In this document: in pieces, positions 1 to 44,848 of the stretch
Position numbering within the stretch: position 1 is the stretch's first letter
Layout of the letters: each line of letters opens with the position of its first letter
Assembly (NCBI GenBank): GCA_963845175.1
Contig: CAWJRI010000006.1
Location: forward strand, 1-44,848
Reading direction: 5' to 3'
Source of the DNA: an uncultured archaeon
GTDB lineage: Archaea; Nanobdellota; Nanobdellia; Woesearchaeales; CAIVOO01
DNA length: 44,848 bases
Position numbers and translations under genes: made by a program
The notes under the pieces: generated by a model
The model's input: only the letters and a program-made list of their open reading frames with translations
Databases searched by the model: none
Told to the model about the DNA's origin: nothing

Positions 1-14
1 AAAAAGCAGAAGTA

Positions 15-530
15 ATGGCCGATGTCAGGAAAATCAGGCAGGAAAATGAATGTGAATACAGGGAGTTTCAGGAAGGCTGTTCAATTTTTGGTAACGAAGA
101 AAAAGGGAACCCAGAAGACGAACTGCCCTTCATAGATGCGGAGGAAGTTCTGGAAGAGATTATTGAAGAGACTGTCGCTGCCCAGGGAATTTTCAGCACG
201 AAAGATATAGAAAAGGAATTTTGGGGTAGCTCCAGAGAAGAAATCTACCAAAAATCTGAAGAGGCGCGAAAAAAGCCTGAAAGGCCTGAATACTGGAAAG
301 TAGAGGTTGCCAGGCCTGAACTCTACTTTAACAAGATTCCGGCAGTCATAAATATTGGACGCTTTAATCGTTTTGAGCTAAGCAATAAAGAAAAGGAAAC
401 ATTGAAGATGGTAGATGGAAAAAAGACAATAAAGGAAATACTTGAAAAAAGCTCGATGAAGCCTGAAGATGCACTGAATCTGATTGTTTACATGGGGAAG
501 CAGGGTGTGTTGGGTCACAAACAAAAATAG
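15..530 (+). CDS. hypothetical acidic protein, possible C-terminal winged-helix-like segment
   Basis: 171-aa ATG ORF. The N-terminal half is very acidic (EDELPFIDAEEVLEEIIEE). The C-terminal segment ELSNKEKETLKMVDGKKTIKEILEKSSMKPEDALNLIVYMGKQGVL has wHTH-like spacing. No family recognised. Confidence 0.35.
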   Translation: MADVRKIRQENECEYREFQEGCSIFGNEEKGNPEDELPFIDAEEVLEEIIEETVAAQGIFSTKDIEKEFWGSSREEIYQKSEEARKKPERPEYWKVEVARPELYFNKIPAVINIGRFNRFELSNKEKETLKMVDGKKTIKEILEKSSMKPEDALNLIVYMGKQGVLGHKQK

Positions 531-991
531 AAAATATCTTTCTCTTCCTCAACTCTCTTCTTGACTTGAAAGATTGTTTCAATCAGTTTTTCTATATTCT
601 TTCTTTTGCCTGATTTCTTCAGGAAGCTCAGAACAAATTTCTTTCCAACTCTCTTAATTTCTCTCAGCCCTTTTTCAGTGTCATCAAAGTTCTGGATTGC
701 TGTTATTGAAACAACAAAGTCAAATTCATTGTCCTTGAAAGGCAGTTTCTCTGCATTTGCTTTTATGAATTTTATTTCAGGATAGTTTTTTCTGGCAATT
801 TTAAGCAGTTCTTCAGAAGGGTCGATGCCAATGCTGCATTTGAAGAATCCGGTTGAGACACCTGTTCCGCAGCCGACATCCAAGCCATTGCTTTCTAATT
901 TAACATATTTGGCAATGAAATTAAGCTTCTTGAGCTGTTCTTCCCTGTGCAATTCATTGTAGCCAGATGCGATTTGGTTGTAATAGGTCAT
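515..991 (-). CDS. class I SAM-dependent methyltransferase
   Basis: SAM-binding motif LDVGCGTGVSTGFF, followed by GIDPSEE and NAEKLPF..FDFVVS, the Methyltransf_11-like pattern. 158 aa. Confidence 0.8.
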   Translation of the reverse strand: MTYYNQIASGYNELHREEQLKKLNFIAKYVKLESNGLDVGCGTGVSTGFFKCSIGIDPSEELLKIARKNYPEIKFIKANAEKLPFKDNEFDFVVSITAIQNFDDTEKGLREIKRVGKKFVLSFLKKSGKRKNIEKLIETIFQVKKRVEEEKDIFYFCL

Positions 992-1051
992 ATTATTGGG
1001 GTTTTATCTGCATTATTTAAATGTTTATTTTCAATATTATAAATATATTAT

Positions 1052-1070
1052 GTTATTACTAATAAGTAAC
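1052..1070. promoter_or_regulatory. imperfect palindrome GTTATTACT-A-ATAAGTAAC (candidate operator)
   Basis: TTACT..AGTAA inverted arms sit just upstream of the BRE/TATA. Related copies are at 5442-5460 and 40122-40137. Confidence 0.35.
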
Positions 1071-1076
1071 TAAAAT

Positions 1077-1091
1077 AGAAAGATTTAAATA
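1077..1091 (+). promoter_or_regulatory. BRE/TATA-like promoter element AGAAAGATTTAAATA
   Basis: Lies about 24 nt upstream of ATG 1115. The same core AGAAAGATTTAWATA recurs at 26603-26619(-) and 40099-40115(-). Confidence 0.5.
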
Positions 1092-1114
1092 GGAGAATAA
1101 TTCTTAAATTAAGA

Positions 1115-2032
1115 ATGATGTCAAGAAGAGAGTTTTTAAGATTGCTTGGTACAGGCGCTTTGGTTGTGGGGCTAATAGATTCTCCATTAATTTCTCCGCT
1201 AGAAAAAGTGGTTTCTTCTGCTTTTGCGCAAACAATCCCAAAGGATTATGACCATCAGGTACCAAATTGGAGAGAGATTTCAAAAGGACTTTATTTTGCA
1301 AGAGTTGATATTTATAATAAAGGCAAGAAAGTTGATACTGTTGCAGTTTCAAAAATAAATCCTGAGTTTAATCAGATAAGAGTATTCAACAGCTACGAAG
1401 GTCCTGAAAATTATGAATTGCTTACAATAGAAGATTGGAGGGACAGAACAAATGCAACAATTATGTTTAACAGCGCCCAATATATGGGAAGACCATATGC
1501 CTCTCCTTGTGCATTAATAATGTGCGATGGAAGAAAAAAAGGTCCCAAATTTAATAAAACTGCAAGAGGTATGCTTGTTGCAGAGCCAACAGATGAAAAA
1601 TTGCCGAAGGCTAACCTCCTTGATTTTGACTTTGACCATTTCGACCCAGACACAACTAAATATACTCAAGGTGTTCAGCACTGGCCTATATTACTTGATA
1701 AAAATGGCAACATAAAAGTTAAAAGAACAGACTGGCTGGCAAACAGGACAGTTGTTTCAAAAGATAGAGAAGGAGATATTGTAGTATTCACAACAGAAGG
1801 AGGCTATTTCACACTCTACGAATTTGGACGATTCTTAAAGGACAGCAACTTTAACATAGAATGCGCCATGAACATGGACGGCGGATATGAAGCTGAAATG
1901 ATTGTGAAGAGCAAAGATTTCAATTATGTAACCTACGGCCAGTTTGAAACTTACGGCCCGATGCACAATGCATCAATTCCCGGAGCAAGATGTAGAATTC
2001 CAGGAGTTATTGGAGTGTTCCCGAGAAAATAA
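1115..2032 (+). CDS. secreted phosphodiester glycosidase-family protein (NAGPA/DUF2233-like) with twin-arginine signal
   Basis: N-terminus MMSRREFLRLLGTGALVVG is a Tat-type signal. The C-terminal AMNMDGGYEAEM and overall layout resemble the phosphodiester glycosidase family. Confidence 0.55.
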   Translation: MMSRREFLRLLGTGALVVGLIDSPLISPLEKVVSSAFAQTIPKDYDHQVPNWREISKGLYFARVDIYNKGKKVDTVAVSKINPEFNQIRVFNSYEGPENYELLTIEDWRDRTNATIMFNSAQYMGRPYASPCALIMCDGRKKGPKFNKTARGMLVAEPTDEKLPKANLLDFDFDHFDPDTTKYTQGVQHWPILLDKNGNIKVKRTDWLANRTVVSKDREGDIVVFTTEGGYFTLYEFGRFLKDSNFNIECAMNMDGGYEAEMIVKSKDFNYVTYGQFETYGPMHNASIPGARCRIPGVIGVFPRK

Positions 2033-4108
2033 TCAGCTTGGAACTTTCTTAAAGAAACCTGCATTTTTTAAAACGCTTACTGTTGCGCCAACTCTTTTTG
2101 CATTTATTAACGAGTTTTCTTTCGGTTCTGGTACAGCATTAACAAAATCTAGCCCTCTTTTCTTAAGCTCCGCTTTAGCTGTGCCAGCTCCTGAATTATA
2201 ATACATATATGTACCTGCATTAAGCTGATCCTCTGTTAATGTGTCTTCACATTTTTTATTCCCGCAAAGACCAATTGACTGAGCATCACTTAAGAAGGTG
2301 TCTCTTCTTAATTTAAGTTCTGCACCAAATGCTTCAATTGCATAATCAACATTGTTAAAAATTGGGTAGGTCAGTTCAACTTTTCCGCCTGCTTCAGTTC
2401 TTTCGACAGTGGATGTATCAAATTCTTTAAAATCTTGTCTTAGATAACCTTTTTGTTTTAGCTCATTTATATCATAGACGAAATAATCCGTGCCTAAATA
2501 ATCAAAACCATCAACTGGCGCGGAAGGATCATCATAGTACCTTTTATCCATATACATATTAAGTCCTTCCTGGAAAACTGAAGCGGTAAGTAAATTTATA
2601 TCCAATCCTGTTCGTTCACTTGTTGCAAGCAGGGCGTTTACCACCCTCTCTTCACGTGCGTCATCAAAATATCCTGCAACAGCCATTGGAGCAATGCCCC
2701 ATTTATCTTCTGCATCTTGTTTAAATTTATCATAAGCAGCATGGTTGTTTGTCAACATTTCTCCAGTAGATGAAATTACATCAAGTGCCAAATCAGAAAA
2801 TTTTCCTATTTTTTTGCAGATGGAGCATTGCTCAATATCACTTTTTGAGATGCTTTGTGTGTGTATTTCTCCCTCTTCATCCTTCCATGTCAATGATATA
2901 TCTGTGCCCTTTGAAGCATCACCATAAACAACAACACCCCCCGGAGTTACATCATATTGTACGACTCCATTGTCATTATAAACAACGCGCCCGGCAGTAA
3001 CGCCTTTAACATTTAGAGAAGCAATATCCTTATTATATCTATTTACAACTAAATTATTATTTCCTGCGTCTCCAGATTGAGATATGCTCATATCATGTCC
3101 TACTACTGCGATGCAGGTCGCTAGTATGCCTGCGCAACCATCTTGTGTGTTATAATAAAGAAGAGGGGCATCACGTAGTGTTTCATAATGAATAGAACTT
3201 ATTACTGCATTAGTGTTCCAATCATATGTTTTATAATCCAGAGCTGTTTTGCCTGAGTTCACTCCAAAGTTCATATGTCCATCTCCATAAAAATTAACGG
3301 CCCCTCCTGAAATTGTCGCCCTTGTTTTTTCAGAAAGGTCAGTAATTTTAAGCTCCTTATAACCGCTTTCAACCTCAATAAAATTTTCCTTATTATTAAT
3401 CCCAAAATAAAATTCTGAGTCTGATGCAAAAATTTTATTACCGAATGTTACCACTGTTCTTACACCTTTTGGAGGAAATAAACTAATTATAACATTATAC
3501 TCGTTAGAAGATGTTGCGATAGCTGCGCCGGAAATTGTTATATCGCTATTTACTTCTATTTTTTTTCCATTAGACATTATTGTTGCCCCGGCAGGTATAA
3601 CTAATTCTCCCTTTGGTAAAACCTGCGGATTTGGCGGACCTTTAAAATCTGAAGGTACAAATTGAGTTGAGTGCTGTCCTTCTGTAATAATTATAGTACC
3701 ATCATAAAAATGTATCTTCGCACCTTGGTCGTCAATTCCAAGGCGAGCCAACCAAGCCTTTTTTGCATCGGGGTTATCGTTAACAATACTTGTATCTCCC
3801 TTAACATAAGTATCAAATACTTTGAAAACATCATTATTAGAAAGCAAATCAGATTTTGATTCCACTGCCCGAGCTAAATCAGTATAATCCAATTTTTCTA
3901 CGATAGATGGTTTTTGGCTAAGAGCGCCTGCAAGCTGCGAGCCGGTAATCACGCTGAAATCAAAAACTTTTCCTGTATCGATGGCATCTGCAAGTTTCTG
4001 CGGGTCTTTTGCTATATCCTGTACTTCCTTGTCTGTAAGCGGTTTTTCCTGCGCTAAAACTATGCCTGCTATAATCAATAGCAATAACAACATTATTGTT
4101 TTTTTCAT
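2033..4108 (-). CDS. large secreted protein (module 1, gene B), family unknown
   Basis: 691-aa ORF with Sec-type signal MKKTIMLLLLLIIAGIVLAQE. The central part is Gly/Asn/Thr/Val-rich and looks beta-rich; the C-terminal ~200 aa look globular. The start overlaps the stop of the upstream gene (4105-4108). Confidence 0.6.
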   Translation of the reverse strand: MKKTIMLLLLLIIAGIVLAQEKPLTDKEVQDIAKDPQKLADAIDTGKVFDFSVITGSQLAGALSQKPSIVEKLDYTDLARAVESKSDLLSNNDVFKVFDTYVKGDTSIVNDNPDAKKAWLARLGIDDQGAKIHFYDGTIIITEGQHSTQFVPSDFKGPPNPQVLPKGELVIPAGATIMSNGKKIEVNSDITISGAAIATSSNEYNVIISLFPPKGVRTVVTFGNKIFASDSEFYFGINNKENFIEVESGYKELKITDLSEKTRATISGGAVNFYGDGHMNFGVNSGKTALDYKTYDWNTNAVISSIHYETLRDAPLLYYNTQDGCAGILATCIAVVGHDMSISQSGDAGNNNLVVNRYNKDIASLNVKGVTAGRVVYNDNGVVQYDVTPGGVVVYGDASKGTDISLTWKDEEGEIHTQSISKSDIEQCSICKKIGKFSDLALDVISSTGEMLTNNHAAYDKFKQDAEDKWGIAPMAVAGYFDDAREERVVNALLATSERTGLDINLLTASVFQEGLNMYMDKRYYDDPSAPVDGFDYLGTDYFVYDINELKQKGYLRQDFKEFDTSTVERTEAGGKVELTYPIFNNVDYAIEAFGAELKLRRDTFLSDAQSIGLCGNKKCEDTLTEDQLNAGTYMYYNSGAGTAKAELKKRGLDFVNAVPEPKENSLINAKRVGATVSVLKNAGFFKKVPS

Positions 4109-5373
4109 TTTACCTTAAGCAGCATTAATGCCTCACTGTATCCGACATTATTGCCTACTGTGATTTTTATTGAATAATCACCTGTCTGATTTGGCATAAA
4201 ATTTATTTCTCCTGTTGTTGGGTTAATGTCAAACAGGCTTGTGTTATCTTCAAAGTATAAATATTCTTTGTAAGGGTCTGAAGCGTTAACCTTATAATAA
4301 AATGTTTTGTTTACAGCTGCGTCTAAAATAATTGTTGAGTTTATTGACGGAAGCAGATTCTTTTGCTCTATGTCAATAGTCATATAAGCTGTATCGCTAT
4401 TTCCATATTTATCTGTGGCAGTTATTTTTATTTCCCTAACGCCGTCCTCCCAACGGGTTGTATCAAAGGATATTGAACCATTTTTTGGGTCGATGTCAAA
4501 CATAGTTGTATCGTCATAAAATTTCAGGTCTGTTCCTCTGGCCTTGACTTGATATTTGAAGATCTGCGGCGCTGAGATTACAAATTCAGGAATTGGGTAG
4601 ATTTCGACATTTTTCTGAGGAAAAATAGCTGACCAGTTATATTTTACTTTTATTGGATAAATCAATGGCTTGTTTCTTAAGCTGGTGTTGAAGGTAAACA
4701 CATAAAAGACAATATCATCTGGAAAATTTATAACCTCAAATGTAAAATTATTTTTATATGCCAGGCCAGTTATTGAAGAGAATGGGATTGAATTTGGTGT
4801 TTTGTTTTGTTCGTCAATTATCTTTCTTATCAGGTTATATTTTTCATAAAAATTAATATCAACAGGAACAGAAAACTCATTCAAAACTGACAGCTGGTTG
4901 TCTTTTGTTATTTTTATCGGATAGTTGACATTAATAACTACATTTTTTGCCGCAATCGTTGAATTCACAGAAATATTTGAAGTTTCAAAATTGTAACCCT
5001 CTGTCCTGAAGTTTTCGAAATTATTAAGGCAATCCGAAAGGTTATTCTCTATATAGAGCGAAAGCTGCTTTTCAATAATTTCTTTTTTCGGCATTGTTTC
5101 TTTTCCTTCGTAAAAATAATATGGTATTCCGTAAGTGCCATTTATCTTATAGAACCCGCCTTTTGAGGAAATATCAAAAATGCCATCCTGAGCAACAGAA
5201 AGGATGCAGGAATCAACATAACCGCTTATCTTTTCCACAGGCAATTGATTGGCTTCAACTTTTAATTCCTTTTCTATTGCAAAGCTTCGCAAATAAAGAA
5301 CCAACCCCGTTGCAAACAAGATAATTATTCCAATCACCAAAAATATTGTTATCTGCCCTCTTTTGGGATGCAT
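4105..5373 (-). CDS. class III (type IV pilin-like) signal-peptide protein with two C-terminal cadherin-like Ig repeats (module 1, gene A)
   Basis: N-terminus MHPKRGQITIFLVIGIIILF has a KRG/Q prepilin-peptidase-like site followed by a hydrophobic helix. The N-terminal ~230 aa are paralogous to 9103..9885. Two repeats fit the pattern FDIxPxxGxIxF....Y.I.IT..D..G (FDIDPKNGSISF, FDINPTTGEINF). Confidence 0.6.
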   Translation of the reverse strand: MHPKRGQITIFLVIGIIILFATGLVLYLRSFAIEKELKVEANQLPVEKISGYVDSCILSVAQDGIFDISSKGGFYKINGTYGIPYYFYEGKETMPKKEIIEKQLSLYIENNLSDCLNNFENFRTEGYNFETSNISVNSTIAAKNVVINVNYPIKITKDNQLSVLNEFSVPVDINFYEKYNLIRKIIDEQNKTPNSIPFSSITGLAYKNNFTFEVINFPDDIVFYVFTFNTSLRNKPLIYPIKVKYNWSAIFPQKNVEIYPIPEFVISAPQIFKYQVKARGTDLKFYDDTTMFDIDPKNGSISFDTTRWEDGVREIKITATDKYGNSDTAYMTIDIEQKNLLPSINSTIILDAAVNKTFYYKVNASDPYKEYLYFEDNTSLFDINPTTGEINFMPNQTGDYSIKITVGNNVGYSEALMLLKVK

Positions 5374-5441
5374 TTAAGGATATTTTAAATCTAGTATATA
5401 TATAATTTACTGAATATTTATTTTCAATATTGAAATAATAT

Positions 5442-5460
5442 TTTATTACTGATAGGTAAC
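5442..5460. promoter_or_regulatory. imperfect palindrome TTTATTACT-G-ATAGGTAAC (candidate operator)
   Basis: Immediately precedes the BRE/TATA at 5461-5474. It is embedded in a ~60-nt block similar to 1024-1092. Confidence 0.35.
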
Positions 5461-5474
5461 GAAAGGTTTAAATA
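5461..5474 (+). promoter_or_regulatory. BRE/TATA-like promoter element GAAAGGTTTAAATA
   Basis: Lies about 36 nt upstream of ATG 5510 in an AT-rich divergent intergenic region. Confidence 0.5.
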
Positions 5475-5509
5475 CCTGTAATATAATCTAATACAACGTA
5501 TTGGCTAAA

Positions 5510-5644
5510 ATGAAGCACAACCTCAGCATAACCCTGGAAGAGGACCTTGTTCTAAAGATAATTGAAAAATCAAAGGAGCACAGGTTCAGGAACAGAAGCC
5601 ATTTCGTGGAGTGCGCTCTGAGGGAGTATCTGGAGGGAAAATGA
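5510..5644 (+). CDS. ribbon-helix-helix (CopG/MetJ-type) DNA-binding protein, 44 aa
   Basis: Not in the ORF track because it is under 60 aa. Hand translation: MKHNLSITLEEDLVLKIIEKSKEHRFRNRSHFVECALREYLEGK. The layout is beta-strand (LSITLEEDL), helix, then the NRS-HFVECALREYL helix typical of RHH proteins. Its stop overlaps the next ATG (ATGA at 5641-5644). Confidence 0.6.
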   Translation: MKHNLSITLEEDLVLKIIEKSKEHRFRNRSHFVECALREYLEGK

Positions 5645-6507
5645 AGCTGAAGAACTGGTTAATAGCTGCAGGATTTCTTGTACCTTTTGTAGCTTGCACT
5701 CCAGCAAAAGCAGTAAATCCAGATGACCCTGTTGGAAATGTTATTGGCAATTATTGCAAAAATATTATTGAAGAATCGATGGGAAAATTTGTATTCACTA
5801 AAAGCAGGGAAGAAAAAATAAAGCTTGTGAAAGATTTAAGCAAATGTATTGAAGTTCCTGAAACGCATGAAGAGCTTGAACAAAAACTAATCAATGAAGG
5901 ATACATTTACCGCCAAAATCTTTTTGGAAAAATAACAGAGCCAATAAAAACAGTAGTTGACAATGGAAATAAGTATGATGTCATAATTTATAAGCCATTA
6001 ACATCAATAGATAATTCTTTTGACAATCCAAGCGCATTTAATGTGTATAGAAAGATATTTGTTAATGAGAAAGCTGTAAAAGACCTTGTTGGTGGAGTTT
6101 TTGAACTCTATAAAGTCAAGGATTTGGATGTTTTTTCTGTAAGAATCAATAAAAAATTTTACAATTCATTAAAAGGGAAGGATGACAAAGAAACATGGCA
6201 GAATTTATACAACGACATCTTTGAGAATTATGTACAGCACGAGCTTGAACATTTGAGAAACAAGGACGAAGGAAACAATGTGCCAAGCGAAGTGAAGGCT
6301 TATGTCGGCTCGTTCATAAGAGCGCCGTCTTATAATACCTTCATAGATTTAGATTATCTCGAAGGAGTAAAAGATTCTATTTGCGGAAAAGCCGGAAAAA
6401 GAATATTTGATTTGTTTGAAGTCCATGGCGTGCCCAAGAAAAAAATTCCGGACATGTCTCTTGAAGAGCTGAAGAAAGTCGCAGAAGAGATTTACAAGGA
6501 GTTGTGA
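5641..6507 (+). CDS. signal/anchor-bearing HExxH protein, putative zinc metallopeptidase (paralog 1)
   Basis: The likely start is MKLKNWLIAAGFLVPFVAC, a hydrophobic and lipobox-like N-terminus; the track ORF begins at an upstream non-ATG codon at 5611. Motif QHELEHLRNKDE is followed by SEVKAY..APSYNTFIDL and RIFDLF. Clear paralog of 6512..7333. Confidence 0.6.
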   Translation: MKLKNWLIAAGFLVPFVACTPAKAVNPDDPVGNVIGNYCKNIIEESMGKFVFTKSREEKIKLVKDLSKCIEVPETHEELEQKLINEGYIYRQNLFGKITEPIKTVVDNGNKYDVIIYKPLTSIDNSFDNPSAFNVYRKIFVNEKAVKDLVGGVFELYKVKDLDVFSVRINKKFYNSLKGKDDKETWQNLYNDIFENYVQHELEHLRNKDEGNNVPSEVKAYVGSFIRAPSYNTFIDLDYLEGVKDSICGKAGKRIFDLFEVHGVPKKKIPDMSLEELKKVAEEIYKEL

Positions 6508-6511
6508 TAAA

Positions 6512-7333
6512 ATGAAACTGAAGAATTGGTTAATTGCAGGAGGAATTATTGCAGCTTTGGCAGCTTCAGCTGTGCACAAGAAGCTAAATTACTGCCAGAA
6601 CCACATCGAAGATGTGATGAAAAAGTATGTCATGGCTTCTCCCCAGGAAAGAGGGGAAATGTATGGTGAGTTTGGCGAATGCCTGAAAGTTCCTGACACG
6701 ATTGAAGAATTCCTGCAGGAATTGGAGGACAAAGGCTATGTATGCACAGATGGATTTTTCGGAAAGATAACAGAGCCGATTAGAACAATAACTGACAATG
6801 GAAAAGAATACAAAGTAATCATGTATAATTCAATAGCGGATAGGCGTAATATTACAGCCACTCACAGCGTTAACAGAATATTGCTTGATAAAAAATTCAT
6901 TGATGGGGAAGTTAGCGATATAGTCCAATGGGGCGAATCAAACACGCCAAATAATGATATTTCAGCCAAACTAAAACTTCAGTTTTATAATTCCCAAAAA
7001 GGCGAAAATAACAAAGAAGCACGCAGCAATATATACAACAGCATTGTGGAAAATTACACTCAGCATGAAATGGAGCATATAAGAAATGGCGACCGAGAAT
7101 CGACTGTAAATGCTGAAATAAAAGCGGATCTTAAATCATTAATCAAAGCTCCATCATACAACACTTTCATAGACCTAGATAGTTTTGAAGCAGAAGGAAG
7201 CCCGATTTACAGTGAAACCGCAAAAAGAATATTTGATGAATTTGAAAAACACGGCGTACCGAAAGAGAAGATTCCAGAAACTTCTTTGGAAGAATTAAGC
7301 AGGGTTGCTGGAGAAATTTACAGAGAACTCTGA
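6512..7333 (+). CDS. signal/anchor-bearing HExxH protein, putative zinc metallopeptidase (paralog 2)
   Basis: N-terminus MKLKNWLIAGGIIAALAASA. Carries FGKITEPIRTITDNGKEYKVIMY, QHEMEHIRNGD, APSYNTFIDLD and RIFDEFEKHGVPKEKIPETSLEEL. Collinear with paralog 1. Confidence 0.6.
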   Translation: MKLKNWLIAGGIIAALAASAVHKKLNYCQNHIEDVMKKYVMASPQERGEMYGEFGECLKVPDTIEEFLQELEDKGYVCTDGFFGKITEPIRTITDNGKEYKVIMYNSIADRRNITATHSVNRILLDKKFIDGEVSDIVQWGESNTPNNDISAKLKLQFYNSQKGENNKEARSNIYNSIVENYTQHEMEHIRNGDRESTVNAEIKADLKSLIKAPSYNTFIDLDSFEAEGSPIYSETAKRIFDEFEKHGVPKEKIPETSLEELSRVAGEIYREL

Positions 7334-7354
7334 ATTATTTTATTACTGTCATTT

Positions 7355-9106
7355 TTATTTAGGCATCTGAGTTGCTTCTGCCTCGTTTATTGTCCCGGTT
7401 TCAGCCTGTCTTTTTAGAACTGTTATTATGCTTGGTGTACGTTTCTCTTGTCCAGCTGAGCCAAGAACCGTTCCTTCAGATGGAGATTTATCGACAATTA
7501 CTTCTGGCGAAGGTAAAGATAATGTTATTATTTGTGTAGTCTGGTCCTGATGAAAACCATGAATTGTCTTTACCGGCTCGCCTTCAGGATTTTTAGGATC
7601 TACAAAATTCAAATCTGAGCCATCCGTGGATAATGTGTACTCTCCTGAAGGTAATTTAGGTAATAATCCCGCACATGCTTGGTCTGTGCCGGTTTTTAAA
7701 TTTTTACACATTATTTCTCCATCTATTGTTTCTTTAACCTGATAGTTTTGGGTATTGAATATTTCGCCTAATGCAACACTCATATCAGAAAATTTAGAGC
7801 AAGTTCCTGTAACTGTACATTGCAGCTGTTCAGCCATTCCGGTTATCCATCTTGTTGCAGCGCCTGTGGTTGCTCCGCCTCCTGCTGGGCAATAATTAAC
7901 TTCTTCTATACCTGCAGTATCAGTATCTATTGTAATTGTCCCTCCATTTAAATCAAGCGGTTTTGTTCCGTCGTCACTTACTGGCTGCAAATCAATTGGC
8001 ACAGTCCCTTCTGTATCTGAAGGATTTGTATTCCTTGTATACACTTCATCATTAACGACTGCTGTTGTTGTCCCCCCATTTTCCATGACCCCGTTAATGG
8101 CAACAGTAGCAGGCTTGCCTGTAGTTGCAGACGTTAGTTCGGCATATTTCGCTGGTCCTAACTGTATATTGCCAATTACACCTTTAATGTAATCAGTGTC
8201 TCCTGTAAACTCCTCCACGCCCCCAATATTATGCGCTTCAAATTTGTCTCTTGTCATAATTACATAAGCTCCTGATGTGTCACACTGGGTTTTTTCCGGG
8301 CATATAGAAAACTCCTCGCTGGGTAAAAGACTCCTAAGTGCTAGGGAGGCATGAACTAAAAAAGTAATAGGTGTATAATCTACATAATTTATAGCACCTC
8401 CGCAAGTAAGGGGTGTTTGGCCAACCAATGGGCAGTTGGTATGTACATAAAGTTTGCCGTCTTTTGACATAACTTCCCCTTTTTCCCCCATGTCAACGCT
8501 ACTTCCATCAGGCAGTACAAACAATTCGACCTGCGCATTGCTTCCTGTAAGTACCGTGAGTTGTAAATTCATATTGCTTGGAAATGCCGCCCTTCCGTCT
8601 GTGATTGTAAGTCTATTTGATTCTGTAGTATAATCAAATTTTGTTCCGCCGGTTAACAGCACATCTGCTACGTTTCCTGATCCAGTTCCTGAAACAGTTC
8701 CAGATAGTGTTCTACTCAAGCCACCGTAAGTTACCGATTCTACATTTGTCACATGAGTTCCTTCGACTACGCCGTCTTTTATGGAAAACTTGCCGTTGCT
8801 GTCGACTTGTACGCCCGTCCCCGATTGGAACGTAACGCCATTAACGTTTGCATCTGTCAAGTCCATTGTTCCATCCTGTTCAAACTTTATTGTATCTGGA
8901 GTGATTATCTTCACGCCAGAAGGCAAGATAACCGGAAGATTTTGTGAAGGGTAGATGGAGCTTCCCTTGTAATCGCCAGGAATCACGCAGTTTCCTGTAG
9001 TGGGACATTGCCCTGTTTTTGTATCAAATGTTGTAGTTACATTTTCAGCCATTGCTGTGAATGCTAGCAGTATCATCATAATCATTGAAATTATCCCCAG
9101 TTTCAT
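7355..9106 (-). CDS. large secreted protein (module 2, gene B), family unknown
   Basis: 583-aa ORF with signal MKLGIISMIMMILLAFTAMAE. Gly/Thr/Val/Asn-rich with scattered Cys pairs. The start overlaps the upstream gene's stop (9103-9106). Confidence 0.6.
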   Translation of the reverse strand: MKLGIISMIMMILLAFTAMAENVTTTFDTKTGQCPTTGNCVIPGDYKGSSIYPSQNLPVILPSGVKIITPDTIKFEQDGTMDLTDANVNGVTFQSGTGVQVDSNGKFSIKDGVVEGTHVTNVESVTYGGLSRTLSGTVSGTGSGNVADVLLTGGTKFDYTTESNRLTITDGRAAFPSNMNLQLTVLTGSNAQVELFVLPDGSSVDMGEKGEVMSKDGKLYVHTNCPLVGQTPLTCGGAINYVDYTPITFLVHASLALRSLLPSEEFSICPEKTQCDTSGAYVIMTRDKFEAHNIGGVEEFTGDTDYIKGVIGNIQLGPAKYAELTSATTGKPATVAINGVMENGGTTTAVVNDEVYTRNTNPSDTEGTVPIDLQPVSDDGTKPLDLNGGTITIDTDTAGIEEVNYCPAGGGATTGAATRWITGMAEQLQCTVTGTCSKFSDMSVALGEIFNTQNYQVKETIDGEIMCKNLKTGTDQACAGLLPKLPSGEYTLSTDGSDLNFVDPKNPEGEPVKTIHGFHQDQTTQIITLSLPSPEVIVDKSPSEGTVLGSAGQEKRTPSIITVLKRQAETGTINEAEATQMPK

Positions 9107-9885
9107 GCTAACCTCAAAGGAGCCAGCTTCACAGCGTAGCTGAATTCATAAGGATTGTTCCTTACTGTCACAACATCATCTGTTAATTTAATGTATTCCA
9201 TGTCGTCGTAATACTTATTTTCAAACCTTAAATTATTTGTAACTGATTGTAATGTCAGACAGCTTAAACAAAGCATGTCAGGAGTTTTACTCTGGTCGTT
9301 CATCAGTATTCCGACTGCGTCAAGAATCTTGCCAAGCCTTACATTGACACTTGTCTCATAGTCGGGCACAACAGCTGTTGCTGTCCCTCTTTTCATTGTC
9401 ACTGGATAGTTCAGTTTCAAAGATACCTGGTCAGAGCTAATTGTAATATTTGGAGAGATTTTCCCGGCTGTTATCTCGTATCCCTGCGCCTTGAAGTTCG
9501 TGAAGTTCTGGAGGCAGCTGTCCAGGTTAAAGTATATATAGTTGCCTATCTCGCTTTCTACAACATTCTTCTGCGGCATTATTGTCTTGTTAATGTAATA
9601 CCAGTAATAAACATCAGTGCCGTTGTATGTCATCGAAGGCAGCGGGACAGGATCCATAAATCCGCCTGTCTTGCCCACTTGAATTATTGCATCCTCGCCA
9701 GTTGATTTAAGGCAGAGCTCAACATAACTCTTCAATTGCGCTGTTTCAATTGTTCCGGTTGTAGTTGCCGGCTCAATTGTTTTTTTCACAAGAAAGCTTC
9801 TGGCGTAAAGTGCTGCGCCTATAACAAACAAAATGATTATTCCAATTATTAAAAAAGTCGTTATCTGCGCTCTTTTTGAAAGCAT
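9103..9885 (-). CDS. class III (type IV pilin-like) signal-peptide protein (module 2, gene A)
   Basis: N-terminus MLSKRAQITTFLIIGIIILF. Aligns by eye with 4105..5373 over YV..C, GGF, YYWY..K.IMPQK, NLDSCLQNFTNFKAQGY, LNYPV and QSKTPD. Confidence 0.6.
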   Translation of the reverse strand: MLSKRAQITTFLIIGIIILFVIGAALYARSFLVKKTIEPATTTGTIETAQLKSYVELCLKSTGEDAIIQVGKTGGFMDPVPLPSMTYNGTDVYYWYYINKTIMPQKNVVESEIGNYIYFNLDSCLQNFTNFKAQGYEITAGKISPNITISSDQVSLKLNYPVTMKRGTATAVVPDYETSVNVRLGKILDAVGILMNDQSKTPDMLCLSCLTLQSVTNNLRFENKYYDDMEYIKLTDDVVTVRNNPYEFSYAVKLAPLRLA

Positions 9886-9927
9886 TTATATATTGTTTAT
9901 TATTTTATTTATATACTTTACTCAAAA

Positions 9928-10707
9928 ATGCAGGCAAAAGAAAAAATCAAGCAACTTACAAAGAAAAAATTTGTCTATTTCCTGAGCAGAGGAGATGAAG
10001 CAATAAAGGAAGCGCTAAAATATGCTAAATCAAAAGGGAAGGATACATTGGTTCTTGCTGACCAGGGCGGATGGATGAGCTACAAGAAGTTCGGCAAACG
10101 ACTCGGCTTCAGCATGATTGAAATGGAGACTGATTTCGGAATTGTTGAGCTGGACTTGCTCGGCTTTGCGCTTTCGCAGAACAAAAACACTGTTCTGCTG
10201 CTGAATTCATTTGCAGGTTACCATGCTGAACAGCCGGTTGATGACATTATTACTCTGTGCAAGAAATACAACTGCCTGTTCGTCAACGACGCATCTGGAA
10301 CAATCGGGACAGATTTGTGCAGGGGAGATATAATAGTTGCATCTTTGGGTGAATGGAAGGCAGTTGACCTGGGAGAAGGAGGGATTCTTGCAATTGATGA
10401 AGAAATAAAGAAGGATGATGCGAAGCTGGATGAAGAAAAACTACTGGAAAAGTTAAACAATCTTCCAAAACGATTTAAATTCTTGTTTGACAGATGCGAG
10501 AAAATAAAGGAGGATTTGAAGGGCTTCGACGTCATTCATCCAGACAAAAGAGGAATTGTTGTCATTGTCCGTTTCAGGAACGAGGAAGAAAAGAACAAGC
10601 TGCTGAAATACTGCGAAGAGAACAAGCTGGAGCACACGCTCTGCCCAAGAGAAATAAGGGTGAAGGCAAATGCTGTTTCTATTGAAGTGAAAAGGTTAAA
10701 TTTATAA
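9928..10707 (+). CDS. PLP-dependent-transferase-fold protein (aminotransferase/DegT-like), tentative
   Basis: 259 aa. The pattern LLNSFAGYHAEQP...LCKKYNCLFVNDASGTIG...IVASLGEWKAVDLGEGG resembles the small-domain/active-site-lysine layout of fold-type I enzymes. No specific family recognised. Confidence 0.4.
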   Translation: MQAKEKIKQLTKKKFVYFLSRGDEAIKEALKYAKSKGKDTLVLADQGGWMSYKKFGKRLGFSMIEMETDFGIVELDLLGFALSQNKNTVLLLNSFAGYHAEQPVDDIITLCKKYNCLFVNDASGTIGTDLCRGDIIVASLGEWKAVDLGEGGILAIDEEIKKDDAKLDEEKLLEKLNNLPKRFKFLFDRCEKIKEDLKGFDVIHPDKRGIVVIVRFRNEEEKNKLLKYCEENKLEHTLCPREIRVKANAVSIEVKRLNL

Positions 10708-10731
10708 AAACAAACTTCAGCCATACAAAAA

Positions 10732-11151
10732 ATGCCATCTAAAAAGCCAGAAACAGATGAGGACATTGACAAATTAGTCTACTTCACAAAGAGAAATATT
10801 GGCAATGGAAAGGCGTTTGCATGGGTTTACAGGCTGCCCTGTCCAAAATGCAAGAAAGCCTTGATGGGCAAGCCAAGAGAAGGCGGAAAGGTAAAGATAA
10901 GGTCGAAAGAGTATGTCTGCCCTGAATGCAACTACACAGTTGAAAAGGAAGAATATGAAGGCACATTAACTGCAGCCATCGAATACACCTGCCCGCAGTG
11001 CGGACACTCAGGATTCATAGAAGTTCCATACCACAAGAAAAAGGTGAAGGTTTTAGACGAGGAAACAGGAAAAACATCTTCTGCTGACGCGATTGTCTTC
11101 AGCTGCCAGAAATGCAGCGCAAAGATAAACATAACAAAAAAAATGAAATAG
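10732..11151 (+). CDS. zinc-ribbon protein with four CxxC pairs
   Basis: Four pairs (CPKCKK, CPECNY, CPQCGH, CQKCSA) are spaced so they could form two zinc ribbons. 139 aa. Confidence 0.55.
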   Translation: MPSKKPETDEDIDKLVYFTKRNIGNGKAFAWVYRLPCPKCKKALMGKPREGGKVKIRSKEYVCPECNYTVEKEEYEGTLTAAIEYTCPQCGHSGFIEVPYHKKKVKVLDEETGKTSSADAIVFSCQKCSAKINITKKMK

Positions 11152-11159
11152 GTGATTTT

Positions 11160-11591
11160 ATGCCAGTGAAAAAAGGAGATAAAGTGAAGATTGAATATGA
11201 AGGGACATTTGACGACGGCACTGTTTTTGACAGCTCTGATAAGCACGGCCAGCCACTGGAATTTGAAATTGGCAAAGGCCAGGTAATCCCTGGATTTGAA
11301 AATGCAATCATTGGCATGGAGAAGGGCAAGGAAAAGAAGATAAAAATAAAGCCGGCAGATGCCTACGGCGAATACAGGGAAGAGATGAAAAAAGACATTC
11401 CAAAGTCGGTTTTTCCAGAAGAGATGGAGCTGAAGCCGGGAAAGGTTGTCGGTCTTCAGACGCCTGACGGGATGAGAATAGGCGCAGTCATAAAAGAAGT
11501 CAATGAAGACAAGGTTATTGTGGATCTGAACCACCCAATGGCAGGAAAAACGCTGAACTTCAAAATAAAGGTCCTGGAGATAGCTTCCTAA
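11160..11591 (+). CDS. FKBP-type peptidyl-prolyl cis-trans isomerase (short SlyD-like archaeal type)
   Basis: Carries MPVKKGDKVKIEYEGTFDDGTVFDSS, GQVIPGFENAIIGMEKG, ADAYGE and NHPMAGKTLNFKIKVLEI. The start was moved to ATG 11160, because the upstream part of the track ORF overlaps the previous gene. Confidence 0.85.
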   Translation: MPVKKGDKVKIEYEGTFDDGTVFDSSDKHGQPLEFEIGKGQVIPGFENAIIGMEKGKEKKIKIKPADAYGEYREEMKKDIPKSVFPEEMELKPGKVVGLQTPDGMRIGAVIKEVNEDKVIVDLNHPMAGKTLNFKIKVLEIAS

Positions 11592-11663
11592 GCAATAAAC
11601 CATAAATCCACAATATTTAAATACTAGTTATTTTAAAAATAGCATTAAAAGGGGGTTTTAACC

Positions 11664-12731
11664 ATGTCTAAGAAGAAAACATTAACAATAAAAAAAAGAA
11701 CTCTTTACATCGTTGCTGCAATTGCAGTAATAATAATTGCTATTCTTGTATGTTTGGCAGTTAAAAAGCCATCAACAGGTGCAACAGGAACTGTTGAAGT
11801 CGGGCTGACTGTCCTGAATGACAAGGACTGCAAATCATGCGACACAACGCAGATTGTGCAGGCCTCGCAGCAGCTATTTCCTGGCGTCAAAATAACAAAT
11901 GTTGACATTTCTTCAAGTGAAGGAAAGGCGCTGATAAAAGAATTCAATGTTACTTATGTTCCAGCATACATATTCGACTCAAAGATAACCCAGACAGATT
12001 CATGGAAAAATCCGCAAATGCCTGCATCTTTCCAGAATGTTGGCGATAAATACAAGCTTCTGGATGAAGTGACAGGCGCAACTCATTTTGTTGACAAGCA
12101 AAAGCAGCAGGAATTCATAAAATCAATCGGAATCGTAACAGGCGACAACAGGCCACAGATAGATTACTTTGTAATGGCCTTCTGCCCTTACGGAAACGTT
12201 GAAGAAGAGGCAATCGAGCCTGTCTACCAGCTTTTGAAAGGCAAGGCAGACTTCATACCGCACTATGTCATTTACGAGAATTATGGAAACGAATGCCTTG
12301 AAAACGGCGCCTACTGCTCAATGCACGGCGGACAGGAGCTAAACCAAGACATGAGAGAGTTGTGCGTTTACAAGAAGCTCGGAATTGACAAGTATTTCCA
12401 GTTTGTTCTTGCAGTAAACAAAAAATGCACCGCAAGCAACGCAGACTCATGCTGGGAGGATGTTGCAAAAGGAGTTGGAATCGATACCCAGATGGTAAAG
12501 GACTGCCAGCAGAATGAAGGAATTTCGCTTCTTGCGGCTGAAAAAGCACTTGACAAGAAACTTGGTGTCCAGGGCTCTCCGACTGTTTTCGTTGACGGCG
12601 AGCAGACAACGGCAAGGACATCTGATGCAGTCAAGAGCGCAATGTGCGCTGCATTTGATACTGCGCCAAACGAGTGTGGAAACACCACGCTTTCCACAAC
12701 AGCGCAGGCAGCCAGCGGAAACTGCGGATAA
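11664..12731 (+). CDS. membrane-anchored two-domain thioredoxin-fold (DsbA-like) protein
   Basis: N-terminal TM helix (LYIVAAIAVIIIAILVCLAV). The first Trx-like unit has CKSC and a cis-Pro-like VPAYIF. The second unit has FCPYG in place of CxxC, plus a C-terminal GSPTVFVDG. Confidence 0.55.
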   Translation: MSKKKTLTIKKRTLYIVAAIAVIIIAILVCLAVKKPSTGATGTVEVGLTVLNDKDCKSCDTTQIVQASQQLFPGVKITNVDISSSEGKALIKEFNVTYVPAYIFDSKITQTDSWKNPQMPASFQNVGDKYKLLDEVTGATHFVDKQKQQEFIKSIGIVTGDNRPQIDYFVMAFCPYGNVEEEAIEPVYQLLKGKADFIPHYVIYENYGNECLENGAYCSMHGGQELNQDMRELCVYKKLGIDKYFQFVLAVNKKCTASNADSCWEDVAKGVGIDTQMVKDCQQNEGISLLAAEKALDKKLGVQGSPTVFVDGEQTTARTSDAVKSAMCAAFDTAPNECGNTTLSTTAQAASGNCG

Positions 12732-12768
12732 TCCATAAACTTTTAAAATATTTTTATTTTTTATTTTT

Positions 12769-13365
12769 ATGCCAAACGCAAAAGAGGAAAAGTCAAACCT
12801 AAGATGGTTTATGACTTTTGTTATTTTTCTTTTGATTATTCTCAGCTTTGTAAATTATTACCAGAAGAATTTTGAATTCCTGGCTTATAATGTAGTAATA
12901 CTGCTGCTGGTGCTCTTTATCTATTTCTATCGGCAGGGGATAAAGCTTCCAAATATGATAATCATGGGTCTTCTGGTTATGATACTCCTGTACTTTATGG
13001 GAAGTGAGGTTCATATTAATGGAATTGTTTTGTGGGACTATAAATTCGGCATAATGGAATATGACAATTTCGTGCACGCATTTGACTCGTTTGTGCTTGT
13101 TTTTCTTTCATACAACCTTCTAAGCAGCCACATACATAATTCAATAAAAATGAAATCAGTTAACATTGCGGTGCTACTTGTTCTAGTGACACTCGGCCTT
13201 GGCTCAATCTGGGAAACCATTGAATTTGGCGCTGTAACATTCATAAAAAGCACAACAGTGGGTGATTATGTAAACAACGCGCTCGACCTTGTCTTCAATT
13301 TAATTGGAGCTATTATCGGCGCAATTAGCCTGGTCATTTACAGAAAGAGGAAAGGGGAGTTTTAA
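12769..13365 (+). CDS. multi-pass integral membrane protein, function unknown
   Basis: 198 aa with about 5-6 hydrophobic segments. No motif recognised with confidence. Confidence 0.5.
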   Translation: MPNAKEEKSNLRWFMTFVIFLLIILSFVNYYQKNFEFLAYNVVILLLVLFIYFYRQGIKLPNMIIMGLLVMILLYFMGSEVHINGIVLWDYKFGIMEYDNFVHAFDSFVLVFLSYNLLSSHIHNSIKMKSVNIAVLLVLVTLGLGSIWETIEFGAVTFIKSTTVGDYVNNALDLVFNLIGAIIGAISLVIYRKRKGEF

Positions 13366-13382
13366 TTTCAATATTCCCATTA

Positions 13383-13397
13383 ACAAGATATATAAAT
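13383..13397 (+). promoter_or_regulatory. BRE/TATA-like promoter element ACAAGATATATAAAT
   Basis: Lies about 22 nt upstream of ATG 13419, consistent with a leaderless or near-leaderless transcript. Confidence 0.45.
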
Positions 13398-13418
13398 CTC
13401 TGTTTCTTCTGAAATTGC

Positions 13419-15104
13419 ATGATTCTTAAATCAATCAAGCTGAGCAACATAAGAAGCTATCTTAGCCAGGAAATCAAGTTTCCAGAGGGCTCGCTTCTTC
13501 TTTCAGGAGACATAGGCTCTGGCAAGTCAACAATACTCCAGGCTATTGAGTTCGCGCTTTTCGGCATTCTCAAAACGGACCTATCGGGAACGTCCCTTCT
13601 TAGAAGAGGAAAAAACTCCGGCAGCGTTGAATTGAATTTTGAAATTGATGGAAAAAACATAATAATAAAGCGTGTGTTGAAGGCTTTGAAGGATTCTGTA
13701 AAGCAGGATGCCGGCTACATAGTGATAAATGACATGAAATATGATTTGACGCCGACAGAGCTCAAGACAAAAATCCTTGAACAGCTCGGCTATCCAGATG
13801 AATTAGTCACAAAATCAAAATCATTGATTTACAGGTACACAGTTTACACGCCCCAGGAGGAAATGAAGCACATTCTTTTCGAGGACAAAGGCGCAAGACT
13901 TGACACACTGAGGCGCGTTCTGGGGATTGACAAGTACAAAAGAATAGCTGAAAACGCCGGAATTCTCATCAAAAATCTCAAAGAGCAGAAAAAGGAGCTG
14001 GGCGGAAAAATCTTTGATCTGGAGGACAAGCTGAAGCAGAAAGGGAAGCTTGAGGCTGAGATAAAAGAGCTAAAGAAGAAAATCGATGCAATAATGCCGA
14101 AGTACAGCGAATTCAGGAAAGATATAGACTCAAAAAAAGCTGTCCTGCAGGAGTTCGAGGACAAAATAGTCAAATTAAACAACCTGAAAAGGGAACTTGA
14201 GGTAAATGACACAAAGATTGACGCTGTTGCAAGGAGAAAAGAGGCAAATGTGAAGGAAACCGGCGGGCTTCAGAAGCAGATTAAGGAAATTAACGAAAAA
14301 GTAAGCGGAATAAAGATAAAAAAATTTGATAATAATGAAGAGGAGATTGAAAAACAGCTCAGGGGGCTTGAAACTGACTTTTTAACTGCATCAAAAAGGG
14401 TTTCGGAACTTGTCGAAAAACATTCCTCAGGCAAAAAAAGAATCGAGGAGCTGAAAAAAGAGGTAGACTTGTGGCTTGAAAAATCAAAATTATTGATTGA
14501 AAAGGAAAGCCTGCTGAAATTGCTGAGGCAGGACATGATTGGAAAAAAAGAAATTGAAAAAAAACTTGATGAGTCAGAAAATGAATTTCTGAAGCTTACA
14601 AAAATGCTGGGTGAATACGGTGCGCTGAAAAAACACTCTTCTGAAACAAAGGAAAAAATAAAAGGCATGAACAGCTGCCCGACATGCTTCCAGCCTGTAA
14701 ATGAAAATCACAAGTGCAAGATTGATCTTGAAGAAAGCAGGAAAATAGAGTCATATAACAAGCAAATGGATGAGCTGGGAAAGAGGAAAGATAATTTTTT
14801 AGGCGAGCTTGAAAGGCTGAAAAAAACGCTGAAGGAATTTGAAGAAAAGGAGAAAAAAATTGAAAGGCTGCAGGCGGAAACAGACAGCCTGAAATTGATG
14901 AACGAGGCGCTTGGAGAAAAACAAACGCTGCTCTCAAAGCTTCTTCTGGAAATTCCTGCAATTGAGAGGGAAATAGGCGCAAAAAACATTGAGGACGAGA
15001 AGAAAAAACTTGAGGAAAAAAAGCTCCTGCTGAAGGCGATTCAGGCGCAGAAAACGCTTGTTAAGGAAAAGAGATGCTTTCAGCGCTCTGCCAGGAAAAG
15101 ATGA
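13419..15104 (+). CDS. rad50: Rad50-type SMC ATPase, N-terminal fragment (Walker A, coiled coil, zinc hook)
   Basis: Starts MILKSIKLSNIRSY with Walker A GDIGSGKST. A long K/E-rich coiled coil follows, with the CxxC hook MNSCPTCFQPV. The frame ends inside the second coiled-coil arm. Confidence 0.8.
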   Translation: MILKSIKLSNIRSYLSQEIKFPEGSLLLSGDIGSGKSTILQAIEFALFGILKTDLSGTSLLRRGKNSGSVELNFEIDGKNIIIKRVLKALKDSVKQDAGYIVINDMKYDLTPTELKTKILEQLGYPDELVTKSKSLIYRYTVYTPQEEMKHILFEDKGARLDTLRRVLGIDKYKRIAENAGILIKNLKEQKKELGGKIFDLEDKLKQKGKLEAEIKELKKKIDAIMPKYSEFRKDIDSKKAVLQEFEDKIVKLNNLKRELEVNDTKIDAVARRKEANVKETGGLQKQIKEINEKVSGIKIKKFDNNEEEIEKQLRGLETDFLTASKRVSELVEKHSSGKKRIEELKKEVDLWLEKSKLLIEKESLLKLLRQDMIGKKEIEKKLDESENEFLKLTKMLGEYGALKKHSSETKEKIKGMNSCPTCFQPVNENHKCKIDLEESRKIESYNKQMDELGKRKDNFLGELERLKKTLKEFEEKEKKIERLQAETDSLKLMNEALGEKQTLLSKLLLEIPAIEREIGAKNIEDEKKKLEEKKLLLKAIQAQKTLVKEKRCFQRSARKR

Positions 15105-15883
15105 ACAGGGCAGATGCGCTTACAAAGGAGGAAAATGAAATAAAACAGCTGATGGATGAGCTGAAGCAGAAGAGAATAAAAACAGAAAATGAGATAGAAA
15201 GCTTCAAAGACATAGAGAAAAAATTCATTGAGGCAAGAAAAGAGCTGGAAGACACCCTTGAAAAATCGAAAAGCACAGAAATAAAAAAAGCAGAGCTTGA
15301 CAAGGAAAAAGAGGGGCTTGACAAAATTTTAATGACTCTTGGCACTGAAATAAAAATAAAGAACGAGGCAAAAGACTTAATTGTCGGGCTGTCTGAAAAG
15401 CAGTACTGGCTTGAGGAGTTCTTTGTCAAACTGATGTTTGAAATGGAAAAGCACGTGATGAACTCTGTCAGAATTGAGTTTAACGAGCTGTTCCAAAGAT
15501 GGTGCGCGCTTCTCCTGGAAGATGAGGCAATCTCAATAAAGCTTGATGAGGAATTCGCGCCAGTTGTTGAGCAGAACGGCTACCAGACAGAGCTGTGGGA
15601 CATGTCTGGCGGTGAAAAGACATCCTGCGCGCTGGCCTACAGGCTTGCATTGAACCGTGTGATAAACAACATGATGTCAACAATCAAGACGAGGGACATA
15701 ATCATCCTTGACGAGCCGACTGACGGATTCTCAACAGAGCAATTGGATAAAGTAAGGGATGTCCTTGAACAGCTGAATGCGAGGCAGGTAATAATCGTTT
15801 CCCACGAGGCAAAGCTCGAATCATTTGTGCAGAATATAATGAAGATAGAGAAAGAAGGGCATGTCAGCAGGGTTTTAAGCTAA
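15074..15883 (+). CDS. rad50: Rad50-type SMC ATPase, C-terminal fragment (signature motif, Walker B)
   Basis: Coiled coil, then signature MSGGEKTSCALAYRLAL, Walker B/D-loop IIILDEPTDGFS and the H-loop region VIIVSHE. It continues the previous ORF in another frame. Confidence 0.8.
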   Translation: MLSALCQEKMNRADALTKEENEIKQLMDELKQKRIKTENEIESFKDIEKKFIEARKELEDTLEKSKSTEIKKAELDKEKEGLDKILMTLGTEIKIKNEAKDLIVGLSEKQYWLEEFFVKLMFEMEKHVMNSVRIEFNELFQRWCALLLEDEAISIKLDEEFAPVVEQNGYQTELWDMSGGEKTSCALAYRLALNRVINNMMSTIKTRDIIILDEPTDGFSTEQLDKVRDVLEQLNARQVIIVSHEAKLESFVQNIMKIEKEGHVSRVLS

Positions 15884-15959
15884 ATATATCATATATTATG
15901 ATACAAACCTTTATATATTAGTAATTAGTATAATATAGGAACCATTGAGGTGCTTTGGG

Positions 15960-17354
15960 ATGAAAAGATTGCTCCTGTTTATCGCTGTTCTTCTTGCTTC
16001 TGTTTCAATAGCATATGCGACTGAGCTTTCAATTTCAACTGTCAATGACCAGATTTCGCCATATGATTCTGCAAAATTCATGCTTAAGGTCTCAAATAAC
16101 CAGACAAAAAGCGACACTTTCTTTATTTCCACAAATGACATGTGGTGGGCACTAAGCACAGATCCGCTGAAAGACTATACCATGGGGATTGATGTGCCTT
16201 CAAGAGGAACTGCGTCAACAACGCTTTTGCTTAAGCCAAGGGAAAGCATTGGATTTGGGGTTCACGATGTTGAGATTATTCTGACATCAAAGAACACAAA
16301 CCAAATGATAAATGATGTCGTTTCTGTAAATGTGAGAGAGGATATGATAAATTATCCGACAAACATTGAAATGGAAATTGTTATGCCTGATAAGCTGGAT
16401 CCTAGAAAGACTTCACCGATAAAGGTGCAGTTAAAAAATGATAACAGGAAGAACATAGAAAACCTGACGCTCAGGCTGAAAAGCGCATTTCTTGAAAAAA
16501 CAGCCGTTGTGGAGTTGGAGCCTGAACAGAGCAAGAGCATTGATTTCTCAATTGACATAAATAAAAGCGTAGAGCCGCAGAATGACACGCTTGACGTTGA
16601 GCTGGTTTACAATGGACAGACGATAAAAAAAGCATCAAAGGAATATGAGATTTCGTCCTATGGCATATTCAAGACAAGCAGCACAACAGAAAAGAAATTT
16701 CTCGGCAGCTTAACAGCATACACATTTGTTAATGATGGAAATTCAAAATACACAGACAACATCCTGATAGACACAGGATTCTTCCAGAGATTGTTCACTT
16801 CAACAAATCCGGATACAGAAAGCACTTCAGCAAACGGCAAATACTACCTGACACGAGAAGTTACGCTTGGGCCAAATGAATCTTTGATTATAAATGTAAG
16901 AATAGATTACAAGCCAATACTTTATCTGATTATTTTAATTCTTGCGCTCATTGTATTTTATTTTGTCTTCAGATCTCCAATTATTATCGCAAAAGAGGCA
17001 TCTGACATAACAATAGATGAAGGCGGAATAAATTCGCTCAGGGTAATAATAAAATTGAAGAACAGAAGCAATAATGTTGTCAGGAACATAAGGGTTGTTG
17101 ACAAGATGCCGAAGATTGCTGTGTTCGAAAGGCGGGAATCTGACACGCTGCAGCCCTCAAAACTCTATCCCTACTCTGACGGCACTGTCATAAACTGGGC
17201 AATACCAAAGCTTGATCCAGGCGAAATAAGGATAATAACCTACAGGCTGAAGACGAAGCTTGGCGTTGTAGGCGAGCTCAGATTAAAGCCAGTTATTGTG
17301 CAGTACGGCAACAGAAAGACATATTCAAATGCAGTGGATGCTATCAGCCCCTGA
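15960..17354 (+). CDS. surface protein with signal peptide, beta-sandwich (CARDB/NEW3-like) segments and an internal TM helix
   Basis: Signal MKRLLLFIAVLLASVSIAYA. The ATG at 15960 is preceded by GAGGTG, whereas the track ORF starts at TTG 15945. There are repeated 'V.LKN.....I.NLTL' style segments and a TM helix ILYLIILILALIVFYFVF. Confidence 0.5.
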   Translation: MKRLLLFIAVLLASVSIAYATELSISTVNDQISPYDSAKFMLKVSNNQTKSDTFFISTNDMWWALSTDPLKDYTMGIDVPSRGTASTTLLLKPRESIGFGVHDVEIILTSKNTNQMINDVVSVNVREDMINYPTNIEMEIVMPDKLDPRKTSPIKVQLKNDNRKNIENLTLRLKSAFLEKTAVVELEPEQSKSIDFSIDINKSVEPQNDTLDVELVYNGQTIKKASKEYEISSYGIFKTSSTTEKKFLGSLTAYTFVNDGNSKYTDNILIDTGFFQRLFTSTNPDTESTSANGKYYLTREVTLGPNESLIINVRIDYKPILYLIILILALIVFYFVFRSPIIIAKEASDITIDEGGINSLRVIIKLKNRSNNVVRNIRVVDKMPKIAVFERRESDTLQPSKLYPYSDGTVINWAIPKLDPGEIRIITYRLKTKLGVVGELRLKPVIVQYGNRKTYSNAVDAISP

Positions 17355-17730
17355 ATGCCAAAGGCCACTTTTCAGTAATTTTTGCAACTCCTTCTTTTAA
17401 TGCATTCTCATAAATAGGATTTTTGTTGTACTTCAAAAAGTCCAGAATCGCCGCAAACACACCCATCTCTTTTCCGTTAAAAGTCAGAATTGGTTTATCC
17501 AATCTGTAAACTGTTCCATCTGTGTAATTACAATGGTCAATTATGTTAGGCCTCATGTTATAATTAATAATTGCGCAGACGAGTTTTATTTTGTCGCCCA
17601 TCAGCAGCCGAACTTTAAATGGAAGCTTCAGGTGCGCTTCTTTGTTCACCCCTGCGTCCAAGACCAGCAAAGTGTACTTGTCATTTAAGGGTCTGCATTC
17701 TTTTACAAGACTTTCAAGTTCGTCCACCAT
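17344..17730 (-). CDS. hypothetical protein
   Basis: 128-aa ORF with a BRE/TATA about 22 nt upstream of its ATG. No family recognised. Confidence 0.45.
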   Translation of the reverse strand: MVDELESLVKECRPLNDKYTLLVLDAGVNKEAHLKLPFKVRLLMGDKIKLVCAIINYNMRPNIIDHCNYTDGTVYRLDKPILTFNGKEMGVFAAILDFLKYNKNPIYENALKEGVAKITEKWPLAFRG

Positions 17731-17751
17731 TTTATGTTTAAGTAGTCAGAA

Positions 17752-17769
17752 AAATATTTAAGCCTTTAG
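17752..17769 (-). promoter_or_regulatory. BRE/TATA-like promoter element CTAAAGGCTTAAATATTT
   Basis: On the minus strand, about 22 nt upstream of ATG 17730. Confidence 0.45.
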
Positions 17770-17777
17770 AAGGGTTT

Positions 17778-18221
17778 TTAAATGGTTGTTTTCTCCATAA
17801 ACGCTTCCCTTTTGATGTCGTCCAGAATGTAGAACTGCTCCTTCTCAAGAATCTTGAATTTCTCTATCTGCTCCATGAACTGGTGCACTTCCTGCATATT
17901 CCTGAATATGCCTTCAATTAGGTAATCGTATGCGTTGTTTATCCTGAAAACAGAATTGATGCTTGAATGCCTTGCAAGGAAATTTCCTACGTTTTCCCTG
18001 TCTTCTTTGTCAACTTTCAAAAGTATGCTCACTCTCATATCATAGCCAAGCTTCTGGAAGTCCAGCAAAGACGTGAATTTCTTAATTACATCGCCTTCAT
18101 ACTGCTTGAGCTTGCTGAATATTGTGCTTATTGGAATCCCTGTTTCCTTTGAAATTTTTGTCAGATTTTTCCTTGCATTGCTCCTGAAGTGAGATATCAG
18201 CAAAAGCTCCTTTTCTTTCAT
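17778..18221 (-). CDS. Lrp/AsnC-family transcriptional regulator
   Basis: HTH segment ARKNLTKISKETGIPISTIFSKLKQ, followed by an RAM/ACT-like domain (GYDMRVSILLKV...FYILD). MKEKELL (18221) is the preferred start because the TATA-like GCTTATAAAC lies about 25 nt upstream. The track ORF starts at 18239. Confidence 0.8.
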   Translation of the reverse strand: MKEKELLLISHFRSNARKNLTKISKETGIPISTIFSKLKQYEGDVIKKFTSLLDFQKLGYDMRVSILLKVDKEDRENVGNFLARHSSINSVFRINNAYDYLIEGIFRNMQEVHQFMEQIEKFKILEKEQFYILDDIKREAFMEKTTI

Positions 18222-18259
18222 AGAAATATATAAGCGCATGGAGTTTATAAGCGCGCGTT

Positions 18260-18273
18260 GTAGCGATCGCTAC
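18260..18273. promoter_or_regulatory. perfect 14-nt palindrome GTAGCGATCGCTAC (candidate Lrp operator)
   Basis: A GC-rich palindrome in an AT-rich genome. It extends to 24 nt with one mismatch (18255-18278) and is flanked by two palindromic CTTATAAG/TTATAAG TATA-like boxes. It lies directly upstream of the Lrp gene. Confidence 0.4.
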
Positions 18274-18315
18274 TACGCTGACTTATAAGGAATTGAGATT
18301 GAAGGAAACAAGATA

Positions 18316-18699
18316 TTAAGTTTTGAGAGGAGTTTGTTTAGGTTTTAGTTTGCTTTTTAAAACCTTCTCGCACCTTGCAGCCAAAGGAAGCGCGTCTTTG
18401 AATACAGAATAATAAGTGACATTCAACTCTTTAGCTAACTGCTCTTCTTTAGGTTCGGAATAAATAATTATTGTCGGATTCTTTTGCTGCTCCTGAATGA
18501 ATTTCACAAGCTTCTTTTTGTCGCCTGTGTATCTGGCAATTATGTATACTCCATAACTCTTTTCATTTAATTTTGAAATAACTTCTGCATCAAGATAAAT
18601 CTGGTCTATTTTGCCCTTCATATCCTCAGATAGCTTGCTTTTAAGCGTCTCAAATGTAAAGCTGTCCCTTCCAATATAAAGAATTTTTTCAAGGCTCAT
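18316..18699 (-). CDS. hypothetical protein (weak receiver/flavodoxin-like fold impression)
   Basis: 127-aa ORF. It starts with KILYIGRDS and has alternating hydrophobic strands. No catalytic motif recognised. Confidence 0.4.
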   Translation of the reverse strand: MSLEKILYIGRDSFTFETLKSKLSEDMKGKIDQIYLDAEVISKLNEKSYGVYIIARYTGDKKKLVKFIQEQQKNPTIIIYSEPKEEQLAKELNVTYYSVFKDALPLAARCEKVLKSKLKPKQTPLKT

Positions 18700-18700
18700 T

Positions 18701-18994
18701 TTACTTTCTCCTTAACAGGTAAAATCTTGGCTCAATCGCCTTGTTCTCTATGCTTTCTGGTTTGCTGACACCTTCACGCATTCTCTGCTCAAGAGAAACA
18801 ATGTAATCCATTACTTCAGCTTTGTTAAACAACAGAAGATTAATCCTGTTTTTGCGCAGGCTATTCATCAATTCATATTTTTCGAAATTTCTTTTATCTT
18901 CTATCTCGCGCTTCCAGTGCAAAAGATAATCTACCACAAGCGGAGCTGCTCCAAGCCAGCCATACTCTTTTATTACTCCAGTCCAGTCTACCAT
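18701..18994 (-). CDS. hypothetical protein
   Basis: 97-aa ORF separated by 1 nt from the downstream gene. One hydrophobic N-terminal segment. Confidence 0.4.
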   Translation of the reverse strand: MVDWTGVIKEYGWLGAAPLVVDYLLHWKREIEDKRNFEKYELMNSLRKNRINLLLFNKAEVMDYIVSLEQRMREGVSKPESIENKAIEPRFYLLRRK

Positions 18995-19033
18995 TGTCTA
19001 GAGCCCCTTTTAATTAATAAAAATAAAAAGAAA

Positions 19034-19960
19034 TTATTTTTCCTTCTTGAGCTTCTTCTTCAGCTCTTTCTCAAGGTCCAGCTCTTCAAGCAATTCCTTG
19101 TATCTGTTCCTTATTGTGACTTCTGTGACGCCTGCGACATCAGCAACTTCCCTCTGCGTTCTTTTCTCGCCGTGCATAAGTGCAGCGACGTAAAGCGCAG
19201 CAGCTGCTATTCCTGTTGGGCCCCTTCCAGATGTCAGTTCAGACTTCTGCGCCTGCTCAAGAATCTCTATCGCCTTTGACTGCGTTTCTGCGCTCAATCT
19301 CAGCGAAGACGCGAATCTTGCGATATAGTCTGCGGGATTGCTTGGCATTATCTTTATTCCAAGCTCCCTTGTTATGAACCTGTAGGTTCTTCCGATTTCT
19401 TTCTTTTCAATTCCAGATGCTTCAGAAAGCTCGTCAAGTGTCCTTGGAACATCGTGGCTTCTGCAGGCTGCGTACAATGAACCAGCAACAACTGATTCCA
19501 TTGACCTGCCTCTCACAAGTCCTCTCTGGACAGCCAAAGTGTAAACTCTTGCAGCTTCCTCTTCAACTGCCTTTGGAAGCTTTAAGTATGAAGAAACTCT
19601 CTTGAGTTCAGCCAAAGCAAGCTTCAAATTCCTTTCAATTGCAGTGCTTATCCTGTACTGCCATTTTCTCAGTCTGAAGAACTTGTTCTTTGCCTTTCCG
19701 CCAAGCCTGTAGATGTCGCCCTTCTGGCCGACTTCTGTTCCCAGTCCCTGGTCATATTGTGTATATGTTGAAGGCGCTCCTGTTCTCCTTCTCTTTTCAG
19801 CGCCATCGCTATCAAAATCTCTCCACTCCTGCGTATGGTCTATCATCTTGTCTTCAACGACAAGACCGCAGTCTCTGCAGATTATCTCGCCCTTTTCATT
19901 GTTGTAGAAAAGGTTTATTCCGCCGCATTCAGGGCATTTTTTAATATAGGTCTGTTGCAT
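19034..19960 (-). CDS. tfb: transcription initiation factor IIB (TFB)
   Basis: N-terminal zinc ribbon CPECGG...CRDCGLV and a B-reader region (HTQEWRDFD). Two cyclin-like repeats follow, with GRS..SV.AA.LY.A.R patterns. GGTGA lies 6 nt upstream of the ATG. Confidence 0.95.
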   Translation of the reverse strand: MQQTYIKKCPECGGINLFYNNEKGEIICRDCGLVVEDKMIDHTQEWRDFDSDGAEKRRRTGAPSTYTQYDQGLGTEVGQKGDIYRLGGKAKNKFFRLRKWQYRISTAIERNLKLALAELKRVSSYLKLPKAVEEEAARVYTLAVQRGLVRGRSMESVVAGSLYAACRSHDVPRTLDELSEASGIEKKEIGRTYRFITRELGIKIMPSNPADYIARFASSLRLSAETQSKAIEILEQAQKSELTSGRGPTGIAAAALYVAALMHGEKRTQREVADVAGVTEVTIRNRYKELLEELDLEKELKKKLKKEK

Positions 19961-20207
19961 AGTGTCACCTTCCCAAATTAAATTATGAAACTCCTAACCC
20001 CCTCTTAAACCACTGAAAAATGATGAATCAAGTAATTTTCAATAGTTTTATATATCAAGACTATAACTTATATTTAAACCTTTCGGTTATGCGCAAAAGC
20101 TTTATATATAATAGTATACAAACACATTTAAAAATATTGCGAAAGGAGTTATAAACCAATATATAAAACAAAAGTTTTTATTATATTAAAACATATTTAG
20201 TTCTGAG

Positions 20208-20795
20208 ATGGAAGTACTGAATATAGTGCTAATTGGCCCAAGATGTGTTGGGAAAACAAATACTGGAGAGAATTTAGCTAGATTGCTGGATATAGAATTT
20301 ATTGATGGTGATAATCTGGTAGAGTCAAAGTATAGGACTACAATTAGAGATATTGTAGAAAAAAATGGTTGGGAATATTTCAGAAGCTTAGAAAATGAAG
20401 CAATAAGAGATGTAATTAGCAAATATAATTCAAGAATAGTATTTGCGCCTGGAGCCGGCGCTGTGGCGCATGAATATTCTGATATAAGGGAGGAGAATAT
20501 AAGATTGTTAAAAAAATTCGGAAAGATATTTTTAATTTTACCATCGAATAATTTGGAAGAGAATGCACGCATAATTTATGACAGGATGAACAAAGACGAC
20601 AAGTCAGCCACTAAAAGGCCAAATTTAACTGATTTGACACTTTACGAAGAAATTTGTAAAAATTTAAATGAGAGAGACAGGTTTTACAAAGAAGCGGCTG
20701 ACAAAACTATATGCACTCATCAGATGAATGAGCTGGAAGTTGCTGAAATAATAAAAAATAAGATTAGTAAGAAACCTTTAAAAACACCAAGTTGA
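20208..20795 (+). CDS. aroK: type I (AroK/AroL-like) shikimate-kinase-family P-loop kinase
   Basis: Carries VLIGPRCVGKTNTGENLARLL..FIDGD, WEYFRSLENEAI, APGAGAV, KRPNLTD and ERDRFYKEAAD, collinear with bacterial-type shikimate kinases. Confidence 0.65.
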   Translation: MEVLNIVLIGPRCVGKTNTGENLARLLDIEFIDGDNLVESKYRTTIRDIVEKNGWEYFRSLENEAIRDVISKYNSRIVFAPGAGAVAHEYSDIREENIRLLKKFGKIFLILPSNNLEENARIIYDRMNKDDKSATKRPNLTDLTLYEEICKNLNERDRFYKEAADKTICTHQMNELEVAEIIKNKISKKPLKTPS

Positions 20796-20818
20796 TAATT
20801 TTAATTAAAAGAGGCAAA

Positions 20819-22135
20819 ATGTCCATATTTAAAGAATATGATATAAGGGGCGTGTATCCTTCTGAAATTGATGAAGAGATGGCTTACAGAATAGGGCATT
20901 CCATAGCCAAATATATGAAATCAAAGAAGCTTGTTGTTGGAATGGACGGAAGATTAAGCTCACCTTCGCTTGCCAGGGCGCTAATCAATGGTATTCTTGA
21001 TGAAGGTGTTGATGTCGTTGACATGGGGCTGGCTTCAACACCAATGTTCTACCATGCGCTCGTAAGGCTGAATCTGAAAGGAATTATGGTGACTGCATCT
21101 CATAACCCAAAGCAATACAACGGCTTCAAAATAGTGAAGGAAGATTCAATTCCATTGACCTATGAGCATGGAATAAAGCAGATAGAGGAAATTTTCCTGA
21201 AAAACAAGTTTGAAATGAAAAAACAGGGGCAATTGATAAAAAAAGACATCTTGAAGGAATATTCTGATTACATTTACAACAAGTTTGCAGCAAATGATTA
21301 TTCAAAATTGAAAATTGTAATTGATTTTTCAAATGGAGTCGGCGCGCTTCCAAAGAATGTATTTGACAGGTTGGAGATAAAAAACATAAAACTCGCAGAA
21401 AAAATAGACGGAAATTTTCCAAGGCATCCCTGTAATCCAATGATAAAAGAGAATGTTATTGATTTGCAGAAGGCAGTCAAAAAACAAAAAGCAGATGCAG
21501 GAATTATCTTTGACGGAGACGCTGACAGGGTTATTTTTGTCGATGAGAAAGGACAGATTGTCGGTGCAGACCTTGCATTTGTTCTTCTTGCAAGGGAAGC
21601 GCTGAAGCATTCGAAAAATAAGAAATGCTATTATGACCTAAGATTCAGCAAGATTGTCTGGGAAGAGATAAAAAAAGCAGGCGGAAAACCTATTATGATG
21701 AGAGTCGGCAACCCCTTCTACAAGAAAGCATTGCTGCTTGAAGGCGGTGTGCTTGCCATGGAATTGAGCGGGCACATAATGTACAAGGATAATTATGACA
21801 TAGATGATGCGCTTTATGCTTCATTAAAAATGCTGGTAATTCTTGCGAAAGAAAAGAAAAAATTTTCGGAACTTATTGCACCGCTGAAGAAATATTTCCA
21901 GACAGATGAAATTAATATAGAAGTGAAAAACAAGAAGGAAGTGCTGAAAAATATAGAAAAGAAATACGGGAACTGCAAAATCTTTAAATTAGACGGCATT
22001 TCCGCCTATGGAAATGGCTTCTGGTTCAACATAAGGGAAAGCCAGACAGAGCCGCTACTGAGGCTGAGGGTTGAGGCAGATACAAAACAATTGATGGAGT
22101 CTGTTATGAGGGAAATTTTAAAAGAGGCTGTATGA
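20819..22135 (+). CDS. phosphomannomutase/phosphoglucomutase
   Basis: Carries FKEYDIRGVY, the active-site loop TASHNPKQYNGFK and the metal loop FDGDADR. The C-terminal domain has the RESQTEPLLRLRVEA pattern (track: RESQTEPLLRLRVEAD). The first ATG is at 20819. Confidence 0.9.
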   Translation: MSIFKEYDIRGVYPSEIDEEMAYRIGHSIAKYMKSKKLVVGMDGRLSSPSLARALINGILDEGVDVVDMGLASTPMFYHALVRLNLKGIMVTASHNPKQYNGFKIVKEDSIPLTYEHGIKQIEEIFLKNKFEMKKQGQLIKKDILKEYSDYIYNKFAANDYSKLKIVIDFSNGVGALPKNVFDRLEIKNIKLAEKIDGNFPRHPCNPMIKENVIDLQKAVKKQKADAGIIFDGDADRVIFVDEKGQIVGADLAFVLLAREALKHSKNKKCYYDLRFSKIVWEEIKKAGGKPIMMRVGNPFYKKALLLEGGVLAMELSGHIMYKDNYDIDDALYASLKMLVILAKEKKKFSELIAPLKKYFQTDEINIEVKNKKEVLKNIEKKYGNCKIFKLDGISAYGNGFWFNIRESQTEPLLRLRVEADTKQLMESVMREILKEAV

Positions 22136-23931
22136 AAGTAATCCACAAATTCAAAAATTTCATAGTTGAAGGCGAAGGCATTGATAACTTCATTTTAACA
22201 AATAAGACGGGTGGCTATGCCTCATTTTCAAACAAGAGTATAAGCAAATATCAGGGTGTTTTCTTTAACGAAGGATTTGAAAAATTCAAGGTTATTGAGA
22301 ACATAAAGATTCCAGGAGAAATGAAGTCATTAATCAACAAGTTCTGGTGCGTTGAGAGGGAAAGGGAACTTGCAAAGGAGGCTATTTTCATGCCCACAGG
22401 ACACGACGCATTGGTTTACGCACTTGAGAGGGAAGCTGAAATAACACTTGTGCTTGACAGCAGGAAAATGTACGATTTTGATGAATGGGGCAGGAATTAC
22501 AAGATTCAGGAAAAGGACGGAAAGATAATTGTAACTTACACAAAAGAAAAAAAAGGCAAGAAAGAGTATGAGATTTATCTAGCAATTTTGCCGGACAGGC
22601 TTGACTATGACAAAATAGGTAAATGGAGAGAAGTCGATTATAGCTATGACAGCGCAAGGAAAAGCAAGTCAAAGATGTATGTTTACGACGCGCTGAAATT
22701 GAGGGCGAAACAGGTTGTTTTCGGATTTTCAACAAGCAAGGAAAAGGCGATTCAGGAGGCTGAGTTTGCAAAAAATAATATTGAAGCGCTGAAAAAAGAG
22801 AAATTAGATGAACTGCACACTCTAAAATTAGGGTTTATGCTTGACAGGCAGATAAAAATGGCTTATCTCTGCGCACAGGATTCCCTGAATAACTTAATCT
22901 GCAACATAAATAGCGAAGAAGGCATTCTTGCAGGACTTTACTGGTTTGACCAGTTCTGGTCGAGGGATGAATTAGTTAGCCTAAAGGCATTGATTCTTGA
23001 AGGAAAATATAAGCTTGTTAAGCAGATACTGTTTAAATACATAAGAAAAATCATGACAGATGGAAGACTGCCAAACAGGATTCCTGAATGGGGAAAAAGC
23101 GCTGATTCAATCGGTTGGCTTTTCAAGAGGGTTTCTGACTTGATTGAGATACTTGAGGAAAAAGGCATTCTGATGAAAACAATCAGCAGGACAGAAGCAA
23201 TGGAATTTAAAAGCGCAGTTGAAAAAGCTTCATTAAGTATCAAGAAAAATTATTCTTCTGAAGACGGATTAATACTTAATAAGGAAAAGGAAACTTGGAT
23301 GGATTCAGTTGCAAGAGATGGCGCAAGGATAGAGATACAGGCAATGCAGCTGAACATGTACAAATTAATGAAGAAATTGTGTAAAAAATTAAAAGATAAT
23401 GCAGGCTATATGCTTGCAGAGAAATCAGAGAAAGAACTTCTCGAAGTTGTAAGAAAAAATTTCTGGAACAAGCATTACCTTAATGACGGACTGAATGACA
23501 AGACAATAAGGCCGAATGTTTTCATTGCATATTACATTTATCCCGAGCTTCTTACGCAAAAGCAGTGGATGAAATGCTTCAGCAACATCCTTCCAAGGCT
23601 CTGGACCGGCTTAGGCTACAGCTCATTGGACATGCACCATCCTAATTTCCAGCCTTATCACACTGGCGAGGACGATAGGAGCTATCATAGCGGAGATTCC
23701 TGGCATTGGATTAATTGTCTTGCAACAATCTGCCTCTTCAGGCTTGGCAAATTCAGGTTCTACAAACACATACAAAAACCTGCAATGGCAGCTGCAAATG
23801 ATATTTTGTGGCAGGGTATACCTGGCTCTGCGTCAGAAATAAGCTCTGCAAAGGACCACAAGGCATTCGGCTGCTTTGACCAGGCATGGAGTAACGCTTT
23901 ATTCATTGAAATGATTGAAGAATTGTTTTAA
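22132..23931 (+). CDS. archaeal-type glycogen debranching enzyme (amylo-alpha-1,6-glucosidase, GDE_C-like)
   Basis: Carries GLYWFDQFWSRDELVSLKAL, DGRLPNRIP, GDSWHWINCL and DQAWSNALFIE, typical of the (alpha/alpha)6 GDE_C domain. The start overlaps the PMM stop. Confidence 0.8.
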   Translation: MKVIHKFKNFIVEGEGIDNFILTNKTGGYASFSNKSISKYQGVFFNEGFEKFKVIENIKIPGEMKSLINKFWCVERERELAKEAIFMPTGHDALVYALEREAEITLVLDSRKMYDFDEWGRNYKIQEKDGKIIVTYTKEKKGKKEYEIYLAILPDRLDYDKIGKWREVDYSYDSARKSKSKMYVYDALKLRAKQVVFGFSTSKEKAIQEAEFAKNNIEALKKEKLDELHTLKLGFMLDRQIKMAYLCAQDSLNNLICNINSEEGILAGLYWFDQFWSRDELVSLKALILEGKYKLVKQILFKYIRKIMTDGRLPNRIPEWGKSADSIGWLFKRVSDLIEILEEKGILMKTISRTEAMEFKSAVEKASLSIKKNYSSEDGLILNKEKETWMDSVARDGARIEIQAMQLNMYKLMKKLCKKLKDNAGYMLAEKSEKELLEVVRKNFWNKHYLNDGLNDKTIRPNVFIAYYIYPELLTQKQWMKCFSNILPRLWTGLGYSSLDMHHPNFQPYHTGEDDRSYHSGDSWHWINCLATICLFRLGKFRFYKHIQKPAMAAANDILWQGIPGSASEISSAKDHKAFGCFDQAWSNALFIEMIEELF

Positions 23932-24281
23932 GCATTTCCAACATAATAAGTCATGAAATCATTTTCTTTGTTTGTGATTTCCTGCTTTTTCATATAATTA
24001 AAATAAGCAGATTTAACTTCGTGAAACAACCATGACCTTGAAACTATTTCTGCGAATGGGTCGAAATCTTTGGCAATTCTGATAATCTCTTCGATGCTTT
24101 TATATTTTATCTGCATGACGCTGTGCTTTGGCTCCTCAAACCTGTCGAGAATAACTGCGCCGCTGTCGTCTATGAAAAGAACAGTTCCTGTGTCTGGGTC
24201 CATTTCTTTGCGCTCAATTAACTCTTTTATCTCGTCCTCAAGTTCGTTCCTGTTCATCTGATTGTATTGTTTATTTTCCAT
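23928..24281 (-). CDS. small protein, divergent paralog 3 of an operon-internal family
   Basis: 117 aa. It shares the pattern QY.QM...EL ... (V/M/F)(L/V/M)F(I/V)(D/E)D with 24902..25243 and 25245..25553. The start overlaps the upstream gene by 11 nt. Confidence 0.5.
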   Translation of the reverse strand: MENKQYNQMNRNELEDEIKELIERKEMDPDTGTVLFIDDSGAVILDRFEEPKHSVMQIKYKSIEEIIRIAKDFDPFAEIVSRSWLFHEVKSAYFNYMKKQEITNKENDFMTYYVGNA

Positions 24282-24900
24282 TTATCGCCTCCCAAGGCGA
24301 CTGGTAAACCACTTTTGACCTGCCGTCGCTGACTAGATACACACGATAGCCGTTTCCCAGGGCAGACAAAATATACTCTTCCCTGCCATAAGAACTGCGC
24401 ATGTCTAATTTACTTGGCTCTGGCTTTTCCCTATGGATATGAAAACCGCGCTTTCGCGAAGAGCCGAGATACAGCTTATTGCATTCTTCTCTTAGCGCTC
24501 TTCCTATTTTTGGCAAATCATGTGTTGCGTTTTTCTTTTTGTCGTAAATGTCAGAAACATATTTTGAAAGCAAAGATATTATTGGATTTCCTTCTGCGCT
24601 TGGGTTTGGTGTGTGTCTTGACGTCAGCTGATTTATTGAATCTGTCAGCCTGTCAACAACAGTTATGTTGCCTTGCTCAAGTTCGCGCGCTAATTTTCCA
24701 ATGTCAGCTATTTCATTCGGCTCTTCGATGAATTCAGCTCTGTTTCCGCAAATATCAACTCTCCCACCTGTCTCTGCGTAATCAATGCTGCACGCCTTTT
24801 TGACCAATGCCTGCAGCTGTTCTTTTAATCTTGGCTCTGTAAAATCTATTCTTGTCTCTTTTGTTCTTCCTAAAAAATAATTCATGAGTTTCTTCAGCAT
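24271..24900 (-). CDS. possible JAB/MPN+ (JAMM) metalloprotease-like protein with a long insertion
   Basis: 209 aa. The N-terminal IDFTEPRLKEQLQALVKKACSIDYAETGGRV fits the E-x-x-G motif context. The C-terminal GFHIHREKPEPSKLD gives HxH-x6-S-x2-D, one residue shorter than canonical HxH-x7-S-x2-D, and is followed by the strand YILSAL..YRVYLVS. Confidence 0.35.
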   Translation of the reverse strand: MLKKLMNYFLGRTKETRIDFTEPRLKEQLQALVKKACSIDYAETGGRVDICGNRAEFIEEPNEIADIGKLARELEQGNITVVDRLTDSINQLTSRHTPNPSAEGNPIISLLSKYVSDIYDKKKNATHDLPKIGRALREECNKLYLGSSRKRGFHIHREKPEPSKLDMRSSYGREEYILSALGNGYRVYLVSDGRSKVVYQSPWEAINGK

Positions 24901-24901
24901 T

Positions 24902-25243
24902 TTAGTTTAATGTCCTCGCTTTCCATCTTCTTTCATATTCTCTCTCCAGGTATTCAAACTCTTCACCAAAAAATGGCTTTATTACGAAGCCCAAGTCCTG
25001 ATATTCGCATTTAAGTGAGCGGATCTTGTCTATGATATCGCATTTACTGCTGTTGAAATGCTGGACTGTGTTGCTGTACAAGTCAAGGAATGTTATGTTA
25101 CGTTCATCTTCAATGAATACCATCCCCTTGACGCTGCGATCTATTGAGCCTTCTTTGAACCTGACTTCCGAGAGATTTACAAGCTCTCTTGTATCCATCT
25201 CATAATATGGTTTAATATCATAATATGGTCTAATTTCAAACAT
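24902..25243 (-). CDS. small protein, divergent paralog 2
   Basis: 113 aa. Carries KPYYEMDTRELVNL ... MVFIEDERNITFLDLY and a helical acidic/aromatic C-terminus ending ...KARTLN. Confidence 0.5.
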   Translation of the reverse strand: MFEIRPYYDIKPYYEMDTRELVNLSEVRFKEGSIDRSVKGMVFIEDERNITFLDLYSNTVQHFNSSKCDIIDKIRSLKCEYQDLGFVIKPFFGEEFEYLEREYERRWKARTLN

Positions 25244-25244
25244 C

Positions 25245-25553
25245 TTAATTCAGCCTCTGTTTTCTTTTTTCATATTCAACTATTTGATATGCTTCCTGCA
25301 ACTCTTTAATTATCGGATCCATCAGTTCGTTTCCCTTTATAATAGACTCAGGAAACTGCTTAATGAAATTGTTGACCTGCTCCTCTAAATTGTCTATTTT
25401 CTCCCAGTGTATTCTTCCGCCATTTCTTCTTTTTGGATGTATATAAGTTATGTAATCTTCATCAACAAACATGAAATGGTCTGAATTATATGAACTTGCC
25501 ATCTGAAATAAATCCTTAAATGTCATCTGACTGTATGGTTTCAGCTCAAGCAT
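25245..25553 (-). CDS. small protein, divergent paralog 1
   Basis: MLELKPYSQMTFKDLFQ (ATG 25553) is the preferred start. It gives an 8-nt overlap (ATGCTTGA) with the GH15 stop, whereas the track ORF (to 25655) would overlap GH15 by 110 nt. The protein ends ...KQRLN. Confidence 0.5.
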   Translation of the reverse strand: MLELKPYSQMTFKDLFQMASSYNSDHFMFVDEDYITYIHPKRRNGGRIHWEKIDNLEEQVNNFIKQFPESIIKGNELMDPIIKELQEAYQIVEYEKRKQRLN

Positions 25554-26565
25554 TTTCAGCCACCTCGTGCAAGCTCTGTGCCCAGCCCAATGGGCAGTTC
25601 TCGTTGTATTCGCTTGAATCCGCGAAGTAAAGCTCCGGAAGTTCATTGTATTCATTCATCGCTTTCAGGCTTTTGTGCATGTAATGAATGTGTTTTTGAT
25701 GGTTGCCGAGCTTCTTGTAGATTATCGCAAGCCAAGGAAATCCCATTGTCCACTCTGCCTCACCATTTTTGTTGTAGTATCTGTCGCCAATGTACCTAAT
25801 TACCCCTCTGTTTCTTACAAGTTTTTCCTCAACATTTTTAAGTATTTGCTCTCTCTGCTCGTTCGTCACAACCTCGTAGGGCCAGATTAAGGATAATAAA
25901 GCCATGTCAGTCTCTTTTGTCGCAGATTCTCTTGGAAGCAGCCTGTTCAATGTCTCCTGCCCCTTTTCAATAAGCTCGTTAGGAACAGTTATTAAATGCC
26001 ATTTGCCGCTAATCAAGAATGATGTCTGCCTTAGTTTCTTCAGTCCTGCTACGCATGCGCCGACAGAAGATGCGTGAACTTCCTCATTCTCCTCCCAGAC
26101 TCCGTTGTCTGCGTCGCCATGATATTGAATGGACTCGAGATAGAGGACAAGCTTCTGGACAATCCTGAGATCGTCCGCTGTCCTCATAATCTCGAAGCCC
26201 ATTTGCGTCAGTTCAGATAGCTTGAATAGAAATAATCCGATTGAATCGTTCTGCTTGTTTCCCCACTCCTGGTTGCTTTCTTCCAGATTGTGAGGATGGT
26301 ATCTTGCGTGAATGTAATCCTGTTTGTCTGATGGTTTGTTTTTGATTGCTGCGTCAATCTTGCTTTCGTGCTTTAGGAATATCGCAAGAAGTGTTCTGAA
26401 AGTTAGTGCAACAGCGTTTGGATCGACTGATTCCAAGCCCATTGCAGAATAAATATTATCACGAATCCAGGCCATATTGTAGCCTGTTGAAACTGTTTTC
26501 TTAGAGGCTGAAAATAGCCCGTTCTGATGTCTTAGTCCATTTAGTATCTGTACTGACGCTTTCAT
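25546..26565 (-). CDS. glycoside hydrolase family 15 (glucoamylase-like) catalytic domain protein
   Basis: Carries NGLFSAS...GYNMAWIRDNIYSAMGL, NGVWEENEEVHASSVGACVAGL and PELYF...NCPLGWAQSL, the (alpha/alpha)6 GH15 signature regions. Confidence 0.8.
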   Translation of the reverse strand: MKASVQILNGLRHQNGLFSASKKTVSTGYNMAWIRDNIYSAMGLESVDPNAVALTFRTLLAIFLKHESKIDAAIKNKPSDKQDYIHARYHPHNLEESNQEWGNKQNDSIGLFLFKLSELTQMGFEIMRTADDLRIVQKLVLYLESIQYHGDADNGVWEENEEVHASSVGACVAGLKKLRQTSFLISGKWHLITVPNELIEKGQETLNRLLPRESATKETDMALLSLIWPYEVVTNEQREQILKNVEEKLVRNRGVIRYIGDRYYNKNGEAEWTMGFPWLAIIYKKLGNHQKHIHYMHKSLKAMNEYNELPELYFADSSEYNENCPLGWAQSLHEVAENA

Positions 26566-26602
26566 TTAACCACCACATAATAGTAACATATTAAGTATAA
26601 CT

Positions 26603-26619
26603 AATATATAAATCTTTCT
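26603..26619 (-). promoter_or_regulatory. BRE/TATA-like promoter element AGAAAGATTTATATATT
   Basis: On the minus strand, about 40 nt upstream of ATG 26565, with GGTGG 5 nt before the ATG. The TATATA core is symmetric, so it might also serve the + strand ORF at 26637. Confidence 0.45.
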
Positions 26620-26636
26620 GTTTTTAGTATTAGAAA

Positions 26637-26900
26637 GTGGTAAAAAACAACAGATTTTTATATATGCTAATTTTACCCAAAAACATGACAGATTTAGAAT
26701 ATATGCTTTGCCCAGAAGGCCATGCTATTTGTTATTCAAGGGGCAATGCTGCCAGGGATTTTTCTGATAATGAAAAAGATGCAATGTCATTGCAGCCGAT
26801 GTTTGAATGGGGATTGTACTGCTTCCAGTGCGACATGGCTTATGGAATGAGCAAGCTCAAGGAGCCTGAAAATAAACATGAGCTTGGAAAAAATTCTTGA
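26637..26900 (+). CDS. small Cys/His-containing protein, start uncertain
   Basis: The track ORF starts at GTG 26637, with ATG alternatives at 26664 and 26685. A TTTATATA box at 26656-26663 would fit a leaderless ATG at 26685. C..H...C..C residues (CPEGHAIC, CFQC) suggest metal binding. Confidence 0.4.
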   Translation: MVKNNRFLYMLILPKNMTDLEYMLCPEGHAICYSRGNAARDFSDNEKDAMSLQPMFEWGLYCFQCDMAYGMSKLKEPENKHELGKNS

Positions 26901-27318
26901 GAATAAAGACAATGCCAGGTATGCAAAATCAGAGTTAGCTGGATTTGTAACAGGATATTCGCTTGCAACCATAACGACGATTTTATTGAAGCATTACGAT
27001 GCCAGCAACGTAGCGAATGTATTCTTTACATATGCTGCAAAAGACCTTGGTTTTACAACAGGCAAGGTTCTTTCGCACAGGCGCGATTATTTGAAGCTGA
27101 TAAAATCCTGCTTCTCAGCAGTAGGATTAAATGTTATATTGCAATTAGGCGTACATTATTTAGTTCTCAGCAAGGATTATGTGCCATATTACATTGCTCC
27201 TCTTGTTTCGTATGCAATTCCCGGAATGATATCAACAAGCTATCGCTGGCGTCGGGATTATAAAGGAAAACTTGTTTTGAATGATGCAAAAAATAATGGG
27301 ACGAATGCCGGCGCTTAA
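26878..27318 (+). CDS. integral membrane protein, function unknown
   Basis: 146 aa with 3-4 hydrophobic helices. Overlaps the preceding ORF by 23 nt. Confidence 0.45.
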   Translation: MSLEKILENKDNARYAKSELAGFVTGYSLATITTILLKHYDASNVANVFFTYAAKDLGFTTGKVLSHRRDYLKLIKSCFSAVGLNVILQLGVHYLVLSKDYVPYYIAPLVSYAIPGMISTSYRWRRDYKGKLVLNDAKNNGTNAGA

Positions 27319-28049
27319 GAATATTCAACTATCTGCATCAGCCTGTCATAAATCCGCCTGAAACATCCATTCACATCCGCATCTATCTCCAGCTTCTCAA
27401 CCTGCATATTCTTCAGCATCGAATTCAGCTTCTCAAAAATCTTTATCTGCCTGTCTGACAGGCTCAGCTTGCTTTTCGTGGCAAATTCAGCCAGCTCCTT
27501 CAGCAAGTCCCCAAGCTCCTCGAAAGAAGCTGCTTTGTAGAATAATCTGCTGTTATTCCTGTTTAGCCTCATTGCAATATTCGCCTGCTTGTTTATGTTT
27601 GCGTCTGCATAGGCTATGTGCGCCAAGTTCTTTTCCCTGTTCTTGAAATCCTTCAAAATCTCGTCGAAAGAATCAGCCAGCAATGATTGCAGTTTCTGCA
27701 TTGCATTCTCTTCTTTTCCAGAAATATATTTTATCAAACAGCTGTCTTTTTTCTGCTGGACAATATCAAAGCCAGGCAGTTCATTCAGGATTTCTCTTGC
27801 TTTGTCAATTACTTTAATATCTTTAAACCTTATCTCAATCTCGTCAAATCCCTCCCTGTAAAGAGAAATCAATTTCTGCATCTTATCTGCTTCTATTGAA
27901 GCTGACCTAGAAGAAGTTATGATTACTGCGTTTTCTTGCTCTTCAATACTGACTTCGTCCCCTTTTTTAAGATTGAACCTTTTGACCCATTTAATAGGCA
28001 GGGAAACCATCAATGTTGCTATTCCCTGTTTCACTAGCTTTCTCTTCAT
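27315..28049 (-). CDS. AbrB/SpoVT-domain regulator with helical PhoU-like C-terminal region (tentative)
   Basis: MKRKLVKQGIATLMVSLPIKWVKRFNLKKGDEVSIEE is an AbrB/SpoVT swapped-hairpin motif. ATG 28049 is preceded by AGGAGG. The N-terminal extension to 28124 in the track looks non-coding. Confidence 0.55.
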   Translation of the reverse strand: MKRKLVKQGIATLMVSLPIKWVKRFNLKKGDEVSIEEQENAVIITSSRSASIEADKMQKLISLYREGFDEIEIRFKDIKVIDKAREILNELPGFDIVQQKKDSCLIKYISGKEENAMQKLQSLLADSFDEILKDFKNREKNLAHIAYADANINKQANIAMRLNRNNSRLFYKAASFEELGDLLKELAEFATKSKLSLSDRQIKIFEKLNSMLKNMQVEKLEIDADVNGCFRRIYDRLMQIVEYS

Positions 28050-28286
28050 TTGCTTCCTCCTTATTGGGGGTGGCCTTAAAATAAAAAAAGAGCAAAAGGA
28101 AGTATTTGCTGTTTGGCGGTCCAATCCTTCTGCTCACAAGGCGTGACGCTCTTTCTGAAGCAAAAATATAAAGATATAGCTAATATTTAAACTTTTCTAT
28201 TTTATTTATAATTTTATTAAAAGTATATACTTTTTAAAAATGCGAAAGATATTTTTATATATGAAAATACAAAAAAAGAAAGCGAT

Positions 28287-28886
28287 TTACCTGCTTGCGT
28301 CAGCCTGTCTTTCCAATTCGTTCTTCTTGGACATTGCCTGCGAGCCCATTTCTCTCTTGTATGCCAGAATTATCTCATCTGCAAGCGTCTCAGGCGACTT
28401 CTTCTTGCTGTGGAACTTTTTCTGATATGCTGACTGGACCATCTGCCTCAGGCAAATGTCAATCCTTCTCTGGGGAGCGCATTCAACTGCCTTAGGATAC
28501 CTTGCTCCGCCGTATTCGATTGTGACAATCTCCTCTCTCGGAGCTGCGTTCTCCAATGCCTTTACAAAAACAGCAATCGGATTCAGCCCTGTCCTTTTCT
28601 CGATTATATTAAATGTCTCCTCGACAACATCGCTTGCTGTCTGGGATTTTCCGCCACAAGAGCCAGAAGACCTAAAATGCTTCTTTCCCTTGTGCCCAGG
28701 CTGCATTAATTTATTGATTAATCTTTCAACAATGAAAATCCTTGATTTATGGAACTGCTTGCCTGCGTATCTCGCACCTGTCTTCGGCATCATCTTCGGC
28801 TCAAGAACAATGTAATTCTGGAGCCCAGGATCATCTACCTTGATTCCTGCTGTGCTCCATTTTCCGAATACTAGTATTTCGCTCAT
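28287..28886 (-). CDS. rps7: 30S ribosomal protein S7 (uS7)
   Basis: Carries [45 protein letters not shown] and a C-terminal ELERQA. It sits at the conserved position after rps12. Confidence 0.95.
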
Positions 28887-29320
28887 TTCCTTGCCTTCTC
28901 AAGCTTTCCATGCCTTAAAGCCAATAATGACTGATCATTAACCTTGATAACCTGCCACCTGACTCCCGGAATATCTCCCATTGCCCTGCCTTGTTTTCCG
29001 CCGATGCACTCGATTAAAACCTCGTCGTGCTCGTCAATCAGCTTGATTGCGCCATCGCCCGGAGCAAATGCAGTAACCTGCCTTCCATTCTTAAGCAGCT
29101 GCACTCTTACAGCTTTTCTCATTGCTGAGTTCGGCTGCTTTGCCTCTAACTGAACTTTCTCAAGCACAATTGCCTTTGCCTGTGAAGAGCCTTCCAGCGG
29201 ATCGAACTTGATTTTGGTGCCAAGTGTTCTTCGTATGTATCTCTTATCGCACCATTTCGACTTCCTTCTTCTCTTCTTCAGCTTTGATGCTGAGTTTATT
29301 CCACTTGATTTGCTTCCCAT
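28883..29320 (-). CDS. rps12: 30S ribosomal protein S12 (uS12)
   Basis: Carries [48 protein letters not shown] and [14 protein letters not shown]. Confidence 0.95.
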
Positions 29321-29322
29321 TT

Positions 29323-29736
29323 TTATGTTACCTTTATTTCGTTTATCGGAAAATATCTTTTGACCTGGCTTTCCAGCCGTCTAAGATTCTCGGCTGCCCT
29401 TCCGATGAGCATGCCGCGCGTTTTTGAGTCAACTGCTGTAAGCGTGATTATGCCTTCGCTTTCCTCAATATTCATCAGCTGAAGCGGATGAATGAGGTTT
29501 TTGATGAATTCAATTACATTCTCGTTGAACTCGACTATTTTAATCTTTCTCTTGAGCATCTCCGAAATTCTCCGGACATTTGATGCGTTCTTGCCTATTG
29601 CCCTGCCCATTTCTCCCGGCAGCACAACAAAGACAAGCGAATCATTCTCAGCAAAGCAATCCTTAAGGTTTGCCTTGGTCAGCATCTGGAACAATGACAT
29701 AATTTTTATTGTTTCCGAATCAAAACTTATCTTCAT
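29323..29736 (-). CDS. nusA: archaeal NusA-like transcription termination/antitermination protein (two KH domains)
   Basis: Carries [30 protein letters not shown] and [23 protein letters not shown], i.e. two GxxG KH motifs. ATG 29736 overlaps the rpl30e stop (ATGA). Confidence 0.9.
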
Positions 29737-30008
29737 TTTTCCAGCTTCTCGATACTTAGTATGCAAATCTGGAACGGTTTCTTGCAGACCGCTCCCAGCT
29801 CGTCGCTCTCCTGCTCGAGCTCGATGACAGGCGTCTTTGAAAGCTCTGCATAGTACATTGCGTCTGTCCTTGTCTCGTCTGGGCAGTTCTTTGCCAAAAA
29901 TACCTTTTCAAGCCTGCCTAGCTTGAGCTTTTTGATAGTCCTTTCGGTACCTATGATTAATTGTTTTGTCTTCAAAAGCTTCTTGATTAATGATACGTCG
30001 TCTGTCAT
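29733..30008 (-). CDS. rpl30e: 50S ribosomal protein L30e (eL30)
   Basis: Carries KQLIIGTERTIKKLKLGRLEKVFLAKNCPDE and SDELGAVCKKPFQICILSI. It sits at the conserved position between rpoA'' and nusA. Confidence 0.9.
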   Translation of the reverse strand: MTDDVSLIKKLLKTKQLIIGTERTIKKLKLGRLEKVFLAKNCPDETRTDAMYYAELSKTPVIELEQESDELGAVCKKPFQICILSIEKLEK

Positions 30009-30123
30009 AAACGGAACCTCTGGAAAGTTTGCTTCAGAACACCTGAATGCTTCCCTTCTCTTCCGTATATATTAGAAAATGGAGGTGGTTTATAAAGGTT
30101 ATTATTTAGAACATTGAAAATAA

Positions 30124-31272
30124 TTATTTCTCTATATTCTCTTTCTTCTTCGCCTGCAGCACAGGCATTCCTGTTCCCAGCGGAACAACCTGGTTCAGCA
30201 TGACGTTCTCAATAACTGAATGAAGCCTGTCCTCTTCGCCGACTAGGCTTGCCCGCATTATGTGCCTGATTGGCGTCTCGAATGATGCCCTTGCAAGGAC
30301 GCTGGATTTTTCGTTGACAACGCCGTATCTTGTTATTCCCTTGATTGCTCCGGACACGCACATTGTATCTGAAATTATCATCAGATGCCTTACGTCAATC
30401 TTCAATCCCTGTGATTTGATAACCTTCAGCAGCTCGTCAATGATTGCTTCCCTTGCGGCCTCTATGCCAAGCACAGCTGCAATCTCATAAATATCATTTG
30501 AGTTTGTCCTTTCCTTGTCAACCCAGTCAAGCCCGAGAACCATTTTCAGGTTTGAGCCTGCAGTCAGAATAATGTATTCGTTGCCCCTCTTGACAGGCAG
30601 AACCTGCGAAACTCCCTTGACACCTGAAACGTGTGTTTCCTTCAGCTTCTCCTTCAATTTGTAAAGTGAGTTAAGATTAGCATCCTTGTCCTCAAGCCTT
30701 GCTATTATCGAAATTGTGTCCTGCTTTATCTTCAATGATTTCATTGCCTTTTGAAGCGTCTTTGACAGCTGCGCAAGTGTCAGGTCAAGGTCCTTCATCT
30801 TCTGTTCGTCGATATCAACCTTTATCATCATGTCAGCGATATTGACCAAAAACTCGGTTGCAACGTCCTTCAGCTTTATCTCCTTTACAAGCAGCGCCTT
30901 CTTCTTCACATTGTCCTTTTCATTGTAGGGCGCGTTAAGATATATCTCCATCATCGGTGTTGAAATGGTTTTCCTTGCGTCGAGAATCTCAATTATCCTC
31001 GGCAGTCCCATTGTGACGTTCATCTCAGAAACTCCTGAAAAGTGGAATGTGTCGAGTGTTGCCTGCGTTCCCTGCTCCCCGATTGACTGCGCAGACACCA
31101 GACCAACGCATTCGCCTGCGTCTGCCTGTGATTTTTCATACTCAGTGTAGACAGTCTCAAGTATCTTTTTCAATCTTGCCGCATCTGTCTTCTCAGGCAG
31201 ATTTGCCTTTATCTCGTCAAGAATCAGCTTCGGCAGCTTTTCCCCGTATTCCTTGAAAATTTCATCGTTCAT
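30124..31272 (-). CDS. rpoA2: DNA-directed RNA polymerase subunit A''
   Basis: Carries [29 protein letters not shown] and [25 protein letters not shown]...ASFETP. The start overlaps the rpoA' stop. Confidence 0.97.
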
Positions 31273-33866
31273 TTTATGTTCTGCATTATCCTCTTCACGT
31301 CAATCTTTCCGCCCACAGAGCGCGACACGTCAATGCCGTCCTCGCCGTATTTGAACTGTATTATCTTGTTGCTTGCATCCCTGACTGTGCCGTCATAGTC
31401 AACTCTTATGTCCTGCATCGCGTTCGACAGCCTTCTGTAGAGATATCCTGATTTTGGCGTTCTCAGCGCAGTGTCCATAAGCGAGTCCCTTCCTGTCATC
31501 GCAGCAAAAAAGTATTCTGACGGGCTCATTCCCTTTCTGTAGCCGTATTTTATGAATCCCCTTGCGCCCTCTGTCAGGTCGCCTACCCTGAACGCCGAGA
31601 TTGTCCTTCCCTTGTATCCCTTTTCTATTCTTTTTCCCCTAAGAACCTGCTGTCCTATGCAGGCGGACATCTGCCCAAGAGTCAAAACGCTTCCTCTTGC
31701 GCCTGCCCTTGCCATGATTATCATGGGCGTAGGCTTTGTCGCATACTCGGCAACAATGTTTCCTGTCTTGTTTCTGACATTGTTAAGCGTCTCAATGATT
31801 TTAAGTTCAAGCGTCTCTTCAAGCGTCTTTCCCGGGAAAGCCTCAAGCGTCCTGTCATGCAGCGCTGAAATCAGCTCCCTCACCGTCGTGGTCGCCTCCT
31901 CAAGCGCATTTTCAATCTTCTGCTTCGCGTCCTCAGGCAGGTCTGTGTCAGATATTCCCGCTGTAAATCCTTTTATGAACAGGTAGTTCACGCCAAGCTT
32001 TGCAACCTTTGCCAAAAAGTCAACTGCAAAATCCCTTCCATACTTCTGGTGAAGATTTCTCAAAAGAAGCCCTGCGCCCTTTCCAAGATTTGCCGAATCA
32101 AGCGTCCCCTGGATGAGCTTGCCCTCTTTAATTACTATGTGATTAATATCCTTGCAACCCTCCTCAGGCCCCTTCTTGCACAGCTTTGAGTGGGCTGAGA
32201 AATTGAAATCATCAGGAAGAAGCATGCTGAAAATCTCCTTTCCTGAAAAAGCTTTCTTGTTTGGAAGCTTTGAAAAATCAGTTATTCCCGAGTCAACAAG
32301 AAGCCTTATTGCATCCTCTTTCTTGACTGCATCGTCTCTTGTAAGCAGGAAGTTTCCCGAGATGCTGTCCTGGATGCATCCCATTATGCTGAGCCCGAAT
32401 GCAGGAGAGATAAGCTGGGTTGGAACCTCCATCAGCATTTCCGCCTCTACCCTTGCCTCCTCTGTCTGGGGAATGTGCAGGTTCATTTCGTCACCGTCAA
32501 AGTCTGCGTTGTACGGGTGGCAGACAGACGGATTCAATCTCAGCGTTCTTCCGGGCATGACCTTTACCTTGTGGCACATCATTGACATCCTGTGAAGCGA
32601 AGGCTGCCTGTTGAAGATTGCAATGTCTCCGTCCATCAAATGTCTTTCAACAATGTATCCCGGCTGTATCTCTTCAAGAATCTGCTCCTTCATCTCCTCT
32701 GTCACTTTCTTTTTCTTTCCGTCGGGCCTTATGACATAGTTTGCGCCGGGGTATTTGTCAGAGCCCCTCTGCACAAACGCCTTCAGGTAATTCATGTTCC
32801 ACTGCGTCACACGCTCCGGAATTGTGAGCTTCATCGCCATAACAAATGGAATTCCGACCTCGTTCAGCCCAATCATTGGGTCAGGGCTTATGACTGTTCT
32901 TGCAGAGAAGTTTGTCCTTTTTCCGGCAAGGTTGTATCTTATTCTTCCCTCCTTGCTCTTGATTCTCTCTGCCAATGTCTTCAATGGCTGCCCGCTCCTG
33001 TGCCTTGCAGGCGGAAGCTGCGCAACCTCATTGTTATAGAAAGTTGTAACGTGATACTGGAGCAGGTCCCACAAATCCTCAATTATGATTTCAGGCGCGC
33101 CTGCATTTATGTTCTCAAACAGCCTCTGGTTGATTCTTACAATGTCACCTAGCTTGTGCGTCAAATCATCCTCTGAGCGTTCGCCTGACTCAAGCGTGAT
33201 GCTTGGCCTTATTGTGACAGGTGGAATCGGCAGTATTGTCTGCACAGCCCATTCAGGCCTTGTGTATTTCGGATTCAGCCCGAACAGCTCACAGTCCTCG
33301 TCAGAAATCTTCTCAAGCCTTGCCCTAATCTCTATCGGCGTTATCCTCTTCTCGTTCTCGATGAACGTTGTCGGCTTCTCGATTGTAATCTTGAACTGTC
33401 TTGCCTTGCAGTGCGGGCATTTGTTTGTTGTTTTCAGTGAAGTTATTTCGTGCTTCACTATCTTTCTCCTTTTCTCAAGCCCGACTTCCTTCTCAGCTGT
33501 TGCCAGCTTCTCCATTATCTTGTCTGACTTTGCCTTTGGTATCAGGATTTTTCCGCATTCTCTGCAGGTGTATTTCAGAAGCGTTGATATCAGGGAAACC
33601 AAGTTGATATTAATTACTGGCCTTGCAAGCTCTATGTAGCCGAAATGCCCGACGCACTCCTTTATTTTTGAGCCGCAGGTCTTGCATCTCAGGCCTGGAT
33701 CGATGACACCCATCCTTGTGTCCATTAATCCGCCGTCAACAGGATAGCCCTCCTTGTCATAAAGCTCAGGCGTCACAACCTTGACAGTCGCCATTTTCTT
33801 GATGACCTTCGGGCTTAGCAGTCCGAACACAATTGAATTCACTTTTTTGTAAACGTATTCTTCCAT
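31269..33866 (-). CDS. rpoA1: DNA-directed RNA polymerase subunit A'
   Basis: Zinc motifs [20 protein letters not shown] and the catalytic [13 protein letters not shown]. Bridge-helix region GREGLMDTA-like sequence ([12 protein letters not shown]). 865 aa. Confidence 0.97.
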
Positions 33867-33867
33867 T

Positions 33868-35670
33868 TTAGTATTTTGTCCTCAATATAAGCTTTGGATA
33901 GATTCCCAAAGCCTTTAATTCGTCAAGCATGAGCTTGAATGCATAGGCAATCTCGACATAGGAGATGTCAACATTGTCGCCGCACATTGGGCAGTATGAT
34001 TTTTTCTTGTACTCATTGTGGATTGCGAACATCCCGCAGTTCTCGCACACCGGAACCAGTGTCTTGTCTGAGTCGAATCTTTCCTTGAGGAGCATGGATG
34101 CGCCGTGCGATACAAATGTATCCTTCTCCATTTCTCCAAGCCTCAATCCACCTTCCTTTGCCCTTCCTTCGGTAGGCTGCCTTGTCAAAAGCTGTATTGG
34201 GCCGCGCGCCCTTGAGTGTATCTTGTTTGCAACCATGTGCTTCAGCTTCATGTAGTACATGTTTCCGATGTAAATCTTTGCCTCCAGCTGCTCGCCTGTC
34301 TCGCCGTTGTACATTGTCTCTACCCCATTTTCCCTGAAGCCGAGCGAAAGCAGCTCCTGCCTTATCTTTTCTTCCGGCTCTGAGCTGAATGTCGTGCCGT
34401 CAACATATCTTCCTGACAGCGCGCCGACTTTTCCGCCGATTAATTCAAGCAAATGTGAGATTGTCATTCTTGTGGGCAGGCTGTGCGGCGAGAATATTAA
34501 ATCCGGAACAATGCCTGATGCTGTGAAAGGCATGTCAGATTCCTTTGCAATCAGCCCGATAATTCCTTTCTGGCCGTGCCTTGACGTGAACTTGTCTCCT
34601 ATCTCGGGGATTCTCTGGTCCCTGATCCTCACCTGGACAAGCTTGTTTCCTTCCTCGCTCTCTGTGATTGTGATAAAATCAATGATTCCCTGCTCGCCGT
34701 GCGCAGCAGCAAGCGAGCTCTCCCTTCTGACATTCGTAGTCAGGCTGTACTCGTCAGCTCCGCTCAGGAATCTTGGCGGGCTTGTCTTTCCTATGATAAC
34801 GTCGCTTTCAGCTATCTGAGCCTCCGGATAAATTATTCCGTCCTGCTCCAGCAGCCTGTAGTCCTTCTCGCTCCTGTAGCCCTTTATTTCCTTGTCTGGA
34901 ATTGAAATCTCGTCAGTAAGTCCGCCTGCATATCTAAGCTCCTCTGCGATTGTCGGCCTGTAATAGGATGAGCGCGCGAAGCCCCTGTCAACCGAGCCCT
35001 TGTTGATTATGATTGCGTCCTCCATGTTGTAGCCCTTGTAGCTCATGACAGCAACAATTATGTTCTGCCCGGCAGGATGCTTATTATAGTCTGAAATCTC
35101 ATGCATGATTGTGTTCACAACAGGCTTCTGGGGCGTGTGCAGGATATTTACATCCATGTCCATCCTGACTGCAAAATTTGCGGCGTAGATTCCCTGCGCC
35201 TGCTTCTGCGTCTTTGAGCCTGCATTGACTTTTGCAATCGGCGTGTGGTTTGAATAGGGAACAAGCGAACTGATTAAGCCGAGGAGTGAGATGGGCGAGA
35301 CTTCGAGATGCGTGTGGTCCTTTGTAAGCTCATGCTCGTAGAAAGCAACCAGCGAATTTTCCTCTTCCATCGCGTCAAGGTACTCTATGACGCCCTGGTT
35401 AACCAAATCAGACCAGTTTATCTCGTTCTTCTGGAGCTGCTGGATGTGCCTGTCTGTCAGGAGAGGCTGCCCGTACTTGACGACAATCAAAGGCCTTCTG
35501 ACCCTTCCCTTTGAATTTTCTATCCAGACTTCGTTTGATTCAGCATTATAATAAGCATTGAGGTTCCTGTCTACGGCGCCTTTCCTTCTTTCCTCTACCA
35601 GATTCTGCCTGAACTCCTTCGGGTTCTCGACAGTTCCTATAAACTTGTTGTTAAGGTATACGTCTGCCAT
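33868..35670 (-). CDS. rpoB1: DNA-directed RNA polymerase subunit B' (C-terminal half of Rpo2)
   Basis: Carries GDKFTSRHGQKGIIG, the PFTASGIVPDLIFSPHSLPTRMTI pattern (track: PFTASGIVPDLIFSPHSLPTRMTISH), GEMEKDTFVSHGA and the C-terminal zinc ribbon CENCG...CPMCG. Confidence 0.97.
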   Translation of the reverse strand: MADVYLNNKFIGTVENPKEFRQNLVEERRKGAVDRNLNAYYNAESNEVWIENSKGRVRRPLIVVKYGQPLLTDRHIQQLQKNEINWSDLVNQGVIEYLDAMEEENSLVAFYEHELTKDHTHLEVSPISLLGLISSLVPYSNHTPIAKVNAGSKTQKQAQGIYAANFAVRMDMDVNILHTPQKPVVNTIMHEISDYNKHPAGQNIIVAVMSYKGYNMEDAIIINKGSVDRGFARSSYYRPTIAEELRYAGGLTDEISIPDKEIKGYRSEKDYRLLEQDGIIYPEAQIAESDVIIGKTSPPRFLSGADEYSLTTNVRRESSLAAAHGEQGIIDFITITESEEGNKLVQVRIRDQRIPEIGDKFTSRHGQKGIIGLIAKESDMPFTASGIVPDLIFSPHSLPTRMTISHLLELIGGKVGALSGRYVDGTTFSSEPEEKIRQELLSLGFRENGVETMYNGETGEQLEAKIYIGNMYYMKLKHMVANKIHSRARGPIQLLTRQPTEGRAKEGGLRLGEMEKDTFVSHGASMLLKERFDSDKTLVPVCENCGMFAIHNEYKKKSYCPMCGDNVDISYVEIAYAFKLMLDELKALGIYPKLILRTKY

Positions 35671-35671
35671 T

Positions 35672-37149
35672 TTATTTTATTGGATTCAATCCAAGCTCCT
35701 TCAGCTGCCTCGTTAATGCGTCATCAGGAATCTCCCGTGAGACAGTTGCAAACATTGCCAGATTTTTCCTAAGGCCGATGTTTGTTCCTTCCGGCGTCTC
35801 AATCGCGCACAGCCTTCCGAGATGGGTCGGATGCAGCGCCCTTGCCGCGAAATTCTCCTGGCTTGCCGAAAGCGGCGAAACAACCCTCTGCAGGTGCGAA
35901 ATCATGTCAAGGAAATTGTTTCTCTGGATTCTCTGCGAGATTCCCTCTCTGCCGCCTATCCAGGAGCCCGTTGCCATTGACGAATAAATTCTCTGGGTCA
36001 GAAGCTTGTCCCTTATGATGACTTTTATTGAAGGGAATTTTCCCCTCTTGACAATTCTCTGGAAATTGTAAAGCAAATCGCCGATGAGAACCTTTAGGTT
36101 TGCTCTCATCAAATCAGCCAGCAGGTCGCCGGAAAGCTTGAGCCTCTTGTTCATGTAGTGGTCCTTGTCGTCCCGGGCAATTCGCCGTTTGAAACATCAA
36201 TGAATTTCTTGAGCATCTTGCAGAGGTTGTATGCCTTGAACATGCCGTCATTTGCGTTTGTGCCGAGGTTCGGAAGCAGGATATTTGTCAAGAATCTCCT
36301 TTATCCTCTCAATTCTTATGTCCTTTGCCTGGGTTATTCCTATTTTCTTTGCGATGTAGTCCATGGGCATCCTCCTCTGTTTTCACGTCTGCAAATTCTG
36401 AAAGATTGATTATCATCTCGTCATACTGCTTTTCCGATGCAAACTGACTTCATTATTTCCTCATCCTTTGTCATGCCGAGCGCCTTCATGATTATGATAA
36501 GCGGAACCCTCTTTACTCTCGTAAATGACATGTAGAAAATTCCGTCCTTTAATCTTTCAATCAGGTGCGGAATTTTGTAGGCTTCCTTCTCGCAGAAAAC
36601 CTTGCCGATGTACTCCGAAAGCCCCGATGTTGCCTTTTCAACGAGGAAGCTGTTTGGCGCCAGGTCCTCAACGCTTATCAGCACTTTTTCTGTGCCGTTG
36701 ACTATGAAGTAGCCGCCGGGGTCGTCCGGGTCCTCCTTGTTCTGGACAAGCTCCTCTCTTGGAAGCTTGTACAGATTGCAGTATTTTGATTTGAGCATAA
36801 CCGGGATGCTTCCTATCTGCGTTGTGAATGTCTCTCTCTGGACGCCGTTTATGTGCGACGAAACTTCGATGTAGCATGGCGCGGCGTATGTTATTTTTCT
36901 CAGCCTTGCCTCAATGGATAGATTTTTCTCTTTGAGCCGTCTGCCTCTGTTATCTCGGGCTTTGTGACCCAGATCTTGTCGAGCTTTATCTTGAATTCGT
37001 CAACATTATGGGGGATGATTGTAGGCTCTATTTCCTTGTTCTCTTCGATTACCTTGCTGAAGCTCTGAATCAATAAAATTGTTAAAGGAATCCAGATCCG
37101 CGTCTATTATGCTTCTTTCCTCGAAGAACTTCTTTATCAGGACACGCAT
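35672..37149 (-). pseudogene. rpoB2: DNA-directed RNA polymerase subunit B'' (N-terminal half of Rpo2); reading frame interrupted at least 6 times
   Basis: Hand translation across three frames recovers a continuous RpoB N-terminus, where // marks a frame change: MRVLIKKFFEERSIIDADLDSFNNFIDSELQQ // KVIEENKEIEPTIIPHNVDEFKIKLDKIWVTKPEITEADGSKRKIYP // IEARLRKITYAAP...GGYFIVNGTEKVLIS...KSVCIG // EKQYDEMIINLSEFADVKTEEDA // MDYIAKKIGITQAKDIRIERIKEILDKY // LLPNLGTNANDGMFKAYNLCKMLKKFIDVSNGE // RDDKDHYMNKRLKLSGDLL...AIETPEGTNIGLRKNLA...LGLNPIK. Confidence 0.85.
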
Positions 37150-37150
37150 C

Positions 37151-37386
37151 TTATCCATAAAGCACGCCCTGTAATAATCGGTTTCGCCTGCTGTCAGGCT
37201 TTTCCTTGATATTTTAATCACGTCCCCTTCTTTAACTTCCAGATGCGCGATTGCAGGGTCGGTATTCAGAATTTTCGGAAGCTCCTTGGGTGTCAAATTA
37301 TATTTTTTGAAAAGTTCCTGCTTCTCTTTCTCTGAGAGCTTCGTGTGCTTGGGGACCAAGAGGTGTTTCTGTTCTTTTTCAACCAT
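37151..37386 (-). CDS. rpoH: DNA-directed RNA polymerase subunit H (Rpo5)
   Basis: Carries HLLVPKHTKLSEKEKQELFKKYNLTPKELPKILNTDPAIAHLEVKEGDVIKISRKSLTAGETDYYR. As written there is no stop before the rpoB'' start, so the 3' end given is the stop reached if one G is added to the G-run at 37167-37169. Confidence 0.8.
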
Positions 37387-37408
37387 TTTTTTTAGCCCTC
37401 GACTAGGA

Positions 37409-37497
37409 CGGGCCGGACGGGATTTTCAAGCTTGTTTTTGAACCCGCGACCACCTCATTAAAAGTGAGGTGCGCTAGCCAGACTGCGCTACCGGCCC
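37409..37497 (-). tRNA. tRNA-Lys (anticodon UUU) with a 14-nt intron in the T-loop
   Basis: Minus strand: GGGCCGG TA GCGC AGTCTGGCTA GCGC A CCTCA CTTTTAA TGAGG TGGTC GCGGG [TTCAAAAACAAGCTTGAAAAT] CCCGT CCGGCCC G. All stems pair. The T-loop is 21 nt instead of 7, and TTCAA/TTGAA form a helix. No encoded CCA. Confidence 0.85.
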
Positions 37498-37508
37498 AAT
37501 TTCAAAAA

Positions 37509-37540
37509 CAGGGGAAAGCCCTGGTAAGGGAAAGCCCCTG
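37509..37540. repeat. tandem direct repeat / hairpin CAGGGGAAAGCCCTG-GTAA-GGGAAAGCCCCTG in the tRNA spacer
   Basis: GGGAAAGCCC occurs twice, 7 nt apart. The outer CAGGGG/CCCCTG and the inner GCCC/GGG can pair. On the minus strand the element is followed by TTTTT. Confidence 0.5.
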
Positions 37541-37560
37541 CTTTTGAGCGTTATTTTTGT

Positions 37561-37567
37561 AAAAAAA
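37561..37567 (-). terminator. oligo-T tract 3' of tRNA-Asp
   Basis: The minus strand reads G-TA-TTTTTTT immediately after the tRNA-Asp discriminator. Archaeal RNAP terminates at oligo-T. Confidence 0.4.
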
Positions 37568-37569
37568 TA

Positions 37570-37701
37570 CGCCCTGGCCGGGATTTTCACAGTGATATCG
37601 TAAAATATCCTTTTTGAACCCGGGTCGAAGCCTATCTGTAGTTCATTTCAATTTTTTGAACTGCGACAGGGCTTCATGATAGACCACTACACTACCAGGG
37701 C
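37570..37701 (-). tRNA. tRNA-Asp (anticodon GUC) with two introns: canonical 37/38 (30 nt, 37634-37663) and T-loop (29 nt)
   Basis: Minus strand: GCCCTGG TA GTGT AGTGGTCTA TCAT G AAGCC CTGTCG[CAGTTCAAAAAATTGAAATGAACTACAGAT]A GGCTT CGAC CCGGG [TTCAAAAAGGATATTTTACGATATCACTGTGAAAAT] CCCGG CCAGGGC G. The anticodon intron forms a textbook bulge-helix-bulge: CTGT/ACAG is the 4-bp helix, with 3-nt bulges CGC and ATA. Confidence 0.85.
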
Positions 37702-37860
37702 TTATTTTTTAGTTTTTGTAGGCAAAACCGTCTTCTTTTGCATAGATAAGGCTATTTTAAGACTTATTCAGCTAAGAAGGTAGGATTTTGCATGTTTTTT
37801 CTATAAAACTCTGTACTTATAAAGATTTCGTTTTTATATAATAATTAACATATTAAAAAT

Positions 37861-38547
37861 TCATGAATTTATATACTCTGTTTTTTTCAGCCGCTCGCTT
37901 TTGGCGCTTGCCAGGACATAGTTCAGCGCAGAAGTGTAGACAAAAAGTTTTTTTGCTGTTTCAACTGCCTTTTCCTTGCTCTTCACGCGGATGCTTTTGA
38001 TTAGTTCGTCGTATTCATTCCAGTAGTCGCCAAAATTCTTGGCAACATCCTTTGCCAGCTTTATTTCAGAGAAATCATCTGCATCAATTATTTCTTTTAG
38101 ATCATTTCTCGCCTTAAGGCCGATGTCGTGCGCTTTGTTTTTTGCCTGCCCTGCAGAGATTTCTGCTTCTTCGTATTTGCCTGCGTAGACATTGTAGGCA
38201 GCCTGCGCAAGATTAATCATTGCATATTCCTCGGTGATTCTTTTCTGGCAGAATGTGACCATGCTTTTCATGAAATCCCTGTCGCCATGACTCATAGGAT
38301 CCTCATAAATTTCAATTGCCGCCTTTCTTGCTGCGATTCCTGCAATGCAGCAGTAAACGTCATGGGATGCGTTGTCAGCGTTTATCACCAGCTCAGTCGC
38401 TTTTTGGGAGCTTCTGCTTTGGATATTTTGTTTTATTGAATCACATTTTTTAAGGATTTCCTCTTCAACATTTATGGCATTCCTGCTGCCGTAGTCGAGG
38501 ACAAGTTTGCTGTCAATCCCAAGATTATGTGAATAGTCTTTTAGCAT
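37861..38547 (-). CDS. hypothetical all-helical protein
   Basis: 228-aa ORF rich in A/K/E/I with a helical periodicity. No motif recognised. Confidence 0.45.
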   Translation of the reverse strand: MLKDYSHNLGIDSKLVLDYGSRNAINVEEEILKKCDSIKQNIQSRSSQKATELVINADNASHDVYCCIAGIAARKAAIEIYEDPMSHGDRDFMKSMVTFCQKRITEEYAMINLAQAAYNVYAGKYEEAEISAGQAKNKAHDIGLKARNDLKEIIDADDFSEIKLAKDVAKNFGDYWNEYDELIKSIRVKSKEKAVETAKKLFVYTSALNYVLASAKSERLKKTEYINS

Positions 38548-38583
38548 GCGAAATTGTAAGCGCAGGTCGTATAAATAATTAAT

Positions 38584-38599
38584 GGAAAGATTTTTATAC
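38584..38599 (+). promoter_or_regulatory. BRE/TATA-like promoter element GGAAAGATTTTTATAC
   Basis: Lies about 23 nt upstream of ATG 38622. Confidence 0.45.
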
Positions 38600-38621
38600 T
38601 CTTTTGGGGCAATTGTATTTC

Positions 38622-39104
38622 ATGGATATTTTCGCGCATCTGCTTTGGACTTATATTTTTTTCAATAAATACACGAAGATGAAGCTTTCCCTTGTGTTTG
38701 CGGCAATGCCTGACGTTTTATCATTTGGGCTGCTGCTGTTTGTCGGCCTTTTCACAGGATTCAGCTGGGCCCATCCCATGGATGCCAGCCTGATTCCGAG
38801 CTGGGTTGGCGTGCTTTATTCAATCACGCATTCGCTTGTCATAATCGCCGCTGTTTTCCTGATTGTTTTCCTTATTTTCAGGACAATTCCGATTTATTTG
38901 CTTGCCTGGCCAATCCATGTTGTGATTGACATCTTCACCCATTCGCTGAAGTTCTACCCGACGCCATTTCTCTGGCCGATTTCAAACTTTCATTTCCCAG
39001 GTATCAGCTGGGGCACGCTCTGGTTCATGGTTGTGAATTACATTGCGATTGTTTCCTGTATTGTTTACATTAACCGGAAGAAGGTTAAAAAATTGTTCAA
39101 ATGA
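38622..39104 (+). CDS. integral membrane protein, possibly YdjM/DUF457-like metal-dependent hydrolase
   Basis: Starts MDIFAHLLW, has 4-5 TM helices and conserved-looking His/Asp residues (WPIHVVIDIFTHS). The ATG at 38622 is preferred to the track's TTG at 38604. Confidence 0.4.
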   Translation: MDIFAHLLWTYIFFNKYTKMKLSLVFAAMPDVLSFGLLLFVGLFTGFSWAHPMDASLIPSWVGVLYSITHSLVIIAAVFLIVFLIFRTIPIYLLAWPIHVVIDIFTHSLKFYPTPFLWPISNFHFPGISWGTLWFMVVNYIAIVSCIVYINRKKVKKLFK

Positions 39105-39115
39105 AATCTATTAAA

Positions 39116-40078
39116 TTACTCTTTAAAATTAATATAATCAAATAATCTGAAACACTGTTGTAGAGCATCATTTGAAACTTTTTTTATTTCATCATATTCA
39201 ACAACATCTCCTTTTAACTCTTTTTCGAGTATTGGATTAATCCAGCTAAAAATTCTGACAGCGCTTATTTTGTCTTTTTTAGCTTTTATCTCACTAATAT
39301 TTTCTTCATTTTTCATAAAATCTTCGCTAAGATATTTCAAATCATTAGGAAAATCAATTTTAGCATATATTTTCGTCATTTCTGTATAGGGTGTGGGACC
39401 GTTGGCCAATGTGATTAGATTAGCAAAAAATTCGGAATCTACTGCTTTTTTTACATCTTCTTTGTTTTTGCCAAATAACTTTTCAAAAAATAGGTGACCA
39501 ACTTCATGTATCAAAACAGTTGAAAAATAGGCGCCTTTAATCTGTGTAAGGTCGTTCTCGTGAATATTTAAATTTGCCAAATCTTTTTTTGTCATCTTAG
39601 TGAAAAAATTTTCAATTTTTAAATTTTCAATTATTTCTGTTGCAGATTGCTTTAACAAGTGAGAGTTAATATAAATGCCTCCTCTAGAATAAAAAGCGTC
39701 AGATTGTCTTTCAATTTTTTCAGTAATTTCAGTTAAATCAAATGAAAAATGTAATCCATATAACTCAACTGTGGTTTTAAAAACGCCAAATTTATGTTTT
39801 AAAAAATCAAAAAATTTGTCCGCTTCATCTCTTTCACTTTCTTCATTTAAAACAGTTTCATCTATTGATTCGGATTTGACAGGTTCAGTATTAGAAGCAG
39901 TCATTAAAGGTGCAGACTTATGCTGTGTAGTTTTAGGATCTTTAGATCTAGAATAAATTGATAATCCTGCGGCTCCTGAAGCGAGTGCAATTGCTGCTAA
40001 GACTCCTACTAATCCTTTTCTAAACTTTGAATTCTTTTTCTGTTCTTCAAGAAATTCACCATATGTTTGGTTTTTCAT
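39116..40078 (-). CDS. membrane-anchored HExxH protein, putative zinc metallopeptidase (paralog 3 of 5641..6507 / 6512..7333)
   Basis: TM anchor GLVGVLAAIALASGAAGLSIY and motif LIHEVGHLFFEKL. The downstream SEFFANLITLANGPTPYTEM, AVRIFSWI and YDEIKKVSNDAL are collinear with SEVKAYVGSFIRAPSYNTF, GKRIFDLF and LEELKKVAEEI in the tandem pair. Confidence 0.55.
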   Translation of the reverse strand: MKNQTYGEFLEEQKKNSKFRKGLVGVLAAIALASGAAGLSIYSRSKDPKTTQHKSAPLMTASNTEPVKSESIDETVLNEESERDEADKFFDFLKHKFGVFKTTVELYGLHFSFDLTEITEKIERQSDAFYSRGGIYINSHLLKQSATEIIENLKIENFFTKMTKKDLANLNIHENDLTQIKGAYFSTVLIHEVGHLFFEKLFGKNKEDVKKAVDSEFFANLITLANGPTPYTEMTKIYAKIDFPNDLKYLSEDFMKNEENISEIKAKKDKISAVRIFSWINPILEKELKGDVVEYDEIKKVSNDALQQCFRLFDYINFKE

Positions 40079-40098
40079 TATATACAGTAGAATAAAGT

Positions 40099-40115
40099 TA
40101 TATATAAATCTTTCT
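40099..40115 (-). promoter_or_regulatory. BRE/TATA-like promoter element AGAAAGATTTATATATA
   Basis: On the minus strand, about 21 nt upstream of ATG 40078 (leaderless geometry). The 15-mer AAATCTTTCTATTTT is identical to the reverse complement of 1072-1086. Confidence 0.5.
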
Positions 40116-40121
40116 ATTTTT

Positions 40122-40137
40122 GTTACTTAAAAGTAAC
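40122..40137. promoter_or_regulatory. perfect palindrome GTTACTT-AA-AAGTAAC (candidate operator)
   Basis: 7-bp inverted arms, located between the TATA at 40099-40115 and a second TATATAAAA box at 40141-40149. Related to 1052-1070 and 5442-5460. Confidence 0.4.
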
Positions 40138-40154
40138 GAATATATAAAAGAGTA

Positions 40155-40610
40155 TTAGTATGTCACGCCAGGGCACTGTACGTATTGGTTTTTCTTGTCC
40201 TTCTCATTGTAATCTATGCTCATTGTCGCTGTAATTGTCATTTTAAGATTCGGAGCAACATTCACCTGCTCGCCGTATCCGTGTGTCACATAGGACCATT
40301 GTGAAGTTTCCGGTGAAGAAGCTGTTCTTGTGCAGGTGCGCATAACATTGTCAATTTCCCATCCGCCGCAGGAGAACTGGTCAGGCGCAGTTGTTCCAAC
40401 TGTTGGGTTTGTTGAGATGAAAAATACAGCGCCTTCTGAGCCTGTCATTATGCCGGCTACTCTTATTTCATAAGCCCTTGCATATTTTGCGCCCATGTCA
40501 TGAAGAGTTCCCTTGACTATCCCTTCATATTTTTCAGTTATGATGCAGGAGTAATTTGCGAACTGGACAGAAGCTGTCTTCTCAGCTGGCTGAGTTTGAT
40601 GCTCAACCAC
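40155..40610 (-). CDS. hypothetical protein, probably 5'-truncated at the composition junction
   Basis: 151-aa frame that can only begin at GTG 40610, with an in-frame TAG at 40622-40624. It has no signal peptide or promoter, although it is Cys-containing and looks secreted. AT-rich codon usage matches the archaeal part. Confidence 0.45.
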   Translation of the reverse strand: MVEHQTQPAEKTASVQFANYSCIITEKYEGIVKGTLHDMGAKYARAYEIRVAGIMTGSEGAVFFISTNPTVGTTAPDQFSCGGWEIDNVMRTCTRTASSPETSQWSYVTHGYGEQVNVAPNLKMTITATMSIDYNEKDKKNQYVQCPGVTY

Positions 40611-40649
40611 ACTTTGATTGGCTACGCTTGTATTTTGTCCATTGTCTGA

Positions 40650-41327
40650 CTGCTCCTTGCATCAAAGCTCTGCGTGGCTTCATAGGGGAAGGTCGCGCCA
40701 TCAAGATGCCCTTGGCCAGACCATCCTGCGTTTCAGCAGGCGGCACAGGCAACGGCACGGCGCCGAGCGCGGGAATAACCTGCGCAAATTGCTCACCCGC
40801 ATAGCGGATGCGCAGGCCCTTGAAGTCGGCGATTGTTGTAATCTTCTGGCTTGGATGTATGGAACATCAGCGGATTGGTGACAGCCATCCAGAGAATTTC
40901 TTCAGGCCGTTATGTTCGGCGGCGAGAAATTCGGGAGCCAGTTCCGTCAGGCGCTTCGAGGTGACCACGCTATGCTCGCCAGCTTTGGGATGCACATAAG
41001 GCAGGCTGACGAGTTCGGTCGTGGGATAGCGACCAGGCGTTGCGCCGTGCAAGCCAACCGCAATATCGGCCACGCCCGAGCGCGCGAGATCAAACTGGCG
41101 ATTGACTGGACCGAGTTGTGAAGCGGGAAAAATATTGACTTCAAACGGCCGCCCGATTTTTCAGACAGTTCTTCGCCCCAACGCACGAGTTCCTTCTGGA
41201 ACGTGTCGTTCGGCGGAAGATAATGGGAGACCTTCAGCTCAACGGTCTGAGCAGCGGCAAAAGTGCAGGATGCGATCAGTGTGGCGGACGCGATGCTTCC
41301 AGCGAGCGCGCGACAAGTCATGCTCAT
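40650..41327 (-). pseudogene. TRAP-transporter periplasmic solute-binding protein (DctP family), frame-broken and 3'-truncated
   Basis: AAGGAGG lies 6 nt upstream of ATG 41327. Signal peptide MSMTCRALAGSIASATLIASCTFAAAQ, then VELKVSHYLPPNDTFQKELVRWGEELSEKSGGRL. It continues in other frames as ADIAVGLHGATPGRYPTTELVSLPYV...TSKRLTELAPEFLAAEH, then ITTIADFKGLRIRYAGEQFAQVIPALGAVPLPVPPAETQDGLAKGI and DGATFPYEATQSFD. About 100 aa of the C-terminus are missing. Confidence 0.7.
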
Positions 41328-41473
41328 GGTGTTCCTCCTTGCTTTCCTCTTCCTGATCGGCCGGGTCACTCTTTGGTGCGCCTGTACCGTATCATGGACT
41401 AGAGTACCGCATGGCGATACCCCGTCAAGCAGGAGGGCGAATTCTCGCCCCCCTCCCATTGGTAGCCCTGTGC

Positions 41474-42245
41474 TTAACGCGCCATGGCGGAGCGGATCCG
41501 CTTGCGGAAGGCTTTGAGCTGGCGAGACAAATCGTCTTTCTGCTCATCAAACCGTTGCGAGGGGACAGATGGAACGGCCACCGGGGCGTCCCATTGTGTC
41601 GAGCAGAGCAATGCCAACGGCTGAAATGCCTTCGCCATGTTCCTCAAGATCAAAAGCCAGATTGGTCTTGCGGATCTCCTCAAGCTCGGCATGCAGTTTG
41701 GCGCGATGCTTCAACGGAAAATCCGGATGCTCAGCCAAGCTCTTGTCGATGAGCTCTTCGGCATCTTCAGGCGAGAAGCAGGCTAGGATCGCTTTGCCAT
41801 TGGCTGTGCAGTGCAGCGGAAAGCGCTCGCCGACGGCCGAGACGGCCACCAGCCGATGGCGGCCAGGAACCTGGTCAACAAAAACCGTGGAGCCGCCTGA
41901 CAAGACCGCCAGATCAACTGTTTCGCCGACTTCTTCGCCCAGCGTGCGCAAATAGGGGCGGATGATATCCGCCGTGTTAGAGCCCACAGATGCTGCGATG
42001 CGAACAAGAGCAGGGCCGATGCGCACATCGCCCGGACCGGATGCAATGACCAAGTCTTCCGCCGCAAGCGCGGCGACAATGCGCTGCACGGTCGAGCGTG
42101 CCAGATCGACAGATTTGGCAATCTGCCCAAAACTCAGCCCGTCCGGATGGTTCTCAAGTGTGCGCAAAATGCTGGCCGCTCGCGCGATCACTTGGATGCC
42201 GACTTGCGTACCGTTCTTTTCTTCAGGATCTTTGACGTCCTGCAT
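41474..42245 (-). pseudogene. IclR-family transcriptional regulator with one frameshift near the C-terminus
   Basis: AGGAGG precedes ATG 42245. wHTH segment LSFGQIAKSVDLARSTVQRIVAALAAEDLV and effector domain RFPLHCTANGKAILA...EEHGEGISAVGIALLDTMGRP. The expected end VAVPSVPSQRFDEQKDDLSRQLKAFRKRIRSAMAR is in the ORF 41474..41692 frame. Confidence 0.8.
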
Positions 42246-42420
42246 TCTTCCTCCTTCGACCGGCCTTGAACGCGCCTGGGAAAAACCGCGCGACAGCCGA
42301 TTGACCGTCATATGGTACATGCGTATCGTATCATGGACCACAAGAAATTTGGCGGCGATCAGCTGCAAAAAAGATAGGCGGCAATTCCGCCGCGGGATGA
42401 AGCGCAAACGGAGGACGATT

Positions 42421-43263
42421 ATGCCCGTGACCATTCGCGGCATTCAGTTCGAGGACAATCTCGATAATTCCATTGGGCTTGAATTCTACAATCTGTCGCA
42501 TCGGTTTGGCTATCAATCGCCGAACTGGCCCTATTTCGAAGACGTGAAGATCGAGCGCATTCACTATATGGCGAAGTCCGGCGTGCTGACGCAGCGCATC
42601 ACGACGAGTATGCACAACACTACGCATATCGACGCGCCGGCCCATGTCGTGTCGGGCACGCCTTTCATCAACGAAGTGCCGCTGCCGCATTTTTTTGGCA
42701 GCGGAATCGTCGTGTCGATGCCGAAGAAGAAGTGGGAATCGATCACTTATGAAGACCTCGAAAAGGCGGCCGGCAAAGTCGTGCGCCCCGGCGATGTCGT
42801 CATCGTCAATACCGGCTGGCATCGCATCTATGAGGACAACGAGGATTATTTTGCGCGCGCCCCCGGTTTCGTGCCGTCCGCCGCCGATTGGTTCGTCGAG
42901 AAGAAAGTGAAGGTCATTGGCCACGACACGCAGGCCAATGATCATCCGCTCGCAACCGCCATCGGCCCGCAGCGCAATGGTCCGCTGCTGCCGCATCTCG
43001 CCGAGGAATATCGCGAATGGTCGGGCGGACACGACTGGAAGGACGATTTTCCCGAATGGGAGCCGGTGCATCGCAAATTGTTCAAGAACGGCATTCTCGG
43101 CATCGAGAATGTCGGTGGCGATCTCGACAAGGTGACGGGCAAGCGGGTCACCTTTGCATTCTTTCCTTGGAACTGGGAGCGTGGCGACGGCTGTATCATC
43201 CGCCTCGTCGCCATCATCGACAAGCGCGGGGAGTACCGGATCGAACGCGGGGAGGCCTTCTGA
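42421..43263 (+). CDS. putative cyclase-family protein (kynurenine-formamidase-like fold)
   Basis: Metal motif SMHNTTHIDAPAH (HxxTHxDAPxH), NTGWH and GHDTQANDHP. This is the only gene in the GC-rich block with an intact frame. The part of the track ORF upstream of 42421 is antisense to iclR. Confidence 0.75.
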   Translation: MPVTIRGIQFEDNLDNSIGLEFYNLSHRFGYQSPNWPYFEDVKIERIHYMAKSGVLTQRITTSMHNTTHIDAPAHVVSGTPFINEVPLPHFFGSGIVVSMPKKKWESITYEDLEKAAGKVVRPGDVVIVNTGWHRIYEDNEDYFARAPGFVPSAADWFVEKKVKVIGHDTQANDHPLATAIGPQRNGPLLPHLAEEYREWSGGHDWKDDFPEWEPVHRKLFKNGILGIENVGGDLDKVTGKRVTFAFFPWNWERGDGCIIRLVAIIDKRGEYRIERGEAF

Positions 43264-43614
43264 TGCATGTCAAATCTTTTGCCGATGCCAAGCCTTACGA
43301 GGCGCCGAATCATCGCGGCGTAGTGGGTCTGCGGCTCCAGGGATTCGAGCCCGGCGGCCCGACCAATCAATGGGTCGGCCTCTCGCAGTTCCTCCCGGGC
43401 GGCGGTGCCGGGCCCGATTTCGACGCCTTTCGAAAAAGTCTATGTCGTCATTGAAGGCGAGATGACGTTGATCGTCGGCGGCCAGGAGACAATTCTGAAA
43501 CGCTACGATTCCTGCACGATTGCGCCCGCAGAGGTGCGCGAACTGGTCAATCGCACGAACCACACCGCAACGATGCTGGTCGTCATCCCCTATCCGCCGG
43601 GAACGCAGCCATGA
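43263..43614 (+). pseudogene. cupin-domain protein with one frameshift
   Basis: MHVKSFADAKPYEAPNHRGVVGLRLQG...QFLPGGGAGPDFDAF, then in another frame EKVYVVIEGEMTLIVGGQETILKRYDSCTIAPAEVRELVN. The break is at about 43427-43432. The start overlaps the cyclase stop (ATGA-like TGATG). Confidence 0.65.
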
Positions 43615-44413
43615 GTTCGGATTTCTTGAAAAACCCCCTTTCGCTGTTCGACATCAAAGGAAAGGTCGCGATCATAGCGGGCGCTTCCGGAGCTTTCGGG
43701 GCGCTTGCGGCCCAAGTTCTCGCCGGCGCCGGATGCCGGCTCGTGCTCGCCGCCGGCAATGCCTCTGCGCTGCAGAATGTTGCGCAAAGCTGCCGCGAAG
43801 CGGGCGCCGAAGTTGAGGCGGTGAATTTGCGTCCCAATTCCGAAGAGGCCTGCCAAAAATCGTTGAGGCGGGCACTATGCGCTTCGGCCGTGTCGATATT
43901 CTCGTTGTCGCCTCCGGCAAGAATGACGTCGGCAAGATTACCGATATGACGCCTTCTCGCTTCCTCGACGTGATGGATGCCAATGTCACGCAATCCTGGC
44001 TGATGGCGCGAGCCGCGACGCGGCAAATGCTGGCCCAGGGCGAGGGCGGCAAGATCGTACTGATGTCGTCGGCTCGTGGCTTGCTCGGCCATCCGGCGGG
44101 TTATACCGCTTATTGCGCCTCGAAATCGGCGGTTGACGGCATGACCAAGGCGTTTGGTTGCGAACTTGGCGGCAGCGGCATTACGGTCAATGCCATTGCG
44201 CCGACTGTATTCCGGTCGCCGCTGACCGCCTGGATGTTCGAAGAGACCGACCAGGCCAAAACGGTGCGCCAGGGTTTTTTGAGCCGGGTTCCGAAGGGTC
44301 GGCTCGGCGAACCGGAGGATCTCGCGGGGCCGTTGCTCTTTCTCGCCTCGGCGGCATCGAATTTTTACACGGGCCACGTCCTTTATGCGGACGGCGGCTA
44401 TACGGCAGGCTGA
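43611..44413 (+). pseudogene. short-chain dehydrogenase/reductase (SDR) with one frameshift in an A5 run
   Basis: GKVAIIAGASGAFG (TGxxxGxG-like). After a frame change at the A5 run 43854-43858 it continues KIVEAGTMRFGRVDILVVASG, then MSSARG, catalytic YxxxK (YCASKSAV) and P-G ... GHVLYADGGYTAG. Confidence 0.8.
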
Positions 44414-44414
44414 A

Positions 44415-44848
44415 ATGGCGGGCAAGGCGCGGATTGCCATCCTCGGCGCCGGGCTCATGGGCCACGGCATCGCTCAGGTCTTTGCGCGGCACGGCCACAA
44501 CGTGCGCGTTTACGATGCGACAGGCCTCGCGCACACGCTTCGCGAGCGGATCCAGAGCAATCTGCGCGACCTAGGACGAGGCCATTGATCGCGTTGCCCT
44601 GTCGCAAGCGTCAAAGAGGCGGTCGTTGCGGATGCCGATTTCATTATCGAAGTCCGTCCGAAAATCTAGGTGTCAAACGGGCGATTTTCGGCAATCGGAT
44701 CCCTCGCGCGCAGGATGCGATCATCGCCAGCAATACCTCGGTCATTCCGATCGCCTCGATCGAGGAGGTTCCGCGATCGATCGCGTGCATGCTCGGCACG
44801 CATTGGTGGAACCCGCCTTTCCTTCGTGCCCTCATTTCCTCAAATAGT
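44415..44848 (+). pseudogene. 3-hydroxyacyl-CoA dehydrogenase (NAD-binding domain), frame-broken and running off the window
   Basis: MAGKARIAILGAGLMGHGIAQVFARHGHNVRVYD is a Rossmann GxGxxG. In another frame it continues DADFIIE, then ENLGVKRAIFGN...DAIIASNTSVIPIASI...MLGTHWWNPPFL. Confidence 0.7.

Follow-up and report, generated by a model that had tools for sequence, protein, structure and literature searches.

The window analyzed here is a 44,848-nucleotide stretch of DNA (contig CAWJRI010000006.1, Woesearchaeales) from a tiny symbiotic DPANN archaeon. It contains two neighbouring gene pairs, with all four ORFs on the minus strand, and in each pair a gene for a pilin-like protein (A) precedes a gene for a secreted partner (B). 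These genes, their segments and the adjoining plus-strand genes are as follows (nucleotide positions are those of the window).

A2: 9103-9885, minus strand, 260 aa, pilin-like protein with a class III-type signal
A2 leader: aa 1-6, nt 9868-9885, minus strand
A2 hydrophobic helix: aa 7-27 (Q7-Y27), nt 9805-9867, minus strand
A2 linker of low conservation: aa 37-48
A2 globular alpha+beta A domain: aa 49-260, nt 9106-9741, minus strand
B2: 7355-9106, minus strand, 583 aa, secreted partner of A2
B2 Sec-type signal: aa 1-20, nt 9047-9106, minus strand
B2 conserved N-terminal module: aa ~29-222, nt 8441-9022, minus strand
B2 middle and C-terminus: 3' of the N-terminal module, unique, Thr/Gly-rich, C-terminal anchor absent
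Unit between the two pairs: 5510-7333, plus strand, RHH regulator, C1 and C2, lineage-specific
RHH regulator: 5510-5644, plus strand, 44 aa
C1: 5641-6507 (from 5611 if the start is GTG), plus strand, secreted or lipobox protein with an HExxH motif
C2: 6512-7333, plus strand, paralogue of C1, secreted or lipobox protein with an HExxH motif
A1: 4105-5373, minus strand, 422 aa, paralogue of A2
A1 leader: aa 1-6, nt 5356-5373, minus strand
A1 hydrophobic helix: aa 7-27, nt 5293-5355, minus strand
A1 A domain: ending at aa ~250, nt 4624-5241, minus strand
A1 two Ig-like repeats: aa ~251-422, nt 4108-4623, minus strand
B1: 2033-4108, minus strand, 691 aa, secreted partner of A1
B1 Sec-type signal: aa 1-19, nt 4052-4108, minus strand
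B1 conserved helical N-terminal module: aa ~33-180, nt 3569-4012, minus strand
B1 middle and C-terminus: 3' of the N-terminal module, unique
NAGPA-like phosphodiester glycosidase: 1115-2032, plus strand, Pfam NAGPA E=2.3e-13, twin-arginine-type N-terminus

The ORFs of this two-pair layout were found at exactly the coordinates given in the original prediction, and the ATGA overlap of stop and start codons that it described occurs at both A-B junctions. The proposed paralogy of A1 and A2 was recovered as 32% identity over residues 1-250 (E=3e-44), with every quoted motif present. Pairwise comparison of B1 and B2 revealed no similarity (best E=0.16), in agreement with the claim that the two partners are dissimilar. 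The Gly/Thr/Asn/Val-rich composition ascribed to both B proteins applies to B2 (T 13.2%, G 11.0%) and, to a mild degree, to B1.

The A domain defines a family of 7,386 clusters at 50% identity, and the named genomes that carry it are nearly all Woese-, Pace- or Nanoarchaeota MAGs. The two A proteins of the window begin with MHPKRG, continued by QITIFLVIGIIILF, and with MLSKRA, continued by QITTFLIIGIIILF. A signal motif of this kind was found in 156/159 family representatives, with the consensus K-[KR]-[G/A/S] before the putative cleavage site (Gly in 114, Ala in 24 and Ser in 17), Q-[IV]-[T/S]-x-F after it and a hydrophobic helix following (n=156). The +1 Gln is invariant (156/156), the -1 residue is G/A/S in 155/156 and the -2 residue is K/R in 150/156; the distance from the Met to the Gln is 4-6 residues in 130/156. 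Conservation peaks in segment 4-27, at 2.55 bits as compared to 1.7-2.0 for the globular part. The class III-like signal claimed for A is thus supported by the frequency of the motif, its conservation, the small -1 residue and the invariant Gln. No class III signal or pilin N-terminal model from Pfam or NCBIfam matched A1, A2 or 100 family members at E<=1, and weak TadE/G-like N-terminal matches were seen in five members (E>=0.085). EppA-type pilins of M. maripaludis have leaders of 5-13 residues that end in Gly, and their signature is a conserved +1 Gln together with a +5 Glu (PMC3875500). In the A family, position +5 is Phe in 145/156 members and Glu is never in the consensus. This Phe, as compared to the Glu of bacterial and methanococcal pilins, counts against a pilin-like reading of A; the +5 Glu is also missing from Sulfolobus and Haloferax pilins (PMC3875500).

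The AlphaFold2 model of A2 is confident (pLDDT 94.4) and consists of a helix (3-36), a linker (37-48) and an alpha+beta domain. C58 and C124 are conserved at 99% in the family, and no conserved catalytic-type residues were found in its conservation profile. The claim that A belongs to no described family held in every library searched: the sequence had no match in Pfam, NCBIfam, PHROGs or PDB sequences, and the modelled fold had none in Foldseek searches of PDB and BFVD. The A family, with its thousands of sequence clusters, is unnamed in these libraries. In the model, a flexible linker parts the helix from the globular domain, whereas the helix of classic pilins continues into that domain; this also counts against the pilin-like reading.

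In the case of A1, which is 96% identical to its orthologue in the related locus L084, the additional C-terminus consists of two internal repeats that align with each other at E=6e-8. The cadherin-like Ig repeats originally proposed for this region are a reasonable assignment but only weakly shown in A1 itself, where He_PIG, PKD and Big_13 matches fell below threshold (He_PIG 20.6 bits, cut-off 24). He_PIG passed the gathering threshold in the homologue P0013 (30.9 bits), and other A-family members of ~430-445 aa carry He_PIG or Big_9 domains.

A neighbourhood census of relatives bore out the claim that A-B adjacency is conserved. A large same-strand ORF with a Sec signal directly follows A in 72/81 evaluable loci, whereas a large ORF on the same strand comes next after control genes in 61/391 cases (16%; p~5e-48), and the A-B junction is most often a 4-nt overlap. 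B subtypes track A subtypes: the B partner of the nearest A relative was related in 55/72 cases, against a background of 6%. This co-diversification could come from simple linkage instead of physical contact. Two or three A-B modules were present within 8-13 kb in 13 loci, and the two modules of the window fall within 8 kb.

The N-termini of the window's B proteins are Sec type I-like, MKKTIMLLLLLIIAGIVLA before QE and MKLGIISMIMMILLAFTAMA before EN, with cleavage sites placed by eye; together with the sizes of 583 and 691 aa, they match the large Sec-signal partner that had been described. A Sec-like N-terminus was present in 69/73 B proteins, and the last 60 residues lacked a hydrophobic stretch in all 51 complete B proteins. 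Across loci, B proteins measure between 450 and >1,900 aa. Between near-identical strains, B2 orthologues are only 26-31% identical, as compared to 74-85% for A2 orthologues and 92-93% for a neighbouring gene, which is the pattern expected from the proposed conserved anchor with variable cargo. DNA similarity to L084 ends ~40 nt into B2 and restarts at the next gene. The conserved part of B is confined to its first 120-190 residues, and B2 has the N-terminal ~190 aa in common with its orthologues and nothing beyond. The B1 N-terminal module recurs in B proteins that follow an A of ~440 aa in L052, L067 and L023, where it is joined to C-terminal domains other than that of B1; beyond these three, no further B1 homologues were found. 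B2 matched no family, the B1 C-terminus matched no hydrolase in Pfam, PDB or PHROG, and no Pfam domain was detected in B1, in B2 or in ten further B proteins. A single-sequence AlphaFold2 model of B1 (pLDDT 40.5) was too poor to use.

As had been noted, the window encodes no pilus ATPase, platform protein or prepilin peptidase (Pfam scan of 27 ORFs), and motif scans found none within ~6 kb of ~87 loci. The lack of linked pilus machinery counts against the pilin-like reading of A. In six loci (L002, L024, L041, L018, L083 and L053), A-B is followed by four or five small genes that encode K-[G/A/S]-Q and a hydrophobic helix; the window has no such small pilin-like genes after its A-B pairs.

We give about even odds (probability roughly 0.5) to the reading that A is a pilin-like adaptor and B the variable adhesin or effector that it presents at the surface. 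Each pair would be one copy of a two-gene surface module that is widespread in Woese-, Pace- and Nanoarchaeota and whose probable role is the cell-surface display of variable binding proteins. A would be a type IV pilin-like protein with a basic leader of 3-5 residues ending in G/A/S, which a prepilin (class III signal) peptidase probably cuts to expose the invariant Gln and a hydrophobic helix of ~21 residues. Through this helix A may be embedded in the membrane or built into the core of a fibre resembling a pilus or pseudopilus, and the flexible linker would bear a disulfide-stabilised, non-enzymatic globular domain with a fold not seen among solved structures. B would be produced from A's transcript via translational coupling and exported by Sec; with no membrane anchor of its own, it would be held by docking of its conserved N-terminal module onto the cognate A domain. 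The fast-diversifying middle and C-terminus of B would then be the exposed functional end, which may bind host cells or a substrate or act as an enzymatic effector. Modules would duplicate and diverge as units and thereby give several A-B specificities per cell, here A2-B2 and an inserted A1-B1 with Ig spacers.

Among the closest likenesses to this adaptor arrangement are the archaeal class III signal-peptide proteins, EppA/PibD substrates that include M. maripaludis Epd pilins and the non-pilin sugar-binding proteins of Sulfolobus. A resembles them in its very short basic leader with a small end residue, in the hydrophobic helix directly after the cleavage site and in having its N-terminus most conserved, and it has the +1 Gln in common with EppA substrates (PMC3875500). 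A differs from them in its +5 Phe, in matching no Pfam class III or pilin model, in a globular domain without a known fold relative, in a near-obligatory large Sec-exported partner, and in having no linked ATPase, platform protein or peptidase. A pilin-type N-terminus with large globular cargo domains is already known (bioRxiv 10.64898/2026.04.22.720090). The bacterial minor-pilin/PilY1 (PilC) tip complexes (PilK/GspK-family, TadG/CpaL) likewise encode a pilin-like protein together with a large Sec-signal adhesin, are accompanied by small pilin-like genes as are some A-B loci, and occur as several sets per genome, as in M. xanthus (PMC7541494). In these complexes a minor pilin holds the PilY1-type adhesin non-covalently (PMC13533445). 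However, the docking element of PilY1 is a conserved strand at its C-terminus, the end that varies in B, where conservation lies at the N-terminus; the B proteins scanned with Pfam (B1, B2 and ten more) had neither the PilY1/PilC C-terminal propeller nor DUF2341, and PilK/GspK have no sequence or fold similarity to A. Modular type IV pilins such as S. sanguinis PilB and PilC add modules to a pilin-type N-terminus (PMC8179133), as do A1, with its Ig-like repeats, and family members of ~340-1,080 aa. Those pilins fuse the functional module, whereas A mostly receives its variable module in trans from B.

The operon of YpeB and SleB in Bacillus has the same layout, an N-anchored, non-enzymatic alpha+beta protein with a Sec-exported and probably dependent partner. 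By analogy, A might be an uncleaved N-terminal signal anchor that, tethered to the membrane and forming no filament, is dedicated to chaperoning or inhibiting a secreted enzyme, B. YpeB and SleB are mutually dependent, with PepSY domains embracing the enzyme (bioRxiv 10.64898/2026.06.01.729290), and a 'double PepSY-like' cluster in a list of DPANN-specific 'dark matter' might be the A family (PMC6393860). The absence of pilus machinery linked to A-B would also fit. We consider a chaperone role unlikely, however, because a plain signal anchor needs neither an invariant Gln, nor a small -1 residue, nor a fixed leader of 4-6 residues, and because six loci have co-operonic small pilin-like genes. 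The gene order is reversed in A-B, PepSY was unmatched in A1, A2 and 100 family members, with no fold match, and a lytic or other enzyme domain was not found in B1, B2 and ten more B proteins.

It is improbable that A and B form a two-component envelope lattice, with B as an S-layer-like canopy on a membrane stalk A, analogous to SlaA/SlaB of Sulfolobales. In favour of a lattice, a large anchorless secreted protein adjoins a small membrane-anchored one, the pair is common across the lineage, and B2 is rich in Thr while A1 has numerous N-glycosylation sequons. But SlaA/SlaB typically occupy a single locus and their stalk has a C-terminal transmembrane helix, whereas the A anchor is N-terminal with a pilin-type motif and several modules share a locus, with unrelated B types in one genome. 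The range of B lengths also speaks against a lattice, and a lattice-forming protein would not usually diverge between near-identical strains as far as B2 does. The conserved N-terminus and variable C-terminus of B, and the B1-type modules with exchanged C-terminal domains, recall polymorphic secreted toxins or effectors, in which a trafficking module carries variable toxin domains against host or competitor cells; A would then be an export or presentation adaptor. This appears the most improbable reading, since the B proteins scanned showed no toxin or enzyme domain, and B is followed by convergent genes rather than by a small immunity-like gene on its own strand.

The presumed lifestyle of DPANN archaea is attachment to other microbes, and the Woese- and Pacearchaeota are abundant and uncultivated. 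The pilin-type signal, the confident but unmatched fold, the near-obligatory pairing and the divergence of B down to ~30% identity beside neighbours at >90% make the A-B proteins concrete candidates for host recognition, and these features provide a simple sequence rule for locating further candidates in metagenomes. Nanoarchaeal genomes contain a pilus ATPase to which earlier surveys could assign no cognate pilins (PMC4858521). We tentatively suggest, as a rather doubtful extension of the adaptor reading, that A-B modules supply the hitherto elusive pilins of type IV filaments in Woese-, Pace- and Nanoarchaeota, along with the adhesins at their tips. A would represent a new pilin globular fold that recruits, via the N-terminal docking module of B, interchangeable fast-evolving adhesins that decide to which host cells an episymbiont attaches. 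If so, module number and B diversity would offer a genomic read-out of episymbiont host range.

The unit of RHH regulator and C genes that separates the two pairs is also found, convergent to B2, in three relatives (L084, L001 and L088) with 1-3 copies of C, and was absent from distant A-B loci; a functional tie to A-B is possible. The NAGPA-like gene converges on B1 and directly adjoins the stop codon of B1. Its homologues are likewise convergent with and abutting B in L033 and L009, which makes this gene a recurrent neighbour of the B1 subtype.

The two gene pairs of shared architecture proposed for the minus strand were recovered with all four ORFs at their predicted boundaries, each consisting of a pilin-like upstream gene with a class III-like signal (A1, A2) and a large secreted downstream partner (B1, B2).

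9103-9885, minus strand, A2, ORF of 260 aa
7355-9106, minus strand, B2, ORF of 583 aa
4105-5373, minus strand, A1, ORF of 422 aa
2033-4108, minus strand, B1, ORF of 691 aa

At both A/B junctions the sequence ATGA places the start codon of B over the stop codon of A. The upstream genes are paralogous, as originally predicted (32% identity over residues 1-250, E=3e-44), and their downstream partners are dissimilar (best E=0.16). Two further details of the original prediction held in part. Two internal repeats make up the extra C-terminus of A1 (E=6e-8), but their matches to the Ig-type families He_PIG, PKD and Big_13 are sub-threshold; a 429-aa A1 homologue passed the Pfam threshold for He_PIG. 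The described richness in Gly, Thr, Asn and Val applies to B2 (Thr 13.2%, Gly 11.0%), whereas B1 is only mildly enriched.

Genes following A were surveyed in related loci to assess whether the pairing is conserved. For 81 A genes, 600 nt or more of downstream sequence was available, and 72 of these were directly followed by a large ORF on the same strand. Such an ORF had to start -60 to +150 nt from the A stop codon and encode 400 aa or more (180 aa or more for ORFs running off the contig end). Other genes in the same loci had such a neighbor in 61 of 391 cases (15.6%; binomial p~5e-48). The median gap from A to B is -4 nt, with a 4-nt overlap at 25 junctions, and, as in the window, clusters of two or three A genes fit into 13 kb in thirteen loci. 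The B proteins range from 451 to more than 1,900 aa. A Sec-like signal is present at the N-terminus of 69/73, and no hydrophobic stretch was observed within the last 60 residues of the 51 complete proteins; the B protein of locus L002 has one transmembrane segment, upstream of that region. Pfam searches with ten B proteins returned no domain beyond one weak Ig match.

The class III-like signal proposed for A was found in 156 of 159 representatives. In these 156 sequences, position -3 is K in 133, -2 is K or R in 150, -1 is G (114), A (24) or S (17), and +1 is always Q. The Gln is followed by I/V, T/S, any residue, F (145/156), three aliphatic residues and G, and lies 4-6 residues from the Met in 130 members. 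Residues 4-27 are the best-conserved segment of A (2.55 bits per column, compared to 1.7-2.0 in the globular part and 1.0 in the linker). A plain signal anchor would require neither an invariant Gln, nor a small residue at -1, nor a leader of fixed length. In EppA-processed pilins of M. maripaludis, the leader spans 5-13 residues with Gly as its last residue, and the +1 Gln is conserved (PMC3875500). These pilins carry Glu at +5, where the A family has Phe; the +5 Glu is also missing from Sulfolobus and Haloferax pilins (PMC3875500).

In loci L002, L024, L041, L018, L083 and L053 the A-B pair is followed by four or five small genes with a K-[G/A/S]-Q motif, among them an 87-aa candidate major pilin found in L002. 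The extended operon in these loci (9182-17107 in L002) consists of A, a Cys-rich B of 1,200-1,700 aa with the mature N-terminus 'CCEK/CCTN', a pilin-like protein of ~160 aa, a protein of ~300 aa with the N-terminus K-[G/A]-Q...QFNWIF, and two more pilin-like proteins of ~160 aa. Regular expressions for the FlaI/PilB Walker A motif and GxGD-type peptidases, which are crude scans, gave no matches across the related loci. The predicted absence of pilus machinery from the window was also borne out, with no secretion ATPase, platform protein or A24 peptidase domain detected by Pfam in its 27 ORFs.

The AlphaFold2 model of A, built from a 100-sequence alignment (pLDDT 94.4, pTM 0.81), has a helix spanning residues 3-36; a linker of lower confidence (37-48) connects it to an alpha+beta domain of long helices packed on antiparallel sheets. 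Foldseek searches with this model returned no convincing relative in the PDB (best E 0.012, TM<=0.18) or in BFVD (TM<=0.24). C58 and C124 reach 99% conservation, pointing to a disulfide bond and to an extracellular location. The family shows no obvious conserved residues of catalytic type, so A resembles a structural or binding protein more than an enzyme. A double PepSY assignment for the A domain (the ~230-aa domain common to A1 and A2), a lead taken from PMC6393860, was rejected: no PepSY match was obtained in A1, A2 or 100 family members, and the top Foldseek matches had TM<=0.2.

A profile built from A1, A2 and four orthologues was run against 1.84 billion representative proteins and matched 7,386 clusters at E<=1e-3, with 4,777 remaining at E<=1e-10. 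The A domain always starts at about residue 2 in these matches, and typical lengths are about 250, 340-445 or about 1,000 aa. In agreement with the original prediction, A matches no described family in the libraries searched: A1 and A2 have no Pfam, NCBIfam or PHROG match, no convincing structural relative was returned by Foldseek, 100 members searched individually against Pfam gave nothing above noise, and the profile matched no PDB sequence. The database names of ten members are all 'hypothetical protein' or absent. A viral origin was dismissed on the basis of zero PHROGs matches, the low BFVD scores and a housekeeping, syntenic context. A scan of one genome per species confirmed at least 435 A copies, and the best 80 of these are labelled nearly all Woesearchaeota, Pacearchaeota or Nanoarchaeota, with some 'uncultured Methanosarcinales' and one Dojkabacteria. 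The contig with the L048 A-B pair (JAFCCB010000047.1) was binned with the CPR bacterium Candidatus Dojkabacteria; sixteen further pairs bear the label 'uncultured Methanosarcinales', at GC contents of 29-50%. These labels are probably binning or labelling artefacts, the alternative being cross-domain transfer.

The subtypes of A track those of B. Ig-repeat A proteins of ~440 aa pair with B proteins having the B1 N-module, and A proteins of about 630 aa pair with B proteins longer than 1,300 aa; a related B was found beside the nearest A relative in 55/72 cases, compared to a background of 6%. Orthologous loci were compared by global identity among the window, L084 and L088, and between each of these and L001.

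Flanking MJ1341-like gene: 92-93% among the three; 73-74% to L001
A2 orthologues: 74-85% among the three; 68-76% to L001
B2 orthologues: 26-31% among the three; 26-30% to L001

The anticipated combination of a conserved anchor with a variable cargo is thus apparent in the first three loci, where A2 stays far closer than B2 beside a nearly constant flanking gene. DNA similarity between the window and L084 spans A2, ends ~40 nt into B2 and returns at the next gene. In the case of the other pair, identity to L084 is 96% for the A1 orthologue and 65% over the first 258 residues of B1. In iterated profile searches, the similarity of B1 and B2 to any other B was confined to their first 120-190 mature residues, with the remainder unique to each. 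The B1-type N-module continues into a different C-terminal domain in L052, L067 and L023. That conserved domain (in B proteins at L052 7275-9497, L067 7417-9609 and L023 2362-4512) has the motifs TTTII..GDNA.TA.S, GCYI.NSRD and TGHH and has no family assignment. A word-index search with B1 matched only B1 itself, and its single-sequence AlphaFold2 model was unusable (pLDDT 40.5). A C-terminal lytic transglycosylase in B1 (aa ~440-691), suggested by eye from 'QEG...' and 'YYNSGAG', was set aside as unsupported when Pfam (E<=10), PDB (E<=10) and PHROGs searches all came back empty. The extreme divergence of B fits diversifying pressure on a surface protein, for example from host recognition or from the need to evade viruses or competitors.

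The simplest model suggested by these sequences casts A as a pilin-like adaptor for a cognate variable cargo, B. A would be processed between G/A and Q of its K-R-G/A-Q motif, and its hydrophobic helix would hold the protein in a membrane or filament. B, translationally coupled to A, would be Sec-exported without an anchor of its own and is predicted to dock onto A through the conserved N-module. The pilus part of this model is weakened by the lack of linked assembly machinery, as judged by Pfam in the window and motif scans of the related loci, and by the apparently flexible linker between the modeled helix and globular domain of A. Both pilus tip adhesins and cargo-bearing class III signal proteins are already known. 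The pairs do not belong to the PilY1-type tip-complex families: B lacks a PilY1 domain, and its conserved region lies at the opposite end. The main rival, by analogy, is that A is an uncleaved anchor serving as chaperone or inhibitor of a secreted enzyme B, as YpeB acts on SleB (bioRxiv 10.64898/2026.06.01.729290); no PepSY or hydrolase homology was found. It is less likely that A and B form an S-layer-like pair, or that B is a polymorphic effector.

The fold and family of A, its strict coupling to a hypervariable Sec-exported partner, and its restriction to Woese-, Pace- and Nanoarchaeota all appear undescribed in the libraries and literature searched. Clusters in a 2019 list of DPANN 'dark matter' may overlap the A family (PMC6393860), and Makarova et al. 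noted one clade of pilus ATPase in nanoarchaea without identifiable cognate pilins (PMC4858521). The A-B modules are of clear interest for research on DPANN symbiosis, with their function as yet a candidate only.

The window is archaeal, encoding TFIIB, split RNA polymerase subunits and ribosomal protein S7, and on syntenic contigs of close relatives A2 lies next to form III RuBisCO, diphthamide synthase and the MJ1341-like gene. Two further elements adjoin the pairs.

5510-5644, plus strand, RHH gene of 44 aa, followed by the paralogous genes C1 and C2 (region 5510-7333)
1115-2032, plus strand, NAGPA-family phosphodiester glycosidase with a twin-arginine-like N-terminus, convergent with B1 and abutting its stop codon

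C1 and C2 are 43% identical and have no Pfam match. C1 has a lipobox-like N-terminus (FVAC), and both have a conserved HExxH (HELEH/HEMEH), motifs that could mark them as secreted metallopeptidases. In relatives, one to three C copies occupy this place, convergent to B2. A1-B1 with the convergent NAGPA-like gene is present in the window and L084 and missing from L088, L001 and one further relative contig, a patchy distribution that indicates insertion or loss among close relatives. NAGPA-like homologues occupy the same position after B in distant loci (L033 7276-8232, L009 8756-9751), and the gene may encode a surface-glycan enzyme linked to the B1 subtype.

The Rad50/SbcC-like ATPase at 13419-15883 (plus strand), a single 821-aa gene in a syntenic relative, is divided here between two overlapping ORFs, one of 561 aa with the AAA_23 N-terminus and one of 269 aa with the SbcC Walker B C-terminus. 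The split is probably a frameshift or sequencing error. ARAGORN found no tRNA in the whole window; Rfam gave a 59-nt tRNA match at 37439-37497 (minus strand) that barely exceeds the threshold (31.5 bits), possibly an archaeal tRNA that is truncated, split or interrupted by an intron. The GC content is 33-43% in the first 30 kb, 43-50% over the RNA-polymerase genes (30-36 kb) and 52-58% at 40001-44848, where an IclR-type regulator (41547-42443) and a putative cyclase (41962-43263) overlap on opposite strands. This high-GC segment is possibly a chimeric assembly join or horizontally acquired bacterial DNA.

Follow-up and report, generated by a model that had tools for sequence, protein, structure and literature searches.

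The locus under study lies on the minus strand of a 44,848-nucleotide stretch of DNA from an uncultured archaeon (the window) and consists of five co-directional and tightly packed genes. The first one (25546..26565, 339 aa) codes for a protein of the GH15 family and is followed by P1 (25245..25553, 102 aa, pI 5.6), P2 (24902..25243, 113 aa, pI 5.1), a basic ORFan of 209 aa, P209 (24271..24900, pI 9.1), and P3 (23928..24281, 117 aa, pI 4.8), P1, P2 and P3 being the first, second and last cassettes of an array. P1-P3 are small, acidic, cytoplasmic proteins, two of which end in LN (QRLN in P1 and RTLN in P2), as the first-pass annotation had noted. GH15 and P1 share an 8-nt overlap (ATGCTTGA) that places the P1 ATG within the final codons of GH15; P1 and P2, as well as P2 and P209, are separated by 1 nt, and P209 overlaps the start of P3 by 11 nt. 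At the other end of the unit, the P3 stop overlaps by 4 nt the stop of a convergent plus-strand gene (22132..23931) coding for a debranching enzyme of the amylo-alpha-1,6-glucosidase type (GDE; Pfam GDE_C, 1.2e-37). The coordinates, strand and order of the five genes, their junctions and their convergence on the debranching enzyme gene were exactly as that annotation had given them, and its description of a single packed unit with a spacing compatible with translational coupling held as well.

Each of the small genes carries a purine-rich SD-like motif 6-13 nt 5' of its ATG. These motifs and the coupled starts are kept across related contigs, in which the conserved 8-nt GH15/P1 overlap reads ATGTTTGA or ATGCATGA. 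The spacing of the genes (-8, +1, +1 and -11 nt) together with an SD of its own for each gene is consistent with translational coupling. Ahead of GH15, an SD-like GTGGTGG (26570-26576, minus strand) lies 3' of a TATA-like A/T-rich box (TTTATATATT; 26603..26612, minus strand), which was read from the sequence 38-47 nt 5' of the start of GH15 and would be the sole candidate promoter for the five-gene unit. A sigma-70 scan, which is not applicable to archaea, gave no more sites than shuffled sequences.

The assignment of the first gene to GH15 was confirmed by the Pfam profile Glyco_hydro_15 (PF00723; 8.4e-16, 58.3 bits, cut-off 22), in a match that spans only profile positions 23-204 of 427. The protein consists of a catalytic-type domain alone, is conserved across Woesearchaeota and contains a W-E-E motif (VWEENEE) and, further on, a PELY motif. 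Among solved structures, its sequence is closest to the GH15-like domains of the alpha and beta subunits of phosphorylase kinase (E 9e-21 and 8e-15), and the model of the archaeal trehalase TreH1 scored 29.9 bits (cut-off 820). Related GH15 loci (n=160) were analyzed for the genes around them. GDE adjoins GH15 in 47 of 80 genome loci, in 40 of them downstream and convergent, and the space between the two neighbours ranges from an overlap up to 5.2 kb. This interval contains 38 singleton same-strand ORFs of at least 90 aa, in addition to GNAT and metallophosphoesterase genes, and in several distant loci GH15 and GDE abut directly. The GH15-GDE interval is thus a variable slot in Woesearchaeota, occupied by unrelated genes depending on the lineage. 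The first-pass annotation had considered the small genes not typical of glycogen catabolism, which stands, and their linkage to GH15 unexpected; the latter has to be reframed, because a slot that holds lineage-specific unrelated genes accounts for the position of the array.

That P1-P3 are divergent paralogs, as initially proposed, was supported by profile comparisons. Pairwise BLAST among the three proteins was not significant (E 0.17-0.55), and hhalign related the P1 and P3 families with P=8e-5 over 71 columns, P2 and P3 with P=0.0025 and P1 and P2, the weakest of the three links, with P=0.02, all three alignments being in one register. In shuffle tests the real cross-family HMM score was reached by 0-5 of 2000 shuffles in most cases for P1 to P2, P3 to P2 and P2 to P3, which puts the similarity above chance, with P values of about 1e-3 to 1e-4 over the profile-profile and shuffle tests; the P2 to P1 and P3 to P1 tests were weak (12-241 of 2000). 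Additionally, when the profiles were run against all six-frame ORFs of the window (n=612), each one found its best non-self matches in the other two genes, P3 and P2 coming first for the P1 profile and P2 for the P3 profile. AlphaFold2 was run on the three proteins as one concatenated chain, the alignment being very shallow (five sequences), and predicted the same alpha-beta-beta-beta-alpha-beta-alpha order of elements in all of them, with a core pLDDT of 70-88 for P1 and P3 and mostly 63-78 for P2, the N-terminus of which carries a mini-duplication (RPYYD/IKPYYE). Furthermore, one related contig (L087) carries at the P2 position an unambiguous tandem paralog of P1 (E 3e-16). All these data make it very probable that P1, P2 and P3 belong to one ORFan family as diverged paralogs. 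The predicted order of elements resembles the beta-beta-beta-alpha-beta-alpha core of RNase H-like and HicB-N-like proteins, but P1-P3 have no Pfam HicB or RNase H match, and no pattern of catalytic carboxylates was established in them. In this regard, the top Foldseek matches of the concatenated model were RNase H-like and ASKHA folds and small uncharacterised phage proteins, none of them significant (best E 1.9e-3, TM 0.2 or lower).

The coding signal of the small ORFs in relatives had been set beforehand as a test of the annotation. The dN/dS values against orthologs in related contigs were 0.17-0.35 for P1, 0.08-0.12 for P2, 0.09-0.42 for P3 and 0.21 for P209 (0.08-0.42 for the four genes), with 0.07-0.11 for GH15, and the reading frames of the small genes were unbroken in at least five independent contigs; all five genes are real. 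The lack of significant pairwise BLAST similarity and of database homologs beyond the clade is what could be expected if the small ORFs were chance, non-coding or decaying sequence with a merely coincidental motif. This reading is very improbable given that dN/dS is far below 1 in all comparisons, that frames, SD motifs and coupled starts have been kept, that the cross-family similarity exceeds that of shuffles and that the predicted folds of P1-P3 are alike and confident.

P209 is unrelated to P1-P3 (hhalign against the P family, P=0.39). The first-pass annotation had called it protease-like, a label that finds no backing: searches of Pfam, NCBIfam, PADLOC, PHROGs and PDB sequences returned no match, to a peptidase or otherwise, and Foldseek with its low-confidence AlphaFold2 model (pLDDT 53, helical core at residues 61-146) retrieved only generic helical bundles (E>=0.2). 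Its gene corresponds to a precise insertion of 630 bp, flanked by the stop of P2 and codon 4 of P3, that is missing, with clean boundaries in the DNA alignment, from two contigs with a 94% identical GH15 (L082 and L084). One homolog was found in about 15 billion proteins, located on a third related contig (L081) with 72% identity and different neighbours. P209, missing from close relatives, is an insertion and no ancestral member of the array, and it entered exactly at a cassette boundary within the lineage of the window strain.

The distribution of the family was very restricted. P1 orthologs were found on L082, L083, L084, L086 and L087 (63-90% identity), P2 orthologs on L082 and L084 (95-96%) and P3 orthologs on L082, L083, L084, L087 and L088 (56-89%), P2 being missing from L087, L088 and L081. 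An exhaustive phmmer (HMMER) search of 1.84e9 representative proteins yielded the orthologs, one P1-like protein and a spurious leucine-rich-repeat match, so that no relatives of the P or P209 families were found past a handful of contigs; a search for viral relatives of the array proteins found none either. Neither a P nor a P209 gene was present in any of the 159 loci with a GH15 no more than 65% identical to that of the window (80 of 80 genome and 79 of 80 metagenome loci; 55-65% identity). Within the clade we observed six architectures: P1-P2-P209-P3 (the window), P1-P2-P3, P1-P1'-P3, P1-P3, P1''-P209 and a single 114-aa gene. On the partial contigs L081 and L088 the array lies against GDE, in the same slot, and the order on L081 is P1''-P209-GDE, with no P3 after P209. 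Strains with flanking genes about 80-95% identical differ in how many cassettes they carry and in which ones. Compared with L082, the window P1 was 0.77-0.79 identical and the flanks about 0.9; compared with L084, P3 was 0.69-0.73 identical (dS 1.12) and the flanks mostly at least 0.9 (dS 0.39-0.43), while P2 identity in the window comparisons was 0.93-0.98. Every P1- or P2-type cassette ends with (L/I)N-stop, one base and ATG, and most cassettes start with ATG-(C/T)T(T/G)-(G/A)A(G/A). The alleles are mosaic from one cassette to the next, with conserved junctions.

We consider it probable, with some reserve, that the locus is a clade-restricted array of accessory cassettes using the GH15 promoter, in a recombination-prone slot of a Woesearchaeota (DPANN) genome between GH15 and GDE, two conserved genes of glycogen metabolism, and that it is not part of glycogen catabolism. 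Since the cassettes are packed too tightly to accommodate separate promoters, they would be transcribed from that of GH15, and each would be translated through its own SD and its stop-start overlap or 1-nt spacing. Recombination at the repeated cassette junctions could then delete, duplicate or swap cassettes while coupling is kept; this part of the model draws on few examples because the family is present on only about ten contigs, and no recombinase or defined recombination site was found for the array. The array proteins show no enzymatic signature, and by their look P1-P3 might be non-enzymatic binding proteins; P209-like partners, GH15 or GDE, or foreign proteins are tentative candidates for their targets, and binder, immunity-like protein or GH15 modulator are candidate roles. 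Because most GH15 orthologs lack P partners and the slot holds unrelated genes elsewhere, the array could tentatively be seen as accessory cargo that varies by strain and relies on GH15 for its expression, a link that looks like shared expression and not shared chemistry. The position of the array directly behind GH15, constant in all cases with visible upstream context and across dS values of at least 1.2, with no copies elsewhere, fits a specific functional tie to GH15 equally well.

Such a tie would make P1-P3 subunits of GH15, or of the glycogen-degrading GH15/GDE pair, that play an accessory or regulatory part as adaptors or inhibitors, with translational coupling setting a fixed P:GH15 ratio. 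Every occurrence with visible upstream context is directly 3' of GH15 with the 8-nt start/stop overlap conserved, P copies are found nowhere else, purifying selection has kept the genes down to 81% GH15 identity, and the phosphorylase kinase regulatory domains closest to GH15 by sequence act in a multi-subunit complex. We nevertheless regard subunits of this kind as unlikely, given the 159 loci whose GH15 has no P genes, several of them with GH15 abutting GDE, the variation of the P-gene set among strains with 94% identical GH15 and the occupation of the same position by unrelated genes in other lineages. In addition, the concatenated AlphaFold2 model of P1-P3 showed no confident inter-domain packing (pTM 0.36).

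A further reading is a conflict module, in which P1-P3 would be neutralising proteins of an immunity- or antitoxin-like kind diversified by frequency-dependent selection and P209 a toxin-like effector cassette of some strains. Polymorphic-toxin and bacteriocin loci carry arrays of paralogous immunity genes, such as those of the SUKH/SMI1-KNR4 superfamily, and the P array resembles them in its tandem, small, acidic, fast-diverging paralogs, in its copy-number variation and in the unrelated basic protein interleaved in some strains. The contrast between acidic P1-P3 (pI 4.8-5.6) and basic P209 (pI 9.1), the 11-nt overlap that couples P209 to P3, which also recalls type II toxin-antitoxin pairs, the mosaic alleles, whose raised dS would fit an import of divergent ones, the location in a variable slot and the presence or absence of P209 among near-identical strains all point in this direction. 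However, P1-P3 matched no immunity family, either by sequence or by structure. The surroundings of the array contain neither a secretion system nor a large toxin gene, the gene upstream is a housekeeping-type GH15, and the P family is limited to one small clade, unlike known immunity families, which occur widely. PADLOC, Pfam and NCBIfam gave no toxin, immunity or defence match; SUKH_6 hit P3 below threshold (E=0.069, 14.1 bits, cut-off 27) and in just one of 12 family members, and on both counts SUKH/SMI1-KNR4 membership was rejected. Most arrays lack P209, and there is no fixed toxin-partner pair because on L081 P209 is preceded by a different P gene and followed by no P3. With 209 aa and a mainly helical prediction, P209 is also large for a type II toxin, and a type II toxin-antitoxin system was rejected, as Pfam, NCBIfam and PADLOC gave only a chance-level MTase_I match (14 bits) and the pairing differs between the window and L081. 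We therefore find a conflict module rather unlikely.

Our preferred reading, the accessory cassette array in a variable slot, can also be compared with variable genomic islets, hot spots of integration or recombination that lie among conserved core genes and harbour lineage-specific ORFans. The slot differs from these in being tiny (0-5 kb) and placed between convergent genes, in that its P occupants are tandem paralogs in an array fused with the GH15 translation unit, and in that no integrase, tRNA or repeat-bounded element was seen at the array. It resembles them in having conserved flanks (GH15, GDE and PGM) around contents that differ by lineage, and even by strain, and in that most of the slot occupants belong to no known family.

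The five minus-strand open reading frames described by the first-pass annotation were recovered at exactly the coordinates it had given: the gene for a GH15 protein (GH15, 25546-26565), those for three small acidic proteins of 102-117 aa (P1, 25245-25553; P2, 24902-25243; P3, 23928-24281) and, between P2 and P3, that for a basic protein of 209 aa (P209, 24271-24900). The junctions claimed for them were also borne out. GH15 and P1 overlap by 8 nt, the P1 start codon (25553) lying within the final GH15 codons (ATGCTTGA); P1 and P2, as well as P2 and P209, are 1 base apart, P209 and P3 overlap by 11 nt, and the stop of P3 overlaps by 4 nt with that of the convergent amylo-alpha-1,6-glucosidase-type gene (GDE, 22132-23931, plus strand). 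GH15 matched the Pfam family Glyco_hydro_15 (8.4e-16), and GDE, which is preceded by a phosphoglucomutase gene, matched GDE_C (1.2e-37). Purine-rich, SD-like motifs (GAGGTGG, AGAGG, GAGGA, GGGAGG) were found 6-13 nt 5' of each small gene. The only intergenic space able to hold a promoter for the unit is that upstream of GH15, where a candidate promoter, the TATA-like minus-strand TTTATATATT box (about 26603-26612), is situated 38-47 nt before the ATG. Judging by this layout, the array could be expressed from the GH15 promoter only. A scan for promoters and terminators of the bacterial type, which is unsuited to archaea, yielded sites no more numerous than in shuffled sequences, and only 6-8% of the words were present in DNA sequencing runs.

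Comparison with close relatives, reached via the 90% cluster of GH15, indicated that P1, P2, P3 and P209 are protein-coding genes under purifying selection (dN/dS of 0.17-0.35, 0.08-0.12, 0.09-0.42 and 0.21, respectively; 0.05-0.11 for GH15 and GDE), and the reading of the small genes as spurious ORFs was excluded. Single-sequence and family-profile searches detected homologs of these four proteins in none of 80 genome loci and in one of 80 metagenome loci (L089, on the same contig as L086). When 1.84 billion representative proteins were searched exhaustively with the four (phmmer), six matches were obtained: a P209 homolog at 72% identity, P1, P2 and P3 orthologs at 89-95%, a P1-like protein at 41% and a 2317-aa leucine-rich-repeat protein that was judged spurious. 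Additionally, a protein search with a 12-sequence alignment of the P family (proteins of the P1, P2 and P3 type) retrieved only six family members, one of them new (P0021). None of the viral contigs searched encodes a relative of P1-P3 or P209, Pfam, PADLOC, PHROGs and NCBIfam yielded no more than chance-level matches to P1-P3 and P209, and a literature search found nothing on such genes.

P1-P3 had been proposed to be divergent paralogs, a relationship that is not significant in pairwise BLAST but is supported by profile and shuffle comparisons. Alignment of the family alignments with hhalign gave P=8e-5 for P1 and P3 (71 columns), P=0.0025 for P2 and P3 and P=0.02 for P1 and P2, and the register was the same in all three alignments, with K-x-Y-x-Q/E-M-x3-E/D-L followed by a strand ending F-I/V-D/E-D. 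In a HMMER shuffle test the real cross-family score was reached by 0-5 of 2000 shuffles in most P1-to-P2, P3-to-P2 and P2-to-P3 comparisons, the reverse P2-to-P1 and P3-to-P1 scores being weak (12-241 of 2000). When all 612 six-frame window ORFs were searched, the P1 profile, apart from P1 itself, matched P3 and P2 best, and the P3 profile, apart from P3, matched P2 best; in the metagenome loci (4546 ORFs), the P3 profile had a single match with an E of 0.1 or lower, namely the L089 ortholog of P2. AlphaFold2, run on P1, P2 and P3 joined without linker, predicted the order alpha1-beta1-beta2-beta3-alpha2-beta4-alpha3 in each of the three. Block-averaged core pLDDT is about 70-88 in P1 and P3; in P2, whose C-terminal part is of low confidence, it is mostly 63-78. 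Furthermore, the related locus L087 carries a clear second P1-type gene (E 3e-16) at the position that P2 has in the window, so that a tandem duplication inside the array is observed directly. P1, P2 and P3 are very probably paralogs of one family, the weakest link being that between P1 and P2. P2 also contains an internal N-terminal mini-duplication (EIRPYY / DIKPYY; residues 3-14, window 25202-25237), which doubles the K/R-P-Y motif found at the start of all three paralogs.

Searches of PDB sequences with the family profiles found nothing under E 0.1, and a SUKH_6 lead for the P family was rejected, as it was absent in 11 of 12 members. Foldseek comparison of the concatenated P1P2P3 model, in which concatenation lowers the TM-scores, with PDB and BFVD gave no significant match. 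The predicted beta-beta-beta-alpha-beta-alpha core matches RNase H-like folds non-significantly, and the RNase H-like and ASKHA matches of this model reflect topology only.

P209 had been described as protease-like, a label that is unsupported, as the protein matched no family or structure. It is basic (pI 9.1, compared with 4.8-5.6 for P1-P3), and comparison by hhalign (P=0.39) led us to reject it as a divergent P-family protein. Its AlphaFold2 model is poor and shows nothing beyond a helical core (residues 61-146); Foldseek on this model returned only generic helical bundles (E of at least 0.2). In DNA alignments with the related loci L082 and L084, whose GH15 is 94% identical, P209 is a clean 630-bp indel. 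The P2 stop of both loci is followed by ...TAAAATGATGAAGCAATAC..., that is, by the P3 start; in the window P209 starts at the same ATG (ATGCTGAAGAAA), identical to the start of the L087 P3 ortholog, and P3 resumes at CAATAC, behind a new ATG supplied by the P209 insert. In another related locus, L081, a P209 homolog (72% identity) comes after a divergent P1-type gene and abuts GDE directly, P3 being absent. P209 is a separate gene of recent insertion.

About ten contigs displayed six array architectures: P1-P2-P209-P3 in the window; P1-P2-P3 in L082, L083 and L084, covered in part by L086 and L089; P1-P1'-P3 followed by a TreT-like glycosyltransferase in L087; P1-P3 in L088; P1''-P209' in L081; and a single 114-aa gene on a 9163-bp contig, known from the gene table alone. 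Nucleotide identity is mosaic by cassette, each cassette being one small gene of the array. Between the window and L082 it is 0.77-0.79 in P1, about 0.9 in the flanks and 0.94-0.98 in P2, and between the window and L084 it falls to 0.69-0.73 in P3, with a dS of 1.12 against 0.39-0.43 in the flanks, which looks like a diverged allele imported rather than faster local change. In all P1- or P2-type genes (L/I)N directly precedes the stop, after which come one base and an ATG; most cassettes start with ATG-(C/T)T(T/G)-(G/A)A(G/A), and the P1 and P2 starts of L082 and L084 share 16 of 21 bases. In this small sample, recombination between the repeated cassette boundaries would remove, duplicate or exchange whole cassettes while keeping their coupling; a search for a recombinase or a defined recombination site found none.

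GH15 relatives gathered from one-genome-per-species contigs (55-65% identity) came nearly all from genome bins of Woesearchaeota/Nanoarchaeota (DPANN). GDE adjoins GH15 in 47 of 80 genome loci, 40 of these having it downstream and convergent, like the window, and the spacing of the two varies between a few-base overlap and 5.2 kb. The contents of this slot vary by lineage: 38 ORFs on the same strand, each 90 aa or longer, are singletons, and a few small families are shared; recognisable genes, including GNAT and metallophosphoesterase, are occasional and most ORFs have no Pfam match. Many slot ORFs of other lineages start at or over the GH15 stop. Because the contents differ by lineage and so many ORFs begin at this point, we consider the region 3' of GH15 to be a variable slot in general, so that lying next to this gene tells little about function. 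In L087, a TreT-like GT4 glycosyltransferase gene (8675-9886) is inserted between P3 and GDE and a Ser/Thr protein kinase gene (3627-5420) lies upstream of GH15, which is further turnover around the same glycogen gene cluster. In addition, a spacer of 165-205 bp separates P3 from GDE in L082 (2232-2396) and L084 (4911-5115); the window has no such spacer. Its first bases, about 22 in L082 and about 64 in L084, are a residual duplicate of the GDE 3' end, and it holds palindromes such as CGCGTAACCGCGCG and an A5-hairpin-T5 element. We interpret the spacer as a scar that recombination left at the slot's right border; a repeated mobile element was rejected, as the core is present a single time in each locus and is missing from the window.

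What follows GH15 is a clade-restricted array of one new small-protein family, with an unrelated inserted ORFan, in a variable slot. The clade in question occurs at freshwater and sediment sites. The P proteins could be non-enzymatic binders because they are small, acidic and without a catalytic signature. We infer that the array is strain-variable accessory cargo and not part of glycogen catabolism, since GH15 orthologs elsewhere work without P genes and the gene set differs among strains with 94% identical GH15. The first-pass annotation had found the linkage to GH15 unexpected for glycogen catabolism; the array does read as lying outside this pathway, but the linkage is best explained by a permissive slot, a warning against inferring function from adjacency. 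A conflict module, with the P proteins as neutralisers and P209 as a basic effector, would fit the charge pattern, the mosaic alleles and the presence/absence variation, but it has neither a family match nor a conserved pairing, and we rank it lower than accessory cargo. The same ranking applies to the P proteins as partners of GH15 or GDE, a reading that would fit the strict position behind GH15, the conserved overlap and the closeness of GH15 to regulatory GH15-like domains of phosphorylase kinase, but that is hard to reconcile with 159 other GH15 loci having no P genes. In this regard, the solved structures to which GH15 is closest in sequence are not glucoamylases but GH15-like domains from two regulatory subunits of phosphorylase kinase, alpha and beta (E 9e-21 and 8e-15), and close orthologs are named at JGI in line with phosphorylase kinase subunits. 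The 339-aa protein consists of a catalytic-type domain and lacks the N-terminal domain that prokaryotic glucoamylases usually have.

The closest known kind of locus is a variable islet between core genes with lineage-specific ORFans; immunity-gene arrays and toxin-antitoxin pairs resemble the array in layout only, as membership tests assigned it to neither. The P family is new, in that it has no relatives; the phenomenon itself is familiar. It seems to us quite improbable that this is a self-contained DPANN cassette-shuffling locus, in which the boundaries ((L/I)N-stop, one base, ATG-CTK-RAR) would act as recombination points for coupled swap, duplication and insertion, giving strain-specific repertoires of immunity-like small binders with P209 as the matching effector, an undescribed conflict or recognition system of episymbiotic archaea. 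In DPANN archaea a large share of the genes has no known function, and variation between strains is poorly understood. The locus offers a compact, well-delimited case of a small-protein family and an ORFan under purifying selection yet reshuffled by cassette among close strains, and the reshuffled genes would always use the expression signals of one conserved enzyme gene, GH15. If the P proteins bind GH15, or belong to an immunity-type system, it would provide a small, testable way into DPANN regulation or conflict biology; at present it is a modest curiosity and not a new kind of system.

Lastly, several features were observed elsewhere in the window. The genes upstream of GH15 are not alike in the window, L084 and L087. 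The divergent space 5' of GH15 holds an 87-aa ORF (26637-26900, plus strand) with paired cysteines (C-x2-H...C-x2-C) and no family match. Between the ribosomal-protein genes and the GH15 region, a 269-aa protein (27315-28124, minus strand) has an N-terminal AbrB/MazE-type (SpoVT) domain; it has relatives of 244 aa and 298 aa in the same neighbourhood of related contigs and is probably a transcription factor rather than an antitoxin. A 59-nt tRNA match from Rfam (37439-37497, minus strand), scoring 31.5 bits against a gathering score of 29 with the full model covered, may be a truncated, split or otherwise atypical tRNA; ARAGORN found zero tRNAs across the entire window. The last approximately 4 kb (41000-44848), in which no rRNA or other Rfam family was matched, has a G+C content of 57-60%, compared with 32-45% for most of the contig and 46-51% reached at 31-36 kb. 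This end encodes a bacterial-type IclR regulator (41547-42443, minus strand), overlapped on the opposite strand by a putative cyclase gene (41962-43263, plus strand), and may stem from horizontal acquisition or from a chimeric join in the assembly.
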